From contig CAZQPC010000001.1 in the NCBI GenBank assembly GCA_964595005.1, positions 1 to 55,055 of the forward strand: 55,055 nucleotides of DNA, written 5' to 3'. This document shows positions 1-55,055 of the stretch, piece after piece (the stretch's first letter is position 1; each line of letters starts with the position of its first letter). The notes below the pieces were generated by a model that was given only the letters and a program-made list of their open reading frames with translations, made no database searches and had not been told where the DNA came from. The DNA is from an uncultured Magnetovibrio sp. GTDB taxonomy: Bacteria > Pseudomonadota > Alphaproteobacteria > Rhodospirillales > Casp-alpha2. The position numbers and the translations under genes were made by a program.

Positions 1-48
1 GGCATCCAGCTCTTCGTCGGTCATCTGGTCTTTGGTTTTCGCGCTCAT
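1..48 (-). CDS. possible 5' end of an unidentified CDS running off the window (partial)
   Basis: ATG at 48..46 on the minus strand opens MSAKTKDQMTDEELDA with no stop before the window edge. Too short to identify. Confidence 0.2.
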   Translation of the reverse strand, partial: MSAKTKDQMTDEELDA

Positions 49-100
49 ATGCGGTTTCTCTCATTTGTGCGAGGTGGTTGGGTTGGGTAGCATTCCCCGC

Positions 101-1165
101 ATGGCTCAGGCAAGGGACAGACGCAGCATACCCCGATCCGCCGGCTTGGGAAGGCTGTTGGTTTGCATCCTCGCACTGATCGCGGCGCTGTCGGCGGGAA
201 CGGCCGGGGCCGCCGACGGCCTGCAGTATTGGCGGGTTGAATTTCCGAATACGAATTTTTCCAAGCGCGCAATCCCCCTTTCCGACATCCGTTCCGACGG
301 CGCCCGCAAGGATTCGATCCCGCCGATCACCAACCCGACCTTCATTCCGGCCCGCAAGGTGCAGGGTCTCGGCGCCCTGGAGCCGGTGTTGAGCGTTGTT
401 GTCGGCAGCGACGCCCGGGCCTATCCGCTGCGGCTCATGCTGTGGCACGAGATTGTCAACGATAAGGTCGGCGACACGCCGCTTTTGGTCACCTACTGTC
501 CGCTGTGCAATTCCGGGGTGGTTTTTGAGCGCGACGTAAAAACGCCCGGCGGCACGAAAAACCTGGTGTTCGGCAATACCGGCCGGCTCAGGCATTTTGA
601 CCTGGTCATGTACGACCGCGACACGGGCTCGTGGTGGCAGCAGTTCACCGGCGAGGCGGTGATCGGGGCGATGACCGGAACAAAATTGAAGCCGCTGGCC
701 TCACGGGTCGAGGCCTTCGGCCGGTTCGCCGCCGAACATCCCGATGGCCGTGTGCTGGTGCCCAACAACCCCAACGCCCGGCCTTACGGAGCCACGCCCT
801 ATGTGCGCATGGATTCCAGCCCCGGCGTGGGTTTGGAGATTTACGACCTGCCCGAAGGGGTGCGGCCCTATGACCGCGTCGTGGTCGTCGGCCGCGAAGC
901 CTGGACCCTGAAGATGCTGCGCGCCAAGGAAACGATCGAACGCGACGGTTTGATCCTCAGTTGGCTGCCCGGGCAAAATTCCATCCACGATACCAAGGTC
1001 ATCGCCTTTGGCCGCGATGTGGGCAACGTGCTGGTCAAAAAACTGGACGAAGACACGGACGAATGGGAAGACCTGGTCCACGACGTGACTTTCGCCTTCG
1101 CCTTCAAGGCCTTCGTCAAGGACGGCGCGCTGTATTACGATCTGCCGAAGAAGCCGGATGAATAA
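101..1165 (+). CDS. DUF3179 domain-containing exported/anchored protein
   Basis: The track ORF opens at TTG 32. The first ATG (101) gives an R-rich n-region plus hydrophobic LLVCILALIAALSAGTAGA. YCPLCNSGVVFER and WWQQFTGEA resemble DUF3179 proteins as I remember them. Confidence 0.75.
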   Translation: MAQARDRRSIPRSAGLGRLLVCILALIAALSAGTAGAADGLQYWRVEFPNTNFSKRAIPLSDIRSDGARKDSIPPITNPTFIPARKVQGLGALEPVLSVVVGSDARAYPLRLMLWHEIVNDKVGDTPLLVTYCPLCNSGVVFERDVKTPGGTKNLVFGNTGRLRHFDLVMYDRDTGSWWQQFTGEAVIGAMTGTKLKPLASRVEAFGRFAAEHPDGRVLVPNNPNARPYGATPYVRMDSSPGVGLEIYDLPEGVRPYDRVVVVGREAWTLKMLRAKETIERDGLILSWLPGQNSIHDTKVIAFGRDVGNVLVKKLDEDTDEWEDLVHDVTFAFAFKAFVKDGALYYDLPKKPDE

Positions 1166-1175
1166 GAGCGCCCCG

Positions 1176-1637
1176 TCAACTGCAATAGGTCATCTGCGGC
1201 GGCCCGGCGTCGGTGATGTCGGCAGCGGCATGCGCGTGATAGATGCGATCAAGTCTGGCGTAATAGGCGCCGCCCTCGCACATGGGGCACGGCCGCCCGC
1301 CGTTGGTGTAGAGCACGCAGCCGGCCAGGTCGCGGCGTTCCAGGTATCGGGCCGCCGCCTGGATGGCTTCGATTTCCGCGTGCGCGGTGGGATCGAATTT
1401 TACCGACGTGCGGTTCCAGCCCTCGCCGATGATCACGCCGCGCCGCACGACGACCGCGCCGTAGGGCGTGCCGTCGCCGCGCTTGACGCCGATCCGCGAC
1501 AGATCGATGGCACGGGTCATGAAGGCTTCGTGTGATGGCGATGCGGGTTGCCAAGGTTTCTCGGCGCCCATTGCCGGCCACGCCACGGATACGGCGGCAC
1601 CCGCCGCCAGGCCGTTCAGGAACCGGCGCCTCAGCAT
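1176..1637 (-). CDS. small zinc (CDA-fold, TadA/guanine-deaminase-like) nucleoside/base deaminase with twin-arginine signal
   Basis: 153 aa. PTAHAEIEAI (H-A-E) and RPCPMC (PCxxC) form the zinc-deaminase signature. The N-terminus MLRRRFLNGLAAGAAVSVAWPAMGA fits the Tat consensus. ATG at 1637 overlaps the upstream stop (ATGCTGA). Confidence 0.8.
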   Translation of the reverse strand: MLRRRFLNGLAAGAAVSVAWPAMGAEKPWQPASPSHEAFMTRAIDLSRIGVKRGDGTPYGAVVVRRGVIIGEGWNRTSVKFDPTAHAEIEAIQAAARYLERRDLAGCVLYTNGGRPCPMCEGGAYYARLDRIYHAHAAADITDAGPPQMTYCS

Positions 1638-1990
1638 CGCTGATACACCGGCGCGCCGCTCGATACCGCGTCCGCGCCATGAATCAGCTCATCCAGATGC
1701 GCCCAATACCCGGCCGTTTCGCACATGGGGCACGGGTGCGAAGTGGAGACCATGACACAGCCCGAAAGATCCGTGGTCTTCAGCCGCCGGGCGGCGTCAC
1801 GGATCGCCTCCATTTCCGCATGTGCCGTGGGGTCGCCGTTGACGACGACCCGGCTGGGGCCCCAGCCGACGACCTCACCGTCCTTGACGATGACGGCGCC
1901 ATAGCCCTGGTCGCCGCTGTCGATGGCTTTGCGGCGCATGGCCCGGGCGTGGGCCATGAAAGAAAGCCAGTTGGGGTGTTGATCCGCCAT
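1631..1990 (-). CDS. small zinc (CDA-fold) nucleoside/base deaminase, no signal peptide
   Basis: 119 aa. PTAHAEMEAI and HPCPMC motifs. Paralogous to the downstream ORF. ATG confirmed at 1990..1988. Confidence 0.8.
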   Translation of the reverse strand: MADQHPNWLSFMAHARAMRRKAIDSGDQGYGAVIVKDGEVVGWGPSRVVVNGDPTAHAEMEAIRDAARRLKTTDLSGCVMVSTSHPCPMCETAGYWAHLDELIHGADAVSSGAPVYQRC

Positions 1991-2047
1991 GTGCCTCGCC
2001 GGTCAATGGGTGCGGGGCAATTCTACCATGAAATGGCGGGGGGCGCC

Positions 2048-2443
2048 CTATTCGCCGGCTTCGATCCCTTGGGTCTCGTTCCCCGAAAGCCCCAGCGTCC
2101 ACATCCATGCCAGCGACGCACCCTTCAAGCGCGGCAGGAAGTAGAACATCAACACCATGGTCAACGGTATCCAGATGGCGATATGCATCCAGGTCGACAG
2201 GCTGACGTAGCGATCAACGAGCATGAACAGCGGCACGATGATATGGCCAACCACGACAATCGTCAGATATGGCGGCAGGTCGTCGGCGTGAATATGGCCG
2301 AAGCGCTCGGCGCAATGGGCGCAGGCCTCGACCGGTTTCAGATAGGCCCGGAATACAGGCGCATTGCCGCACCGCGGGCAACGCTGACGGAATCCGCGCA
2401 CGAGGGCCTGAAGCCGCGAAACTTTGGGCGTAGGGCTGTCCAT
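2048..2443 (-). CDS. DUF983 domain-containing membrane protein (zinc-ribbon + 2 TM)
   Basis: CPRCGNAPVF...CAHCAERF zinc ribbon followed by DDLPPYLTIVVVGHIIVPL and a second hydrophobic helix, the typical DUF983 layout. Confidence 0.75.
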   Translation of the reverse strand: MDSPTPKVSRLQALVRGFRQRCPRCGNAPVFRAYLKPVEACAHCAERFGHIHADDLPPYLTIVVVGHIIVPLFMLVDRYVSLSTWMHIAIWIPLTMVLMFYFLPRLKGASLAWMWTLGLSGNETQGIEAGE

Positions 2444-2446
2444 GTA

Positions 2447-3316
2447 TCAGTCCTTCCGGGTCTGGGAATCCCGGACATTGAGGTAGAGTCCGCCGACAAT
2501 CAGCAACGACCCGGTGATCAGCCAGATCTCCGGCTTTTCGTTGTAGGCTATGTAGCCGACCGCGACCATGAACGGCAAGCGCAGAAATCCGATAATGCTG
2601 ACCGTGCCGGCCTCCGCCAGGGACATGGCCCGGTTGATGCAAAAATGCGCCGTCAGGCCGGACATGCCGACCAAGATAACCCACGGCAAATTGGCAAGGC
2701 TCGGCCAGACCCATTCGGACACGCTCAGCACCAGGACAAAGGCCAGCGGCATCTGGATCAGCGTCATGTAAAAGAGCACCGGCAGGGCCTTTTCCCTGAG
2801 CGCCAGAAACCGCGCCGTCGCCATGCCTACGGCGTAGCCCAGGCTGGCGCCAAGCCCGGCAATTGTGCCCAGTTCCACGTTGGTGAACCCGGGCCGGACG
2901 ATGATCACCGTGCCGACGAAGCCAAGCGTTACCGCCAATATGCGATAGCGGTTCAGCCTTTCACCCAGGAACAGGGCGGCCATGATAACAGTCCAGATGG
3001 GGGTCATGAATTCCAGCGCCGTCACTTCCGCCAAGGAGATCGTGGCGATGGCGTAAAACCAGCAGAATTGGGCGCCGAAATGGATGACGTTGCGGCCTAC
3101 GTGGACCTTCACGTTTTGGGTCCGCACCGTGTCCCATCCGGCCCGGGCGACCAGCGTGGTGATGATCAGAAAACCCACCAAGCTCCGCCAAAAGAGAATT
3201 TGGATTGTCGACAAGTCGCCGGACAATTCGCGTCCGCAGATCGACATGATGCCGAATGAGGCGATGGTGCCGCCCATCCACAGGCTGGCGCCCCAATTGG
3301 GCGGCAAGCGGCTCAT
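2447..3316 (-). CDS. DMT-superfamily (EamA-type) permease
   Basis: Multi-TM protein paralogous to the neighbouring ORF. The ATG at 3316 forms an ATGA overlap with the upstream stop; the track start at 3367 would overlap by 55 nt. Confidence 0.85.
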   Translation of the reverse strand: MSRLPPNWGASLWMGGTIASFGIMSICGRELSGDLSTIQILFWRSLVGFLIITTLVARAGWDTVRTQNVKVHVGRNVIHFGAQFCWFYAIATISLAEVTALEFMTPIWTVIMAALFLGERLNRYRILAVTLGFVGTVIIVRPGFTNVELGTIAGLGASLGYAVGMATARFLALREKALPVLFYMTLIQMPLAFVLVLSVSEWVWPSLANLPWVILVGMSGLTAHFCINRAMSLAEAGTVSIIGFLRLPFMVAVGYIAYNEKPEIWLITGSLLIVGGLYLNVRDSQTRKD

Positions 3317-4176
3317 GCAGCCTCGCGCCGGCTGGCGTCGCGGACAATCATGTAAATGCCGGTGCACACCAGGACCGCGCCCGCCGCCACCCAGATTTCA
3401 AGGGTCTCGCCGTAAAACAGGTAGCCGACCACGGCAATCAACGGCAGCCGCATGAAATCCATGGTCACCACGACGGTGGCCTCGGCCAGGCGCATGGCAC
3501 TGGCCATGCAGTAATGCGCGGTAAAGGCCGTGCAGCCGACCAAAACGATCCATGGCCCGTGCACCACCGGGTCGGGCCAAATCCAACCGTCGAGGGCCAG
3601 GGCAAACCCCATGGGAAGCTGGATCAGGGTCATGTAGAACAGGATGCACAGCGGCGTGTCCTTCTGCGCCAGCATGCGCACGGTGATCGTCGCGACGCCG
3701 AAGCCCACGGCCGCGGCCAGGGCGGACAGGGCGCCGATGCCAACCTCCGCGACACCAGGGCGAATAATCACCATGGCGCCGGCAAAGCCCAGCGCGATCG
3801 CCATCACGCGGACTTTGTTCAAGCGCTCACCAAGGAAAAGGGCCGCCAGGATGGCGGTCCATATGGGCATGGTGAACTCGATGGCGAACAGCTCGGCCAG
3901 GGCGATCAGCGGAATTGCATAAAACCAGCAGAACTGGGCGCCGAAATGCGCCACGGCGCGAAAGGCGTGGATGCGGAATATCTGCGTGCGCAGTTGGTGC
4001 CAGCCGGAAAATTGCAACAATGTGGAAATCAGGATGATCCCGACAGCACCGCGCCAAAACATGATCTGCGCGGTCGTCAGATCAACGGACAGTTCGCGCC
4101 CGCAGATCGCCATCGCGGTGAAGGAGGCCAACGCCCCCATCATCCACAACCCGGCACGGAGGACTGGCGACGTCAC
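3313..4176 (-). CDS. DMT-superfamily (EamA-type) permease
   Basis: Multi-TM protein with two EamA-like halves. GTG start at 4176 overlaps the cobN stop (GTGA). Confidence 0.85.
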   Translation of the reverse strand: MTSPVLRAGLWMMGALASFTAMAICGRELSVDLTTAQIMFWRGAVGIILISTLLQFSGWHQLRTQIFRIHAFRAVAHFGAQFCWFYAIPLIALAELFAIEFTMPIWTAILAALFLGERLNKVRVMAIALGFAGAMVIIRPGVAEVGIGALSALAAAVGFGVATITVRMLAQKDTPLCILFYMTLIQLPMGFALALDGWIWPDPVVHGPWIVLVGCTAFTAHYCMASAMRLAEATVVVTMDFMRLPLIAVVGYLFYGETLEIWVAAGAVLVCTGIYMIVRDASRREAA

Positions 4177-7100
4177 GCCACCGCTGCCCGGGCCATCAAA
4201 TTTTCCAGAAGTGCGCGCGTGTCGTTGCGCCGCGGCCGCCAGAGGCCGCGTTCCTGGGCCTCGATAAGACGTTCGGTCATTTCCTTCAGGGCCTGCGGAT
4301 TATGATCTTCGAGAAACTGCCGGACCGTTTCGTCATCCAGGTAGGCGTCGAACACGGCGTCGAAGTGATGATCCTTCACGCAGCGCGCCGTGGCCTGGAA
4401 AGACACCATGTAGTCGACCGTCGCCGCCATCTCAAAGGCACCCTTGTAGCCGTGGCGCATGACGCCGTCGATCCACTTCGGATTGACCACCCGGGCCCGG
4501 ACGACGCGGGCGATCTCTTCATCCAAAGTGCGGGCGCGGGGCGTTTCAGGCCTGGCATGATCCATGTGATAGGTCGCCGGTTGCGCCCCGGCAAGGTGCC
4601 GCACCGCCGCCGTCATGCCGCCTTCGAACTGGTAGTAGTCGTCGGAATCCAACAGGTCGTGTTCGCGGTTGTCCTGGTTGTGAATAACGGCCTCGACGGA
4701 CTTCAGGCGCGTTTCGAACAGCCCGTGCTCCGCCGCGCCTTCGGCGCCCGATCCATAGGCATAGCCACCCCAGGCCACATAGGCGCGGGCGAGATCGGCG
4801 TCCGTATCCCAGCCTTTTTCATCCATCAGGGCCTGCAGACCGGCCCCGTAGGCGCCCGGCTTCGAGCCGAACACCCGGAAACCGGCGCGCGTTGCCGCCG
4901 CCGCTTCGTCCATGCCGCCGGCCATCAAAGCTGCCGTTTCCTCGCGCACCCGCCGAGCCGCCGGGTTGACCTCATCGCGTTCGTCCATTGCGGCCACGGC
5001 GCGGGCGGCGGAATCGAAGAGATCGATCAGGCCTGGGAAAGCATCGCGGAAGAAGCCCGACACCCGGAGCGTCACATCCACCCTAGGCCGGTCAAGCACG
5101 CTGGCCGGCATCACCTCGAACCCGGTAACCCGGCGGCTGGCCGTGTCCCAGGTGGGCTGCACACCCATCAAGGCCAGGCCTTGCGCGATGTCGTCACCGC
5201 CGGTGCGCATATTCGACGTGCCCCAGGCACTGAGCGCCATGGTCGTCGGCCAGGCGCCGTGATCCTGCATGTGGCGTTCGACCAACAAGCCGGCCGATTT
5301 CCAACCCAGTTGCCAGGCCGCCGGGGTTGGCACGGTGCGGGTATCGACGGAATAAAAATTGCGGCCCGTGGGCAGCACATCGGGCCGGCCACGGGTCGGC
5401 GCGCCCGACGTGCCGGGCTCCAGGAACCTGCCGGCCAGGGCCGTCGCGGCGCCGGTGATTTCCGCGTCGCCGCAGCGTTCCACGGCGGGCCGGATGACCG
5501 TATTCAGATGCTCAAGGACAGCCCGCGTGGCGGTCCATGTTGCTTCCATTTGGCGCGCACCGCCAACCAACGCGGCGGCCAGGTCTTCCAGACGTTCGAC
5601 CGTATCCCCGGCGCTGCGCCAGGGATCGTCGCCGCTCAGCGCATCCGGTTTCGGTCCGGCCCAGGTTGCCGCCATGTCGCAGTCCAGGGGATCAAAATCC
5701 AGGCCCAGGTCCTCTGCCAGGGCGCGGTGCAGAGACGCATGGGCGGCGTCCTCGGTGCCCCTGGGCACCCGCACCAGAGCAACCAGCAAGTCCGTCAGCA
5801 ACCGGCCTTCCGGGGCTTTGCCGAAAATATGCAGGCCGTCGCGGATCTGCATTTCCTTCAGCTCACAGAGATAATTGTCCAACTTGCCCAACGCCGCATC
5901 ATCGTCGTCGCCGTCTTCAATCCCGCAATCGGCATCCAGCCCCGTGGTGTGGCACAGCTCCAGAATATCGCGGGTCAGCACCTTCAGGCGCCTGGGATCG
6001 ACGCCCGACGCCTCGTAATATTCATCGACCAACTGCTCCAGATCTTTCAAGGGCCCGTAGCTTTCGGCCCGCGTCAGGGGCGGCGTCAGATGATCGACAA
6101 TGACCGCACTGGTACGGCGCTTGGCCTGCGTGCCTTCGCCGGGATCATTGACGATGAAGGGATAGATGTTGGGCATGGGCCCCAAGGCGGCCTCCGGGAA
6201 ACAGTCTTCCGACAGGGCCAGCGCCTTGCCGGGCAGCCATTCCAGATTGCCGTGCTTGCCGAAGTGGACGACGGCATGGGCACGGAATTCGTTGCGCAGC
6301 CAGGCGTGGAAGGCCAAATAGTTGTGCGGCGGCACCAGGTCCGGGTCGTGATATGTTTCCTTCGGATCAATGTTGTAGCCGCGCGCCGGCTGCAGGCAGA
6401 CCGCCACGTTGCCGAGGCGGAAGGCCGGCACCGCGAAGCGGCCGCAATCAACCTCGCCTTCGCGGTAAAAGGGATCGGTTTCCGGCGCGCCCCAGCGATC
6501 GGTGACGGCCTCTTGAACGGATTTCGGCAAACCGCCGAAGAAAATATGGTAGTCGGCCAGGGACAAGGTTTCAGAGATGTCCCGGCGATTAAGCTTTTCG
6601 AAGGCGTTGGTCGGCCCGGCCATGACCCGATCGATCAGCGCTTCGCCGTCGACCGGCACGTCGGTGACGCGATAACCTTCCGCACGCAGGGCCTTCAACA
6701 GCTCGATTGCACCGGCGGGCGTATCGAGGCCAACACCATTGCCCAGCCGGCCGTCCCGGTTCGGATAATTGGCGAGAATCAAAGCCACCCGACGGTCCGG
6801 CGCCTCCGTCGTCCGCACGGCCGCCCAGGCGGCCGCCAATTGGCAGACGAAGCTGACCCTGTCGGCGACGGGTTCGTAACGCACCATATCGGTTTCCGTC
6901 AGCGGATCACGGCGCACGCTGCCCTTGAAGGAGACAGCCCGGGTCAGCACCCGGCCATCGACCTCGGGCAGGGCGACGTTCATGGCGATGTCGCGGGCGC
7001 CGAGGCCCCGGGTGCCGGCGCGCCAGGCTTCTTCATTGCCGCCGGAAAATACCATTTGCAGGACCACCGGCGCACTGTCGATGTCAAACGGTCCGGCGGC

Positions 7101-7934
7101 GCGGTCCTGGCCCGGCGCCGAAACGGCGAAGCCCGTGGCGTTCAAGATCACCGCCGGCGGTGCATCGGCCAACAGCGTTTCCAGGGTGGCCGCCGCCACC
7201 GGGTCCTTGAGGCTGGCGACAAAAATCGGCAGCGGGTTCAATCCGGCCTCGGCAAGGCCCTCAATGACCGCTTCCACGGCCCAGAGATTTCCCGATTGAA
7301 CCAGGGCTCGGTAGAAAACCACAGCCGCCACGGGCCGCCCTTCGATCCAGTTCGACTGGACCCGGGCCAGATCCGTGTTCGCCGCGCCCGGCCAATGTAA
7401 GCCGGCCCGCACCAGGGGCCGAGGCTCCTGCCAATCCGCAGTATGACCTGTCAGGTCGGCGGCGTAGCTGATGAAATCCAGGGCATTTTCAGGCCCGCCG
7501 TGCACCAGATATTGCCAAAGGCGGTGCTGGGCATCGGCGTCCAGGGTCGACAGCGCCGCCAGTTCCGCATCCGGCTGATCGTCGCCGGGCAGGAAGGCGA
7601 CGGGAATGTTGTTGGCCTCGCAGGCCGCGGCCACCTGTTCACAGCCATAGGGCCAATAGCCGCGCCCGCCCAAGATGCGCAACACCACCAGCTTGGCTTT
7701 GGCGATGATGTCCTCGACGTAAAGATCGACGGACATGTTGTGCGCCAGATGCATCATGTTGGCGAGGCGCAAGACGGGGAATCCGTCAGCTGGCTGCTGG
7801 GCGCGGGCCTGGGCCAGCAGGGTCAATTCCGTATCGGCGGCAGAGATGACAACGATATCGCCGGGCGTCTGGCCCAGATCGACGGCTTCCGATCCGTCGG
7901 AGACGCCACCGGGTTGGGCGGCCAGGAGGTGCAT
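4173..7934 (-). CDS. cobN: cobaltochelatase large subunit CobN (aerobic pathway)
   Basis: About 1250 aa starting MHLLAAQPGGVSDGSEAVDLGQTPGDIVVISAADTEL, the usual CobN N-terminus. ATG at 7934 lies 1 nt after the cobW stop; the track ORF extends to 7991. Confidence 0.95.
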   Translation of the reverse strand: MHLLAAQPGGVSDGSEAVDLGQTPGDIVVISAADTELTLLAQARAQQPADGFPVLRLANMMHLAHNMSVDLYVEDIIAKAKLVVLRILGGRGYWPYGCEQVAAACEANNIPVAFLPGDDQPDAELAALSTLDADAQHRLWQYLVHGGPENALDFISYAADLTGHTADWQEPRPLVRAGLHWPGAANTDLARVQSNWIEGRPVAAVVFYRALVQSGNLWAVEAVIEGLAEAGLNPLPIFVASLKDPVAAATLETLLADAPPAVILNATGFAVSAPGQDRAAGPFDIDSAPVVLQMVFSGGNEEAWRAGTRGLGARDIAMNVALPEVDGRVLTRAVSFKGSVRRDPLTETDMVRYEPVADRVSFVCQLAAAWAAVRTTEAPDRRVALILANYPNRDGRLGNGVGLDTPAGAIELLKALRAEGYRVTDVPVDGEALIDRVMAGPTNAFEKLNRRDISETLSLADYHIFFGGLPKSVQEAVTDRWGAPETDPFYREGEVDCGRFAVPAFRLGNVAVCLQPARGYNIDPKETYHDPDLVPPHNYLAFHAWLRNEFRAHAVVHFGKHGNLEWLPGKALALSEDCFPEAALGPMPNIYPFIVNDPGEGTQAKRRTSAVIVDHLTPPLTRAESYGPLKDLEQLVDEYYEASGVDPRRLKVLTRDILELCHTTGLDADCGIEDGDDDDAALGKLDNYLCELKEMQIRDGLHIFGKAPEGRLLTDLLVALVRVPRGTEDAAHASLHRALAEDLGLDFDPLDCDMAATWAGPKPDALSGDDPWRSAGDTVERLEDLAAALVGGARQMEATWTATRAVLEHLNTVIRPAVERCGDAEITGAATALAGRFLEPGTSGAPTRGRPDVLPTGRNFYSVDTRTVPTPAAWQLGWKSAGLLVERHMQDHGAWPTTMALSAWGTSNMRTGGDDIAQGLALMGVQPTWDTASRRVTGFEVMPASVLDRPRVDVTLRVSGFFRDAFPGLIDLFDSAARAVAAMDERDEVNPAARRVREETAALMAGGMDEAAAATRAGFRVFGSKPGAYGAGLQALMDEKGWDTDADLARAYVAWGGYAYGSGAEGAAEHGLFETRLKSVEAVIHNQDNREHDLLDSDDYYQFEGGMTAAVRHLAGAQPATYHMDHARPETPRARTLDEEIARVVRARVVNPKWIDGVMRHGYKGAFEMAATVDYMVSFQATARCVKDHHFDAVFDAYLDDETVRQFLEDHNPQALKEMTERLIEAQERGLWRPRRNDTRALLENLMARAAVA

Positions 7935-7935
7935 G

Positions 7936-8976
7936 TCAGGCGGCGGCCAGGGCGCGCTCGATGCTGGCCCGATCAAGACCCGTTTCGCCAATCACCACCA
8001 GTTCCGTGGCGCGGGTTTCGCCGTCCGCCCAGGGCCGGTCGTAATAGCGCTGGACCCGGGCCCCGACGGCCTGCACCACGTGGCGCATATCCTTGCCCGG
8101 CACATGGATGAAGCCTTTGACGCGCAGGATGTCGTGATCCGCGGCGGCGGCCCGAATGCGGGTTTCCAAGGCCGCGGGGTCAGCGATATCGCCGAGGCTG
8201 ACAATGAAGCTTTCGAAATCATCGTGGTCGTGATCGTCTTCGTCGTCGTGATGCGATTTCCGGCCCTCGATGACATCCTCGACGCCGGCGCCGATGCCCA
8301 ACAGCACCTTCGGATCGATGGCGCCGTGAACCGCGTCGACCATCTTCACCTGGGCAGCAACTTCCGAGCGGACTTCGTCGCGCACGCCGTCCAAGGCTTC
8401 GCCGTCAAGAAGATCGCTCTTGTTCAGCAACACCATATCGGCGCACAGCAATTGATCTTCAAAGACTTCTTCCAGGGGCGAATCGTGGTCCAACATATCA
8501 TCGGCCTCACGGACCGCCTGCACGGCGTCCGGGTCTTCGGCGAACTGTCCGGCGGCGACGGCTGGCGCATCGACCACGGCGACGACGCCGTCGACGGTAA
8601 CCCGGGAGCGGATTTCCGGCCAATTGAAAGCTTTTACCAAGGGTTTGGGCAGGGCCAAACCTGAAGTTTCGATGACGATGTGCTCGGGCGGGTCGGGCCG
8701 GTCAAGAAGCGCTTCCATGGTCGGCAGGAAATCATCGGCGACCGTGCAGCAGATACAGCCGTTGGCAAGTTCCACGACGTTGTCGTCCTCGCATCCTTCA
8801 ATGCCGCAGCCGGTAACTAATTCGCGGTCAATGCCCAGATCGCCGAATTCGTTGATGATCAGGGCGATACGCTTGCCGGCGGCATTTTCCAGCATGTGCC
8901 GGATGACCGTGGTCTTGCCGGCACCCAAAAACCCGGTAATGACGGTGGCGGGAATCTTGCCTGTTTGTGGGCTCAT
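7936..8976 (-). CDS. cobW: cobalamin biosynthesis GTPase/metallochaperone CobW (G3E family)
   Basis: P-loop GFLGAGKTT, CICC metal motif (NGCICCTV), His/Asp-rich stretch HHDDEDDHDHDD. Located next to cobN. Confidence 0.9.
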   Translation of the reverse strand: MSPQTGKIPATVITGFLGAGKTTVIRHMLENAAGKRIALIINEFGDLGIDRELVTGCGIEGCEDDNVVELANGCICCTVADDFLPTMEALLDRPDPPEHIVIETSGLALPKPLVKAFNWPEIRSRVTVDGVVAVVDAPAVAAGQFAEDPDAVQAVREADDMLDHDSPLEEVFEDQLLCADMVLLNKSDLLDGEALDGVRDEVRSEVAAQVKMVDAVHGAIDPKVLLGIGAGVEDVIEGRKSHHDDEDDHDHDDFESFIVSLGDIADPAALETRIRAAAADHDILRVKGFIHVPGKDMRHVVQAVGARVQRYYDRPWADGETRATELVVIGETGLDRASIERALAAA

Positions 8977-9509
8977 GACGTTTCGTCCTTCAGGATTTGC
9001 GGCAGGCCGGCGGTCACCAGGACAACGCGGTTGGCCAACTTCGCCACCAGTTGATTGAGTTCGCCCTGGGCATCGAGGAATAACCGCGACACGTGATTGT
9101 CGGGCACCACGCCCAGGCCGATCTCGTTTGATACGAAAACCACGGGCCCCCGTAAAGCCCCGGATTGCAACAGCTCCGTCAATTTCTGGATTTCTTCGCC
9201 GGCTTTCATGTCATGGAACAGCAAATGCGACAGCCAAAGCGTCAGGCAGTCGACCAGAATCGGCCGGTCCGGCCGGGCTTCGCGGGCCAGCACGGCGGGG
9301 ACCTCGCGCGGCTCTTCAATGGTCTCCCATATCTCGCCGCGCCGGGCCCGGTGTTTTTCGATGCGGGCCGCCATTTCATCGTCCATGGCTTCCGCCGTTG
9401 CCAGATAGAGACCGCGGCCCTGGGCTTCCACCAGTTCTTCGGCGTAGCGGCTTTTGCCGGACCGCGCCCCACCAAGGACCAGGCTGATCAGGGGCAACGG
9501 CGTGCTCAC
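8973..9509 (-). CDS. cobU: bifunctional adenosylcobinamide kinase / adenosylcobinamide-phosphate guanylyltransferase (Salmonella CobU, P. denitrificans CobP)
   Basis: GTG at 9509 gives VSTPLPLISLVLGGARSGKSRYAE with a P-loop, about 179 aa. The upstream 108 codons of the track ORF are Arg/His/Pro-rich junk overlapping cobC. Confidence 0.9.
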   Translation of the reverse strand: MSTPLPLISLVLGGARSGKSRYAEELVEAQGRGLYLATAEAMDDEMAARIEKHRARRGEIWETIEEPREVPAVLAREARPDRPILVDCLTLWLSHLLFHDMKAGEEIQKLTELLQSGALRGPVVFVSNEIGLGVVPDNHVSRLFLDAQGELNQLVAKLANRVVLVTAGLPQILKDETS

Positions 9510-10159
9510 CGTATGGTCCCGTCGTTTTTGCCGCCGGATGTTTGATTGATGCCGGCAATACGCCAGGCGCCGCCCTTGCCGCGCAACAATCCACCCTCGA
9601 CATGTTCCAAGCGCGTCATGGACAGGGTATCGATGGTAAACGACATGCCCAGTTCCGGGGACAGGCCGAGGACGTGGGCGACAGCGGCACGGATCGTGCC
9701 GCCGTGGCAGACGGCGACGATGTCGCGGCCCGCATGATCCGCCGTGTAGCGCTCGATGATGGTGCCGGTGCGGGCGATCAGATCGGCGAAGCTCTCGCCG
9801 CCCGGCGGCGCGCTGTGAGCCGGGGCCTGCCAAAAGGCAAAATAAGCATCCGGATCGGCTTCTTGCATCTCACTCCAGCTTGAGCCCTGCCAATCGCCGA
9901 AATCCTGTTCGCCCAAATGTTCCTCGATTATGGGTGTTGGATAGGTAAGGCCGGCGCCGCCGATGGCCGCGGCCGTCAACTTGGCACGGCTCAGGTGCGA
10001 CGTCAGCCATATGCCGTCGCCGGGCAATGCACCGGCCAATACCTCGAAAGACGCCGTGTCGGAGGTATCACAGGCGACATCATCGGAGCCATAAATCTTG
10101 CCGGTCATGCCAACCACGGGGGCGTGGCGGACAAACCACCAGCGCGTTACGGTACTCAT
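9506..10159 (-). CDS. cobC: histidine-phosphatase family protein, probable alpha-ribazole phosphatase
   Basis: ATG at 10159 gives MSTVTRWWFVRHAPV (RH motif) and a later CHGGTIRA. Lies between cobS and cobU with 4-nt overlaps. Confidence 0.75.
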   Translation of the reverse strand: MSTVTRWWFVRHAPVVGMTGKIYGSDDVACDTSDTASFEVLAGALPGDGIWLTSHLSRAKLTAAAIGGAGLTYPTPIIEEHLGEQDFGDWQGSSWSEMQEADPDAYFAFWQAPAHSAPPGGESFADLIARTGTIIERYTADHAGRDIVAVCHGGTIRAAVAHVLGLSPELGMSFTIDTLSMTRLEHVEGGLLRGKGGAWRIAGINQTSGGKNDGTIR

Positions 10160-10986
10160 GAAGCAAAAACTCCGGCGGCAATGAGAACGGCGGCCTCGGC
10201 GGCCTGTTGGGCGGCGCCCAGAACGTCGCCCGTATAGCCGCCGAGGCGGCGATGGGCAAGCCAGCCGACCATGCCAACGGCACATATGGCCATCAACAGG
10301 GCCAGCACCGCCGGCTGCCAATTCATCAAGACAAACGCCGCAACGATGCTCAAACCCAACGCCTGGTAGACGGTCACGGCATCCGGCCGGCCCGCGTCGC
10401 GGCCCAATCCGTCGGCCCGCGCCGGTTTCAGGCCCAGCATGACCATGGGCACGGCGCCGCGCGATACGGCGGCGGCGGTGACCATTGCCGCGGCGGCCAG
10501 TCCCGGCCCTAAAAACCCGGCCAAGATCGCGGCCTTCAAGGCGATGCTGAAGATCAACGCCAACACGCCGAAGGTCCCGGTCCGCGAATCGCGCATGATC
10601 TCCAGGCGCCGCGCCCGGTCGCCGGCACCCATGCCGTCGGCGAAATCGGCCAGGCCATCTTCATGCAAGGCGCCGGTGATCCAGGCACCCGCAGCCAATC
10701 CGATCACGGCGCAAGCCAAGGGGTGCAAATTGATCTGCGCGCCCAGCCACAACCCGCCGCCGGCGACAGCCCCAACTAGCAATCCAATCAACGGAAAGGC
10801 GCGACCCGCCGGCCCCAGATCGGCCATGGATAGGGGCGCCGCCGGCTTGAAGGGCAAGCGCGTCAGAAAAGCGCCAGCCACCGCAATATCGCGGCCCCAT
10901 CCTACAAATAGGCGCTGCAGAGGATTTTGTTCGCGTTCCTGTTCCACGCGCCGATGGTAGTAGATTGGCCCATAAAGGAAAGGCAT
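10156..10986 (-). CDS. cobS: adenosylcobinamide-GDP ribazoletransferase (cobalamin synthase; Salmonella CobS, P. denitrificans CobV)
   Basis: Polytopic membrane protein with the AFLTRLP motif near the N-terminus. The start may be downstream of 10986. Confidence 0.88.
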   Translation of the reverse strand: MPFLYGPIYYHRRVEQEREQNPLQRLFVGWGRDIAVAGAFLTRLPFKPAAPLSMADLGPAGRAFPLIGLLVGAVAGGGLWLGAQINLHPLACAVIGLAAGAWITGALHEDGLADFADGMGAGDRARRLEIMRDSRTGTFGVLALIFSIALKAAILAGFLGPGLAAAAMVTAAAVSRGAVPMVMLGLKPARADGLGRDAGRPDAVTVYQALGLSIVAAFVLMNWQPAVLALLMAICAVGMVGWLAHRRLGGYTGDVLGAAQQAAEAAVLIAAGVFAS

Positions 10987-11044
10987 GGCGACAACGTTTC
11001 ATTGGCCATGGACAAGTCCCTTCGAGGCTGCGAAGTTGCCGCTC

Positions 11045-12079
11045 ATGACAGCCAAGACAACCGCTCAATCACCGGATAGTTTGGCCGGCCTCCGAGACCT
11101 GCTGGCGGATTTGCCGGGGCCCGACGAGGCCGCGCGGGCGCGCGGCCTGGAGCGCGAACCGCAGTTGACCAAGCCGCCCGGGTCCTTGGGCCGCCTGGAA
11201 ACCATTACCCATTGGCTGGCCGCCTGGCAGGGCCGCCATCCGCCGGCCGCCGAAACCATCGCGGTGCGCGTCTTCGCCGGCAATCACGGTGTCGTGGCAC
11301 GCGGCGTATCCGCCTATCCGGCCGAGGTCACGGCGCAAATGGTCGGCAACTTTCTCACCGGCGGGGCAGCCGTCAACCAGTTGTGTGAAAGCGTCGGCGC
11401 GTCCCTGGACGTGATCGCCATTGATCTCGACAAACCCACCGCCGACTTTACCAAGGCCCCGGCCATGACCGAACCCGAATTCATGGACGCCATCGGCCGT
11501 GGCATGGCCGCCGTGCCCGACGACGCCGATATCCTGTGCGTCGGTGAAATGGGTATCGGCAACACGACCAGTGCGGCGGCGCTGTGCATGGGTCTCTACG
11601 GCGGTGGTGCCGCAGACTGGACCGGGCCGGGCACGGGTGTCACCGGGGATGCCTACGATATCAAGGTGCAAGTGGTCGGTGACGCCGTGCGCCATCACGC
11701 GCCGCATCTGGCCGACGGCCTGAAGGCCTTGCAACGCCTTGGCGGCAGGGAACTGGCGGCCATGGCCGGTGCGATCATCCAGGCCCGCCTGCAACGGGTG
11801 CCGGTATTGCTTGACGGCTACATGGCCGGCGCCGTCGCCGGCGCCTTGAAAGCCGCCCGGCCTGACGTCCTGGATCATTGCCTGGCGGCCCACGTGTCCG
11901 CCGAACCGGGCCATCGCCGGCTGCTCGACATCCTTGAGATGGAACCGCTGTTGGATATGAACATGCGCCTGGGCGAAGCGTCCGGGGCCGCCTTGGCGGT
12001 CAGCATCATCAAGGCCGCCTGTGCCTGTCACAACGGCATGGCGACTTTCGCCGAAGCCGGCGTCAGCGATAAAGACTGA
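11045..12079 (+). CDS. cobT: nicotinate-nucleotide--dimethylbenzimidazole phosphoribosyltransferase (Salmonella CobT)
   Basis: LTKPPGSLGRLE and GEMGIGNTT motifs. ATG at 11045 gives about 345 aa; an alternative ATG lies at 10985. Confidence 0.9.
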   Translation: MTAKTTAQSPDSLAGLRDLLADLPGPDEAARARGLEREPQLTKPPGSLGRLETITHWLAAWQGRHPPAAETIAVRVFAGNHGVVARGVSAYPAEVTAQMVGNFLTGGAAVNQLCESVGASLDVIAIDLDKPTADFTKAPAMTEPEFMDAIGRGMAAVPDDADILCVGEMGIGNTTSAAALCMGLYGGGAADWTGPGTGVTGDAYDIKVQVVGDAVRHHAPHLADGLKALQRLGGRELAAMAGAIIQARLQRVPVLLDGYMAGAVAGALKAARPDVLDHCLAAHVSAEPGHRRLLDILEMEPLLDMNMRLGEASGAALAVSIIKAACACHNGMATFAEAGVSDKD

Positions 12080-12135
12080 TCCGGGTTTGCTTTGATCAGC
12101 TGGCTGATATTTCGGCCAGATTGCGGCGTCCAACT

Positions 12136-13410
12136 TCAGTTCCGCTCAATCCGCCGCTTCAGGCGCAACATTTCCCGGCGCCGGTTGTCTTCAGCGATGA
12201 GGTTTTCCACGAACCGGCCCTGGAACTGCTCAATGCCGACGGATTTACCGAAATCGATGGCTTCGCGGTTGTCGCAACGGATGAGCACAAATTTGTCCGC
12301 GCCCTCTTCGTCGACGACGCGTTTCAAAAGGCTGTGCACCTCTTCGCCGCCGTCGACCAATTCCGGGTCCCAGACCAGTTTGGTCAAGTCGATGCCAAGG
12401 CGTTCGCGGTGGATCATGGTCAGGGTCTCCAGGGTGACGCCGTCCATACACACCCGGTAACCCTTGTCTTGAACAAATTCTCGGGCGAATACGTAGGATG
12501 ACAGGTTGGAGAAGATATCCTCCTTCTGCAGTTCGATGATCATCTGGCCGCGCCGCGACGCCGCAATGTTGTCGTCGAAGGACTGAAACTCCTTCGACAG
12601 CAGGGTCGCGATATTGACGTTGAAACTGATCTCCCCGGAGATCGAAATGCTGTCGGTTTTGGTCAACATGGACAGCATGCGCCGGTCGAGCGTCTCCGTG
12701 AGATGCTGGAACAGCCACCGGTTGGCGGTCAGGTTGACGCCAGGCAACAGCGTTTCGCGCAGATCAGAGATCGAAATGAACAATTCGCTGAAGGTTTGGG
12801 TCGGCACCAGTTTGGAATCGACGGCACAGACAAACTGGCGCCGCGCCAAATTCGAAAGATCGGCCCGGATGAGCGCCGTTTCGACCCTGGCCAGAACATC
12901 CGGGGTCAGCGGCTCACCCTGTTTCTGTTTGGCCTTCAGAGCGGAGCGGGCATCCATGCGCGACCGCACGGCGGCCTGACGCTCCTGTTCCGACTGGGCC
13001 ATGCCCTGGACCAATTGAAGAAAGTTGTCGTAATCGGTGGCCGCATCATACCAGGTGGCGAAATTCTGGGTCTGTATGTCCTCTTCGGCAACCAGCGGAT
13101 CATCGTCGAACAGATACTTGATCTTCTGAACGATGGTTTCCACCCCGGCCTGGGCTTCGCTCTTGAAGATGAAATAGATATCGGAGTTCTTCATGGTGAA
13201 CAGTTGCCCGGTCATATCGGAAACCAGGGCGTCGAAATTACTGGCCGCGGCGCGGATGTGCTGATCACGGCGGTTGAAGGGCCTGAGGGCGGACAGATGC
13301 AAGATGACCACCTTGCGGCCGTCCTTGTGCTTCTCCAGGCGGCGCACATAATCCAACAACAGGTTTTCCTGGCTGGGAAGGCGCTTTTTACCGTCGGAAC
13401 GATCAGCCAT
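12136..13410 (-). CDS. stand-alone degenerate GGDEF-like + degenerate EAL-like protein (function unknown)
   Basis: ATG at 13410. The N-terminal half follows the GGDEF-domain pattern (VVILHLSALRPFNRRDQH...LFTMKNSDIYFIF) with KNSDI in place of GGDEF. The C-terminal half follows the EAL pattern (FSELFISI, ISFNVN, IIELQKED, RVCMDG, QGRF) with several catalytic positions replaced. Confidence 0.65.
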   Translation of the reverse strand: MADRSDGKKRLPSQENLLLDYVRRLEKHKDGRKVVILHLSALRPFNRRDQHIRAAASNFDALVSDMTGQLFTMKNSDIYFIFKSEAQAGVETIVQKIKYLFDDDPLVAEEDIQTQNFATWYDAATDYDNFLQLVQGMAQSEQERQAAVRSRMDARSALKAKQKQGEPLTPDVLARVETALIRADLSNLARRQFVCAVDSKLVPTQTFSELFISISDLRETLLPGVNLTANRWLFQHLTETLDRRMLSMLTKTDSISISGEISFNVNIATLLSKEFQSFDDNIAASRRGQMIIELQKEDIFSNLSSYVFAREFVQDKGYRVCMDGVTLETLTMIHRERLGIDLTKLVWDPELVDGGEEVHSLLKRVVDEEGADKFVLIRCDNREAIDFGKSVGIEQFQGRFVENLIAEDNRRREMLRLKRRIERN

Positions 13411-13411
13411 G

Positions 13412-14680
13412 TTATGCCGTCCCGCCGGTGGAGCGCGGACTGCGGCCGCCACCGATCACTTGCACCAGTTTATCGATGAAGAACCCCTGAAATCGGCTGA
13501 TCCCAAGGCTGAGGCCCCATTTTACGGCTTTTTCCGAATCGACGCGGCCGAGGATCATGGTATCGCGACCGGCCTTCGCGATGACCTCGCGCATCTCCTG
13601 CAAACGGCTTTCCTCCTCATCGCCTGTAAACTCAGGCCCCCAGGAAATCTTGATGAAATCGGAGCGCAGGTCGGCCGGTTCGAAATATTGCAAAGACAAG
13701 GGATTGAGGCCGTCGACAACGACGCGATAGCCGCGTTGTTGCAGGGAATCCCTGGCATAAACATAATTCCTCATGTCGGCGAAAATGTCGATGATCTGAA
13801 ATTCGACGATGACTTTCGACATGTGGCCGTCGACGGCGCGGTGAAAATTCTGAAAATCCCGTGACAGAACCGTCGAAATATTCAGATTGATGCTCAAAGG
13901 CTCGGTAATTTCGGAGAAATCCTCCTCCACGAGCACAGCCAGAACCCGCCGATCGAGGGTCTCCGTCAGATATTGAAACAACCATGGACTGGCAAACAGA
14001 TTGACGTCGGGGGCAACGCGTTCCTTGATATCGGCAATCGACAAAAACAATTCGAAAAACACCAGGTCGCCGCCGCCGCCGGATTTCACCTGAAGACAGG
14101 CCTGGCGCTTGATCATATCGGCGACCCGCATGCCCTGAAGGCTTTTATTAATTTCGCTCAGGTTCGACGGCCCCAGCGGCTCACCCAGTTGTTGTTCTTT
14201 GTCGGCGCGGGCCGTTTCCGCCGCCTGGATTTGTTCGGCTTCCACGGCCAGGTCGGTGATGACCGCGAAAAAGGCGGCAAAATCCTCGGGGTTCGACAGG
14301 TCATACCAAGTTGAGAACGCATCATCGAAGGCGTTCTCATCTAATTCCGTCAGCGGGTCTTCGCTGAACAGGCCCCGTACTTTCTCAACGGCACCATCCA
14401 CGTCGTCGACATCGACGTTGCGGCAGATCAGTGCCAAATCTTTGTTGGTCAGGGAAAAAAGCGTCGCATCATTGTTGTCCACCAAGATGTCGAAGGTCCT
14501 GGCGGCAATCTCGATGAAGTGCCCTTGTTTGTGGTTGGGCCGAAGTTTGGAAAGGTTCAAGTGGACGACGAAATACCCGGCCGCATTGGACTCGATCCGG
14601 TTCAGACGGGTGAGTAGAAGCGATTCCTCCGTGTCGTCGAGGTCGTTGGCACCTGCCGCAGCGTTGCCCCATTCAGCCAT
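13412..14680 (-). CDS. paralogous degenerate GGDEF-like + EAL-like protein (function unknown)
   Basis: Clear paralogue of 12136..13410 (shared LFQ[HY]LTETLDRR, NL/NV, QG[RF]F). TNKDL replaces GGDEF and FELF replaces EAL. The stop lies 1 nt before the downstream ATG. Confidence 0.65.
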   Translation of the reverse strand: MAEWGNAAAGANDLDDTEESLLLTRLNRIESNAAGYFVVHLNLSKLRPNHKQGHFIEIAARTFDILVDNNDATLFSLTNKDLALICRNVDVDDVDGAVEKVRGLFSEDPLTELDENAFDDAFSTWYDLSNPEDFAAFFAVITDLAVEAEQIQAAETARADKEQQLGEPLGPSNLSEINKSLQGMRVADMIKRQACLQVKSGGGGDLVFFELFLSIADIKERVAPDVNLFASPWLFQYLTETLDRRVLAVLVEEDFSEITEPLSINLNISTVLSRDFQNFHRAVDGHMSKVIVEFQIIDIFADMRNYVYARDSLQQRGYRVVVDGLNPLSLQYFEPADLRSDFIKISWGPEFTGDEEESRLQEMREVIAKAGRDTMILGRVDSEKAVKWGLSLGISRFQGFFIDKLVQVIGGGRSPRSTGGTA

Positions 14681-14840
14681 TCGCTATCCCAAAATCCCCA
14701 TGTGCCACGCCGCGTGCCGCACCTTTGCTAAGGTGCCACGAAAGTTAGACCGGAACCATTAAATTTCGATTATCACCGAATATGGGAACAAACCGGAATC
14801 ATCTCATAATTCTGTAAGGTTGGCATGAATAATAGACCCC

Positions 14841-15599
14841 ATGAGATTGAATGCGCGCCGCTTGGAAACGGATTTCGAGGCCCTGCCGCCAAGGGTCCCG
14901 GCGGGCACGCGCGTCTACGCCATTGGCGATATTCATGGCCGGCTGGACCTTTTGGAAGACATTCACAGGCTGATCTTGGCCGATTGCGTCGATGGCCCCG
15001 GGCATCAGGTCCTCGTCTATTTAGGCGACTACATTGATCGCGGTCAGCATTCCTTCGGCGTTGTCGATGCCCTCATCCACGACCCCCTGCCCAACTTTCA
15101 AATCGTCCACTTGAAGGGCAACCATGAGGACTTCCTGCTGCGCTTCGTGGAAACCGGTGAACAGGGCGAAAACTGGCTGTTCAATGGCGGCGTGACGACG
15201 TTTAACAGTTACCGCACCAGCGGCGCCTCGATGGCCGATCTGTATGGCGATATGGATAATCTGCGGGATGCCCTGATTGAGGTTCTGCCGCCGGCCCACC
15301 TGGCGTTCTATCGGCGTTTGGCGATGACGCACAGCGAAGGCGACTATCTGTTCGTTCACGCCGGCATTCGACCGGGCATTCCCGTATCGCACCAGAAAGA
15401 TGACGATCTCATATGGATAAGAGGCCCATTTCTGCACACGGACGAGGATTTTGGCCAGGTCGTCGTGCACGGTCACACCCCCGAATTTGAGCCTGTCATC
15501 CGACATAACCGCATCGGCGTCGATACCCAGGCCTACCGAAGCGGCTGCCTGACCTGTCTGGTTCTGGAAGGCGAACAACGCCGGTTCTTGCAGACCTGA
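14841..15599 (+). CDS. PPP-family metallophosphoesterase (PrpA/ApaH-like Ser/Thr protein phosphatase)
   Basis: GDIHG, GDYIDRG, GNHE, VHAG and HGH motifs in the canonical order. Confidence 0.85.
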   Translation: MRLNARRLETDFEALPPRVPAGTRVYAIGDIHGRLDLLEDIHRLILADCVDGPGHQVLVYLGDYIDRGQHSFGVVDALIHDPLPNFQIVHLKGNHEDFLLRFVETGEQGENWLFNGGVTTFNSYRTSGASMADLYGDMDNLRDALIEVLPPAHLAFYRRLAMTHSEGDYLFVHAGIRPGIPVSHQKDDDLIWIRGPFLHTDEDFGQVVVHGHTPEFEPVIRHNRIGVDTQAYRSGCLTCLVLEGEQRRFLQT

Positions 15600-15613
15600 A
15601 CCGAACTCCCGTC

Positions 15614-15648
15614 GCCCGGCGTTTCCCGATTGCCCGGCGTTTGCCGGG
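15614..15648 (+). repeat. 11-bp direct repeat GCCCGGCGTTT x2; the second copy forms the hairpin CCCGGC-GTTT-GCCGGG
   Basis: Copies at 15614-15624 and 15632-15642, hairpin at 15633-15648, in the phosphatase/UXS intergenic region. No U-tract follows. Confidence 0.35.
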
Positions 15649-15664
15649 GTGCTAAACCCAATTC

Positions 15665-16609
15665 ATGCATGAACGTTCCCGTATTCTCGTCACCGGCGGT
15701 GCTGGATTCATCGGTTCCCATCTGTGCACCCGGCTGGTTGCCGAGGGCAACGATGTCATTTGCCTGGACAATTTTTTCACCGGCACCAAGGACAATATTT
15801 CGCCGCTCCTGGGCGATCCGCATTTCGAATTGATGCGCCACGATGTGACCTTTCCGCTTTACGTGGAGGTCGATCAGATTTTCAATCTGGCTTGCCCGGC
15901 CTCACCGGTGCATTACCAGCACGATCCGGTGCAAACCACCAAGACCAGTGTCCACGGCGCCATCAACATGCTGGGCCTGGCGAAACGCACGAAGGCGCGC
16001 ATTCTGCAGGCGTCGACCAGCGAGGTCTACGGTGATCCCAAGGTTCACCCGCAGCCCGAAACGTATGCCGGCAACGTCAATCCCATCGGCCCCAGGTCGT
16101 GTTATGACGAGGGCAAGCGCTGCGCGGAAACACTATTTTTCGATTACAAGCGCCAGCACGACATGAGCATCCGCGTGGCCCGTATCTTCAACACCTATGG
16201 CCCCAACATGCATCCCAGCGACGGCCGCGTCGTCTCCAACTTCATTGTCCAGGCCTTGAAGGGCGAACCGATCACCATTTACGGTGACGGCACCCAGACC
16301 CGGTCGTTTTGTTATGTCGATAACCTGGTCGAAGGGTTGATCCGACTGATGAACGCGGATGACGTGACGGGACCCGTGAACCTGGGCAACCCCGGTGAAT
16401 TCACGATCCGCGAACTGGCCGAATTGGTGATCGCCGAAACGGACACCGGATCGGAAATGGTCTTCAAGCCCTTGCCCGAGGACGATCCCATGCAGCGCTG
16501 TCCGGATATTTCCCTAGCCAAGGAAGTGCTGGATTGGGCGCCCGATATTGCCTTGGCCGACGGGCTCAGAAAAACCATCGCCTATTTCAAGAATGCGATC
16601 GATGCCTAA
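15665..16609 (+). CDS. UDP-glucuronate decarboxylase (UDP-xylose synthase), extended SDR
   Basis: GGAGFIGSH Rossmann motif, YDEGK catalytic Y-x3-K, overall UXS-like sequence ([13 protein letters not shown]). Confidence 0.88.
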
Positions 16610-16612
16610 GCC

Positions 16613-18403
16613 TTAGACAGCGCCCGTTTGGGCCGCATAAACGCGTTTCGCCCAGCCCCTGAGACCGGGCTCGCGGTTGTCGTTGACGCCGCCGCCGGCT
16701 TGCCACAACCAACGTTCCACGGGCACGAAAAATCCAGTTTTCGGCCTGTTCAGAATATCCGGCGGCAAGGCTGGAAGCGGCGTTGACGCCATATCGCGTT
16801 TGCCGGGACCGGCCGATGTGCCGAGCACCGGCGCCAGGGCCTTGAACAGATCGACATCGACAAACGGCACCCTGATCTCCAGAGAATGGGCCATGCCGGC
16901 CCAGTCGGCGTCGCGCAGCAACTGATTTTGCATGTACCAGTTCATTTCCAGGGCACGAACCCGGTTCTCGGCGGCGCCAATGCCATCGATGCCGACCTCA
17001 AGGCGGACCAGCGGTGCCAGCTGGTTCCAGCCGTCGGCGGCCAGTTCCGGGTCCATGACGTCGGCCAGTTCCCAGGGCATGAAAAGGCCGCGCCGCAACA
17101 GATAGGCGCCAGCCATGGAGCCACCGAACTCAAACAGGCTGGCGTATTTTGCCGAAATCATCGGTCCCATCGCCGGGACCACGGCTTTGCGGAACAATCG
17201 CCCAACCGTCTCGAGGCCTGGAATCCACCCTAACCCGGCGGCCAGACGCGGCACTTGGCGAAAACTGTCATAGCCGCTGAACAATTCGTCGCCGCCAAGG
17301 CCCGAAAGTGCGACCTTGAGCCCGCCGTGGGCGGCGACCCGGGCGACGAAGTAGGTATTCACCCCGTCGATGGTCGGCTGGTCCATGCATTTCAGAAGAT
17401 CCGGCAAGGCGCCGTCGAAATGCAATCGCGCGACGCGCTCCGTCAACTGCGTCGTTTCGTAGCGTTTCGCCATCAGTTCCGCCAGCGGCACTTCGTCGCG
17501 GTCGGTGCCGACGAACTCCTCAAACCCAAGGGTGAAGGTGCGCAGTTCGCCCTGCTCGCTCTCTGCGGCCAGGGCCGTGATGGTCGACGAATCGAGGCCG
17601 GCCGACAAAAACACACCGACCGGCACATCGGCGACGAAATGGTGGCGGACACTGTCCAACAAAAGGTTCCGAAGATTGGGCGCTTCGGCTTGGTCATCGG
17701 CGTCGGCTAGAATTTCACCGGCATCAAAATACCGCACCAGATGCCGCCCGCCATCGGCATTGACGGTGAGTGAGTGGCCTGCCGGCAGCGCCTCGATATC
17801 AGCATAAAGCGTATGTGGCTCGGGGACGCTGCCAAACAGGAAGAACCCCACATGGCCGGCCGGATCGGGCCCTGTGTTGCCGGCCCGGCCGGTCGCCAAC
17901 AGGGCTTTGACCTGTGAGGCCGTGCGCAATGTCTTTCCGTCATCGGCCAAATAGAGGGGCTTGATGCCGAAAGGATCGCGGGCCAAGAACAGGCGCCGTT
18001 CAACGGAATCCCAGATGACCAGGGCAAACATGCCGCGCAGTTTCTCGACCATGGCGGCACCGTGGCGCTCGTAGAGGCGCAACAGGACTTCGGTATCCGA
18101 TTGGGTGACAAAGCGAACCCCGGCACTGACCAAGGCGCTGCGCAGCGCCCGGTAATTGTAAATCTCGCCGTTGAAGGTGATATGGAACCGGCCGTCGATA
18201 TTCATCGGCTGGTTGGCACGCGGGTCCGGGTCAATGATCGCCAGGCGCCGGTGCGCCAACCCGACGCGGCTGTCGTCGGAAATCCAATGCCCGCCGCCGT
18301 CCGGGCCCCGCCGGATCATCGCCTTGTTGATTTCCAACAACTCACCCAGCGCAACCGGCGGTGCGTCGGCATGATAGGCGAACAGGGCAGCGATTCCGCA
18401 CAT
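16613..18403 (-). CDS. asparagine synthase (glutamine-hydrolysing) family amidotransferase
   Basis: MCGI N-terminal nucleophile Cys2. PP-loop-like FLSAGLDSS. About 596 aa. Confidence 0.88.
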   Translation of the reverse strand: MCGIAALFAYHADAPPVALGELLEINKAMIRRGPDGGGHWISDDSRVGLAHRRLAIIDPDPRANQPMNIDGRFHITFNGEIYNYRALRSALVSAGVRFVTQSDTEVLLRLYERHGAAMVEKLRGMFALVIWDSVERRLFLARDPFGIKPLYLADDGKTLRTASQVKALLATGRAGNTGPDPAGHVGFFLFGSVPEPHTLYADIEALPAGHSLTVNADGGRHLVRYFDAGEILADADDQAEAPNLRNLLLDSVRHHFVADVPVGVFLSAGLDSSTITALAAESEQGELRTFTLGFEEFVGTDRDEVPLAELMAKRYETTQLTERVARLHFDGALPDLLKCMDQPTIDGVNTYFVARVAAHGGLKVALSGLGGDELFSGYDSFRQVPRLAAGLGWIPGLETVGRLFRKAVVPAMGPMISAKYASLFEFGGSMAGAYLLRRGLFMPWELADVMDPELAADGWNQLAPLVRLEVGIDGIGAAENRVRALEMNWYMQNQLLRDADWAGMAHSLEIRVPFVDVDLFKALAPVLGTSAGPGKRDMASTPLPALPPDILNRPKTGFFVPVERWLWQAGGGVNDNREPGLRGWAKRVYAAQTGAV

Positions 18404-18508
18404 CTTAGTTTCATAGCGCGGCGCTGCCGGTGAACAAAGTCAATTCGATCATTTTCCCAATGGAATCAGGTCTTTGCATATACGGGTGAAAGTGGAGTAA
18501 AAGAGCGC

Positions 18509-20659
18509 ATGAAGCAGGTTATCCAAAGCCGCAGGACGGGTCGCCTGGCGCTCAAGGACGTGCCGGCACCGCAAGTCAAAGCCGGGCATGTCTTGGTTCG
18601 GACCAAGACATCACTGATTTCCGCCGGCACTGAACGCATGGTCGTCGACTTCGCCCGCAAAAGCCTCGCCGGCAAGGCCAAGGCGCGCCCCGATCTGGTC
18701 AAGAAGGTCATCGACAAGGCAAAGCGCGACGGCCTCAAGGCAACCTTCCAGACGGTCATGGCGCGCCTTGATGAGCCCTTGCCGCTGGGTTATTCGGCGG
18801 CCGGTGAGGTGACCGCCGTGGGCGCCGGGCTGGAAGGTGTCTTTGCCGTCGGCCAGCGGGTCGCCATGGCTGGCGCCGGCGCCGCCAACCACGCGGAAGT
18901 TAACGCCGTGCCGCGCCATCTGGTGGCGCCCATTCCCGATGACGTGACCGATGAAGCCGCAAGTTTCGGCACACTCGGCGCCATTGCCCTGCACGCGGTG
19001 CGTAATCTGAACGCCGGCTTGGGCGACGTGGTCGCGGTACTGGGATGCGGTCTTGTCGGACAAATGGCGGCCCAGTTTCTGACCCTCTCGGGGGTCCGGG
19101 TCATCGCCCTGGATTATGACACCGAGCGGTTGAATTTGGCCCGGGACCTGGGCGCTGAGGTAGCCGCCAACTTGGCCGAAGACGGATTGACCGAAACGGT
19201 GAGGCGGTTAACCGCCGGCCGCGGCTGCGACGGCATTATTATCGCCGCCGCCACGGACACCGCCGAACCCTTTGAGACCGCCGCCGCCATGGCGCGCGAC
19301 AGGGCCCGGGTCGTGATGGTTGGATTGACGGGCACCGCCTTCCCCTACGCGGACTTCATGAAGAAGGAACTTAACATCATCGTCTCGCGGTCTTACGGAC
19401 CGGGGCGCTACGACGAAGACTTCGAAACCCGCGGGGTTCGCTATCCGGATGGCTGGGTGCGCTGGACAGAGACCGAGAACCTGGGCGAAACCCTGCGCCT
19501 GCTGTCGCCCCGATTAAGCGCGCGACTGCACGTCGAGGCGCTCATTTCACACCGCTTCCCCATCGACGCCGCGGCCCAGGCCTATGATCTGGTGACCGGC
19601 GGCGGCGAGGCACATCTGGGCGTCGTCCTGAGCTATCCCGAAGATACCACCCGGGTTGTTCGGCCGAACTTCAATATCGCTATCCGAAACGGTGCGGCCT
19701 GTGTGTTGGGTGTCGTCGGGGCGGGAAACTTCGCCAAATCCGTTTTGCTGCCGGCTTTGAAGAGGATGGGCAGCGTGCAGTTGCATACCCTCGCAACTCA
19801 ACGCGGCGCGACAGCCGAACACGGGATTGAAACTTTCGGCTTCGGGCGCGCGACAACTGACGTCGGCGACGTTCTGGCGTCTGAAGCCATCAATGCGGTG
19901 CTGATTTCGACGCGCCACGATTCGCACGCCGAATTGACGTCGCGGGCCCTGAACGCAGGCATGAACGTTTTGGTCGAAAAACCCTTAGCATTGACCTGGG
20001 AAGGCCTGAACGGCGTGATCGCCGCACGTGCGGGCAATGAAGCCGCCTTCTTCCAGGTCGGCTTCAACCGGCGTTTCGCACCGGCCGCCGTCCGGCTGCA
20101 GGGTGCGCTGGCAGCGAAGACCGGCCCGAAAGTCGTCTCGATCCGGGTCAACGCCGGCGCCATCGATGCGGATCACTGGGTGCACGCACCTGACGAAGGC
20201 GGCGGCCGCCTATTGGGAGAAGCCTGTCATTTCATCGATCTTGCCCGTTTCTTAATCGGCGCCCCGATCGTGTCGGTGCAGGCCGACGCCGCCCAAGTAA
20301 TCGACGGCGCCTGCGATGACGCTGTCATCGCCGTGCGTTTTGGCGACGGCAGCCTGGCGACGGTGCTGTACACGGCGCTCGGTGATGGGAGCGCCAGCAA
20401 GGAACGGATCGAGGCCCATGCCGGCGGCGCTTCCTATATTGTCGACGATTTCCGCTCGTTCGAGGTTGTCGGCGATAACACGACGCCAGCCTGGAAAGGA
20501 ACCCAGGACAAGGGCTTCGTCGGTGCGCTTACGGCCTTCACTGCGGCCGTTGCGAATGGCACGGCGGCGCCCATCGATGAGGCCGAATTGATCGAAACCA
20601 GCGCCGCCACCCTGGCCGTCATGGACAGTCTGCGGTCGGGCGAACGGATCGTTTTGTGA
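18509..20659 (+). CDS. bi-domain oxidoreductase (MDR/zinc-ADH-like N-terminal half fused to Gfo/Idh/MocA C-terminal half)
   Basis: N-terminal ADH-like region with GCGLVGQ Rossmann motif. C-terminal VVGAGNFAKSVLLPAL Rossmann motif and EKPLA, typical of Gfo/Idh/MocA. Confidence 0.82.
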   Translation: MKQVIQSRRTGRLALKDVPAPQVKAGHVLVRTKTSLISAGTERMVVDFARKSLAGKAKARPDLVKKVIDKAKRDGLKATFQTVMARLDEPLPLGYSAAGEVTAVGAGLEGVFAVGQRVAMAGAGAANHAEVNAVPRHLVAPIPDDVTDEAASFGTLGAIALHAVRNLNAGLGDVVAVLGCGLVGQMAAQFLTLSGVRVIALDYDTERLNLARDLGAEVAANLAEDGLTETVRRLTAGRGCDGIIIAAATDTAEPFETAAAMARDRARVVMVGLTGTAFPYADFMKKELNIIVSRSYGPGRYDEDFETRGVRYPDGWVRWTETENLGETLRLLSPRLSARLHVEALISHRFPIDAAAQAYDLVTGGGEAHLGVVLSYPEDTTRVVRPNFNIAIRNGAACVLGVVGAGNFAKSVLLPALKRMGSVQLHTLATQRGATAEHGIETFGFGRATTDVGDVLASEAINAVLISTRHDSHAELTSRALNAGMNVLVEKPLALTWEGLNGVIAARAGNEAAFFQVGFNRRFAPAAVRLQGALAAKTGPKVVSIRVNAGAIDADHWVHAPDEGGGRLLGEACHFIDLARFLIGAPIVSVQADAAQVIDGACDDAVIAVRFGDGSLATVLYTALGDGSASKERIEAHAGGASYIVDDFRSFEVVGDNTTPAWKGTQDKGFVGALTAFTAAVANGTAAPIDEAELIETSAATLAVMDSLRSGERIVL

Positions 20660-20669
20660 TGGGTTGAAC

Positions 20670-21248
20670 ATGGATTTAAATGCCTTCTTTGACGATGAGT
20701 TTGATGAACATGTCGAGGTCGTGACGGCGACCCGTTCCGCCATGCGTGAACCTTTTTCAGCGCTGGTCGCGGCCGCCAAGATCTGCATCGAAAGCGGCGG
20801 CAAAATTCTGTTTTTCGGCAACGGCGGCAGTGCGTCCGATTGTCAGCACCTGGCCACCGAACTGACCATCCGTTACAAGACCGACCGCGCCCCCATCGCC
20901 GCCATCGCGCTGACCACGGACACCTCGGCCCTGACCGCCGGCGGCAACGACCTGGGCTTTGATGAGATCTTCGCCCGCCAGGTGGCGGCGCTGGCTAAGC
21001 CCGGTGACATGGCGATCGGTATATCCACCTCAGGCCAGAGCGAAAATGTCATCCGCGGCTTGGCCAAGGCGCGCGACATGGGCTGTATCGCGGCCGGCTT
21101 CGGCGGCAAGGACGGCGGCCGCATGGGCGCCGTCGCCGACCCTTTTCTGGTGGTCCCGTCACGAACAACGGCACGCATTCAGGAGATGCACATTACGCTT
21201 GGTCAGATGCTGTGCGGGGCCCTGGAAATCGAATTGGGACTGGTATGA
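20670..21248 (+). CDS. gmhA: D-sedoheptulose-7-phosphate isomerase (SIS domain)
   Basis: GNGGSASDCQH motif. The track start at 20664 is TTG; the first ATG is at 20670. The stop overlaps the hldE ATG (ATGA). Confidence 0.88.
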   Translation: MDLNAFFDDEFDEHVEVVTATRSAMREPFSALVAAAKICIESGGKILFFGNGGSASDCQHLATELTIRYKTDRAPIAAIALTTDTSALTAGGNDLGFDEIFARQVAALAKPGDMAIGISTSGQSENVIRGLAKARDMGCIAAGFGGKDGGRMGAVADPFLVVPSRTTARIQEMHITLGQMLCGALEIELGLV

Positions 21249-22726
21249 CGACATCGGGTGATCTGATCGGCGTTGTATCGGCCATTGCAAAGGCCCGGGT
21301 TCTCTGTGTCGGCGACGTCATGCTGGACCGGTTTGTCACCGGCGAGGTCGAACGCATCTCTCCGGAAGCGCCAGTGCCGGTGCTGCGGATACACGACGAA
21401 TCGGCCATGCTGGGCGGGGCCGGGAATGTTGCCCGGAATGTCGCGGCGCTGGGTGGCCAGGTTACGCTGGCGGCTCTCGTCGGTGACGATGATGCCGGCA
21501 TCGAGATCGAAACTCAAATTGGCGCCCTGAAGACGGCCGTCTCGATCATGATACGCGATCAGGCCCGGCCGACCGCCATTAAAACCCGGTTTGTCGCCGG
21601 CACCCAACAAATGCTGCGCGCCGATGCTGAAACCACGGAGCCATTGACCGAGGCGACTGCAGAAAAATTGATGGCCTCGGCGGAAACGGCATTGGCGGAC
21701 CATGACGTGCTGATCCTGTCCGACTATGGCAAGGGCGTTCTGGCCGACGGACGTGCCGTCAGGCTTATTGCGGCTGCCAAGGCTGCCGGAAAGCCCGTGG
21801 TTGTCGATCCGAAAGGCCATGACTACAGCATTTACAGCGGCGCCGATGTCATTACCCCGAACCGCAAGGAAATGCGTGAAGCCAGCGGTGGTGCGGCGGA
21901 AACCCTGGACGACGCGGCGGCGACGGCCAAATCCCTGGCCACCGCTCATGATTTCGGCAAGGTCCTCGTCACCTTGAGCCAGGACGGCATGATCCTGGCC
22001 GCGTCCGATAGCACTCATCATTTGGCGGCCGAGGCCCGCGAGGTATTCGACGTTTCCGGTGCCGGCGATACGGTAGTCGCGGCGGTCGCCGGCGCCCTGG
22101 CCGCCGGAGCGACCATCAATGATGCTGCCCGTCTGGCCAATGTCTGCGCCGGTATTGTCGTCGGCAAGACCGGCACGGCGGCGGCTTATCTGTCGGAAGT
22201 TATCGCGACCCTGCACCACCAGGATATCTCCCGCGCCGAAGCGAAACTGCTGGGCGGCGATCAGGCCCGCGACCGGGCCGACGTCTGGCGGCGCCAGGGT
22301 CTGAAGGTCGGGTTCACCAACGGCTGCTTCGATTTATTGCATCCGGGCCACGTCTCGCTGCTCAACCAAGCCCGGGCCGCCTGCGACAGGCTGATCGTCG
22401 CCCTCAACAGTGATGCCTCCGTGCAGCGCCTGAAGGGCGACGGCCGCCCGGTACAGGCGGAAGCCGCCCGCGCCACCGTGCTGGCCTCGTTGGCGGCCGT
22501 CGACATCTGTGTCATTTTCGACCAGGACACGCCCTTGGACCTGATCAACACCTTGAAACCGGACGTATTGGTGAAGGGTGCCGACTATGCCGTCGACGAG
22601 GTTGTCGGCGCCACGGAGGTCCAATCGTGGGGCGGGCGCGTCCTTTTGGCGGACCTGGAAGACGGGTTCTCGACCACCGCGACCATCGCGCGCCTGGATG
22701 GCAGCGCCGCCGGAGAGGCTTCCTGA
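21245..22726 (+). CDS. hldE: bifunctional D-beta-D-heptose 7-phosphate kinase / D-beta-D-heptose 1-phosphate adenylyltransferase
   Basis: Ribokinase-like N-terminal half (DVSGAGDTV). Cytidylyltransferase C-terminal half (GFTNGCFDLLHPGH). Confidence 0.92.
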   Translation: MTTSGDLIGVVSAIAKARVLCVGDVMLDRFVTGEVERISPEAPVPVLRIHDESAMLGGAGNVARNVAALGGQVTLAALVGDDDAGIEIETQIGALKTAVSIMIRDQARPTAIKTRFVAGTQQMLRADAETTEPLTEATAEKLMASAETALADHDVLILSDYGKGVLADGRAVRLIAAAKAAGKPVVVDPKGHDYSIYSGADVITPNRKEMREASGGAAETLDDAAATAKSLATAHDFGKVLVTLSQDGMILAASDSTHHLAAEAREVFDVSGAGDTVVAAVAGALAAGATINDAARLANVCAGIVVGKTGTAAAYLSEVIATLHHQDISRAEAKLLGGDQARDRADVWRRQGLKVGFTNGCFDLLHPGHVSLLNQARAACDRLIVALNSDASVQRLKGDGRPVQAEAARATVLASLAAVDICVIFDQDTPLDLINTLKPDVLVKGADYAVDEVVGATEVQSWGGRVLLADLEDGFSTTATIARLDGSAAGEAS

Positions 22727-23343
22727 GCGTCGAACCGGCGAACCTTCCCCATCACTGGGCGCATGGCGTTTACCTGCTGGCCTGGCTGAGTTTCGGTGTC
22801 GGGCACAGTTGGCTGGCCGGGCGGCGGTTGCGGGCTCTGTTCGGCGCGCATGGACGGCTCGCCTTTAACATCATCGCGGCCGTTCATCTCGGCCTGGTCC
22901 TGGAAATTGGCGCGTGGGCGTTTGCCGGGTTGCCGCGTTTCGCCGTCAGCGGTTGGGGTTGGAGCGTCCTGACGGCCATGGCCGTCGCCGGATGGGCCAT
23001 GCTGTTCTTGGTTCTCAGGACCTATGATCTGGGCAAGTTTTCCGGCCTTGCCCAAATTCGCGCGGCGAAGGCCGGCGCCGCCATGGTGGTCGATGACGAG
23101 GCGATGATCACCGGCGGATTTCACGCCTATATCCGCCATCCGCTGTACAGTGCCGCATTCCTGGTGCTGTGGAGCGCGGCGTGGAACGACCACGGCCTGG
23201 CGACGGCCCTTTGGGGATCGCTCTATCTGATCATCGGCAGCCGCTTCGAGGAACGCCGGCTGATCCGCCTGCACGGCGATGCTTACCGGGCCTACCGGGC
23301 ACGGGTGCCGGCATTCGTTCCCTGGCGCGGCAAGGCCGTATGA
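22627..23343 (+). CDS. ICMT/PEMT-like membrane methyltransferase family protein (start uncertain)
   Basis: C-terminal GGFHAYIRHPLYSAAFLVLW...RFEERRL pattern of the isoprenylcysteine carboxyl/phospholipid methyltransferase fold. The only in-frame start is GTG 22627, 100 nt inside hldE. Confidence 0.6.
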   Translation: MGRARPFGGPGRRVLDHRDHRAPGWQRRRRGFLSVEPANLPHHWAHGVYLLAWLSFGVGHSWLAGRRLRALFGAHGRLAFNIIAAVHLGLVLEIGAWAFAGLPRFAVSGWGWSVLTAMAVAGWAMLFLVLRTYDLGKFSGLAQIRAAKAGAAMVVDDEAMITGGFHAYIRHPLYSAAFLVLWSAAWNDHGLATALWGSLYLIIGSRFEERRLIRLHGDAYRAYRARVPAFVPWRGKAV

Positions 23344-23421
23344 TTGGCGCAAGGATCGGGTGGGCGGGTAACCGGCCATCTGGTTTGATGGTGGCGTCAA
23401 TCACCGTAATGGAGCCCCACA

Positions 23422-23895
23422 ATGACCGCGACCCGCTATACACCCCTTGCCAGCGATCTGGTGGTTACCTATCGGAACGGCGGGCCCGATGCCAATGGCC
23501 ACGCACCGGAAAGAAGGACATCGGACGGGTCCGGCGTACCCTGCCGCCATTGTCTGAAACAGGTGGCCGCCGGGAACGATTATCTGGTTTTGGCGCACCG
23601 GCCTTTCCCGGACGCCCAGCCCTATGCGGAGGTCGGGCCGATCTTCGTGCATGCCGACGCCTGCCCGGCGTTCCATGGCGAAACCCATCGCCCGCCGATC
23701 TTGACGGGCAGCCCGCGGTTTCTGGTCCGCGGCTACGGCCATGATCACCGGATCGTCTACGGAACAGGCGATGTCATCGAGACCGATGCCGTCGACCGAT
23801 ACGCCGGCGGGCTTCTTGAGCGGGCCGAGATTGCCTACGTTCATGTCCGCTCGGCTAGGAACAATTGTTACCAATGCCGTATTGACCGGGCCTAA
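23422..23895 (+). CDS. DUF1203 domain-containing protein
   Basis: SDGSGVPCRHCL...YLVLAHRPF...PYAEVGPIFVHADAC pattern. GGAG RBS 8 nt upstream. Confidence 0.72.
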   Translation: MTATRYTPLASDLVVTYRNGGPDANGHAPERRTSDGSGVPCRHCLKQVAAGNDYLVLAHRPFPDAQPYAEVGPIFVHADACPAFHGETHRPPILTGSPRFLVRGYGHDHRIVYGTGDVIETDAVDRYAGGLLERAEIAYVHVRSARNNCYQCRIDRA

Positions 23896-23925
23896 TACCA
23901 CCGTAAGTTTTCATATGACGCATCT

Positions 23926-23948
23926 ACCGGTGCACGACCGGTGTTTTT
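23926..23948 (+). terminator. candidate rho-independent terminator after the DUF1203 gene
   Basis: ACCGGT-GCACG-ACCGGT stem-loop (6-bp stem) followed by GTTTTT. Confidence 0.45.
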
Positions 23949-24020
23949 GCGCTGACCCCGATTGCAATAGACACGCGCCGGCCGCAGAATGCGCTTCGGA
24001 TAATTCAAGGGGATGCTGGC

Positions 24021-24410
24021 ATGGCAGAATTCTCACGAATGCGTGTTTTGATTGTCGATGACGACGAAGCCATCCGAAACGCGATGCAGAAAGCGCTGAA
24101 AGCGCTGGGTATTGAGAATACCGAAGAGGCCAGTGACGGCAGTGAAGCCGTAACCATGGCAACCGACACCGAACAAGCGTTCGATGTCGCCATATGTGAT
24201 CTGAACATGCCGGGCGAGGACGGTCTGATTATGGCCAAACGCCTGGGTGCCTTGCGTTATGCGCCGGCCATTATTTTTTCCAGCGGCCTGGATGACGGCA
24301 TGATCAGCCTGGCGCGGGATCTGGCCGAAGGTCATGGCCTGAAGGTTCTCGGGGTGGCCCGCAAACCCCTTTCCCTGGACAGTCTGAAAGAGTTTTTAGA
24401 GAGCGCCTAG
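24021..24410 (+). CDS. single-domain response regulator (CheY-like receiver)
   Basis: MRVLIVDDDE acidic pocket, phospho-acceptor context VAICDLNMPGEDG, conserved Lys in ARKPL. No output domain and no kinase gene adjacent. Confidence 0.85.
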   Translation: MAEFSRMRVLIVDDDEAIRNAMQKALKALGIENTEEASDGSEAVTMATDTEQAFDVAICDLNMPGEDGLIMAKRLGALRYAPAIIFSSGLDDGMISLARDLAEGHGLKVLGVARKPLSLDSLKEFLESA

Positions 24411-24425
24411 AGCCTGATATATGCG

Positions 24426-26339
24426 TCATTCATTGCCGGTGACGACCGATAGTATCCGGTCCCACAGGCTTTTCTTCGCTTTCACGCCAGCCTTCGACTT
24501 CGCAACCTTTGGTGCTGTCGGCATCTTCACCGGGCCATTGACGCCGGGCAGTGGGCGCTTGGCCCGCCCACGATGCGCATCGGTCATGAACCGTTGCCAA
24601 ATAACCGCCGGCAAGCCGCCGCCGGTGACGCGCTTCATGGGCGCGCCATTGTCATTGCCGACCCAGACACCGGCCACCAGGTCCGCCGTGTAGCCGACAA
24701 ACCAGGCGTCCCGATGGTTCTGACTGGTGCCGGTCTTGCCCGCCGCCGGCCGGTCCAGGTGCGCGGCGCGGCCTGTGCCCTCGGCGATGACGCCGCTCAT
24801 CATTTGGTTCATGGCGGCCACATGGCGGGCCTCAATGACCCGGCCGGGACCCGAACCCGAACGCCGGTAAAGGGTCTTGCCGCCACCGTCTGTGATGTTG
24901 CGGATACCAAAGGGCCAGGCCGCCGTGCCGCCATTGGCGAAGGCCGCGTAAGCGGCTGTCAGATCGATCAGGCTGACGTCATGGGTGCCCAGCGCCAGGC
25001 TTGGCGTCGGCAAAATATTGCCAGGAATACCCAACCGGGCGGCGACCTGGGCGACCCGCGAAATTTCGGCCCGTTGGCCGACGCGAACCGCCGCTGTATT
25101 CAAAGAGCGGGCCAGCGCTTCGGCCATACTGACCGGTCCCAGGAATTGCCGTTTGAAATTTCTCGGCGACCAATCGCCGATACGTATGGGGGCGTCTTCG
25201 ACGGTGTCTCCCGGCCGCATGCCCGACTCCAGGCCGGCCAGGAAGACGAAGGGTTTGAAGGCGGAACCCGGCTGGCGGCGTGCCTGGGTGGCTCGGTTGA
25301 AGGAACTGGCGCCATAGTTGCGGCCGCCGACAAGGGCGCGCACGGCGCCATCGCCGGCCAACGCCACCAGCGCACCCTGGCTCGCGCCGGCTTTTTTGCC
25401 GGGCCCATCCAGAGCCGCCTTCAACCGCCGCTCGGCGGCCGCCTGAAGGGCCGGATTGAGGGTCGTGGTGACGGTAATATCACGATCTCCCGGCGACAGA
25501 TAATCGGCGACCTGATCCAACACCCAGTCCGTAAAATAGCGGCCCGGCGGCCCGGCGGCGGCCCGCCGGCGCTGGCGGTGATCGCTGGCCGCCTTGGCCT
25601 GCTTCGCACTCAAATACCCGGCGGCAATCATATTCTTCAGCACCTGGGCCGTGCGTTTTTTGGCCAATCCCGGATTGGCGCGGGGATTATAACGGCTGGG
25701 TGCCTTCAAGAGCCCGGCGACCAATGCCGCCTCATAGGTCGTCATACGCTTCGCCGGCACCCCGAAATAACGCCGGGCCGCGGCATCCACACCGTAAGTG
25801 CCGGCCCCAAGATAGACACGGTTCAGATAAATGGTCAGGATCTGGTCCTTGGAAAACTTATGCTCCAGCCACAGCGACAGCAGAACCTCCTGAACCTTGC
25901 GTTTCAGCGACCGTTCCGGGGTCAAGAACAGGTTTTTCGCCACCTGCTGGGTGATCGTCGATCCGCCCTGGACGATGCGCCCGGCGCGAACGTTGCGGTA
26001 GGCGGCCCGCGCGATGCCGATGACATCAAGACCGAAATGGCTGTAAAACCGCCGGTCCTCGGTCGCCAACACCGCCTGGGACAGAACCTTCGGCAGGTCC
26101 GAGACCCGAAGCGGCAGCCCATAGAGATCGCCGCGGGTCGCCAGCAAGGACCCATCGGCCGCCAAAAGCGTCACTGTCGGGCGCCGTGTCGCCTGCAGGG
26201 CATCATCGATATCGGGCAAATCCGTGGCGTACCAGGCAGCAATACCAGCGGCAGCAATGGCCCCCCACACGCCCACCGTCGCCGTCCACTTGAACAGCGT
26301 CCAGAACCAGCCGGAACCCTTGGTGTCTTTTTCCGTCAT
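24426..26339 (-). CDS. PBP1A-family bifunctional penicillin-binding protein (glycosyltransferase 51 + transpeptidase)
   Basis: N-terminal TM. GT51 motifs EDRRFYSHFGLD, GGSTITQQ, RKVQE. Transpeptidase motifs SAFK, SLN, KTGTS. Confidence 0.9.
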   Translation of the reverse strand: MTEKDTKGSGWFWTLFKWTATVGVWGAIAAAGIAAWYATDLPDIDDALQATRRPTVTLLAADGSLLATRGDLYGLPLRVSDLPKVLSQAVLATEDRRFYSHFGLDVIGIARAAYRNVRAGRIVQGGSTITQQVAKNLFLTPERSLKRKVQEVLLSLWLEHKFSKDQILTIYLNRVYLGAGTYGVDAAARRYFGVPAKRMTTYEAALVAGLLKAPSRYNPRANPGLAKKRTAQVLKNMIAAGYLSAKQAKAASDHRQRRRAAAGPPGRYFTDWVLDQVADYLSPGDRDITVTTTLNPALQAAAERRLKAALDGPGKKAGASQGALVALAGDGAVRALVGGRNYGASSFNRATQARRQPGSAFKPFVFLAGLESGMRPGDTVEDAPIRIGDWSPRNFKRQFLGPVSMAEALARSLNTAAVRVGQRAEISRVAQVAARLGIPGNILPTPSLALGTHDVSLIDLTAAYAAFANGGTAAWPFGIRNITDGGGKTLYRRSGSGPGRVIEARHVAAMNQMMSGVIAEGTGRAAHLDRPAAGKTGTSQNHRDAWFVGYTADLVAGVWVGNDNGAPMKRVTGGGLPAVIWQRFMTDAHRGRAKRPLPGVNGPVKMPTAPKVAKSKAGVKAKKSLWDRILSVVTGNE

Positions 26340-26655
26340 TCGTACTTATGAAAGCCGCGCTGTTAGCATCCGGTTAACGGCGCCCGTTGTGCACCGCCAC
26401 ATAACGTGTGAATTCCATTCCAGCGAATTCGCTGCTTCGGTTTCCATTTCGGAGCAAAAAATGCAAATCGGTTGATAAATAACCTGCGAAAATCGACCAT
26501 ACAACTTCAATAAAATGAGAATTCATTAAGCTAGAGAATTTGGACCAAACTACTACCGGAAAGCCATTGCCAACGCTCTCGATCAGTTCCAGTCCGAGGA
26601 ATGTCGGAATTACATCACAAATTCCGGATACAGGTCTGATCGTTCTTGAAATGCT

Positions 26656-26832
26656 CTAGAACCGCGCGGTCCAGTCGCAAATGTCGATGCCGCGCTCGAA
26701 CAGTAGGTCTTCGACCTGCTGTGGCGATAGCGTCCATACATCATTGCCGTGAGGCGGATCCCCGCGGGCGATCTGTTGAAGCATCGGAAAAGGCTTTTCA
26801 TCCAAGAAGGCTACGGGATGCCCATTCTCGTT
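26656..26832 (-). pseudogene. possible remnant of an IS6-like transposase N-terminal HTH
   Basis: The minus-strand frame reads ...DVWTLSPQQVEDLLFERGIDICDWTARF*. This resembles the IS26-type segment ISYRELQEMLAERGVNVDHSTIYRW. It is bounded by stops and lies in the only AT-rich stretch of the window. Confidence 0.25.
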
Positions 26833-26898
26833 TCAAACTGATTTAGTCTGACACTGCCTGCGACAGGGCGTTCACTTATCCGAAACTGCCGCCGGATG

Positions 26899-27732
26899 TC
26901 AGGCCGGGTCGGCGTCCCGATAATAGGCGAAAGCCGCGACGATCGCCTGGGCCAGGACCATCGAGCCCGTCAGCGGCCGGAACCGGTGAGAATTGGATTC
27001 GCGGACAGTGAAATAATGGCTGCAATAGCGGCTGAGCGGGCTCGAAAGGGTGTCGGTGATGGTCAGGATCGGGGTGCCCCGGATATGCGTTTCCTTGACG
27101 ATTTCGACAACGGCCGGCGAATAGGGGGCGAAGGAAACGGCGATCAAAAGATCGTCCGCGGTCATCAGCGCCGCCTGCTGCGGCGCCATCCCGCCGACAA
27201 AGTCAAGAAGATGGCAGGGCGTCTCCATGCGGGTCAACGCGTAGGAAATATAACTGGCCACGGGGAAGGCCCGGCGCTGGCCTAGCACGTAAATTTGACG
27301 GGCCTTTGCCAACAATTCCATGGCCGCCTTCAAGGCCTCCGCGGTCGTGTCTTCCTGCAGCCACGTCAATGAATCGATCGAGGTTTCGGAAAGTTCCTTT
27401 AAGATTGACAGCGGATCATCCTGCGCCGCCTCTTCCAGTTTTTCGTGTTGATCGTAAATGCGGCCGCGGTTCGCCGGCACGCCTTCGATCAGGCGCAGCC
27501 GGAAGACTTTCTGCATGTCGCTGAAGCCGGAATAACCGAAGGCTTTGGCGAAACGGACAAGGCTGGAAGGCTGGGCCTCCGCCTTTTTGGCGATATTGAC
27601 GATGGTTTCCAGGGCAAAGGTATTGGGGTCTTCCAAGGCCGTTCGGGCAATGCGCTGCAATTGCGGGCTCAGCGTTTCGTAATTATCGTGAAACGCGATC
27701 CGCAGTTCATCGAATGTATCCGGCGCGCTCAT
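26899..27732 (-). CDS. MurR/RpiR-family transcriptional regulator (HTH_6 + SIS)
   Basis: N-terminal LSPQLQRIARTALEDP...IAKKAEAQPSSLVRFAKAFGYSGFSDMQ HTH. C-terminal SIS-like domain. Confidence 0.87.
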   Translation of the reverse strand: MSAPDTFDELRIAFHDNYETLSPQLQRIARTALEDPNTFALETIVNIAKKAEAQPSSLVRFAKAFGYSGFSDMQKVFRLRLIEGVPANRGRIYDQHEKLEEAAQDDPLSILKELSETSIDSLTWLQEDTTAEALKAAMELLAKARQIYVLGQRRAFPVASYISYALTRMETPCHLLDFVGGMAPQQAALMTADDLLIAVSFAPYSPAVVEIVKETHIRGTPILTITDTLSSPLSRYCSHYFTVRESNSHRFRPLTGSMVLAQAIVAAFAYYRDADPA

Positions 27733-28308
27733 TATCTTATTCGCTCATTGTCAGTTCAAGTTGCCGGGCAGGGTCGGCGACCGTGACACATCATCGGAGG
27801 CCGGGGCAAACGCGAAATTCGTTTCCCATTGGTCCACCGGGCGCAGCATGGGTCCATCACCGCACAACGAACACAATATTTACCCGGCCATTTGTCCCTG
27901 CTGTTGTCTGAGCGCGTGAATGCGCGCGTCGAACGGCGTCATGTCGGCGGTAGCCGCAAGAACCGTTTGGTTGTCATCGGGGGGTATGGCGGGGTTCAAT
28001 GTCATTATCGTCGATTGCCAGCCCGCCAAGATCGAGTTTCGTCTCCGTCGACGCTCACATTGTGGTGGTGCCCGGCGAATTGAGGTAGAAGAATTTCGCC
28101 ACGCCTACGTCACGTTGGTGGTGAAATTGACACGTCAGGCCTGCCAAATATCAGGAACAGGCGGCGGCGCGCAATCTTTGCCAACCCTGTGGACTATGAA
28201 TAGGATCGAGATATCATCTGCGATCCCGGGTTCGCGGCCGTGGACGTGGGTTCAAAAATGTTGACCCTGGCCTTTGCAGGCCTGGATCAACAGCCCGAAG
28301 GAAATGCC

Positions 28309-28722
28309 ATGAAATACGTACATGCCGTACACGTGAGGTGGTCCGACTGTGACCCGGCGGGCATCATCTACCACCCGCACTATTTTCGCTGGATGGACGA
28401 TGCCGCCCACCTGCTGCTCGACAAGGCCGGATTCGGGTTCGAACGTCTACTCAAGGATCTCGGGGTTCCTGGCGTTCCCTTGGTCAGCGCCAATGCGGAT
28501 TTTCGCTCTCCTGCTATGCTCGACGATCTTCTGGAGATTGAGTGCCACGTTTCGGAATTCGGCACCAAGTCTTTCACCGTCTCGCACTTCATCCGCCGCG
28601 GCGAGACCCTGATCGCGGAGGGCTGGCAAAAGCGGGTTTGGTGCAAGGCCGATCCGGATGGCTCGCGCAAACTGACGGCGCATCCCATACCGGATAATTT
28701 CAAACAGGCGCTTGCGCCGTGA
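28309..28722 (+). CDS. 4HBT-fold acyl-CoA thioesterase (YbgC/FadM-like)
   Basis: VRWSDCDPAGIIYHPHYFRWMDDA hotdog-thioesterase N-terminal motif. ATG at 28309 with an AAGGA RBS. Confidence 0.82.
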   Translation: MKYVHAVHVRWSDCDPAGIIYHPHYFRWMDDAAHLLLDKAGFGFERLLKDLGVPGVPLVSANADFRSPAMLDDLLEIECHVSEFGTKSFTVSHFIRRGETLIAEGWQKRVWCKADPDGSRKLTAHPIPDNFKQALAP

Positions 28723-28745
28723 TCCGCCGTGATCCCCCGTGATCC
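28716..28745 (+). repeat. three tandem 10-bp repeats (GCCGTGATCC, GCCGTGATCC, CCCGTGATCC)
   Basis: Read directly from the sequence. The first unit contains the thioesterase stop. The TGA triplets at 28720, 28730 and 28740 fall in all three frames. Confidence 0.8.
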
Positions 28746-28787
28746 CCAGGGGGCCCACGTGATTGAGAAGGCGAGGAAAATTATTCA

Positions 28788-30920
28788 ATGAGTACAGAGC
28801 GCTCCTTTAAGACGGAAGTCGAAACCCTGCGCCTGGGCAGCGGCGAAATGTTCTACGGCGAAGGCATCGTTGCCGTTGCCAAGGGACTGCTGCAGTCCGG
28901 TGTCGCCTACGTCGGCGGTTACCAAGGTGCCCCCGTCTCGCACCTGATCGACGTCATGGTCGATGCGGAAGAGCTGATGGATGAGCTGGGCGTGCATGTG
29001 GAAACCTGCACCAACGAAGCCGCCGCCGCCGCCATGTTGGGGGCCTCGATCAACTACCCCCTGCGCGGCGCCGTCACCTGGAAATCTATCGTCGGCACCA
29101 ATGTCGCCTCCGACGGGCTGTCCAACCTGGCGTCGCCCGGCGTGCTCGGCGGCGCCTTGATCGTCATCGGCGAAGATTACGGCGAAGGCGCCAGCGTGAT
29201 CCAGGAACGGACCTTGGCGATGGCCATGAAATCCAGCATCTGGCTGCTTGATCCCAGGCCCGACATGGAGGTCATGGTCGATATGGTGGAGAAAGCCTTT
29301 GAGCTTTCCGAAACCTCATCGACGCCGGTGATGATGCAACTTCGCGCCCGCGCCTGCCACATACAGGGCCGGTTCACCTGTAAGGACAATCAGAAATCCC
29401 CGGTCAACGCCGGCAACCCCATGGCGGAACCGGCGGCCTTCAGTTATGACCGGCTGGCCCATCCGCCCGTCACCTACGCCCATGAACGATTGAAGGTCCA
29501 TGAGCGCCGCCCCGCGGCGGAGCGCTATGTCGTCGAAAACGGCCTCAACGATCTGTACGGGGGCGATTTGGACGATGTTGGGATTATTTTGCAGGGCGGT
29601 CTGTACAACAGCGTGATCCGGCGCCTGCAGGCGTTGGGATTGGCCGATCACTTCGGCGAAACGCGCATTCCGTTGTTGGTGTTGAACGTCCTGCATCCCG
29701 TGGTTCCGGACCAGATTTCAGATTTCTGCGGCGGCAAACGGGCCGTAATGATCGCCGAGGAAGGCAACCCGGAATTCATCGAACACCAGATTCACACGAT
29801 CCTGCGCAAGGCCGGGGTGGCGACCCCGGCGCACGGCAAGGACATTATGCCCGCCGCCGGTGAATACACGGCCGAGATTCTGGAAGACAGCCTTGATGCG
29901 TTTCTTAAAATGTACAGCGTAAACCCCGGCCCCGGGTATTCGGCGCCGGTGATTGCCGGTATCAAAAGCGCCGCCGCCGACTCTCTTGGCGATCCGTTGC
30001 CGCCGCGGCCGCCGCAGTTCTGCACGGGCTGTCCGGAACGGCCGGTGTTTTCGGCGATCAAGATTCTGGAGCGCGAGATCGGCAAGGTTCACATCGCCGC
30101 CGACATCGGCTGCCACTCCTTCGCCACTTTCGAGCCCTTCTCCCTGGGCAATTCGATCCTTGGCTACGGCATGTCCCTGGCCAGCGCCGCCGCCGTGGCG
30201 CCGTTCCAGAAACGGCGCTCCATTTCGATCATGGGGGACGGCGGTTTTTGGCACAACGGGCTCAGTTCCGGCGTCGCCAGCACGATGCTCAATCAAGGCG
30301 ATTCGGTGCTGATTATCATGCAGAACGGATTTACCTCGGCGACCGGCCAGCAGTTCATCCCCAGCAGCGCCATGGGTCCGCACGGCGAAGCCCCCGGCAT
30401 GGACATCGAAACGGTCCTGCGGGGCCTTGGCGTGCCGTGGCTCAGGACGATCAGAACCTACGGCGTTTCGCGGATGATCGAGACCTTGCGCGAAGCCCTG
30501 ACGACGACGCAAAAAGGCCTCAAGGTGATCATCGCCGACGGCGAATGCCAACTGGCCCGGCAGCGCCGGCTGCGCGCCCAAATTCCCCAGCAACTGGAAC
30601 GCGGCGAGCGCGTCGTGATGCCGCGTTACGGCATCGATGAGGAAGTATGCACCGGCGATCACGCCTGCATCCGATTGTCCGGTTGTCCCAGCCTGACCAT
30701 CAAAACACCCGCCGATCCCCTGCGCGACGACCCGGTGACGACGGTGGTCGAGAGTTGTGTCGGGTGCGGATTGTGCGGCGAGGTGGCGCACGCTGCGGTG
30801 CTTTGCCCGTCCTTCTACAAGGCCGAGCGCGTGCGCAACGCCGGCCCCTGGGAACGCCTCAGCCACCGCGTGCATACGGCAGTATCGGGCTTGCTGCGCG
30901 GCGCGGGAGACGCACCGTGA
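28788..30920 (+). CDS. iorA: indolepyruvate/arylpyruvate ferredoxin oxidoreductase, alpha subunit
   Basis: TPP motif IMGDGGFWHNG. Two Cys clusters, CTGDHACIRLSGCP and CVGCGLCGEVAHAAVLCP. 710 aa. Confidence 0.88.
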   Translation: MSTERSFKTEVETLRLGSGEMFYGEGIVAVAKGLLQSGVAYVGGYQGAPVSHLIDVMVDAEELMDELGVHVETCTNEAAAAAMLGASINYPLRGAVTWKSIVGTNVASDGLSNLASPGVLGGALIVIGEDYGEGASVIQERTLAMAMKSSIWLLDPRPDMEVMVDMVEKAFELSETSSTPVMMQLRARACHIQGRFTCKDNQKSPVNAGNPMAEPAAFSYDRLAHPPVTYAHERLKVHERRPAAERYVVENGLNDLYGGDLDDVGIILQGGLYNSVIRRLQALGLADHFGETRIPLLVLNVLHPVVPDQISDFCGGKRAVMIAEEGNPEFIEHQIHTILRKAGVATPAHGKDIMPAAGEYTAEILEDSLDAFLKMYSVNPGPGYSAPVIAGIKSAAADSLGDPLPPRPPQFCTGCPERPVFSAIKILEREIGKVHIAADIGCHSFATFEPFSLGNSILGYGMSLASAAAVAPFQKRRSISIMGDGGFWHNGLSSGVASTMLNQGDSVLIIMQNGFTSATGQQFIPSSAMGPHGEAPGMDIETVLRGLGVPWLRTIRTYGVSRMIETLREALTTTQKGLKVIIADGECQLARQRRLRAQIPQQLERGERVVMPRYGIDEEVCTGDHACIRLSGCPSLTIKTPADPLRDDPVTTVVESCVGCGLCGEVAHAAVLCPSFYKAERVRNAGPWERLSHRVHTAVSGLLRGAGDAP

Positions 30921-32422
30921 ACGCGCCAGGCGACGTCAGGCCGATTGCTCTGTTGATCGGCGCGCTGGGCGGCGAGGGCGGCGGCGTGCTTTGCGGTTGG
31001 ATTGTCAGCGCCGCCGAGGCCCGCGGTTTTCCCGTTCAAAGCACCTCCATTCCCGGTGTCGCCCAGCGGACCGGCGCAACCACCTATTATCTGGAGATCT
31101 GGCCCGAGACCTGGTCCGATCTGGCCGGCCGCAAGCCCGTGCTGTCGCTGACCGCCGTGCCGGGCGACGTTGATGTCGTGGTTGCCAGTGAGTTGCTGGA
31201 AGCCGGCCGGATCATCTCACAGGGATACGTGACTCCGGAACGGACATGCCTATTGGCGTCCACCCACCGGGTCTTCACCACGGCGGAGAAGATGGCCATG
31301 GGCGATGGACGCCATGATTCGCAATCGGTGCTTGCCGCCGCCCGGGCCCAGGCCCGGCATTTGAGCGCCTTCGACATGCAAAAAGTTGCGGAAGCGGCCG
31401 GCGCCCCGCTCAGCGCAATATTGTTGGGCGCGTTGGCGGGCACCGGCACCTTGCCCCTGGCGGCCGATGAGTTCCGTCAGGCGATCACGCGGCAAGGCAA
31501 AGCCGTTGAGATCAATCTGCGCGGCTTTGACGCGGGTCTCGCGGCCGCCGCGGATGCCGATGTTGACGGCGGCGATGATGCGGCGCACCAGCCCGCGGCC
31601 GCGGATCCCTTTGGCGATCTTCTGGAGACGGCGAAAGCCAAACTTCCGGCGGCGGTTCACGAAACCCTCGGCCATGCCATGCCCCGTCTGGTGATTTATC
31701 AGGACGCGCGATATGCAACCGAATACGTTGATCGCTTGACGGCACTTGGCGATCTTTCGCCGGATATTCTCAACGCGGTCGCCCGCCATCTTGCCGTCCG
31801 CATGACTTACGAGGACGTCATTCGCGTTGCCCAAGTAAAACTGAAATCGGCGCGCATGGACCGCATCCGCCGCGAAGCCGGTGCGGCACCCGGCGAACCC
31901 GTATACGTGACCGACTTGTTCAAACCGGGCGTCGCGGAGATTGCCGATATTCTGCCGGCGGCTTGGGGGGTGCGATTGATGGCCCGGGCCGCCCGGCACG
32001 ACAGGGTGGCGACGTGGAACTGGGCCCTGTCCCTGCGCACGGATCGGATTGGCGGGGCGCTGCGATTGTCGGTGCTGGCCGGATTGCGCCGGTGGCGCAG
32101 GCGGACCTACCGCTACGCCCGCGAACAGAAAGCCATAGAGGCCTGGCTCAAGGATATCGCCGGGGCCGCTGAACACGACGAAGCCTTGGCCCTGGAAGTG
32201 GCCAGATCGGCGCGCCTGATTAAGGGCTATGGCGACACGCACAGCCGTGGCGAGGGAAATTTCAAAAGCCTGCGCGACGCGATTATTCTTCCGGCGCTGG
32301 CCAATCCAGAAACACCCGGCGCGGCGGCCTCACTTGCCGAAGCCCGGGAAGCCGCCCTGGCCGATCCGGACGGCAGAAAGCTGGATGAGATTTTGACAGC
32401 GGTCCGCGAAACGGCAGATTAA
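30917..32422 (+). CDS. iorB: indolepyruvate oxidoreductase, beta subunit family
   Basis: GTG at 30917 (GTGA overlap with the iorA stop) gives VNAPGDVRPIALLIGALGGEGGGVL...PGVAQRTGATTYY, the IorB-type N-terminus. The upstream part of the track ORF overlaps iorA. Confidence 0.85.
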   Translation: MNAPGDVRPIALLIGALGGEGGGVLCGWIVSAAEARGFPVQSTSIPGVAQRTGATTYYLEIWPETWSDLAGRKPVLSLTAVPGDVDVVVASELLEAGRIISQGYVTPERTCLLASTHRVFTTAEKMAMGDGRHDSQSVLAAARAQARHLSAFDMQKVAEAAGAPLSAILLGALAGTGTLPLAADEFRQAITRQGKAVEINLRGFDAGLAAAADADVDGGDDAAHQPAAADPFGDLLETAKAKLPAAVHETLGHAMPRLVIYQDARYATEYVDRLTALGDLSPDILNAVARHLAVRMTYEDVIRVAQVKLKSARMDRIRREAGAAPGEPVYVTDLFKPGVAEIADILPAAWGVRLMARAARHDRVATWNWALSLRTDRIGGALRLSVLAGLRRWRRRTYRYAREQKAIEAWLKDIAGAAEHDEALALEVARSARLIKGYGDTHSRGEGNFKSLRDAIILPALANPETPGAAASLAEAREAALADPDGRKLDEILTAVRETAD

Positions 32423-33777
32423 CCGGTCAGTATGGACGGCAGCCAAAGGGTGATGGCCGGGAAAGCGATGAGTATCGCGACGCGGATCATCTCGGCGGCG
32501 AAAAATGGTGCCACGCCGATGAAGGTGTCCGACATGGGCACATCCTTGGCCATGGCGGAAATGATGAACACGTTCAGTCCCACGGGTGGCGTGATCAGGC
32601 CCAGCTCGACGACAATCAGGGCCAGGATTCCGAACCATATTTTCAGGTCTTCCGCGTTCATGCCGAAAGCCGCGTCGGCGGCGGCCACGGCGTCGCCGCC
32701 GTTCAGTTCAACGATCACCGGCCAGAAGAATGGGATCGCCAGCAGGATCATCGACAGGCTGTCCATCAGACAGCCAAGCACGATCAACGCCGCCAGCAAC
32801 AGGATCAGGACGGTCATGGGCGCCAGATTGACGTTGATCATCCATTCGGCCATGGCTTGCGGCACGCCGCCCCGGGCCATGAAGATTTTCAGCATCTCGG
32901 CGCCCAGCAAGATCAGATAGATCATGCCGGTCGTCTTGGCCGTTTCCAAAAGCGCCTGTTTCATCGCCGGCAGGTTGATTTCACGCCGCACGATACCGAC
33001 CAGGGCGACCAGCAGGGCGCCGAAAGACGCCGCCGGCGTCGGGTTGAAGAAGCCGAAATAAATGCCGCCGATAACCACCGTAAAAATACCCAGCACCGGT
33101 AAGATGCGAACGGTGGCCTCAAGAAACTCCGCCCGGCCGGGAAATTCGCCCTTCGGGCCGCTGTCCGGCCGCACGGTGACGTAAATGGCGATGGTCGCGA
33201 TGAACAACCCCACCGCCATCAAGCCGGGAATGAACGCCGCCATGAACATGGTGACAACATTGGCTTCGACGATGATCGCGTAAATGATCAACACCACGGA
33301 CGGCGGGATCAGAATGCCCAGCACCCCGCCAGCGGCCAGCGTGCCCGTCGCCAATTGGCCCGAATAGTTGTAGCGGCGCAGTTCCGGCAAAGCGACCTGG
33401 CCCATGGTTGAGGCCGTCGCCAGGCTGGATCCGCAAACCGCGCCGAAGCCGGCGCACGCCGCGATAGCCGACATGGCGACGCCGCCGCGCATCCAGCCGA
33501 ACCAGGCGTTGGCGGCGCGGAACAAATCCTGCGACAGCCCGGCTCGGGACGCGATGGCGCCCATGAGCACGAACATGGGCACCACGGACAGGTCATAAAC
33601 GGAAAACTGCCCGTAGGCCAAATCCTTGAGTTGGCTGAGGATGATCATCGGGCCGCTGATCACGGAGATGCCGACCCCGCCGACGATAATCATGGCATAG
33701 GCGATGGGCATGCGAATGACGATCAGCCCGATCAGGGCCGCAACGCCGATAATGCCGAAGAGAAGATTTTGGTCCAT
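32419..33777 (-). CDS. dctM: TRAP transporter large permease (DctM family)
   Basis: ATG at 33777 (MDQNLLFGIIGVAAL...). Polytopic, DctM-like throughout. Confidence 0.9.
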   Translation of the reverse strand: MDQNLLFGIIGVAALIGLIVIRMPIAYAMIIVGGVGISVISGPMIILSQLKDLAYGQFSVYDLSVVPMFVLMGAIASRAGLSQDLFRAANAWFGWMRGGVAMSAIAACAGFGAVCGSSLATASTMGQVALPELRRYNYSGQLATGTLAAGGVLGILIPPSVVLIIYAIIVEANVVTMFMAAFIPGLMAVGLFIATIAIYVTVRPDSGPKGEFPGRAEFLEATVRILPVLGIFTVVIGGIYFGFFNPTPAASFGALLVALVGIVRREINLPAMKQALLETAKTTGMIYLILLGAEMLKIFMARGGVPQAMAEWMINVNLAPMTVLILLLAALIVLGCLMDSLSMILLAIPFFWPVIVELNGGDAVAAADAAFGMNAEDLKIWFGILALIVVELGLITPPVGLNVFIISAMAKDVPMSDTFIGVAPFFAAEMIRVAILIAFPAITLWLPSILTG

Positions 33778-33784
33778 GCTTAGC

Positions 33785-34300
33785 TTACCGCGGGGCCCGC
33801 ATCGCCGCCACCTCATCGACAAACGTCAGGATTGCCGCGACCAGCAAAAGCACCAATGAGAACACTGCGGGCAGGAAAGCGTACCAGAGCGGGATGCTCA
33901 GAATTCCAGTGATTTCTTCGTATTCGATATAGTCCAGCAATCCGAACCACATGCGCCAGATCAACAGCGCCGAGAAGCCCACGGCGGCAATCGCCGCCAG
34001 CACCTTCATCAGGGCGATGGCCGTCGCCCCCGCCTTCATGGTGAAGATATCAGCAGACACGTTCGCGCCTGTCTGTTGGCAGTAGGGTAGAAAGCAGAAG
34101 GCGGCGATGGCGACGCCCATTTCCGTTAGTTCGAAATCGCCGGGAAAGGGTTTGTTGATGATGGCGCCGGCGAGGATTGAATAGGCGTTGATCAGCACGA
34201 CGGCGATAAGCACCAGTCCGCCGAACAGCGCCCAGCCGGTAATAACGCGATGGGCGAGGCTGATATGCCCTGCCCATCGGCCGTTATTCAGATCGGACAT
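33785..34300 (-). CDS. dctQ: TRAP transporter small permease (DctQ family)
   Basis: 171 aa, 4 hydrophobic helices, positioned between dctP and dctM. Confidence 0.82.
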   Translation of the reverse strand: MSDLNNGRWAGHISLAHRVITGWALFGGLVLIAVVLINAYSILAGAIINKPFPGDFELTEMGVAIAAFCFLPYCQQTGANVSADIFTMKAGATAIALMKVLAAIAAVGFSALLIWRMWFGLLDYIEYEEITGILSIPLWYAFLPAVFSLVLLLVAAILTFVDEVAAMRAPR

Positions 34301-34306
34301 GCGGTC

Positions 34307-35353
34307 TTATTTCTTCGTATATTTGGTGACCAGTTCGCGGGCCTTGTCGTAGAGCTTTTGACCCGGAATGCCCTTGCCTTCCATTTCCTTGATCCAGCGG
34401 GCGACCACCGGGGCGACGGCCATTTCGAACTTGCCCCATTCACCGGCGCTCAGCTGGATGTGCTTGTTGCCGGCCTTCTTGGCGACGCCGATGCCGACGG
34501 CCTCGGCGCCATCCCAGATGGCGCCAACTTCCTCGTGCCAAGCGGTGCCTGAGTTATCCAGGAAGATCTTTTGGATATCCTTGGGCAGGCCGTTCCAACG
34601 CGCCGTGTTCATGGCCAGCTGGAAAGACGTGGTGCCCAAACGCTTCCCACCCGGCCCTTCGATCTGATACTTGGTTTGCTGTTGGATTTTTAGCGGCGGG
34701 ATAATCTCAAACGGGATCAAGGCGCCGTCGACGACTTTCTTGGAAAGCGCGATGGGAATCTCGCCCACCGACGTTTTCACCGGGCTGGCACCGAGCGCCT
34801 CCAGCACCCATGCACCGGTACGCGATGGAATGCGGATTTTCAGGCCCTTCATGTCGGCCGGTGAGCGGACCAACTTGTCGGCCATGTGAATAGCCTGGCC
34901 GCCGTGCACGTGCTGGAACAGCGGGAACAGCTTCTTGAAGTCCGGCTTCAGGTAGTCCGCGTACATCTCAAACATGGCGCGGTTGACAGCCGCAGACGAG
35001 CCCTGGTGGACGCCGGGAAGTTCGAACACTTCAGTGCGCGGGAAGGTGCCGCCCGCATAGGCATTGACGATCCAGGCCATATCGACAACGCCGTCGCGCA
35101 CCTGACGCGGCAGTTGCGGCGGCTTGCCGCCCAAGGTCATGGACGGATAGATGGTGATCTTGATCCGGCCTTTGGACGCTTTTTGGATACGGTCCGCCCA
35201 TGGCGCCAGCATCGCCTTGTGGGCCGGCGCCTTGGGGCTCAGGAAATGGTGAAGCTTGAATTCAAACTCCGCCGCCATCGTTGCGCTGCTCATAAGACAT
35301 GCCGCCGAAACCGCCAGCGCCAATGCCCCGATCTGTTTGCTCATCATATTCAT
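34307..35353 (-). CDS. dctP: TRAP transporter substrate-binding protein (DctP family)
   Basis: ATG at 35353 with GGAGG RBS. Signal peptide MNMMSKQIGALALAVSAACLMSSATMA. DctP-like body. Confidence 0.9.
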   Translation of the reverse strand: MNMMSKQIGALALAVSAACLMSSATMAAEFEFKLHHFLSPKAPAHKAMLAPWADRIQKASKGRIKITIYPSMTLGGKPPQLPRQVRDGVVDMAWIVNAYAGGTFPRTEVFELPGVHQGSSAAVNRAMFEMYADYLKPDFKKLFPLFQHVHGGQAIHMADKLVRSPADMKGLKIRIPSRTGAWVLEALGASPVKTSVGEIPIALSKKVVDGALIPFEIIPPLKIQQQTKYQIEGPGGKRLGTTSFQLAMNTARWNGLPKDIQKIFLDNSGTAWHEEVGAIWDGAEAVGIGVAKKAGNKHIQLSAGEWGKFEMAVAPVVARWIKEMEGKGIPGQKLYDKARELVTKYTKK

Positions 35354-35650
35354 GAACTCCTCCCTTGGTTCGTTCGGTATTCTCAATTTAGTTCGGTATG
35401 CTAACATTTATCCCGATCATAAGGCCAACCGGAAAATGCCTAAATCGGCAATGCCAATTTCGAATAGCATACGCGAAATATGAATAGTGCGGTTGACATG
35501 TCTCAAAAACTGGTTGGCTCCGTAGGCGATCCCCAATCGGAATGGAATAAGTCGACCCAGCAAATCCATCGGGATTTCGTCGTTCATGTTAGGCTTTGGC
35601 GGATTGGCGACGCAACCGCCTTGCGGTATTGAAGGTGTCGGAGGACTCAC

Positions 35651-36763
35651 ATGAACACATCGGGTAAACCGCCGTTTCGGGCCGACCATGTTGGATCATT
35701 GCTGCGCTCGCGGGAGGTCCTGGAGGCCCGCGCGAAGCGCGCCGAGGGTGATATTTCCGCCGAAGATCTGCATGACATCGAAGACGCGGAAATCGACAAG
35801 GTCATCGCCCGTCAGGAAGAGGCCGGACTGCAGGCCATCACCGATGGCGAGTTTCGCCGTGAGATGTTTCATATCGATTTACTGGAACACTTGAACGGCG
35901 TGGTGGTCAAAAGCGGCATCCCCATCAAGTTCCGCAACGCCGCCGAGGAGCGCGAGTTCGCGCCGCCGCGCATGGAGGTGGTCGGCCGCCTGGAACGCAT
36001 CCGCCAGATCGCCGTCGAGGATTTCGCCTACCTGAAAAGCAAGACCAATCGCACCGCCAAGCTCTGCATCCCGTCGCCGACCATGCTGCATTTTCGCAGT
36101 GGCCGGAAAGGCATCAGCGCAGAGGTCTATCCCGATATCGAGGAGTTTTTTGCCGATCTGGCGCGGGCTTACCGCGAGGAAATCAAGGCCCTGGGGGATG
36201 CCGGGTGCACTTATTTGCAGTTGGACGACACCAACTTGGCCTACCTGTGCGACCCGAAGATGCGTGAGCGGACCCGTGAGATCGGCGAAGACCCGGATGA
36301 ACTGCCGCGCCTTTATGCCCGGATTATCAATGATGCCATTTCCTCGCGGCCCGACAATATGGCGGTGTGCATTCACCTGTGCCGTGGCAACTTCCGATCA
36401 TCGTGGGTTGCCGAAGGCGGCTACGAGCCGGTCGCCGAGGTTCTGTTCAACGAACTGGACGTGGACGGATACTTCCTTGAATACGATGACGAACGCTCCG
36501 GCGATTTCGCGCCGCTGAGGTTCGTGCCCAAAAACAAGACCGTTGTGCTGGGGTTGGTGTCATCGAAGGTCCCGGAACTGGAGGCGAAAGATGATTTGAA
36601 ACAGCGCATCGATGAAGCGGCCCAATACATGTCCGGCGACCAAATGGCCCTGAGCCCGCAGTGTGGTTTCTCCAGCACGGTGGAGGGCAATGAGCTGACC
36701 GCCGACGCCCAGTTTGCGAAGCTTCGGATGATCGTCGAGACGGCCGAAGACGTGTGGGGTTAG
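35651..36763 (+). CDS. cobalamin-independent methionine synthase C-terminal-domain-only (MetE-like) methyltransferase
   Basis: FRADHVGSLLR N-terminus. Zn-ligand contexts IHLCRGN and LSPQCGFSS. 370 aa, with no MetE N-terminal half. Confidence 0.82.
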   Translation: MNTSGKPPFRADHVGSLLRSREVLEARAKRAEGDISAEDLHDIEDAEIDKVIARQEEAGLQAITDGEFRREMFHIDLLEHLNGVVVKSGIPIKFRNAAEEREFAPPRMEVVGRLERIRQIAVEDFAYLKSKTNRTAKLCIPSPTMLHFRSGRKGISAEVYPDIEEFFADLARAYREEIKALGDAGCTYLQLDDTNLAYLCDPKMRERTREIGEDPDELPRLYARIINDAISSRPDNMAVCIHLCRGNFRSSWVAEGGYEPVAEVLFNELDVDGYFLEYDDERSGDFAPLRFVPKNKTVVLGLVSSKVPELEAKDDLKQRIDEAAQYMSGDQMALSPQCGFSSTVEGNELTADAQFAKLRMIVETAEDVWG

Positions 36764-36787
36764 GCCGCGGCCCAAGGATCAGGTTCG

Positions 36788-37576
36788 TCATCGACTGGCC
36801 AGTTTTTGCGCCAATTCATCGGCGGCGTTTTTCAGCGGCGCCATAAAATTCCGGGCCCCATCTTGCGTTGAAATGGTGCCGGCGATCCAATTGATATTGA
36901 TACACGCGGCGACCTGGTTGCTGACCATCACCGGCACCGCGATGGCGTTCATGTCAAAATTCAGATCGACGGGGTTAACCCAATATCCCGGCTCGCGGAC
37001 CCCGTAACCCTGATCCCGGGTTTCGGTCAACAACCGATCTATCCAGTTGCGGTTTTCGGCGGCCCGATCATCCTTATGAGGCGAGCGGCGCAGCATGGCG
37101 AGAATTTCTTCACGTTCCAGATCCGGACAGGACGCCAGATAAACGCGACCCAGCGCCGACCACAGCATGCGCGGGCGAATGCGCATGACCTCGCGGTTAA
37201 CCAGGAACGGTGATTTCAGGCGCGACGTCTCCATGATCTCCATGGTGCTGCCGTTAAAAAAGGCGATGTCCGATGGCCAGGCAATCTTTGAGCACAGATC
37301 TTCCAACAACGGCGTCGCCAATTCGGCGATCTCATGCTCCCGTCGAAGTTGGCTGCCGACGGCCCGGACGTTCGACCCCAACCGGTAAATGCCGTCGCCG
37401 ATGGAGCAATGGACCCAGGATTGCTGTTCCAAGGTCTTCAGGATGCGCAACAGAGTGGATTTCGAAAGGCCGGTCATCAAATGCAGCTCGTGCAGGGTCG
37501 CGCCGGAGCTTTCATCCAGCCGGCGCAGCACCGTCAGACCGCGCTCCAGAGCGCGAATGGTTTTGACGTTGGCCAT
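36788..37576 (-). CDS. IclR-family transcriptional regulator
   Basis: ALERGLTVLRRLDESSGATLHELHLMTGLSKSTLLRILKTLE winged HTH plus an IclR effector domain. ATG at 37576; the track start at 37609 is GTG. Confidence 0.87.
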   Translation of the reverse strand: MANVKTIRALERGLTVLRRLDESSGATLHELHLMTGLSKSTLLRILKTLEQQSWVHCSIGDGIYRLGSNVRAVGSQLRREHEIAELATPLLEDLCSKIAWPSDIAFFNGSTMEIMETSRLKSPFLVNREVMRIRPRMLWSALGRVYLASCPDLEREEILAMLRRSPHKDDRAAENRNWIDRLLTETRDQGYGVREPGYWVNPVDLNFDMNAIAVPVMVSNQVAACININWIAGTISTQDGARNFMAPLKNAADELAQKLASR

Positions 37577-37734
37577 GAGCGCGATAATACCATCCTCTCC
37601 AAGTTTCACCTAGTGACATGCGGATCTTTCCCCGGACGCAGGTCTCGCCCATGATGCGGCGTAGTGAAGAAGACCGGCAAACGGTTCGGGGAGAGGACTT
37701 GGCAGGCATCGGAAGGTGCCCGGGAGTGTTGCAT

Positions 37735-39633
37735 ATGGTCGCCATCCTGGAAACGACACGGGTTCGCCTGGCTTGGCTGCTGGGGTTTGTGTTGTCGGCG
37801 CTGGCCATTTACACGGCGGGTTTCGGCGCCTTCGAAGATTTATACCAACGCAGCGTCGGGGTCGGCATTTCCGCCGTCATTCTGCTTTTGGCAAGCCCGC
37901 TGAAGGCCCGCGAAAACGCGTCGGCCGCCAAGAAATCACTATTACCCATAGTCGATATTGTGTTGATTTCCGCGATGGTTATCGCCACAGCCTGGTTTTT
38001 CCGTGTTCACGATGAGTTGGAAACGGGCCTATATGATTTGACACAGGAAGACATCATTGTCGGCGCCGCCGGCTTGATTGTTCTCCTGGAACTGGCGCGC
38101 CGCTCCATGGGGATGCCGTTGCTGATCCTGGGCGTGATGTCCCTGATCTACTGCCTGTTCGGAAAATCATTGCCGTCCATTTTCACCCACGCCGGCTATG
38201 GCCTGGAAGAGACACTGCGGACCATGTGGTACAGCTTCGACGGCGTTTTCGGGCTGCCGGTCTCGGTTGTCGCCAACATGATCGCCGTGTTCGTCGTCTT
38301 TGGCGTGGTTCTGGAAGGCACCGGCGCAGGCGCCCTGCTGTTGAAGATCGCCTTCAGCCTGACCGGGCAGCTGCGCGGCGGGCCGGCTCATGCGGCGGTA
38401 GTGGCCAGCGGCCTGTTCGGCACCATTTCGGGCAGCACCGTCGGCAACGTCGTCGGCACCGGTGTCTTCACCATGCCGATGATTTCGAAGCGCGGATTTC
38501 CGAATTCCTTTGCCGGCGCCGTGGAAGCCGCGGCGTCGACGGGCGGACAGTTCATGCCGCCGGTCATGGGGGCTGTCGCCTTCATCATGGCTGATTTGAC
38601 CGGTGTTCCCTACCTGACCATCTGCGCGGCGGCACTGGTGCCGTCCTTGTTTTATTACGGCAGCCTGTTCTGTGCCGTTTCCGTCGAGGCCGTTCGCCGC
38701 GGCATTCAACCGATTCCGCCGGAGGAGCGCGAGACGGTCAGCCGCGCCGAATGGATACAGTCGCTCACCTTCTTCCTGCCGATCGCCGTCATCCTGGGTG
38801 TTTTGATCATGGGCCGCTCGCCGGCGGTCGCCGGCTTCTGGGCGACGGTCACCGGTGTGGTCACGGGGTTCATCCTTAATGAAGAGTTGCGCAAGAACCC
38901 CGCCATACTGATCGAAACGCTGGCCAAGGCGGGTAAGACGGTGGCTGTGATCATGGTCGCGGTTGGCGCCATCGGCATCATTATCGGCACCATGAACCTG
39001 ACCGGCCTGGGGCTTCGGTTTTCCGCCCTGGTGCTGTCGTTTTCGGGCGACAACCTGTTCATCGCGCTGGTCCTGTTGATGTTGGGCAGTCTGGTTCTCG
39101 GCATGGGTCTGCCGACGGTGCCGGCCTATCTGATCATCGTCTTGGTGATGGGGCCGGCAATCGCCAAGCTGGGCGTCAACGTGCTGTTGGTGCACTTGTT
39201 CGTCATGTACTACGGCGTGCTGTCGTCGATCACCCCGCCGGTCGCCCTGGCCGCCTACGCCGCCGCGCCTATATGCGGCGCCAATCCCATGAATGTCGCG
39301 GCAACGTCCGTTCGCATCGCACTGATCGGCTTCATCATACCGTTCGTGGTCATTTACAACCCGTCGCTGGTGCTGGTCCGTGAGTTCAATATGGTCGATT
39401 TCCTGTGGATCGTCGCCCGGCTGAGCGCTGCAATCTGGCTGTTCACGACGGCGCTTTCCGGCTTCGACAAAAGCCGCCTGCCGGTGTGGGACCGGGGCCT
39501 TCGCCTTGGTGCCGGCATCGCCGCACTGATCCCCATGCTGAGCACGGAAATTGCCGGGTTCGGGGTCGGATTGGCACTCATTCTTTTCCACCGCTTTGCC
39601 GCCCGTGGCGGCACGGCGGCCTCGCAGACGTGA
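37735..39633 (+). CDS. TAXI-type TRAP transporter fused permease
   Basis: About 630-aa polytopic protein directly upstream of a TAXI binding protein. ATG at 37735. Confidence 0.87.
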   Translation: MVAILETTRVRLAWLLGFVLSALAIYTAGFGAFEDLYQRSVGVGISAVILLLASPLKARENASAAKKSLLPIVDIVLISAMVIATAWFFRVHDELETGLYDLTQEDIIVGAAGLIVLLELARRSMGMPLLILGVMSLIYCLFGKSLPSIFTHAGYGLEETLRTMWYSFDGVFGLPVSVVANMIAVFVVFGVVLEGTGAGALLLKIAFSLTGQLRGGPAHAAVVASGLFGTISGSTVGNVVGTGVFTMPMISKRGFPNSFAGAVEAAASTGGQFMPPVMGAVAFIMADLTGVPYLTICAAALVPSLFYYGSLFCAVSVEAVRRGIQPIPPEERETVSRAEWIQSLTFFLPIAVILGVLIMGRSPAVAGFWATVTGVVTGFILNEELRKNPAILIETLAKAGKTVAVIMVAVGAIGIIIGTMNLTGLGLRFSALVLSFSGDNLFIALVLLMLGSLVLGMGLPTVPAYLIIVLVMGPAIAKLGVNVLLVHLFVMYYGVLSSITPPVALAAYAAAPICGANPMNVAATSVRIALIGFIIPFVVIYNPSLVLVREFNMVDFLWIVARLSAAIWLFTTALSGFDKSRLPVWDRGLRLGAGIAALIPMLSTEIAGFGVGLALILFHRFAARGGTAASQT

Positions 39634-39656
39634 ATTCTTAACAAGGAGGTATACCC

Positions 39657-40679
39657 ATGAAACGCACGTTGAAAACCCTCGCCGGCGGCCTTGCGGTCCT
39701 CGGCATGGCCGGGCTGGCGACGCAAGCCCAGGCCAAAGATTTCTATAAAATGTCGACGCTAGGTCCCGGCTCCACCCCCTATGTGGTGATGTCGACCTTC
39801 GCCAAAATCGTCAATACCAACGTCAAGGACACGGAAATCCAGGTCAATGCCACCGGTGTCGCCACCCGCCATGCCCTGGATGCGGCGCGTGGCAAAATCG
39901 ACTTCTTCATGTCGGCGGAATCACTGAACCACTTCATGAAGAACGGTCTGGCCATGTACAAGAAGGTGAAGGATGCGCCGAAGCTGTTTGCCAACCTGCG
40001 CTCCATCGTCAACTTCCCCATCGGCTCCTACCACATCATGGCCTTCGCCGATTCCGGCATCAATTCGATGAAGGACATCAAGGGCAAGAAGGTGTTCGTC
40101 GGCCCGCCGGCCGGTGCGGCCAAGGTCATCGCCACGGCCATGGTCGAGGCCATGTCGGGCCTCAAGAGCGGCAAGGACTTCACCGCGGTGAAGCTTGGCT
40201 GGAGCGCCGCCGCGCAGGCTTTCCAGGATCGCCAATTGGACGTCTACATCAATCCCACCAACGCACCCAGCCCGGTCATCAGCCAGATTGCGCTGACCAA
40301 CAAAGTGCGGTTCTTCGGTCTTTCCGAGGCCAACTTCAAGGTGCCCGCCATCGCCAAGCAGATGAAATTGCCGGGCCGCTCGCGCGAGCAGATCGATCCG
40401 AAGGTTTACGGCAAGAATGCCGTCAATACGAAACCAGTGACGTCGATCGCGTCTTGGGTGGGGATCGGTTCGCACAAGGGCGTCAATGCCGACGCAGTCT
40501 ATAAGATGACCAAGGCGTTCTGGTCGAACCTGGATGAAGTCCATGCCGTCGCGCCCTGGCTGAAGATCATCCAGATGAAAAGCGCGTTTAACCATATGAC
40601 CGCGCCCCTGCATCCGGGTGCGGCCAAATACTACAAGGAAGCCGGCGCGGAAATTCCGGCCCATTTGATGGCCAAGTAA
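39657..40679 (+). CDS. TAXI-family TRAP transporter solute-binding subunit
   Basis: Signal peptide MKRTLKTLAGGLAVLGMAGLATQAQA. C-terminal HPGAAKYYKE motif typical of TAXI proteins. AGGAGG RBS. Confidence 0.9.
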   Translation: MKRTLKTLAGGLAVLGMAGLATQAQAKDFYKMSTLGPGSTPYVVMSTFAKIVNTNVKDTEIQVNATGVATRHALDAARGKIDFFMSAESLNHFMKNGLAMYKKVKDAPKLFANLRSIVNFPIGSYHIMAFADSGINSMKDIKGKKVFVGPPAGAAKVIATAMVEAMSGLKSGKDFTAVKLGWSAAAQAFQDRQLDVYINPTNAPSPVISQIALTNKVRFFGLSEANFKVPAIAKQMKLPGRSREQIDPKVYGKNAVNTKPVTSIASWVGIGSHKGVNADAVYKMTKAFWSNLDEVHAVAPWLKIIQMKSAFNHMTAPLHPGAAKYYKEAGAEIPAHLMAK

Positions 40680-40691
40680 AATCCCAAGGTT

Positions 40692-40714
40692 GGCCGCGCC
40701 CGGTTGGCGCGGCC
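40692..40714 (+). other. GC-rich intercistronic stem-loop (9-bp stem GGCCGCGCC / GGCGCGGCC, loop CGGTT)
   Basis: Read directly, between the binding-protein gene and the sulfatase gene. No U-tract, so more likely an mRNA-stability or attenuating element than a full terminator. Confidence 0.4.
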
Positions 40715-40744
40715 ATCCGCAACCCGAACAAAGAGGCTTCCCCC

Positions 40745-42319
40745 ATGGGCAAGGTCCGGAACATTCTGTTCATCATGTGCGACCAGTTGCGGGCCGACTA
40801 TCTGGGCTGCACCGGTCATCCGTCGATTCAGACACCGAATATCGATGCCCTGGCGGCGCGCGGCGTCAATTTCAGCCGCGCCTACTGCCAAGCGCCGGTC
40901 TGCGGGCCGTCGCGCATGTCCTTCTATACGGGACGTTACATGCAATCGCATGGCTCAACCTACAACAACGTGCCGCTCAGGATCGGTGAGCGGACGCTCG
41001 GCGACTACATGCGAACCATGGGCCTGCGCACCGGTTTGATCGGGAAAACCCACATGGCGGCTGACCGCGAAGGGATGCAGCGCCTCGGCGTCGATCCGTC
41101 GTCCTTCGAGGGCGTGCTGGCCAGCCAGTGCGGGTTCGAACCCTGGGAACGCGATGACGGCCTGCACCCGGACCAGATCGCAGATCCCAATCTTGCCTAC
41201 AATAATTACCTGCGGGCCCACGGGTATGAGGGTGAGAACCCGTGGCATACGGTGGCGAATGCCGCCGAAGGCCCGGACGGCGAGATTCTCAGCGGCTGGC
41301 AGATGCGTTACGCCAACCTGCCGGCACGTGTCGATAAGGCGCATTCGGAAACCGCCTATATGACCGAGCGCGCCATGCAGACGATCACCGACATGGGTGA
41401 TGAGGCGTGGTGCATGCACCTCAGTTACATCAAGCCGCACTGGCCCTACGTGGCGCCGGCACCCTATCACAACATGTACGGCGACAACGATATCTTGCCG
41501 GCCAATCGTGACGAGTCGGAGAGGATCGCGCCGCATCCGGTCATCGATGCCTTCATGGGCCACGAGGAAAGCGTCAATTTCTCGCGCGAGGAAGTGCGCC
41601 GCCGCGTCATCCCGGCCTATATGGGTTTGATTTCCGAAATCGACGATCATATGGGCCGGCTGATCGCCTTTCTTGACGACAACGGCCGCATGGACGACAC
41701 GCTGATCGTGTTCACCGCCGATCACGGTGATTATCTGGGTGATCATTGGTTGGGCGAAAAGGAGATGTTTCACGACGAATCCTTACGCATTCCAATGATT
41801 GTTTACGACCCCGATCATGCCGCCGATGCATCGCGGGGAACGACCGACGACCGGTTCGTCGAAGCCATCGATTTGATTCCCAGTTTCGTCGACGCCCTGG
41901 GCGGCCCGTCCGCTGACCACGTTTTGGAAGGCCGATCGTTGGTGCCGGTGCTGCGCGGTCGGGCCAACGGCGAATGGCGCGACGCCGTGTTCAGCGAGGC
42001 CGATTACGCCTTTCGCGGTGCCCGCCATACCTTGAACCGGGCGCCTGACGCGGCCCGGGCCTTCATGGTCCGCACGGAACAATGGAAATATGTCAGTTAC
42101 GACGGATACCACCCGCAGCTTTTCGATTGCCTCAATGACCCCAAGGAATTGCAGGACCTGGGCACATCGGACGCCCATGCCGACGTTTGCGCGACGCTTG
42201 AGGCGCGGCTCATGCTTTGGTTGCGGCAACGGCGCAATCGCACGACAATTCCCTTCGACGCCGTGGAGAGACAAACGGACACGGCCAAGGACCGGGGATA
42301 CTTATTCGGTGTGTGGTGA
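40745..42319 (+). CDS. Cys-type sulfatase / alkaline-phosphatase-superfamily hydrolase, no signal peptide
   Basis: ILFIMCDQLRAD metal-site motif. CGPSRMSFYTGRY is the C-x-P-x-R formylglycine motif. The N-terminus MGKVRN has no hydrophobic leader. Confidence 0.83.
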   Translation: MGKVRNILFIMCDQLRADYLGCTGHPSIQTPNIDALAARGVNFSRAYCQAPVCGPSRMSFYTGRYMQSHGSTYNNVPLRIGERTLGDYMRTMGLRTGLIGKTHMAADREGMQRLGVDPSSFEGVLASQCGFEPWERDDGLHPDQIADPNLAYNNYLRAHGYEGENPWHTVANAAEGPDGEILSGWQMRYANLPARVDKAHSETAYMTERAMQTITDMGDEAWCMHLSYIKPHWPYVAPAPYHNMYGDNDILPANRDESERIAPHPVIDAFMGHEESVNFSREEVRRRVIPAYMGLISEIDDHMGRLIAFLDDNGRMDDTLIVFTADHGDYLGDHWLGEKEMFHDESLRIPMIVYDPDHAADASRGTTDDRFVEAIDLIPSFVDALGGPSADHVLEGRSLVPVLRGRANGEWRDAVFSEADYAFRGARHTLNRAPDAARAFMVRTEQWKYVSYDGYHPQLFDCLNDPKELQDLGTSDAHADVCATLEARLMLWLRQRRNRTTIPFDAVERQTDTAKDRGYLFGVW

Positions 42320-42348
42320 GATCGCACCGCCGCCAAGGAGAAGATGAC

Positions 42349-43296
42349 ATGAAAGTATGCGTAGCGGGCGCCGCCGGCGCCTTTGGTATGAAGCACCTGG
42401 AAGGCCTGGGCGCCATCGACGGGGTCACGGTCTCCTCCGTGGTCGGCGGTGAGCCCGATGACATAGAGGGTTTCGCCAAGGAACGCGGCATCGGCCATTG
42501 GACCAAGGACCTGGATGAAAGCCTGGCCCGTGACGATGTCGACGCGGTGATCCTGGCGACGCCGACGCCCGTTCATGCCGCGCAGGCCATCGCTTGCATG
42601 AAAGCGGGCAAGCATGTGTTGGTTGAGATTCCCATGGCCGACAATCTGGCTAATTCGGAAGCCGTGGTGCGCGCCCAGGAAGAGAGCGGTCTGGTCGCCA
42701 TGGCCGGCCACGTGCGCCGCTTCAATCCGAGCCACCAATGGATTCACAATAAGGTCCAAGCGGGTGAGTTGAACATCCAGCAGATGGACGTTCAGACCTA
42801 CTTTTTCCGGCGTAAAAACATCAATGCGAAAGGTGAGCCCCGGACCTGGACCGATCATCTGTTGTGGCATCACGCCTGTCACACGATCGATCTGTTTCAG
42901 TACCAAACAGGCGGCGCGGCCACGGACGCTTTCGGCCTGCAAGGGCCCATGCATCCGGAATTGGGCATCGCCATGGACATGAGCATCGGCATGAAGGCGC
43001 CGTCCGGCGCCATTTGCACCTTGTCCTTGTCCTTCAACAATGATGGCCCCTTCGGTGCTTACTTCCGCTACATCTGCGACAATGGCACCTTTGTGGCGCG
43101 TTACGATGATCTCTACGACGGCGAGGACAATCCCGTCGATTTGAGCGGTGTCGCGGTTTCCAGCAACGGTATTGAGTTGATCGACCGGGAGTTCCTGGGC
43201 GCCATCAAGGACGGCCGTGAACCGAACGGCAGCGTCGCCCAGTGCCTGCCGGCGATGCAGACCATGGACAGGATTGAGAAGTCCTTTAACGCCTGA
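42349..43296 (+). CDS. Gfo/Idh/MocA-family oxidoreductase
   Basis: ATG at 42349 with AAGGAG RBS. MKVCVAGAAGAFGMKH Rossmann motif and EIPMA (EKP-like) motif. Confidence 0.82.
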   Translation: MKVCVAGAAGAFGMKHLEGLGAIDGVTVSSVVGGEPDDIEGFAKERGIGHWTKDLDESLARDDVDAVILATPTPVHAAQAIACMKAGKHVLVEIPMADNLANSEAVVRAQEESGLVAMAGHVRRFNPSHQWIHNKVQAGELNIQQMDVQTYFFRRKNINAKGEPRTWTDHLLWHHACHTIDLFQYQTGGAATDAFGLQGPMHPELGIAMDMSIGMKAPSGAICTLSLSFNNDGPFGAYFRYICDNGTFVARYDDLYDGEDNPVDLSGVAVSSNGIELIDREFLGAIKDGREPNGSVAQCLPAMQTMDRIEKSFNA

Positions 43297-44520
<1,224 letters not shown>

Positions 44521-44591
44521 GTTTATCCGATAGCGCAATAAATTCGCCGACGGGTGTCATTGCGGCGGCGAAACGCCTAAAGTCTCTCATC

Positions 44592-45185
44592 ATGTCGGAA
44601 CGCCCTCACCAAAGTGCCGTTACCATGTCCGGTTCCGGGCTGGTCCGGGTTTTGTACGCGGCCGCCTTGCTGGGCGCCGCGGTCGGCTCCATCGCGTATG
44701 GATACGCCACCGGAACGGCGTGGTATTGGGCGGGGATTGCGATCTTTGCCTACATCGCCTATTCGCTGCTGGCCAAAAGCCGCCTGCCGTGGTCGGCCAG
44801 TCCGCAGATCGAGATTGACGGCGAAATGATCCCCTTGGCCGACGCGCGGCGCGGCGCCATGAACTTCATCCTGCCGGCCGTCCTCCAATCGCTGGAAAAT
44901 ACCGGCTTACTGGTGCGCCGCGACGGGGCCGAAATGTTCGTCAGCCACATCGGCCACGACATGGAAAACGGCCAGAATACAAATGTCTTGGAAAAGGCAG
45001 ACATCCGCTGCGCCGATTGCGGCATTAAAATTTCCAATGGCTGGCTGATGGCGATGTTCGTGCGTCAGCGGGACTCATCCATGATGCCCATATTCGGCGA
45101 TCTTCCCGGCACCGTGCCGACCGACGACGGCACCTGTCCGCGCTGCCAATCCGATACCTTTGCCATCATCCACAAAGTCCGGTGA
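44592..45185 (+). CDS. hypothetical membrane protein with C-terminal CxxC...CxxC zinc-ribbon
   Basis: Two hydrophobic helices (VRVLYAAALLGAAVGSIAYGY, WYWAGIAIFAYIAYSLL) followed by CADCG...CPRCQ. No family recognised. Confidence 0.55.
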   Translation: MSERPHQSAVTMSGSGLVRVLYAAALLGAAVGSIAYGYATGTAWYWAGIAIFAYIAYSLLAKSRLPWSASPQIEIDGEMIPLADARRGAMNFILPAVLQSLENTGLLVRRDGAEMFVSHIGHDMENGQNTNVLEKADIRCADCGIKISNGWLMAMFVRQRDSSMMPIFGDLPGTVPTDDGTCPRCQSDTFAIIHKVR

Positions 45186-45190
45186 GCATT

Positions 45191-46672
45191 TTATTCCAGT
45201 AACGCCAAGGCCTGTTGGCAGCGGTTGAGACAGGGCTGAAGCAAGCCTTCGCGGCGCCGCCCCGCGGCGCCGTCCAAGCTGTAGGCCAAGGCTTTTTCAA
45301 GTCCCTTGACGGCTTGCTTGAGTTGTTGGGCCGCGGCCCGCACATCCTCTGCCCGCAGCAATTGAATGGCGGCCAGCATTTTGCCAATCGCTTCCTCCAG
45401 CTCCGTCCCGACGGTGGGGTCGGAAATGGAATAGGCGGCGCTTTCCGCCAGGTCCGGGCTGGTCAAGGCGGCCAGGGTACAGACATATTCACCTGAAGGG
45501 CCTTCCGGGGGCTCGGCGTTCAAAAACGCCCGCCAGGGGCCATCAACCAATTCTTCCGTTTCATCCAGGTTTGGCGTGCCATAACGGTCAACACGGCTGA
45601 GCAATCGCAACGCCGGGGTTTCCTGAGCGGCCGGAAAGGCGGCCTCGAATGTTTTCAGCAGTCCTGAGAACCGGCCATCTTCGCGCTGCAACGCCTGCCA
45701 AAGATCCTTGACCAGACCGTCACGGCGGTGGCCACGAATGGTCGACCCCGTGCTTGGCCCCGTGTACGACCCTGGGCCGGCCCCCGTTTCCCGGCCTTCG
45801 AAGACGGCACGCAAAGCGGCAACGTTCTCTGGCCGGTCGTCGGGGTGTTGCATCAAACACCAGCTGACGGCATCACGAATATCAGGATCGACGCCGGTGA
45901 TGGGCCGCAGTTCCTCGCCGTCCGCCAAAGCCGGCGCCGGTGTCGGCGGGGTCCCCATGACGAAGTGATAGATCGTCGCCCCGAGCGCGTAAAAATCCGT
46001 CCACGGACCTTGCGCACCGATGTCCGGGTCGTACTGTTCTTGGGGACTGTAGCCGTCAGTGACGATGGATGTAAGCGCCTGGCGCTTTTGAGTAAGAGCA
46101 AATCGGGCGGCGCCGAAGTCAATTAAAATCGGCCGGCCGTTGTTGGTGACGAAGATATTGCCGGGCTTGATGTCGCGATGCAGTAGATCACGGCCATGGG
46201 CTGCTTCAAGGCCATCAAGAATGCCACCCAACAGATCGCGCAAGTCGTCCGCCGCACCGGGGCCGCTTTGATCACGCATTCTGTCTTCCAGTGTCTCGCC
46301 GTCCAGATACGGCATGACCATATAGGCCGTGCCCAGCGCTTCGAAGGTGTCGAGCACGCATACCACATTGGGATGACCATTGGGCGCCCCGGCGGAATCG
46401 CGGAAGCTCATCAAAATCTTTGCCTCAAATTGAAAACGGTCATAGCCGTAGTTGAACAGCTCCACCGATGTCGCGCCGCGGATGGAAATCTCCATGTCGC
46501 CGTCGCGCCGCGCCAACCCGTCGGGCAGGTATTCCTTGATCGCAACCGGCGCCTGCAAGTTCTCATCATCAGCGAGATAGGTGATCCCGAAGCCGCCTTG
46601 CCCAAGCACGGAAACAATCCGGTAGTGGTCCAAAACGTGGCCGGCGGGCAATCGATTTCCGCTGTCCGTCAT
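45191..46672 (-). CDS. Hanks-type Ser/Thr protein kinase with unassigned about 190-aa C-terminal region
   Basis: GQGGFG, VAIKEY, HRDIKPGN and DFG motifs. ATG at 46672 lies 4 nt after the upstream stop; the track start at 46705 is TTG. Confidence 0.87.
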   Translation of the reverse strand: MTDSGNRLPAGHVLDHYRIVSVLGQGGFGITYLADDENLQAPVAIKEYLPDGLARRDGDMEISIRGATSVELFNYGYDRFQFEAKILMSFRDSAGAPNGHPNVVCVLDTFEALGTAYMVMPYLDGETLEDRMRDQSGPGAADDLRDLLGGILDGLEAAHGRDLLHRDIKPGNIFVTNNGRPILIDFGAARFALTQKRQALTSIVTDGYSPQEQYDPDIGAQGPWTDFYALGATIYHFVMGTPPTPAPALADGEELRPITGVDPDIRDAVSWCLMQHPDDRPENVAALRAVFEGRETGAGPGSYTGPSTGSTIRGHRRDGLVKDLWQALQREDGRFSGLLKTFEAAFPAAQETPALRLLSRVDRYGTPNLDETEELVDGPWRAFLNAEPPEGPSGEYVCTLAALTSPDLAESAAYSISDPTVGTELEEAIGKMLAAIQLLRAEDVRAAAQQLKQAVKGLEKALAYSLDGAAGRRREGLLQPCLNRCQQALALLE

Positions 46673-46676
46673 GGGC

Positions 46677-48527
46677 TCACCCGGCGAAGTAGAGGGCGGC
46701 CGCAATCAAGGCCAGGACCGAGATGATCTTCACGGCATCCATCAGCCGGCCGCTGCTTTCCGACGCGGCATAATTTTTCTCACGTTCCATGTCCCGGAAG
46801 ACCATGCCGCCCCAGGCCCGCTCGTCGGTGATATCCGGGTCCCGGTCGGGCCCCGGGCGTGGCGGGGCATTCGCCGTGCCGTCGGCCAGCTGACGTGCCT
46901 CGGCTACCAAGAACTCCGATCCGATCGGCCAACCGGGCCTGAGCGCGTGCAGGGCTTGCCACCCGGCAACCGATTTCCCGGCCCGGCCAAGCTCACGGTC
47001 GGCCAACAACTGACCCAGCATGGCGACCTCCAGTACATGTTGGCGCAGCTGCTTTTGACGTTCTCCGCTCAAACTGCGGAACCGTTTTTTATAGGGTTTG
47101 AGGACGCTGTCAGGATCGGCGATCACCTTGGTAAATATCGAGTTCGCGGCTCTCGGGCAGCCGCGCACCAGATAGGCCGCCCCCGTCATGATGTCGCTGA
47201 CAATGGTGGGCGCCGGTTCGTCGATGATCTCGATCTGCAGGCGGTCGTCGGTGACGTACAGTTCGGCCAGGGCAAGCATCCAAGCGCCGTGGACACTGGT
47301 CGGCGGATCGGAAAGCTTCAGCCGGCGGAGCAATTTATTAAGTGAACCTCGGCTGCCCCATTCAACCGACGAAATAATGTCCAACGGGATGGTCACGACT
47401 TCCGCGCCATAGTCATTGATGACCTTATTCTGGTGGCGGATGGCCGGGCCGTAATCGACGGGCGGACGGAACAGCTCAACGGCAAGCATGGCCGCGGCTT
47501 CCGTGTCGTGCGGATTTTGCTGCCAATGATCGCCCAGCAGTGCGCGGCCGGTGTCAATGTCACCGCCGGCAAGCTGCCGCCAGGCTTCGTCCAAAACGGC
47601 GTGGCCACCACCCGCACCGGGTCCGCCACCGGGGGCCGCGCCGGCCGTCAGGATGGAGCGCCATTGGGCGACGGTCGGCGGCCGCGCCGATGGATCAAGA
47701 GCAAGCCCGCTGGCGATAAACGAAACAAAATTCGGATCAAGCGTGCGGCCGGCAACGTCGGAAAGCGGCTCCAGACGATCATTGAGCAGCCGGCCCGCGG
47801 CGGATTGCGGCGTGCCTGCGCCGGCGGCGTCATAAAGCGTTGCGGCGAGACCGTAAATATCGGTCCAAGGGCCTTGCTTGGACGTGACTGAGTATTGTTC
47901 CGGCGCCGCATAGCCTTCGGAGAATATGGGATAATGGCTCTTGCGCGGATCGCCCAGCGAACGGACCAGGCCGAAATCGGCCAACAACGGCTCACCATTG
48001 TTCGGTATGAAGACGTTGCCCGGCGTAATATCGCGGTGCAGTAAACCTTCATCGTGGACACGTTGAAGCACGTCCAGCAACCGTTCGGTCAAGACCATCA
48101 AGGCATCGGCCTCGAGAGGTCCCGTATAGTTGATCTGGTCCGCCAAAGACTGGCCCTCGACGTAAGGCATGACGATATAGGCGGTTCCACGGGCGGTGAA
48201 ATACCGCAAAACCGGCATCACCCCAAAGGCATCTTCGCCGCGCGTCATTCTGGCCAGGGCGCGCGCTTCCTCAAGAAACCGGTCCAGGCCGTCGGCAAAA
48301 AAAGCCTCGTCGCCGTCGGCCCGCCCCGGTTCCACGTTGCCGTCCTCGCTGCGCTGGGCGAATTGTTGGGGGTAGTATTCCTTGACCACGACGTCGGCAT
48401 CGAGGGTCGTGGCACGGGCCAGATAGTTGACGCCAAACCCGCCCTGGCCAAGTACCTTCTCGATCACCAGGTCTTCGAGATGGCTGCCGGGAGGCAGCGT
48501 TTCTTCAACGACACGGGCCATATTCAT
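46677..48527 (-). CDS. Hanks-type protein kinase paralogue with about 290-aa unassigned region and C-terminal TM anchor
   Basis: GQGGFG, VVVKEY, HRDITPGN (Lys to Thr), DFG and APE motifs. The last 20 residues, KIISVLALIAALYFAG-like, are hydrophobic. Confidence 0.87.
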   Translation of the reverse strand: MNMARVVEETLPPGSHLEDLVIEKVLGQGGFGVNYLARATTLDADVVVKEYYPQQFAQRSEDGNVEPGRADGDEAFFADGLDRFLEEARALARMTRGEDAFGVMPVLRYFTARGTAYIVMPYVEGQSLADQINYTGPLEADALMVLTERLLDVLQRVHDEGLLHRDITPGNVFIPNNGEPLLADFGLVRSLGDPRKSHYPIFSEGYAAPEQYSVTSKQGPWTDIYGLAATLYDAAGAGTPQSAAGRLLNDRLEPLSDVAGRTLDPNFVSFIASGLALDPSARPPTVAQWRSILTAGAAPGGGPGAGGGHAVLDEAWRQLAGGDIDTGRALLGDHWQQNPHDTEAAAMLAVELFRPPVDYGPAIRHQNKVINDYGAEVVTIPLDIISSVEWGSRGSLNKLLRRLKLSDPPTSVHGAWMLALAELYVTDDRLQIEIIDEPAPTIVSDIMTGAAYLVRGCPRAANSIFTKVIADPDSVLKPYKKRFRSLSGERQKQLRQHVLEVAMLGQLLADRELGRAGKSVAGWQALHALRPGWPIGSEFLVAEARQLADGTANAPPRPGPDRDPDITDERAWGGMVFRDMEREKNYAASESSGRLMDAVKIISVLALIAAALYFAG

Positions 48528-48671
48528 TCCCCTTCGGCTTTATTCGGCTCCCGGGCATTGGCCGGCGTCGCGACAAATTCCCGGAAACCCGTTTCACTAT
48601 GGGCTAAATATGGATCAGAATGAACCCGGAAAAACGGCCCGGCCCGAAAAACCCCCGGCAAGGAAAACGCC

Positions 48672-49217
48672 ATGCCTGAGCATCCGCCACCGGAATTTCG
48701 ATACATCGGGTTTGCCGCGGATTTTCCGGCCAAGGGTGCGCTTGAATACGTGCTCTGCCGCTTCATCGACATGAAACGCGATGCCATGTCGACCAGTGTC
48801 CTCTCCGATGCGACCATCGAGGATATTTTCGCGGCGGTTGACGCCTATGACGGAAAGATACCGGATCAGGGCGTCTATCCGAACCGCGATATCTGGATGG
48901 GCTTTGACTATTCGCGTGATGACCTGATCGCCATGGCGGCGGACCCGGGGTCTATCGCAGACCTTGGGAAATTCCAAATCCAGCAAAGCGGTGATGCCGA
49001 AAGCGGCACCGGCGAAGACAGCGATGACGGCGGCCACTGGGTTTTGATCAAGACACTCATGGTGCTCAACTATACGGCGGCAACCCTGAGCCTGCGGTTT
49101 TCCCAGGGCGCCCTGCCGGATGCGATATTCTGCACCTGCTGGGTCAATTATGCCGAGGGTGACGGCGGCGATCTGAAAACTGTGGCCGCGCTATTGGGGC
49201 TCGCGCCTGAGCCCTGA
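48672..49217 (+). CDS. hypothetical protein (181 aa, acidic, no family recognised)
   Basis: ATG with AAGGAAAA upstream. Divergent from the kinase pair. Confidence 0.5.
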   Translation: MPEHPPPEFRYIGFAADFPAKGALEYVLCRFIDMKRDAMSTSVLSDATIEDIFAAVDAYDGKIPDQGVYPNRDIWMGFDYSRDDLIAMAADPGSIADLGKFQIQQSGDAESGTGEDSDDGGHWVLIKTLMVLNYTAATLSLRFSQGALPDAIFCTCWVNYAEGDGGDLKTVAALLGLAPEP

Positions 49218-49224
49218 CTTCCGG

Positions 49225-49764
49225 CTACCAGGCCAGCCAATCCAACGTATCGAAGCTGGACAGGGATTTGATCGTTTCCGGCGGCCCCTCGTTCTCGGGT
49301 CCGAAGTGCTCGACCCGTTCCAGCGACGTGCCGGTCTTTCCCGACGCGATGTCGGCCACCAGGTGACGACCGCCGGGACCGGGGATACGGGGCGTTGACG
49401 TATAGGAGACACGAATGATCTGTAGCCGGCGGTCACTGTCGTTGACGACAACGGTGCCGATGGGGCCGCCTGCGGGTTTCGTTATGCGGGCCCGGCTGCC
49501 ATCACGGAAGGTGTATTCGCCGCCGACGAACTGGCGCACGGTGCGCCAGGTCATGGTGCCGCCCGGTTGTTCGACGACGACGACGTCGAATTTTAACACC
49601 ACCGTCTGCGACGCGCCGAGCGCCAGCGCACCGCTCGGCAGCACGAACCCGAGAATAACCAGCGCGGAGCTTCGCCGCAGCAAGCCGAAGACAATGATTC
49701 CGACACCGGCGGCGCCGCCCGCATAAGTCAGATAATCCCAGATCAACAGGTCTTCGGAGAGCAA
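49225..49764 (-). CDS. hypothetical membrane protein (2 N-terminal TM + beta-rich domain)
   Basis: TTG start at 49764 preceded by GGAGGA with a 7-nt spacer. Hydrophobic GGAAGVGIIVFGLL and ALVILGFVLPSGALALG segments. Confidence 0.55.
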   Translation of the reverse strand: MLSEDLLIWDYLTYAGGAAGVGIIVFGLLRRSSALVILGFVLPSGALALGASQTVVLKFDVVVVEQPGGTMTWRTVRQFVGGEYTFRDGSRARITKPAGGPIGTVVVNDSDRRLQIIRVSYTSTPRIPGPGGRHLVADIASGKTGTSLERVEHFGPENEGPPETIKSLSSFDTLDWLAW

Positions 49765-50031
49765 CGCCTAGTCCTCCGCGTAATCGTCCGCCCCCAGCGC
49801 GGGACGGCCGCATGGCAAACGCAAGCCAATACATTGCTGATTATGCCACATAATTCAGGCCTCGGCGACGCCAGCTGTCGTCGCTGGGCGGTGATTGCGC
49901 TAACGCCTTGGCGATCGGTTTGATATAATATCCCTGCGGTATCGGGTTTTTGCCGGGCGCCGCTGGGCCCGTGACGTGATAGAATTGGCCGATACTAATC
50001 ACCAGGGCATCAAATTTTTGAGAGTGTGAGG

Positions 50032-50544
50032 ATGTCGGACACCATCATTGCCATTGCCTTTGGCATTGCCATTTGGGCGGGGATTATCGTGTTCGTGGTA
50101 CTTGCGGTGCGCCGCCAGTCGCGGGAAATGGACCGGCTGGGTGACGAGGCCGCCAAAGCCGCCGAAGCGGGCGATTGGAAGCCGGCATTGGGCATCGCGG
50201 CCTCTCTTTTATTTTTGATCATCGTCACCGCGCTTAATGAGGAAACCACAGAAGGCGCCATCACTGTTGTCGTCGTTTTCGCGGTGTTCGCCAGTTTCGT
50301 GGGATCGTTGCTGTTCGTGGTGCGCGCGCGCCAACGCGGCGGCGATCGCGTGGCGCTGGCCTTGGCGGTGCTGGCGGGCCTTGTCGGCGTTGGCGGATTG
50401 GCGGTGATTGTGACGATGCACGGCGTCGTCCCGATCGCCATTTTCGGCACCGTTTTCCTGGTGGCTGGCGCGCTCTCGGCGTGGTTCCATAAGATTCGTG
50501 ATCGGCGGCGGCAGGGATCGGACGGATCAGACGGCAAAGAATAA
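50032..50544 (+). CDS. hypothetical polytopic membrane protein
   Basis: Four or five hydrophobic helices and a basic/acidic tail. ATG at 50032; the track start at 50026 is GTG. Confidence 0.55.
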   Translation: MSDTIIAIAFGIAIWAGIIVFVVLAVRRQSREMDRLGDEAAKAAEAGDWKPALGIAASLLFLIIVTALNEETTEGAITVVVVFAVFASFVGSLLFVVRARQRGGDRVALALAVLAGLVGVGGLAVIVTMHGVVPIAIFGTVFLVAGALSAWFHKIRDRRRQGSDGSDGKE

Positions 50545-50554
50545 ACGGCGCCCG

Positions 50555-50998
50555 TTAGGACCGCCTCAGCCAGCTGAACCAGCGCGAGTTCGGCGCCTCG
50601 GTAATCGCCGCGTAGGCGCGGCCTAGTTCTTTCGGGTCCGGGTCGGCGCCGCCCCGGTAGGCGGTGACGAGAAACCCGCGAAGACCGATCGAGGTGACGT
50701 AGTCGATCTGCATGGGGTCATCATCGACCAGGAACTCACCGCCCATGCGGCGGATATCCTTGGGCTGGCCGCCCAGCCCCTGGGGGTCGTAATCCTCGCG
50801 GTAGAGGCGCTCGGCGAAGAATCCATCAAGGCCGTGCAGGGCCAGGATGTCGTTGGCCCGATCGCGGGTCGAATGGGTCCACAGCTTCAACGTCAACCCG
50901 TCGTCCGTCAGGCGGCCAAGCAGGTCCGGAATACCGGGCCGCATTTCGCCGCCGAAGTCGTCGGTCAGGGTATTGTCCATGTCGAAAACGACGATCAT
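50555..50998 (-). CDS. HAD-superfamily hydrolase, FCP1/NIF-like (putative phosphoprotein phosphatase)
   Basis: ATG at 50998 gives MIVVFDMDNTL (DxDxT motif I). The order RPG...LKLWTHSTRDRA...KDIRR...FLVDDDP follows the FCP1/SCP-type small HAD phosphatase layout. Confidence 0.65.
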   Translation of the reverse strand: MIVVFDMDNTLTDDFGGEMRPGIPDLLGRLTDDGLTLKLWTHSTRDRANDILALHGLDGFFAERLYREDYDPQGLGGQPKDIRRMGGEFLVDDDPMQIDYVTSIGLRGFLVTAYRGGADPDPKELGRAYAAITEAPNSRWFSWLRRS

Positions 50999-51020
50999 CG
51001 GGCTCTCCGGGTGGCCGCGT

Positions 51021-51575
51021 TCATAGGATATCGGCAAAATAGCGCTCGAATTCCGGGTAATAGAGGAAGGTTCCCGAATGATGGGCGCGGCGGCCGTCGG
51101 CGGTTTCAATGAGGATTTCACCCGATGAGAAATGGTGGGTAATCAAGTAGCGCATGTGGCGGGCACGCAGGGTTTGGCGGAATTCATGCAGGCGGGTGAA
51201 AAAATCCGGGATCGCGGCCGCCGTATCATCGTTGTCCATATAAACGCCGCCAAAAGGCAGCCTCAGCCAGACCCGGCCGGCCGGCTCCGCATGACAGTAA
51301 TAGTAGGCGTGGGAGTTGACGCCGTGTCCCCACATGCCGACCAACAGATATCCGTTCGGGGCGTCGTCGACGAATTCAGCAACGTCGCCGCCGACCAATG
51401 CCGGCCGTGCCTGGGCGGCGGCGTCGCCGATCAGCAATCCGCCGCCTCTTTCTGGGATAACTTCCGCGACGTCGGCGCCATCGATCATCCAATCGGGGAA
51501 TGGCTGGCCGAAAAGCTCCTCGTACTCTTTCTGGAGACGTTTCACGGTTCGGCGGTTTCGCAATTTCTTGAACAA
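51021..51575 (-). CDS. hypothetical protein (184 aa, no family recognised)
   Basis: TTG start at 51575 with a GGGGA RBS-like element 5 nt upstream. Codon usage is consistent with its neighbours. Confidence 0.55.
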   Translation of the reverse strand: MFKKLRNRRTVKRLQKEYEELFGQPFPDWMIDGADVAEVIPERGGGLLIGDAAAQARPALVGGDVAEFVDDAPNGYLLVGMWGHGVNSHAYYYCHAEPAGRVWLRLPFGGVYMDNDDTAAAIPDFFTRLHEFRQTLRARHMRYLITHHFSSGEILIETADGRRAHHSGTFLYYPEFERYFADIL

Positions 51576-51609
51576 GGCGGTCCCCGCTTCAATCGGTTCG
51601 GTCGGTCGG

Positions 51610-52476
51610 CTATATGCGGCTGAAATAACTTAGCAGGCCGCCCGGCATGTGCGTCCACGACCCGGCCAGATAGCCGCTCACCCAGGCGGCGCCGGTGACC
51701 AGATCTCCCGGGCGCGGATCGAAGCCGTCGGCCAGCGCCTTCGGGGCGGCATAGACGGACAAAATGAGGTCCGGCTCACCATCGACGACCGGCACGTCCA
51801 GGATCAAGATCGGCCGCCCGTCCAGTTCCGCGTGATCGACGCCTTTGACCGTGCCGTAAAACCGCTGCCAATCGGGCTCCACGGTTTCATCCTCTTGCCC
51901 GGGCCGGTCGGGCTGGATCAGGGTAATGTCCGCGCTGACGTCCCAAGCGGCCAAATTTTCGTCGCTTACGGGATCGACCCAGAAGGCGATGGCCGCCAAG
52001 GTGAACTGAGCGGTGGCGCCGATCCGCAGGCGGCTCTTGTCCTTGTAGAAAATGGGATCACAAAAAGTCAGCTCGGCACCTTGGTAGTCGGCGGTGATGA
52101 TCGCCCCGGCACCGTCCGCCAAGGGCGTCACCGAGCGAATTTCCAAGGGCACCCGCGAACCGGCGACGGCGAAGGGAAAGGCGCTCGCCAATTGGCGCTG
52201 ACCGTTGTCGTCGGTGGATTGCAGGACGACGCATTGCAGGGGCGTGCGGCCGCTGGAGCGCACCATGAACGGTGGCGGCTCACCCAACGGCAGGCGCGGC
52301 CCCGCATTGTCCGACCGGGCCCAGATTTCCGCCTCGGGATCGACATCCAGGGCGCTCTTGGGGATCGGCTCAATAACCTCATCACCATCCGCCCGCGTGG
52401 CGTCGATCAAGGCGGCCGCCTGGTCGCCGTCGTCGACGATGGCCAGCCAGTGGATGGACGTGCGTTGATCCAGCAT
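51610..52476 (-). CDS. hypothetical protein (288 aa, no family recognised)
   Basis: ATG confirmed at 52476. Same strand and short spacing to flanking genes. Confidence 0.6.
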   Translation of the reverse strand: MLDQRTSIHWLAIVDDGDQAAALIDATRADGDEVIEPIPKSALDVDPEAEIWARSDNAGPRLPLGEPPPFMVRSSGRTPLQCVVLQSTDDNGQRQLASAFPFAVAGSRVPLEIRSVTPLADGAGAIITADYQGAELTFCDPIFYKDKSRLRIGATAQFTLAAIAFWVDPVSDENLAAWDVSADITLIQPDRPGQEDETVEPDWQRFYGTVKGVDHAELDGRPILILDVPVVDGEPDLILSVYAAPKALADGFDPRPGDLVTGAAWVSGYLAGSWTHMPGGLLSYFSRI

Positions 52477-52526
52477 GTTCCAACCCTATCTCAATTCGCA
52501 GGGTCCATAAACCGGCGGCGTGATGG

Positions 52527-53321
52527 TTAAAGACCCAACAGGCGGCGCAGGCCGGTCTTTACGTAGCGCCGGCGGAACCGGGCGACAACGTCGCGGAGAT
52601 CGTCATCCAGGTAGGTCATGGCCTTCTTGGCAATCCGTCCGGGCAGGCCGAACCGCGCCTCCGCGACGGCGCCGGCGATACAGGCCTGGGTATCCGCATC
52701 ACCGCCCAGGGAAACCGCCATGCGCACCGCGTGCTCATAGGATTTCGCCTCAATGGCGCAGCGCAGCGCCTGTGGCACCGAGCCCTGGCTGGTGACGTCG
52801 TAGCGGTAGGTCTTCCGGATATCGTCGACGCGGGTTTCCAAATCATAGCCGAAGGCGGTGTTGACGGCGGTGCCGATTTCCTTCGGTTTCGCCCCTTGTC
52901 GGGCCAGCCAAGCGGCCAGGGCCGTGGCTTTGGCGCCCTTGATCCCCTCGCGGTGATTGTGGGTGACATCGGCGGTCGCGGCGGCCAGCCGCAGAACCTC
53001 GTCTTCGGATTCCGCGATCCATGCGACCGGTGAGACGCGCATGGCCGAGCCGTTGCCATAGCTGTTGTAGGGCCCGGCACCGTCGGCCGCCACCCAGCCC
53101 TTGAACATGCCGCCATAGCCGGCGTCGGGATAGCGCCGCGCGTAGGTCCGGAAACGTTCGGCAAAATTCCGCTCACCCATCAGGGCATCGGCGACAGCAA
53201 TCGTCAGGACACTGTCGTCGGTAAACTCACAGTCTTTTCCGAACAGCGGAAAATCCGTCGTCTTGATGGACCGGTATTCGTAGATCGACCCGATAATGTC
53301 GCCGGCAATGGCCCCCAGCAT
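52527..53321 (-). CDS. ADP-ribosylglycohydrolase (ARH/DraG) family protein
   Basis: N-terminal MLGAIAGDIIGS, FTDDSVLT (metal-binding Asp/Thr) and C-terminal SLGGDADTQACIAGA, as in ARH-fold enzymes. Confidence 0.87.
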   Translation of the reverse strand: MLGAIAGDIIGSIYEYRSIKTTDFPLFGKDCEFTDDSVLTIAVADALMGERNFAERFRTYARRYPDAGYGGMFKGWVAADGAGPYNSYGNGSAMRVSPVAWIAESEDEVLRLAAATADVTHNHREGIKGAKATALAAWLARQGAKPKEIGTAVNTAFGYDLETRVDDIRKTYRYDVTSQGSVPQALRCAIEAKSYEHAVRMAVSLGGDADTQACIAGAVAEARFGLPGRIAKKAMTYLDDDLRDVVARFRRRYVKTGLRRLLGL

Positions 53322-53342
53322 ACTCTCACCCCGCCGCCGCCA

Positions 53343-54299
53343 TTAGCGTGCCGCCCCGCCGTCATCATCAGCGTCAAGCTCGGCCAGCAAGTCGTCCAAC
53401 TCATCATCGTCAATGACCGCCACCTCGGCGCCCAGATGAATAGCGCCGGCCCGCCGCAGCCGGCGGATGGCGAAATTGACCCGGCGCCTGGCCGCCGCCA
53501 CCTCGGCCGGCGGCGTGTCACCGGCCAACTCAATATCTTCGCCAACCATTTCCGACAAGCGCCGGGCCATCGCCCGCAGCACCCGTTGGACGACCGCCTC
53601 GGGTTGCCCGGAAAGGGCGGCCACCAAGTCCGACATCTCGACCTCGCGCAGCAGCCGGCGGATCGAATCGTCGTCGGTGTGAAGCAAGTCCGAAATGTCG
53701 AGCAACTGTTCTTCCACGGCGTCGGGGAGGTTCAGATTGAAATCGGGGGTTTCGGCGCGCAGGGCCGCAAGTTTTTCGGACCAATCTTCCGGCGCCGTCG
53801 TCGTGGCGATCAATTCAGTAATCAGATGCTGACGCTCGTCGGGCCGGAAGGTCTGGTCGAGGTGTTGGTGCAGGGCATCCACCAAAGGTGTTATGCGGGC
53901 CAGATGGAAACCGTCCATGGACAGCAGTTCGGCGGTGGCGCCGGTGAGCGCGTCGGGCATGGCCCGGTCAAGTTCCGCCAACCGGTCGGCCTCCAGGGCC
54001 CAGCAGACGGCGGCCAATTCATGGTTGAAATCACTGCCGTCCGCGAGACGCCGCCGGTCGTTGAGAAAATCCGCCAACGCCGCCATCGGCAGACGGTGCA
54101 GCATGTCGCGCAAGTCCATCAGTTCGCGGCGCACGGAAAACGTCTGATCGGCGCGTTCGGCGGCATCGCGCCGGTTCGTTTCGCGTTCTTCGTCCAGCCA
54201 GTCAAGGATACGGGTGAGCGAGTGATCGATGCTTTCGACCGCTGCGGTCAGCGCGTCCAGGCGGGCCGTATGCTCTAGCTGTTTTCGGCGACCACTCAT
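53343..54299 (-). CDS. coiled-coil protein with FliG C-terminal-like domain and acidic tail
   Basis: LLREVEMSDLVAALSGQPEAVVQRVLRAMARRLSEMVGEDIELAGDTPPAEVAAARRRVNFAIRRLRRAGAI follows the FliG_C (MgtE_N-related) pattern position by position. GAGGTG RBS. Confidence 0.62.
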   Translation of the reverse strand: MSGRRKQLEHTARLDALTAAVESIDHSLTRILDWLDEERETNRRDAAERADQTFSVRRELMDLRDMLHRLPMAALADFLNDRRRLADGSDFNHELAAVCWALEADRLAELDRAMPDALTGATAELLSMDGFHLARITPLVDALHQHLDQTFRPDERQHLITELIATTTAPEDWSEKLAALRAETPDFNLNLPDAVEEQLLDISDLLHTDDDSIRRLLREVEMSDLVAALSGQPEAVVQRVLRAMARRLSEMVGEDIELAGDTPPAEVAAARRRVNFAIRRLRRAGAIHLGAEVAVIDDDELDDLLAELDADDDGGAAR

Positions 54300-54469
54300 T
54301 TCACCTCACGTGCCGAAGGTCTGCCGACCTCGGCTGTCAATACGATGGTGACAGGGTAAAGGTGATCGCCGTCCAAAAACCAGGTTTTCATGCCGCCAAC
54401 CGGTAACCACATTCCGAGATTGGATCGGAACATCTTCTTCAATTGCCGCCGACACAACCGGAAAACAGG

Positions 54470-55015
54470 TCATTCCGTCCGCCTCATGGGGCCGCGCGGC
54501 CGGCCGGCAAACCACAGGAAGATAATGAACAGAACCAATAAGGGGCCCATATAGGCGGCCGTCGTCGCAAGGGAGGCGGGCCCGGGTTTCGCGGTGACCG
54601 TTCGGGCGGCGGGCGGCGTCACGGCGCCACTTGGTTTCGCCACAAGGGGTTTCACCGCAGGTTGGGGTGTTGGCAAGGCCTTTGGCTTTGCCACCGGTTT
54701 CATCGCCGGCGTTGAACGGACTGCGGGCCGGGGCGCGGCGATCACCGGACGCGGCGGCGGTAGGACGGCGGGCATATAGGCCGCGCCGCCGTGGCGGCTG
54801 GTATCGAGGCTAGGTAAGGGGACCGCTCCGCCGTAGGCGCGTCCCGCCGACGCATGCATCAACGCCGCCGGCCGCGGACCGGGCCCGCCGATCGCACCGG
54901 CACCGGCCGGCCGCGGCCACGCCCAGCCCTGCGGCAGATTGGTTGGCACCGGGGCACTGGTCAGCGGTTGGCTGACGGGCCGGGCCAATTCCGTGTCCGT
55001 GACGACTAATACCAA
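54470..55015 (-). CDS. proline-rich protein with C-terminal TM anchor (hypothetical)
   Basis: TTG start only. A Pro/Ala-rich region with PAVKP/PVAKPK-type repeats is followed by GPLLVLFIIFLWFAG. Low-complexity sequence, so the coding status is less certain. Confidence 0.4.
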   Translation of the reverse strand: MVLVVTDTELARPVSQPLTSAPVPTNLPQGWAWPRPAGAGAIGGPGPRPAALMHASAGRAYGGAVPLPSLDTSRHGGAAYMPAVLPPPRPVIAAPRPAVRSTPAMKPVAKPKALPTPQPAVKPLVAKPSGAVTPPAARTVTAKPGPASLATTAAYMGPLLVLFIIFLWFAGRPRGPMRRTE

Positions 55016-55055
55016 GTTGCACTAATAATGACCCATAGAGACGGTTTTCCAGGGT

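What the first reader, a model, noticed from the sequence alone, without database searches (positions are those of the whole stretch)
12136..14680. Tandem, translationally coupled paralogues that look like sensor-less, doubly degenerate GGDEF-EAL proteins
Seen: two ORFs of about 420 aa separated by 1 nt (TAA at 13414-13412, ATG at 13410). They are clearly paralogous (LFQ[HY]LTETLDRR, S[IF]N[LV]N, QG[RF]F). The N-terminal halves follow the GGDEF-domain pattern (h-h-h-L-x-L-S-x-L-R-P...) but carry KNSDI or TNKDL where GG[DE]EF should be. The C-terminal halves follow the EAL-domain order: Q-x...F-[SF]-E-L-F for EAL, the N of the NLS motif, the E of ExxE, one D of DDFG, K, and QG. The EGVE glutamate is lost (RCDN/GRVD), as are other metal ligands. 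There is no TM, PAS, REC or other input domain. Established: degenerate GGDEF-EAL modules such as LapD and FimX bind c-di-GMP without turning it over. Inference: a heteromeric c-di-GMP (or related nucleotide) receptor pair. A duplicated, stand-alone and tightly coupled arrangement is not one I know as characterised.
Basis: partly seen in the sequence, partly recalled or inferred. Interest (0 to 1): 0.65.

Follow-up and report, generated by a model that had tools for sequence, protein, structure and literature searches.

The report
Paired degenerate GGDEF-like/EAL-like proteins
Two adjacent, related genes encode sensor-less proteins built like the enzymes that make and break the bacterial signal c-di-GMP but lacking half of the catalytic metal site, so they most likely bind the signal rather than destroy it; they belong to a large, unstudied family, which is of moderate interest.

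Summary
Two minus-strand ORFs (A: 13412-14680, 422 aa; B: 12136-13410, 424 aa) are separated by one base (TAA-C-ATG). They are paralogues (36% identity over 398 aa, E 3e-81).

The C-terminal halves are EAL-fold domains. The Pfam EAL match is sub-threshold but significant, and Foldseek E-values reach 1e-14. The N-terminal halves give no GGDEF sequence signal. Their predicted fold ranks GGDEF domains first, but weakly (E 0.03-0.2).

The four M1-site positions (E210, N265, E293, D323), K344 and Q398 are kept in about 97-100% of 142 divergent family members. The M2-site positions are lost throughout: the second D of DDFG is G, the EGVE glutamate is a small residue followed by a near-invariant Arg, and the KxD aspartate is variable.

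In all 74 related genomic loci with enough downstream DNA, A is followed by B (gaps -4 to 63 nt in the 68 measured). One natural A-B fusion exists. Single-copy relatives exist, for example in Azospirillum. No member carries a functional name.

Best reading: a non-hydrolysing, probably heteromeric nucleotide (c-di-GMP?) receptor pair. This is a new variant of a known kind. Ligand binding and heteromer formation are untested.

The parts
13412..14680 (-). Gene A (422 aa): N-terminal GGDEF-like domain, long linker helix, and an EAL-like domain with half a metal site. This is the faster-evolving, derived paralogue.
   Evidence: ORF list. AlphaFold pLDDT 84.7. Foldseek top hits are GGDEF-EAL proteins, E 1.7e-14. 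A-type sequences form a clean clade of 43/43 in an NJ tree.
14291..14632 (-). A residues 17-130: ferredoxin-like alpha/beta domain with element order a0-b1-a1-a2-b2-b3-a3-b4. TNKDL lies at the b2-b3 hairpin where GG[DE]EF sits. It has no GG[DE]EF motif and no RxxD motif.
   Evidence: Model of residues 1-168: pLDDT 86, pTM 0.78. Foldseek ranks 1-28 are nearly all GGDEF domains but E>=0.03. No PF00990 hit. hhalign register is low-confidence. S44, D81, F105, D108 and P109 are >=95% conserved in both paralogue families.
14114..14290 (-). A residues 131-189: long helix (131-164) plus a short helical linker that joins the two domains.
   Evidence: Secondary structure of the AlphaFold models. This segment is more conserved in B (0.72) than in A (0.51).
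13451..14113 (-). A residues 190-410: EAL-like (beta/alpha) barrel. Kept: Q193, E210, N265, E293, D323, K344, D381, Q398. Lost: Arg of EALxR (S214), second Glu of ExxE (I296), second Asp of DDFG (G324), Asp of KxD (S346), first Glu of EGVE (G378, followed by near-invariant R379).
   Evidence: Pfam EAL residues 204-402, E 4.6e-7. hhalign to PdeL and an E. coli EAL profile, E 2.8e-5 against a control of 0.56. MAFFT alignment with E. coli EAL proteins. Conservation in 142 representatives.
13410..13414 (-). Junction TAA-C-ATG: stop codon of A, one base, start codon of B.
   Evidence: Sequence read directly.
12136..13410 (-). Gene B (424 aa + stop): same two-domain architecture as A. It is the more conserved paralogue and looks closer to the ancestral form.
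   Evidence: BLASTP A vs B, E 3e-81. B orthologues are 52-84% identical against 45-82% for A in the same loci. Tree.
13036..13374 (-). B residues ~13-125: GGDEF-like domain, with KNSDI at the hairpin.
   Evidence: Aligned full-length with A. Not modelled separately.
12196..12846 (-). B residues ~189-405: EAL-like domain with the same kept and lost positions as A (E209, N264, E293, D323-G324, K344, R378, D380, Q397).
   Evidence: Pfam EAL E 0.006. Family conservation. Alignment.
12139..12195 (-). B residues 406-424: conserved Arg-rich C-terminal helix (AEDNRRREMLRLKRRIERN). It is specific to B-type proteins and is a candidate output or interaction element.
   Evidence: Alignment of tails from 33 B orthologues. 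B-specific conserved positions R410-R423.
14681..14840 (.). 160-bp AT-richer intergenic region shared with the divergently transcribed metallophosphoesterase gene. This is the presumed promoter region of the A-B operon.
   Evidence: Sequence. No Rfam match at E<=1. No consensus promoter found in this region. The metallophosphoesterase neighbour was found by tblastn in 49 of 80 loci, divergently oriented.

Best explanation
**What it is.** A and B are paralogous, sensor-less pseudo-enzymes of the GGDEF-EAL lineage. Each has a very diverged, truncated GGDEF-like domain with no catalytic or I-site motif. Each also has an EAL-fold domain that keeps the residues which hold the first metal ion and contact the nucleotide, but lacks every residue that holds the second, catalytic metal.

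**How it most likely works.**
1. Each EAL-like pocket binds a phosphodiester nucleotide, with c-di-GMP the obvious candidate, through one divalent metal.
2. The ligand is not hydrolysed, or only very slowly.
3. A and B work together as a heteromer, through the usual EAL-EAL interface and/or the long linker helices.
4. Ligand occupancy is passed on by protein-protein contacts. The B-specific Arg-rich C-terminal helix is a candidate output element.

**Shown.** The fold of the EAL half, the pattern of kept and lost residues, its conservation across the family, and the conserved tandem arrangement.

**Inferred.** The GGDEF ancestry of the N-terminal domain, ligand identity, lack of turnover, heteromer formation, and the output.
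For: **Architecture.**
- The AlphaFold model has pLDDT 84.7.
- Foldseek's best matches are GGDEF-EAL proteins aligned over ~440 columns: MorA 4rnf at 1.7e-14, RbdA, PA0575, LapD and DosP.
- EAL-only structures (FimX, YkuI, YahA) score 1e-9 to 1e-7.
- All 32 aligned members hit Pfam EAL.

**Half-site, from alignments to E. coli PdeL/DosP/PdeH/PdeI/PdeG.**
- Kept: E210 = E of EAL, N265, E293 = first E of ExxE, D323 = first D of DDFG, K344, Q398.
- Lost: G324 = second D, position 346 = D of KxD, G378 = first E of EGVE.

**Conservation in 142 representatives sharing at most 50% identity.**
- Kept positions: E210 140/142, N265 140, E293 138, D323 141, K344 140, Q398 142.
- Lost positions: G324 in 130; position 378 is C/A/S/T/G; R379 in 121 (His in 16).
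- The same positions are >=95% conserved in both the A and B families.

**Literature.** In PA3825 the M2 metal is held by Asp161 (second D of DDFGTG), Asp183 and Glu217 (PMC5301497). These are exactly the positions lost here.

**Pairing.**
- A is followed by B in all 74 loci that have room downstream.
- Gaps are -4 to 63 nt, median 10.
- P0121 fuses a complete A-type protein to a B-type EAL half.
- Both paralogues are under strong constraint.

**Family size.** 1744 clusters at E<=1e-3 and 715 at E<=1e-30.
Against: - No binding, activity or interaction data exist for any member (literature searches).
- E. coli BluF keeps the same E, N, E, D, K and Q positions. It has no phosphodiesterase activity and acts by protein-protein contact (PMC3509220 abstract). 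Kept residues alone therefore do not prove ligand binding.
- The Arg of EALxR is Ser/Ala here. However, the active PdeH also lacks it.
- No diguanylate cyclase, PilZ gene or c-di-GMP riboswitch lies in the window or in the 80 loci, apart from one GGDEF gene in L009.
- Single-copy relatives exist (L087, Azospirillum), so a heteromer is not required for the family's basic function.
- The GGDEF assignment has no sequence support.
Confidence: 0.5

Rival explanations
1. Ligand-independent regulators. The EAL-like fold is used only as a protein (or RNA) interaction scaffold, as in YdiV/RflP, BluF or CsrD, and the pocket residues are structural.
For: BluF retains E, N, E, D, K and Q yet works by binding BluR (PMC3509220). 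The only NCBIfam hits are weak ones to CsrD (E 4.6e-4 for B). B carries a conserved Arg-rich C-terminal helix that could bind a partner or nucleic acid. There is no c-di-GMP gene context.
Against: The six pocket positions are 97-100% conserved across 142 clusters that share as little as ~26% identity overall. That is hard to explain without a ligand or metal. CsrD and RflP have lost several of them: NQ or GN in place of DD, Q for N in CsrD, M for K in RflP.
Confidence: 0.2
2. Atypical but active phosphodiesterases. The near-invariant Arg/His at position 379 substitutes for the second metal, so the proteins still hydrolyse c-di-GMP or pGpG, possibly only as an A-B dimer.
For: A complete M1 site and the catalytic Lys are retained. 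R379 (His in 16 of 142) sits next to where the EGVE glutamate would be. Active PdeH tolerates loss of the EALxR Arg and the KxD Asp. Dimerisation controls EAL activity in known enzymes (PMC5301497).
Against: The second Asp of DDFG and the EGVE Glu are both absent. From general knowledge of RocR and TBD1265 mutagenesis (not checked here), each is required for activity. The DDFGTG loop that moves into the active site is replaced by DG[LV]xP.
Confidence: 0.15
3. Receptor or enzyme for a different phosphodiester ligand. Candidates are another cyclic or linear dinucleotide, a dinucleoside polyphosphate, or a guanine-nucleotide intermediate of cobamide nucleotide-loop assembly.
For: The synteny block is conserved: PPP-family metallophosphoesterase (weak PrpA/ApaH-like hits) on one side and cobT-cobS-cobC-cobU on the other. 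cobT stays close by even in single-copy relatives. Family-specific invariant residues (W233-L234-F235, D243, N267, D298, W347, R379) indicate a remodelled pocket.
Against: The cob genes are convergent, not co-transcribed. The Azospirillum homologue sits between rnd and ppk instead. The metallophosphoesterase is missing from about 30 of 80 loci. The block may only reflect slow genome rearrangement in this lineage.
Confidence: 0.12

Closest known systems
LapD (Pseudomonas fluorescens / Vibrio cholerae), degenerate GGDEF-EAL c-di-GMP receptor
   Same: Both have a GGDEF-like plus EAL-like tandem with neither domain catalytically competent. LapD is among the best structural matches (6pwk/6pwj/3pjw, E 1e-12 to 1e-10). 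It is the only PDB sequence found by the family profile (E 0.048). In LapD the EAL domain is the ligand-binding module.
   Different: LapD is a membrane protein with periplasmic and HAMP/S-helix input-output modules, and its GGDEF domain is still recognisable by sequence. A and B are soluble, have nothing N-terminal to the GGDEF-like domain, come as a conserved pair, and keep the full M1 set.
FimX (Pseudomonas / Xanthomonas), REC-PAS-GGDEF*-EAL* c-di-GMP receptor
   Same: A degenerate EAL domain is used to bind c-di-GMP. Foldseek gives E 1e-9 and TM 0.6 relative to the FimX EAL domain (4fok, 4foj).
   Different: FimX lacks the DDFGTG motif needed for metal coordination (PMC5301497) and binds its ligand without metal. 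It also has REC and PAS domains. A and B keep E/N/E/D, so binding here would probably depend on a metal.
BluF (YcgF), RflP (YdiV) and CsrD of E. coli: EAL-like proteins that act by macromolecular contacts
   Same: Degenerate EAL domains without phosphodiesterase activity. BluF shows the same kept positions, with DH in place of DD and M in place of the EGVE Glu.
   Different: BluF has a BLUF sensor and CsrD has TM/HAMP-like modules. RflP and CsrD have lost several M1 and Lys positions. None of them is a conserved tandem paralogue pair.
Canonical EAL phosphodiesterases (PdeL/YahA, PdeH, RocR, TBD1265, PA3825)
   Same: Same barrel fold and the same order of signature positions: Q...E...N...E...D...K...Q.
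   Different: The M2 ligands and the DDFGTG loop are missing. The Pfam score is below the gathering cut-off for both window proteins.

Membership tests
EAL domain (Pfam PF00563) | Profile-HMM match at or above the curated gathering score (31.3 bits) | tested here: not met
   A scores 29.9 bits (E 4.6e-7) and B 16.4 bits (E 0.006). All 32 aligned members match at some level, best E 1.4e-9. Homology is therefore clear, but these are divergent members.
EAL domain (Pfam PF00563) | EAL-type (beta/alpha) barrel fold | tested here: met
   AlphaFold pLDDT 84.7. Foldseek E 1e-9 to 1e-7 with TM ~0.6 relative to isolated EAL domains (FimX, MorA, YahA, YkuI), and 1e-14 to GGDEF-EAL proteins.
Catalytically competent EAL phosphodiesterase | M1-site residues (E of EAL, N, first E of ExxE, first D of DDFG), catalytic K, and Q of QG | tested here: met
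   E210, N265, E293, D323, K344 and Q398 are identified by hhalign and MAFFT. They are present in 138-142 of 142 representatives. The assignment of these residues to M1 comes from general knowledge of EAL structures.
Catalytically competent EAL phosphodiesterase | M2-site residues (second D of DDFGTG, D of KxD, E of EGVE) and the DDFGTG loop | tested here: not met
   G324 in 130/142. Position 346 is I/V/F/H/A. Position 378 is C/A/S/T/G. The loop reads DG[LV]xP. M2 ligands are as described for PA3825 in PMC5301497.
GGDEF domain (Pfam PF00990) | Profile-HMM match | tested here: not met
   No PF00990 hit at E<=10 in any of 32 members. hhalign against a profile of nine GGDEF domains (eight from E. 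coli, one from locus L009) gives E 0.011, no better than the control with the EAL half (0.018).
GGDEF domain (Pfam PF00990) | GGDEF / nucleotidyl-cyclase-like fold | tested here: inconclusive
   Isolated-domain model: pLDDT 86, pTM 0.78. No Foldseek hit at E<=0.001, but nearly all of ranks 1-28 are GGDEF domains (E 0.03-0.2, TM 0.3-0.4). The element order a0-b1-a1-a2-b2-b3-a3-b4-a4 fits. The elements after a4 are absent.
GGDEF domain (Pfam PF00990) | GG[DE]EF active-site motif and RxxD inhibitory site | tested here: not met
   TNKDL (A) and KNSDI (B) occupy the hairpin. The family consensus is x-N-[GSD]-D-[LI]. There is no Arg at the RxxD position (DNNDA in A).
Degenerate GGDEF-EAL c-di-GMP receptors (LapD/FimX type) | Specific c-di-GMP binding by the EAL domain without turnover | not testable with these tools
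   Needs DRaCALA, ITC or a PDE assay.
Degenerate GGDEF-EAL c-di-GMP receptors (LapD/FimX type) | Input or output modules attached (HAMP/periplasmic domain in LapD; REC-PAS in FimX) | tested here: not met
   Nothing precedes residue ~17. Pfam finds no other domain.

The most novel reading that the evidence does not exclude
The family is a distinct class of 'half-site' EAL proteins. A single retained metal plus a near-invariant Arg/His (R379) forms a dedicated sensor pocket for a ligand other than c-di-GMP, or for c-di-GMP read out in a new way. In the duplicated lineages, an obligate A-B heterodimer couples ligand occupancy to nucleic-acid or partner binding through the Arg-rich tail of B. That would be a soluble, sensor-less signalling module with no characterised counterpart.
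Probability: 0.12. Interest if true: 0.7.

Novelty: new variant of a known kind. Interest (0 to 1): 0.4.

Why it matters
Degenerate GGDEF-EAL proteins are a main route by which bacteria read c-di-GMP, yet only a few have been worked out (LapD, FimX, CsrD, BluF).

This is a large family: at least 1744 clusters at 50% identity. It is common in marine and soil relatives of the Rhodospirillales, including the cultivable genus Azospirillum. Databases label its members 'hypothetical' or generic 'EAL domain' proteins.

Its near-perfect conservation of one metal site, with consistent loss of the other, gives a clear and testable prediction: metal-dependent binding without hydrolysis. The conserved A-B pair offers a natural case for asking how EAL-EAL dimers are used for signalling rather than catalysis.

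If instead the proteins prove active, that would bear on whether EAL catalysis needs the second metal-site residues.

Tried and rejected
**Sequence searches of the PDB.** Single A, single B and the family profile returned only chance hits or a marginal LapD hit (E 0.048).

**NCBIfam.** Only weak CsrD-model hits, far below cut-off.

**PADLOC defence models.** Nothing for A, B or the neighbouring phosphoesterase.

**Rfam.**
- Whole window at gathering thresholds: no RNA family.
- The A upstream region at E<=1: no RNA family, so no c-di-GMP or cobalamin riboswitch.

**Promoter and terminator scan.** Counts are at the level of shuffled sequence.

**Canonical GGDEF/EAL genes nearby.** Searched the window and 83 loci with motif patterns and E. 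coli-derived HMMs. Found only one GGDEF gene, in L009.

**hhalign of the N-terminal domain against GGDEF profiles.** Not distinguishable from the control.

**Literature.** Three searches for a characterised stand-alone or paired degenerate GGDEF-EAL in Alphaproteobacteria found nothing relevant. Two key papers were not held in the library: the Römling review and Rao 2008 on RocR.

**Cluster look-ups.** Divergent representatives gave only 'hypothetical' or 'EAL domain-containing' names.

**Gene context as a functional clue.**
- Considered because the sugar/cobamide block is conserved.
- The genes are divergent or convergent to A-B, and the Azospirillum copy sits in a different context.
- I therefore do not build the mechanism on context.

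**A-B heterodimer prediction.** Not possible. The tool folds single chains and reports no interface measures.
Full report
**1. The observation**

- The window carries two minus-strand ORFs. A is 13412-14680 (422 aa, ATG). B is 12136-13410 (424 aa from the ATG at 13410).
- The junction reads ACG GCA TAA C ATG GCT, so one base separates the stop of A from the start of B.
- An in-frame GTG at 13452 could extend B by 14 aa. Orthologues align from the ATG.
- The two proteins are clear paralogues: BLASTP 36% identity, 59% positives over 398 aa, E 3e-81.

**2. What the domains are: the C-terminal half**

- Pfam finds only EAL (PF00563). A residues 204-402 score 29.9 bits (E 4.6e-7, gathering score 31.3). 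B scores 16.4 bits (E 0.006).
- All 32 members of an alignment of divergent relatives hit EAL, best E 1.4e-9.
- An AlphaFold model of A built on that alignment is confident: pLDDT 84.7, with residues 1-15 and 411-422 disordered.
- Foldseek against the PDB puts GGDEF-EAL dual-domain proteins first, each aligned over about 440 columns: MorA 4rnf (E 1.7e-14), RbdA 5xgb, PA0575 5m3c, LapD 6pwk/3pjw and DosP.
- Isolated EAL domains follow at 1e-9 to 1e-7, with TM about 0.6 relative to the target (FimX, YkuI, YahA, MorA-EAL).
- The C-terminal half is therefore an EAL-fold domain beyond reasonable doubt.

**3. What the domains are: the N-terminal half**

- No member hits GGDEF (PF00990) at E<=10.
- hhalign of the family's N-domain against a profile of nine GGDEF domains (eight from E. 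coli, one from locus L009) gives E 0.011. The negative control (the EAL half against the same profile) gives 0.018, so there is no sequence signal.
- I modelled residues 1-168 alone (pLDDT 86, pTM 0.78) and searched the PDB.
  - No hit reaches E 0.001.
  - Nearly all of ranks 1-28 are GGDEF domains: CC_0091, DgcR, DosP, WspR, PleD, DosC, SadC, LapD and others (E 0.03-0.2, TM 0.3-0.4).
- The order of elements is a0(18-30)-b1(36-41)-a1/a2(53-69)-b2(72-76)-b3(82-87)-a3(91-104)-b4(123-127)-a4(131-164). This matches a GGDEF core truncated after a4.
- There is no GG[DE]EF motif and no RxxD site.
- I call it GGDEF-like. That is plausible from fold and architecture but unproven.

**4. The catalytic-site pattern**

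I took E. coli K-12 EAL proteins as references and aligned them with A, B and relatives (hhalign; MAFFT).

| Signature position in active EAL enzymes | Residue in A | Status |
|---|---|---|
| E of EAL | E210 | kept |
| R of EALxR | S214 | lost |
| N | N265 | kept |
| first E of ExxE | E293 | kept |
| second E of ExxE | I296 | lost |
| first D of DDFG | D323 | kept |
| second D of DDFG | G324 | lost |
| K of KxD | K344 | kept |
| D of KxD | S346 | lost |
| first E of EGVE | G378 | lost |
| G of EGVE | R379 | replaced by Arg |
| second E of EGVE | D381 | kept as an acid |
| Q of QG | Q398 | kept |

- Q193 probably equals the Gln of the N-terminal YQP motif, given a 3-residue longer hairpin. This is inference.
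- Across 142 representatives that share at most 50% identity with one another:
  - Kept positions: E210 140/142, N265 140, E293 138, D323 141, K344 140, Q398 142, Q193 136.
  - Lost positions are lost consistently: G324 in 130; position 378 is C/A/S/T/G; position 346 is hydrophobic or His.
  - Arg379 is present in 121 and His in 16.
- Both paralogue families keep the same set at >=95%.
- In PA3825 the M2 metal is bound by Asp161 (second Asp of DDFGTG), Asp183 and Glu217, and Asp160 bridges M1 and M2 (PMC5301497).
- The family has therefore kept what is, from general knowledge of EAL structures, the M1 site plus the Lys, and has lost the whole M2 site.
It also sets these proteins apart from FimX, which lacks the DDFGTG motif altogether (PMC5301497).
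- Among the E. coli degenerate proteins:
  - CsrD and RflP/YdiV have lost several of these positions.
  - BluF keeps E, N, E, D, K and Q yet acts through protein contact (PMC3509220).
  - This is a warning that retention alone does not prove binding.
- The active enzyme PdeH lacks both the EALxR Arg and the KxD Asp, so those two losses count for little.

**5. Distribution and the pair**

- A word-indexed search found 494 relatives. The listed ones that carry an organism name are almost all Rhodospirillales-type metagenome-assembled genomes, labelled 'hypothetical' or 'EAL domain-containing'.
- An exhaustive HMM search found 1744 clusters at E<=1e-3 and 715 at E<=1e-30. Nearly all are 400-440 aa and match end to end.
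- The species-representative genome collection held 156 loci, of which 80 were retrieved.
- In every one of the 74 loci with room downstream, an A-type gene is followed on the same strand by a B-type gene.
- Gaps range from -4 to 63 nt (median 10; 27 of 68 are at most 5 nt; 9 overlap).
- B is the better conserved partner: 52-84% identity to the window's B, against 45-82% for A.
- In a neighbour-joining tree, A-type sequences form one clean clade (43/43) nested among B-type and unclassified members. A therefore looks like the derived copy. The tree's deep branches are short and poorly resolved.
- Single-copy relatives exist:
  - L087 has one copy within 13 kb.
  - Azospirillum brasilense Sp7 plasmid p1 has one copy (26% identity to B, E 1e-37; profile E 7e-69) with the same motif set.
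  - The Azospirillum clade is named only 'hypothetical' or 'EAL domain-containing'.
- One protein, P0121 (712 aa), fuses a complete A-type protein to the EAL-like half of a B-type protein. This modestly supports a physical or functional A-B link.

**6. Context**

- The block is UDP-glucuronate-decarboxylase-like epimerase, PPP-family metallophosphoesterase (divergent), A-B, then cobT (convergent)-cobS-cobC-cobU. It recurs in most loci: cobT in 54 of 80, the epimerase in 59, the phosphoesterase in 49.
- cobT stays nearby even in single-copy relatives, where a histidine kinase and a REC-HTH_8 regulator intervene.
- In Azospirillum the neighbours are aspS, rnd and ppk.
- None of these genes is co-oriented with A-B.
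- No riboswitch or other Rfam family is present.
- No canonical GGDEF or EAL gene lies nearby, except one in L009.
- No defence-system model matches.
- Context therefore gives no firm functional lead.

**7. Mechanism**

- Best-supported reading (confidence about 0.5): each EAL-like pocket binds a phosphodiester nucleotide, most simply c-di-GMP, through one metal and does not hydrolyse it. A and B act together, probably as a heterodimer. The signal passes to unknown partners.
- The B-specific Arg-rich C-terminal helix LIAEDxRRRxLL[KR]LKRR[IM]ER is a candidate output element.
- Shown: the fold, the residue pattern and its conservation, and the pairing.
- Inferred: the ligand, lack of turnover, the heteromer and the output.
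- Rivals:

| Rival | Confidence |
|---|---|
| Ligand-free scaffold of the BluF/YdiV/CsrD kind | 0.2 |
| Atypical active phosphodiesterase in which Arg/His379 replaces M2 | 0.15 |
| A different ligand | 0.12 |

**8. Comparison and novelty**

- The proteins work most like LapD/FimX-type degenerate GGDEF-EAL receptors. They fail several membership features:
  - no attached input or output module;
  - a GGDEF-like domain that sequence methods cannot recognise;
  - a retained M1 site.
- They belong to the EAL superfamily by fold, but they are not competent EAL enzymes by residue content.
- I found no characterised member and no precedent for a conserved stand-alone tandem pair. The literature library is incomplete.
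- I rate this as a new variant of a known kind, with interest about 0.4. It is a large, tidy, testable orphan family rather than a surprise.

Noticed in passing
window 12139-12195 (B residues 406-424); orthologues in L001-L080: B-type proteins end in a strongly conserved Arg-rich helix (LIAEDxRRRxLL[KR]LKRR[IM]ER), often followed by an acidic tail. A-type proteins instead have variable Lys/Pro/Ala-rich tails, up to ~150 aa in L013, L015 and L019.
   Followed up: partly
protein P0121 (712 aa; from the representative search): Apparent natural fusion of a complete A-type protein with the EAL-like half of a B-type protein, whose N-domain has been deleted. It could be genuine or an assembly artefact.
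   Followed up: partly
window 8973-18403; loci L001-L080: The gene order epimerase/UXS - metallophosphoesterase <> A-B >< cobT-cobS-cobC-cobU is conserved across genomes whose A proteins are only 45-80% identical. In single-copy relatives (L084, L087) a histidine kinase and a REC-HTH_8 regulator sit between the family gene and cobT.
   Followed up: partly
L089 (Azospirillum brasilense Sp7 plasmid p1, 495924-509042), gene at 5881-7170: A single distant family member (26% identity to B) lies between rnd (RNase D) and ppk. It is unannotated in the plasmid table, gives no Pfam hit at E<=1e-5, and is named 'hypothetical protein' across Azospirillum. It offers a cultivable, genetically tractable entry point.
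   Followed up: partly
window 12001-17000: G+C is 54-60% across A, B, the phosphoesterase and the epimerase, against 64-67% in the adjacent cob genes (9-12 kb). Conserved synteny argues against recent transfer. The cause was not examined.
   Followed up: no
L084 260-1572: The copy upstream of P0221 is split into 334-aa and 121-aa overlapping ORFs. This is a frameshift: either a decaying A-type copy or a sequencing error. The same split is called in two other contigs (L085, L086).
   Followed up: partly
window 12092-14762, + strand: Several long antisense ORFs (for example 12703-13479, 258 aa, and 14199-14762, 187 aa) overlap A and B. I take them to be the usual by-product of high G+C content and did not treat them as genes.
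   Followed up: no

Follow-up and report, generated by a model that had tools for sequence, protein, structure and literature searches.

The window (the whole stretch of 55,055 nucleotides that was analysed) carries on its minus strand five genes, here g1 to g5, which run from 54299 down to 50555 with intergenic gaps of 21, 50, 34 and 22 nt. All the open reading frames that an earlier note on this DNA had described are present, and every start is preceded by a GA-rich Shine-Dalgarno-like motif, in agreement with the ribosome binding sites that the note had considered plausible. The GC3 of the five genes is 0.76-0.81, as in the real genes of the window, and both the GC and the GC3 of the cluster agree with those of the host chromosome. 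Directly 3' of the g5 stop, a consensus scan found a weak terminator-like hairpin with a T-rich tail (50544..50556, minus strand), which is a pattern match only. Presumably g1-g5 are co-transcribed as one transcription unit.

Between g1 and the next open reading frame upstream there are 170 nt, where the earlier note had placed a possible promoter. The length of the gap was right, but the gap is not empty, because it contains a remnant of 31 codons (54296..54391, minus strand) of a gene encoding 91 aa that is intact in a relative (locus L003); the stop of the remnant overlaps the ATG of g1 (ATGA). Residues 1-19 of the intact 91-aa protein match this remnant with 63% identity (tblastn, E 7e-4). 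Further upstream, a proline-rich ORF with a C-terminal transmembrane segment (54470..55015, minus strand) is what is left of a VIT-vWA gene, a truncated piece of its tail: the N-terminus of the ORF resembles L003 7436-7666 (49% over 77 aa), in frame with a 743-aa VIT-vWA gene. There is an in-frame TAG upstream of it at 55022-55024, and the sequence beyond is not vWA-like. Because these two genes decayed in the window while g1-g5 are intact, g1-g5 cannot depend strictly on them.

The first gene, g1 (53343-54299, minus strand), encodes 318 aa: a coiled-coil/helical N-terminal region reaching to about residue 190, then a six-helix domain like FliG_C (residues 191-289, Pfam FliG_C 1.3e-20), and finally an acidic tail. 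The C-terminal domains of FliG in the PDB match it at 1e-10. Its likeness to the FliG rotor switch protein is limited to these C-terminal 100 residues or so, where the charges of the torque helix are kept, R247 and E254/D255 of g1 aligning with the Arg and the acidic pair of FliG. However, g1 lacks the FliG_N and FliG_M domains and the MFXF and Gly-Gly hinge motifs, it scores 54 bits against the cut-off of 226.7 of the fliG equivalog TIGR00207, and there are no flagellar genes within the 55-kb window. It belongs to just 2 protein clusters among 5.8 billion proteins.

Regarding g2 (52527-53321, minus strand), the earlier note was right in calling it an ADP-ribosylglycohydrolase (ARH) with intact motifs. 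This short form of 264 aa matches Pfam PF03747 (ADP_ribosyl_GH) at 2.2e-33, phrog_6572 at 2.3e-50 and both PDB 2cwc and ARH3 at around 1e-13, and it shows GDIIGSIYE, FTDDS and GGDADT, the metal-binding motifs being intact. The fold and the conserved di-metal binding residues are those of the hydrolases in the DraT/DraG and Tre1/Tri1 pairs; nevertheless, the g2 locus has no transferase partner and neither nitrogenase nor T6SS context, and this short form falls far under both equivalog cut-offs (DraG 42.6 against 337, Tri1 29.3 against 490). ARHs of the g2 type are common on phages and plasmids.

The two orphans of the earlier note, g3 and g4, indeed match no family in Pfam, NCBIfam, PHROG or PADLOC, but neither of them is a singleton. 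g3 (51610-52476, minus strand, 288 aa) belongs to an uncurated family of 179 representative clusters (exhaustive HMMER search). Its AF2 model (pLDDT 86, pTM 0.86) shows tandem OB-like beta-barrels behind a small alpha/beta N-domain, and the top Foldseek match is the Di-Mop domain of ModE with a TM of only about 0.3. g4 (51021-51575, minus strand, 184 aa) has a TTG start, and its orthologue has an ATG at the equivalent position. It carries the motifs GYxLxGxWGHGVNSxAxxY and RLPFGGxYMDN, has no PDB match, and forms a small uncharacterised family with P0007 (73%), P0008 (48%) and six metagenomic relatives (30-35%). Outside this clade, members of either family were never found beside ARH, FliG_C, HAD or kinase genes. 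The earlier note had regarded hits of the orphans to well-characterised housekeeping families as evidence against its proposal; no such family was matched. The wider family of g3 stands alone in housekeeping neighbourhoods, without the other four genes.

The last gene, g5 (50555-50998, minus strand), encodes 147 aa from its ATG; a longer ORF from a GTG would extend to 51121, overlapping g4, and is not used in public gene calls. The FCP1/NIF-like DxDxT phosphatase that had been proposed here agrees with the motifs DMDNT, WTHS, PK and VDDDP, which are those of a capless (class III) HAD phosphatase, while the family matches are marginal: NIF with 22.1 bits (cut-off 21.8), DUF705 with 23.4 (cut-off 20.4), and TIGR01684 and TIGR01681 both under their cut-offs. 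With FCP1/SCP enzymes and baculovirus 38K, which is its sole PDB match, g5 shares the DxDxT nucleophile, the capless minimal HAD core and a (V/I)DDxP motif IV. At 147 aa, however, it has neither the insertion that is specific to FCP1 nor a BRCT domain, and its family matches stand at the gathering threshold. The substrates of capless HAD enzymes are generally macromolecular.

The full set of five genes occurs in two lineages only, both of them uncultured. In the relative (L003/L004), g1-g5 have identical order and lengths, near-identical spacing and 57-88% amino acid identity, g5 being 88% identical to its orthologue. Where the full set is known outside the window, namely in this relative, the five genes have thus remained neighbours. 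The collinear block of 5.8 kb (window 55009-49225, L003 7436-13165) keeps its intergenic lengths of 21-58 nt, and the flanks are unrelated. Each of the five shows purifying selection, with a dN/dS of 0.09-0.25 in gap-free alignments. A third lineage has a decayed locus with a frameshifted g3 together with g4 beside IS5 transposase fragments, and no pair other than g3-g4 recurs in a third place. The evidence consists of these two lineages and the decayed fragment. The five genes are probably kept together by selection; as there are only two lineages with the full set, the synteny evidence is thin.

With two full instances, shared ancestry is inseparable from functional constraint. The five genes could therefore be functionally unrelated or only partly related neighbours (for example, only g3 and g4 cooperating) in a block inherited from the ancestor of two related lineages, and the apparent theme of two erasers would then be coincidental. 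The relatives that g2, g3 and g4 each have in entirely different contexts fit this explanation, as does the third occurrence of the g3-g4 pair alone. We consider it unlikely, however, since the block is collinear down to its intergenic lengths while the flanks are completely different, and purifying selection acts on every one of the genes. Moreover, unrelated neighbours usually lose their order once dS reaches about 1 or more, and here all the surroundings of the block are different.

The earlier note had described an operon of five genes, but these probably do not make up a complete system by themselves. In L003, g1-g5 are the 3' part of a co-directional array of ten genes with gaps of 21-118 nt: vWA, Pkinase-SH3_3-FGE-sulfatase, Pkinase-Sel1, VIT-vWA, the 91-aa gene and g1-g5. 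The window keeps the VIT-vWA and 91-aa genes of that array only as the remnants upstream of g1.

The two Hanks kinases that had been noted about 2 kb away are present in the window. One of them (46677..48527, minus strand, 616 aa, Pkinase 1.5e-23) has a C-terminal transmembrane anchor, and the other (45191..46705, minus strand, 504 aa, Pkinase 2.8e-28) is encoded by a gene that shares 29 nt with the end of the gene for the 616-aa kinase. Both keep VAIK-like, HRD and DFG motifs and, judging from these, appear to be active. They are transcription units separate from g1-g5, with oppositely oriented genes in between. Kinases are adjacent to the cluster in both lineages, which supports the proposed link with g1-g5. 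However, they lie on opposite sides of it, their C-terminal domains differ, and the identity to the L003 kinases (38% to both for the 616-aa kinase, 43-45% for the 504-aa one) covers the kinase domain only. Thus the kinases of the window and of the relative may not be orthologous, and the link may hold just at the family level.

We tentatively propose, as the preferred reading but possible rather than probable, that this is a lineage-restricted Hanks kinase/vWA signalling cassette in which g1-g5 would be the cytoplasmic 'reset/output' half, the phosphatase and the ARH resetting modifications. Its fuller form would be that of the relative, with a vWA protein, kinase-SH3-FGE, kinase-Sel1, a secreted VIT-vWA protein, the 91-aa protein and g1-g5. 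The kinases would phosphorylate at least one cassette protein, g1 being the most plausible scaffold or target, and g5 would strip those phosphates, as PP2C does both in the TerY-P triads and in the usual Hanks systems of bacteria. g2 would hydrolyse an ADP-ribosyl linkage on a protein or small molecule, written by a transferase that is not encoded in the locus, and g3, with its tandem barrels, and g4 may serve as binding or adaptor subunits. We infer every one of these enzyme-substrate relationships, as well as the biological role, be it physiological signalling or conflict/defence, and it is purely by conjecture that both erasers could act on g1 or use it as a scaffold.

The tight spacing on one strand, the Shine-Dalgarno-like motifs and the hairpin after g5 count for this signalling cassette, together with the conserved order and lengths, the low dN/dS, the ten-gene array, the related kinases adjoining the cluster in both lineages despite rearrangement, the capless HAD motifs of g5, the metal residues kept in g2 and the precedent of TerY-P. 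On the other side are the restriction of the full set to two lineages, the differences of the kinases in C-terminal domains and position, the decay of the VIT-vWA and 91-aa genes in the window, the lack of an ADP-ribosyltransferase in the locus, the marginal family assignment of g5, and the relatives of g3 and g4 elsewhere, which are never beside kinase, ARH, HAD or FliG_C genes.

As for that precedent, TerY-P is a module of vWA, phosphatase and Ser/Thr kinase (PMC11090510), the triad being summarised there as a TerY-like vWA protein, a PP2C phosphatase and a Ser/Thr kinase (Anantharaman et al. 2012, via PMC11090510). The L003 array likewise brings vWA proteins together with Hanks Ser/Thr kinases and a phosphatase in genes that all run in one direction, and the two would share their logic, a phosphorylation switch that has its own eraser. 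Nevertheless, where the triad has PP2C, the phosphatase here is of the capless HAD kind (NIF/38K-like), the L003 vWA proteins are of the VIT-vWA/VWA_4 types, the kinases bear SH3-FGE-sulfatase, Sel1 or a transmembrane tail instead of a zinc ribbon or OB fold, the triad has nothing that corresponds to four more conserved genes (FliG_C-like, ARH, g3 and g4), and of the vWA genes the window keeps only remnants. As the earlier note had supposed, no system of the same composition appeared in PADLOC, Pfam, NCBIfam, PHROGs or the literature searched.

TerY-P-like modules are also reported as stand-alone defence (Gao et al. 2020, as cited by PMC11090510), and the locus might be a complete anti-phage or abortive-infection system of that type, where vWA proteins and kinases would sense infection, g1-g5 would include an unrecognised effector (g3 or g4 being the candidates) and the erasers would hold the system off in uninfected cells. 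The rare and patchy taxonomic distribution would suit it, and the kinases match the PD-T4-6 and mad6 models of PADLOC strongly, although generically, over the catalytic domain common to all Hanks kinases. We judge it improbable: the L003 vWA proteins match no PADLOC model, the phosphatase is not of the PP2C type, there is no defence-island context, and no recognisable effector domain (nuclease, TIR, Sir2 or pore-former) was found with Pfam, PADLOC, NCBIfam or PHROGs.

Pfam found neither an ADP-ribosyltransferase nor a kinase domain in g1-g5, in agreement with the earlier note, and this absence is also what would be expected of a stack of immunity or counter-defence genes, its second proposal. 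g2 would remove toxic ADP-ribosylation, as Tri1 and the phage and plasmid ARHs do, g5 toxic phosphorylation, and g1, g3 and g4 would neutralise other incoming effectors; a cognate writer would not be needed, since competitors, phages or defence systems would supply the writers. Plasmids and phages of Bacteroides and Porphyromonas carry relatives of g2 (40-50% identity), which lie next to DUF262, WGR and LPD1 genes on a Bosea plasmid and to BrxA/BrxB on a Methylomonas plasmid, which points in this direction together with the phrog_6572 match. So do the extreme rarity and patchiness of the cluster, the decayed g3 and g4 beside IS5 fragments, and the duplication or fusion of some g3-family domains within long multidomain proteins. 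Furthermore, like the immunity arrays of polymorphic toxins, g1-g5 lie on one strand and encode small, cytoplasmic, mostly uncharacterised proteins, among them an ARH, which is the kind of enzyme by which Tri1 confers immunity.

Nevertheless, such a stack seems unlikely to us. Neither the 55-kb window nor the 20-kb locus of the relative contains a toxin, Rhs, CDI, T6SS, T7SS, integrase or defence gene, no PADLOC defence model matches g1-g5, and the Tri1 equivalog is far from reached. Content and order are strictly conserved at around 35% protein divergence, unlike in typical variable immunity islands, and the cluster lies among metabolic genes and has the base composition of the chromosome. 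The Micropepsaceae MAGs have the g3 family as a single-copy gene in a conserved housekeeping neighbourhood, and a set of 72,556 plasmids gave no match to g1, g3, g4 or g5.

Metabolic genes of an ordinary kind surround the cluster in both loci. Further 3' of g5, a two-TM protein of 179 aa (49225..49764, minus strand) that matches no Pfam family is encoded by the last gene collinear with the relative (72% to L003 12626-13162). Between both lies a convergent gene (50026..50544, plus strand) for a polytopic membrane protein of 172 aa with a weak YwiC-like match, 47% identical to a 162-aa protein of L003, which also adjoins the cluster in the relative.

The five minus-strand reading frames that the earlier note had described were all confirmed, with gaps of 21, 50, 34 and 22 nt from the first gene (g1) to the last (g5), and a GA-rich Shine-Dalgarno-like motif was found 5' of each start, so that the plausible ribosome-binding sites also stood. 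In order, g1 encodes a FliG_C-like protein of 318 aa (53343-54299), g2 an ADP-ribosylglycohydrolase (ARH) of 264 aa (52527-53321), g3 and g4 two proteins first taken for orphans, of 288 aa (51610-52476) and 184 aa (51021-51575) respectively, and g5 a HAD phosphatase of 147 aa counted from its ATG (50555-50998). The public gene calls, which were made on identical contigs, have the same boundaries for all five. The start of g4 is a TTG, where its orthologue has ATG. The GC content of the genes does not deviate and their GC3 (0.76-0.81) matches that of the remaining window. Directly 3' of the g5 stop lies a weak hairpin followed by a T-rich tail, and a scan for repeats gave nothing meaningful.

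Regarding co-occurrence and synteny, all five genes are present in the same order in a second lineage, an 846-kb metagenomic contig (locus L003, of which L004 is a second copy). Their lengths there are identical (318, 264, 288, 184 and 147 aa) and the gaps are 21, 58, 37 and 22 nt. The amino acid identity between the window and L003 was 57, 78, 65, 73 and 88% for g1 to g5, and the dN/dS was 0.25, 0.13, 0.19, 0.19 and 0.09 respectively. Since the alignments are free of gaps, dS is around 0.9-1.3 and dN/dS is low, purifying selection acts on all five. When the whole window was compared with L003 in translation, the collinear block was limited to 55009-49225, against 7436-13165 of L003; it holds the tail of a vWA gene, g1-g5, a membrane protein encoded convergently and p179, which has 179 aa and two TM segments (49225-49764, minus strand), and everything outside it differs.

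The combination is rare. Word-indexed searches with g1, g3 and g4 in a collection of 5.8 billion proteins returned, besides the window's own cluster, one other cluster each for g1 and g3 and two for g4, namely the relative on that 846-kb contig and a g4 relative on a 1.1-kb contig. Among 72,556 plasmids there was no match for g1, g3, g4 or g5. In a third lineage (loci L005 and L057) a frameshifted g3 homologue is followed by a g4 homologue, and no HAD gene comes next. Fragments of an IS5-type transposase (...FNKLKHFRAVATRCDKR...) lie directly 3' of this pair (L005 1013-1114, L057 1499-2047). Judging from the contexts of the homologues, the five-gene combination is therefore restricted to a very narrow clade, though g2, g3 and g4 have wider families. 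That g1-g5 are neighbours with no functional relation, or with a partial one at most, would agree with the g3-g4 pair of the third lineage and sits less well with the same order, lengths and purifying selection in the two full instances; we consider it unlikely. The best-supported reading, which we hold tentatively and with less than even confidence, is that g1-g5 form a single selected unit of a kinase/vWA signalling cassette. It has to be said against it that its full instances are two.

The organization of L003 is what brings vWA proteins and kinases into this reading, and it also changes the picture of a five-gene operon. The five-gene block is indeed conserved; in L003, however, it closes a run of ten co-directional genes, with gaps of 21-118 nt between them. 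The upstream part of this array (L003 1-8119) consists of a vWA protein, a Pkinase-SH3_3-FGE-sulfatase protein of 736 aa, a Pkinase-Sel1 protein of 763 aa (3160-5451), a VIT-vWA protein of 743 aa with a signal peptide, and a 91-aa protein (RYGGAYEKGAWAAFP...; 7844-8119) without any family match, directly after which g1-g5 follow as genes 6 to 10. The fourth and fifth genes of the array, VIT-vWA and 91-aa, survive in the window as remnants only. An ORF at 54470-55015 (minus strand), proline-rich and with a C-terminal TM segment, shows 49% identity to residues 623-699 of the VIT-vWA protein and is preceded by an in-frame TAG and sequence that is not vWA-like. Between it and g1, a 31-codon ORF at 54296-54391 (minus strand; MKTWFLDGDHLYPVTIVLTAEVGRPSAREVK and stop) is a truncated 5' remnant of the 91-aa gene: 54391-54335 encodes the first 19 residues of that protein, after which the frame departs from it and runs to a TGA overlapping the ATG of g1 (ATGA). 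This remnant is the trace of a deletion of about 230 nt. The 170-nt gap upstream of g1, in which a promoter had been suspected, contains the remnant of the 91-aa gene. Because remnants of the VIT-vWA and 91-aa genes occupy this region, the gap is a deletion scar. A search upstream of g1 gave no match to the sigma-70 consensus. The persistence of g1-g5 in the window although the vWA and 91-aa genes were lost there speaks against the signalling cassette. The contig of the window stops (at 55055) no more than about 100 nt upstream of the ORF at 54470-55015, and so does an independent contig (L001); a repeat or IS element at this boundary would fit.

The two Hanks kinases that the earlier note had placed around 2 kb away are there, at 46677-48527 (616 aa) and 45191-46705 (504 aa), both on the minus strand and with their catalytic motifs present. 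They lie on the opposite side of the cluster compared with those of L003, and what the kinases of the two lineages have in common is the catalytic domain, at 38-45% identity; they are not demonstrably orthologous, which is a further point against the signalling cassette. The two window genes overlap by 29 nt, and in both proteins 'KEY(L/Y)P' follows the catalytic Lys. No family matches their C-terminal halves, and the 616-aa kinase has a TM anchor at its end.

Among the closest known systems is TerY-P, a triad of vWA, PP2C and STK (PMC11090510). Like it, each of the two lineages has Ser/Thr kinases, two of the Hanks type, which are co-directional with g1-g5 in L003 but separate units 2 kb off in the window. 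TerY-P has a TerY-like vWA protein, whereas the window retains the vWA tail only and L003 has VIT-vWA and VWA_4 types; its phosphatase is a PP2C, in contrast to the cluster, which lacks one and whose sole phosphatase is the HAD protein g5; and the g1-g5 cassette has four extra conserved genes. In PADLOC-DB 2.0 we found no match for g1-g5, the membrane proteins, the vWA proteins of L003 or the 91-aa protein, and the kinase catalytic domains matched the generic kinase models PD-T4-6 and mad6 only. The cassette stands outside the TerY-P family because its vWA proteins have no PADLOC defence match, its phosphatase is not a PP2C and the four extra genes are conserved. That g1-g5 represent a TerY-P-like defence system is, for all the likeness in the kinases, quite unlikely. 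On the reading as a signalling cassette, its logic would parallel that of TerY-P by analogy, with the capless HAD g5 in the phosphatase role.

The claim of a DxDxT phosphatase was borne out at the level of motifs: g5 holds the HAD motifs DMDNT, WTHS, PK and VDDDP. Its 147 aa leave no room for a cap domain. The protein is at the gathering threshold of two families, NIF PF03031 (22.1 bits vs 21.8) and DUF705 (23.4 vs 20.4), and below that of the HAD-IIIC model (TIGR01681, 23.4 vs 35.75); its sole PDB match was baculovirus 38K.

At the other end of the cluster, residues 191-289 of g1 match Pfam FliG_C (1.3e-20), and this C-domain matches solved FliG C-domains at around 1e-10. A genuine FliG (P0005) has FliG_N, FliG_M and FliG_C, whereas the Pfam scan of g1 gave FliG_C as the sole FliG domain, with FliG_N and FliG_M absent and coiled-coil-type noise only in the first 190 residues. 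The protein falls short of the FliG equivalog model (TIGR00207, 54 bits vs a cut-off of 226.7). Furthermore, FliG is usually expected among flagellar genes, but there are none in the 55-kb window around g1. The stretch 'MARRLSEMVGEDIE' aligns with FliG 'MSKRAA..L.DDLE' and keeps the torque-helix Arg and acidic pair. Because these charges are retained, there is a possibility that the domain could engage a MotA/ExbB-type stator or some other partner in the membrane.

The ARH assignment with intact motifs is right: g2 matches ADP_ribosyl_GH (PF03747) over residues 1-226 (2.2e-33, 116.6 bits vs a threshold of 26.2), and its GDIIGSIYE, FTDDS and GGDADT motifs align with those of ARH3 and a Thermus ARH. 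In ARH enzymes the acidic and Thr residues of GD..G..E, (S/T)DD and GGD.DT form the metal site, which binds two ions. Neither DraG (TIGR02662, 42.6 vs 337 bits) nor Tri1 (NF041672, 29.3 vs 490 bits) could be accepted as its orthologue. DraG and Tri1 adjoin their cognate transferases (DraT or Tre1), whereas no such partner of g2 was detected: as the earlier note had said of the operon itself, there is no ADP-ribosyltransferase (ART) domain among the ORFs of 44.5-55 kb or in the L003 locus, according to the sequence models of Pfam, NCBIfam and PADLOC, and the sequences of g3, g4, p179, p181 and p197 gave no sign of a divergent ART either. Without a recognizable local writer, the substrate of g2 could be endogenous or the modification imposed from outside.

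Short ARHs of the g2 type, at 40-50% identity, are found on phages of Bacteroides and Porphyromonas and on plasmids. We also saw g2 relatives near DUF262, WGR and LPD1 genes on a plasmid of Bosea sp. RAC05 (L062), beside the BREX genes BrxA/BrxB on plasmid pFW12EY of Methylomonas koyamae (L063) and in the lysogeny/early region of a Porphyromonas phage (L064). Since relatives adjoin BREX or DUF262/WGR/LPD1 genes and occur in a phage lysogeny/early region, this suggests a conflict-related role of the ARH subfamily on mobile elements. Such a role would suit an immunity or counter-defence stack. Nevertheless, a polymorphic-toxin immunity island has strain-variable content, in contrast to g1-g5, the content of which is conserved between lineages, and no toxin or secretion gene adjoins the cluster in the window or in L003. 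We regard this explanation of the cluster as improbable.

The description of g3 and g4 as two orphans holds in part: neither matches Pfam, NCBIfam, PHROGs or PADLOC, but both belong to wider families. An exhaustive HMMER search with the g3 profile returned 179 representative clusters (at 50% identity) at E <= 1e-3, 20 of them at E <= 1e-10. The members are mostly 250-290 aa long and share the motifs GHGxHW, SAYP, FFDPLY, LAAxAY, PDD and GxLWLQGYL. The N-terminal GHGxHW, conserved in the family, is missing from the g3 of the window. A Pfam scan of 31 members gave no family domain, and the only significant partner domain was the Sel1 repeats fused to P0009; 10 multidomain relatives gave a TPR repeat alone. 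Sel1 repeats recur around these genes, in the g3-like fusion P0009 (L007), the kinase-Sel1 gene of L003 (3160-5451) and a TM-Sel1 gene after a g4-family gene (L051 818-2047). With a 92-sequence alignment, AlphaFold2 modelled g3 at pLDDT 86 and pTM 0.86 (pLDDT 35 with two sequences), and the predicted fold begins with a small alpha/beta domain at the N-terminus and continues in tandem beta-barrels. Homology to ModE Di-Mop, Rpb8 or LEF-3 was not accepted, as Foldseek against PDB and BFVD gave weak OB-fold-like matches with TM about 0.3 at most.

A scan of the genome collection with the close g3 alignment was negative; the subfamily alignment found 41 loci, chiefly in Micropepsaceae and other alphaproteobacterial MAGs. 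There the gene is single and has a conserved position (L008-L048; for instance L029 9956-10756 and L039 9953-10753), between an FAD-dependent oxidoreductase and an unannotated protein of around 250 aa, with PhoH-like and PAP2 genes further 3'. In Micropepsaceae it stands alone among housekeeping genes, CysE being another of the neighbours, and the neighbourhood gave no functional lead. No homologue of g1, g2, g4, g5 or the kinases lies within 10 kb in the 41 loci. A metagenome scan found six distant relatives of g4 (30-35% identity), on short contigs without other cluster genes; a viral scan with g4 gave nothing, nor did its profile match the PDB. These relatives of g3 and g4, without any link to a kinase or an eraser (a modification-removing enzyme), are another point against the signalling cassette. 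The analysis thus yields two uncurated families, the fairly widespread g3 family with around 180 clusters and a confidently predicted tandem beta-barrel model, and the small g4 family.

The view that no system of this composition had been described agrees with our searches, which found none among curated models or in the literature; papers on FliG with ARH, on non-flagellar FliG-like proteins and on combinations of vWA, kinase and ARH do not describe the gene set. We classified the cluster as a variation on the kinase/phosphatase/vWA cassettes that includes the two uncurated families and, unusually, a FliG_C protein of non-flagellar type. A more specific proposal, which we consider very unlikely, is that of a non-flagellar FliG_C protein switched reversibly by phosphorylation and, orthogonally to it, ADP-ribosylation, with members of two new families, g3 (tandem-OB) and g4, as partners, in a hitherto undescribed signalling or conflict module: the receptor-type Hanks kinases would phosphorylate Ser/Thr, the FCP1-like HAD would erase this mark and the dedicated ARH would erase ADP-ribosylation. 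Bacterial Hanks systems normally use a PP2C phosphatase. If the signalling-cassette reading is right, the cluster would be a Hanks-kinase cassette with a eukaryote/virus-like capless HAD phosphatase instead, would couple phospho-signalling to ADP-ribosyl removal and would be a rare use of the FliG C-domain outside the flagellum. Its practical weight is limited, as the full cluster occurs in two uncultured lineages only and its role, in signalling or conflict, is a predicted one.

Apart from the cluster, the window is ordinary chromosome: it encodes CobN, an asparagine synthase (AsnB), an HldE-like protein, a class A PBP and TRAP transporters, as well as a sulfatase, an IclR regulator and an FAD monooxygenase. 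Genes for flagella, secretion, toxins, integrases or defence are absent from it, as are tRNAs and Rfam elements. In a stretch of lower GC (0.54-0.58) lie two adjoining minus-strand genes, one for a 422-aa protein (13412-14680) whose weak match to the EAL domain stays under the gathering score and one for a 438-aa protein (12136-13452) with no family match.
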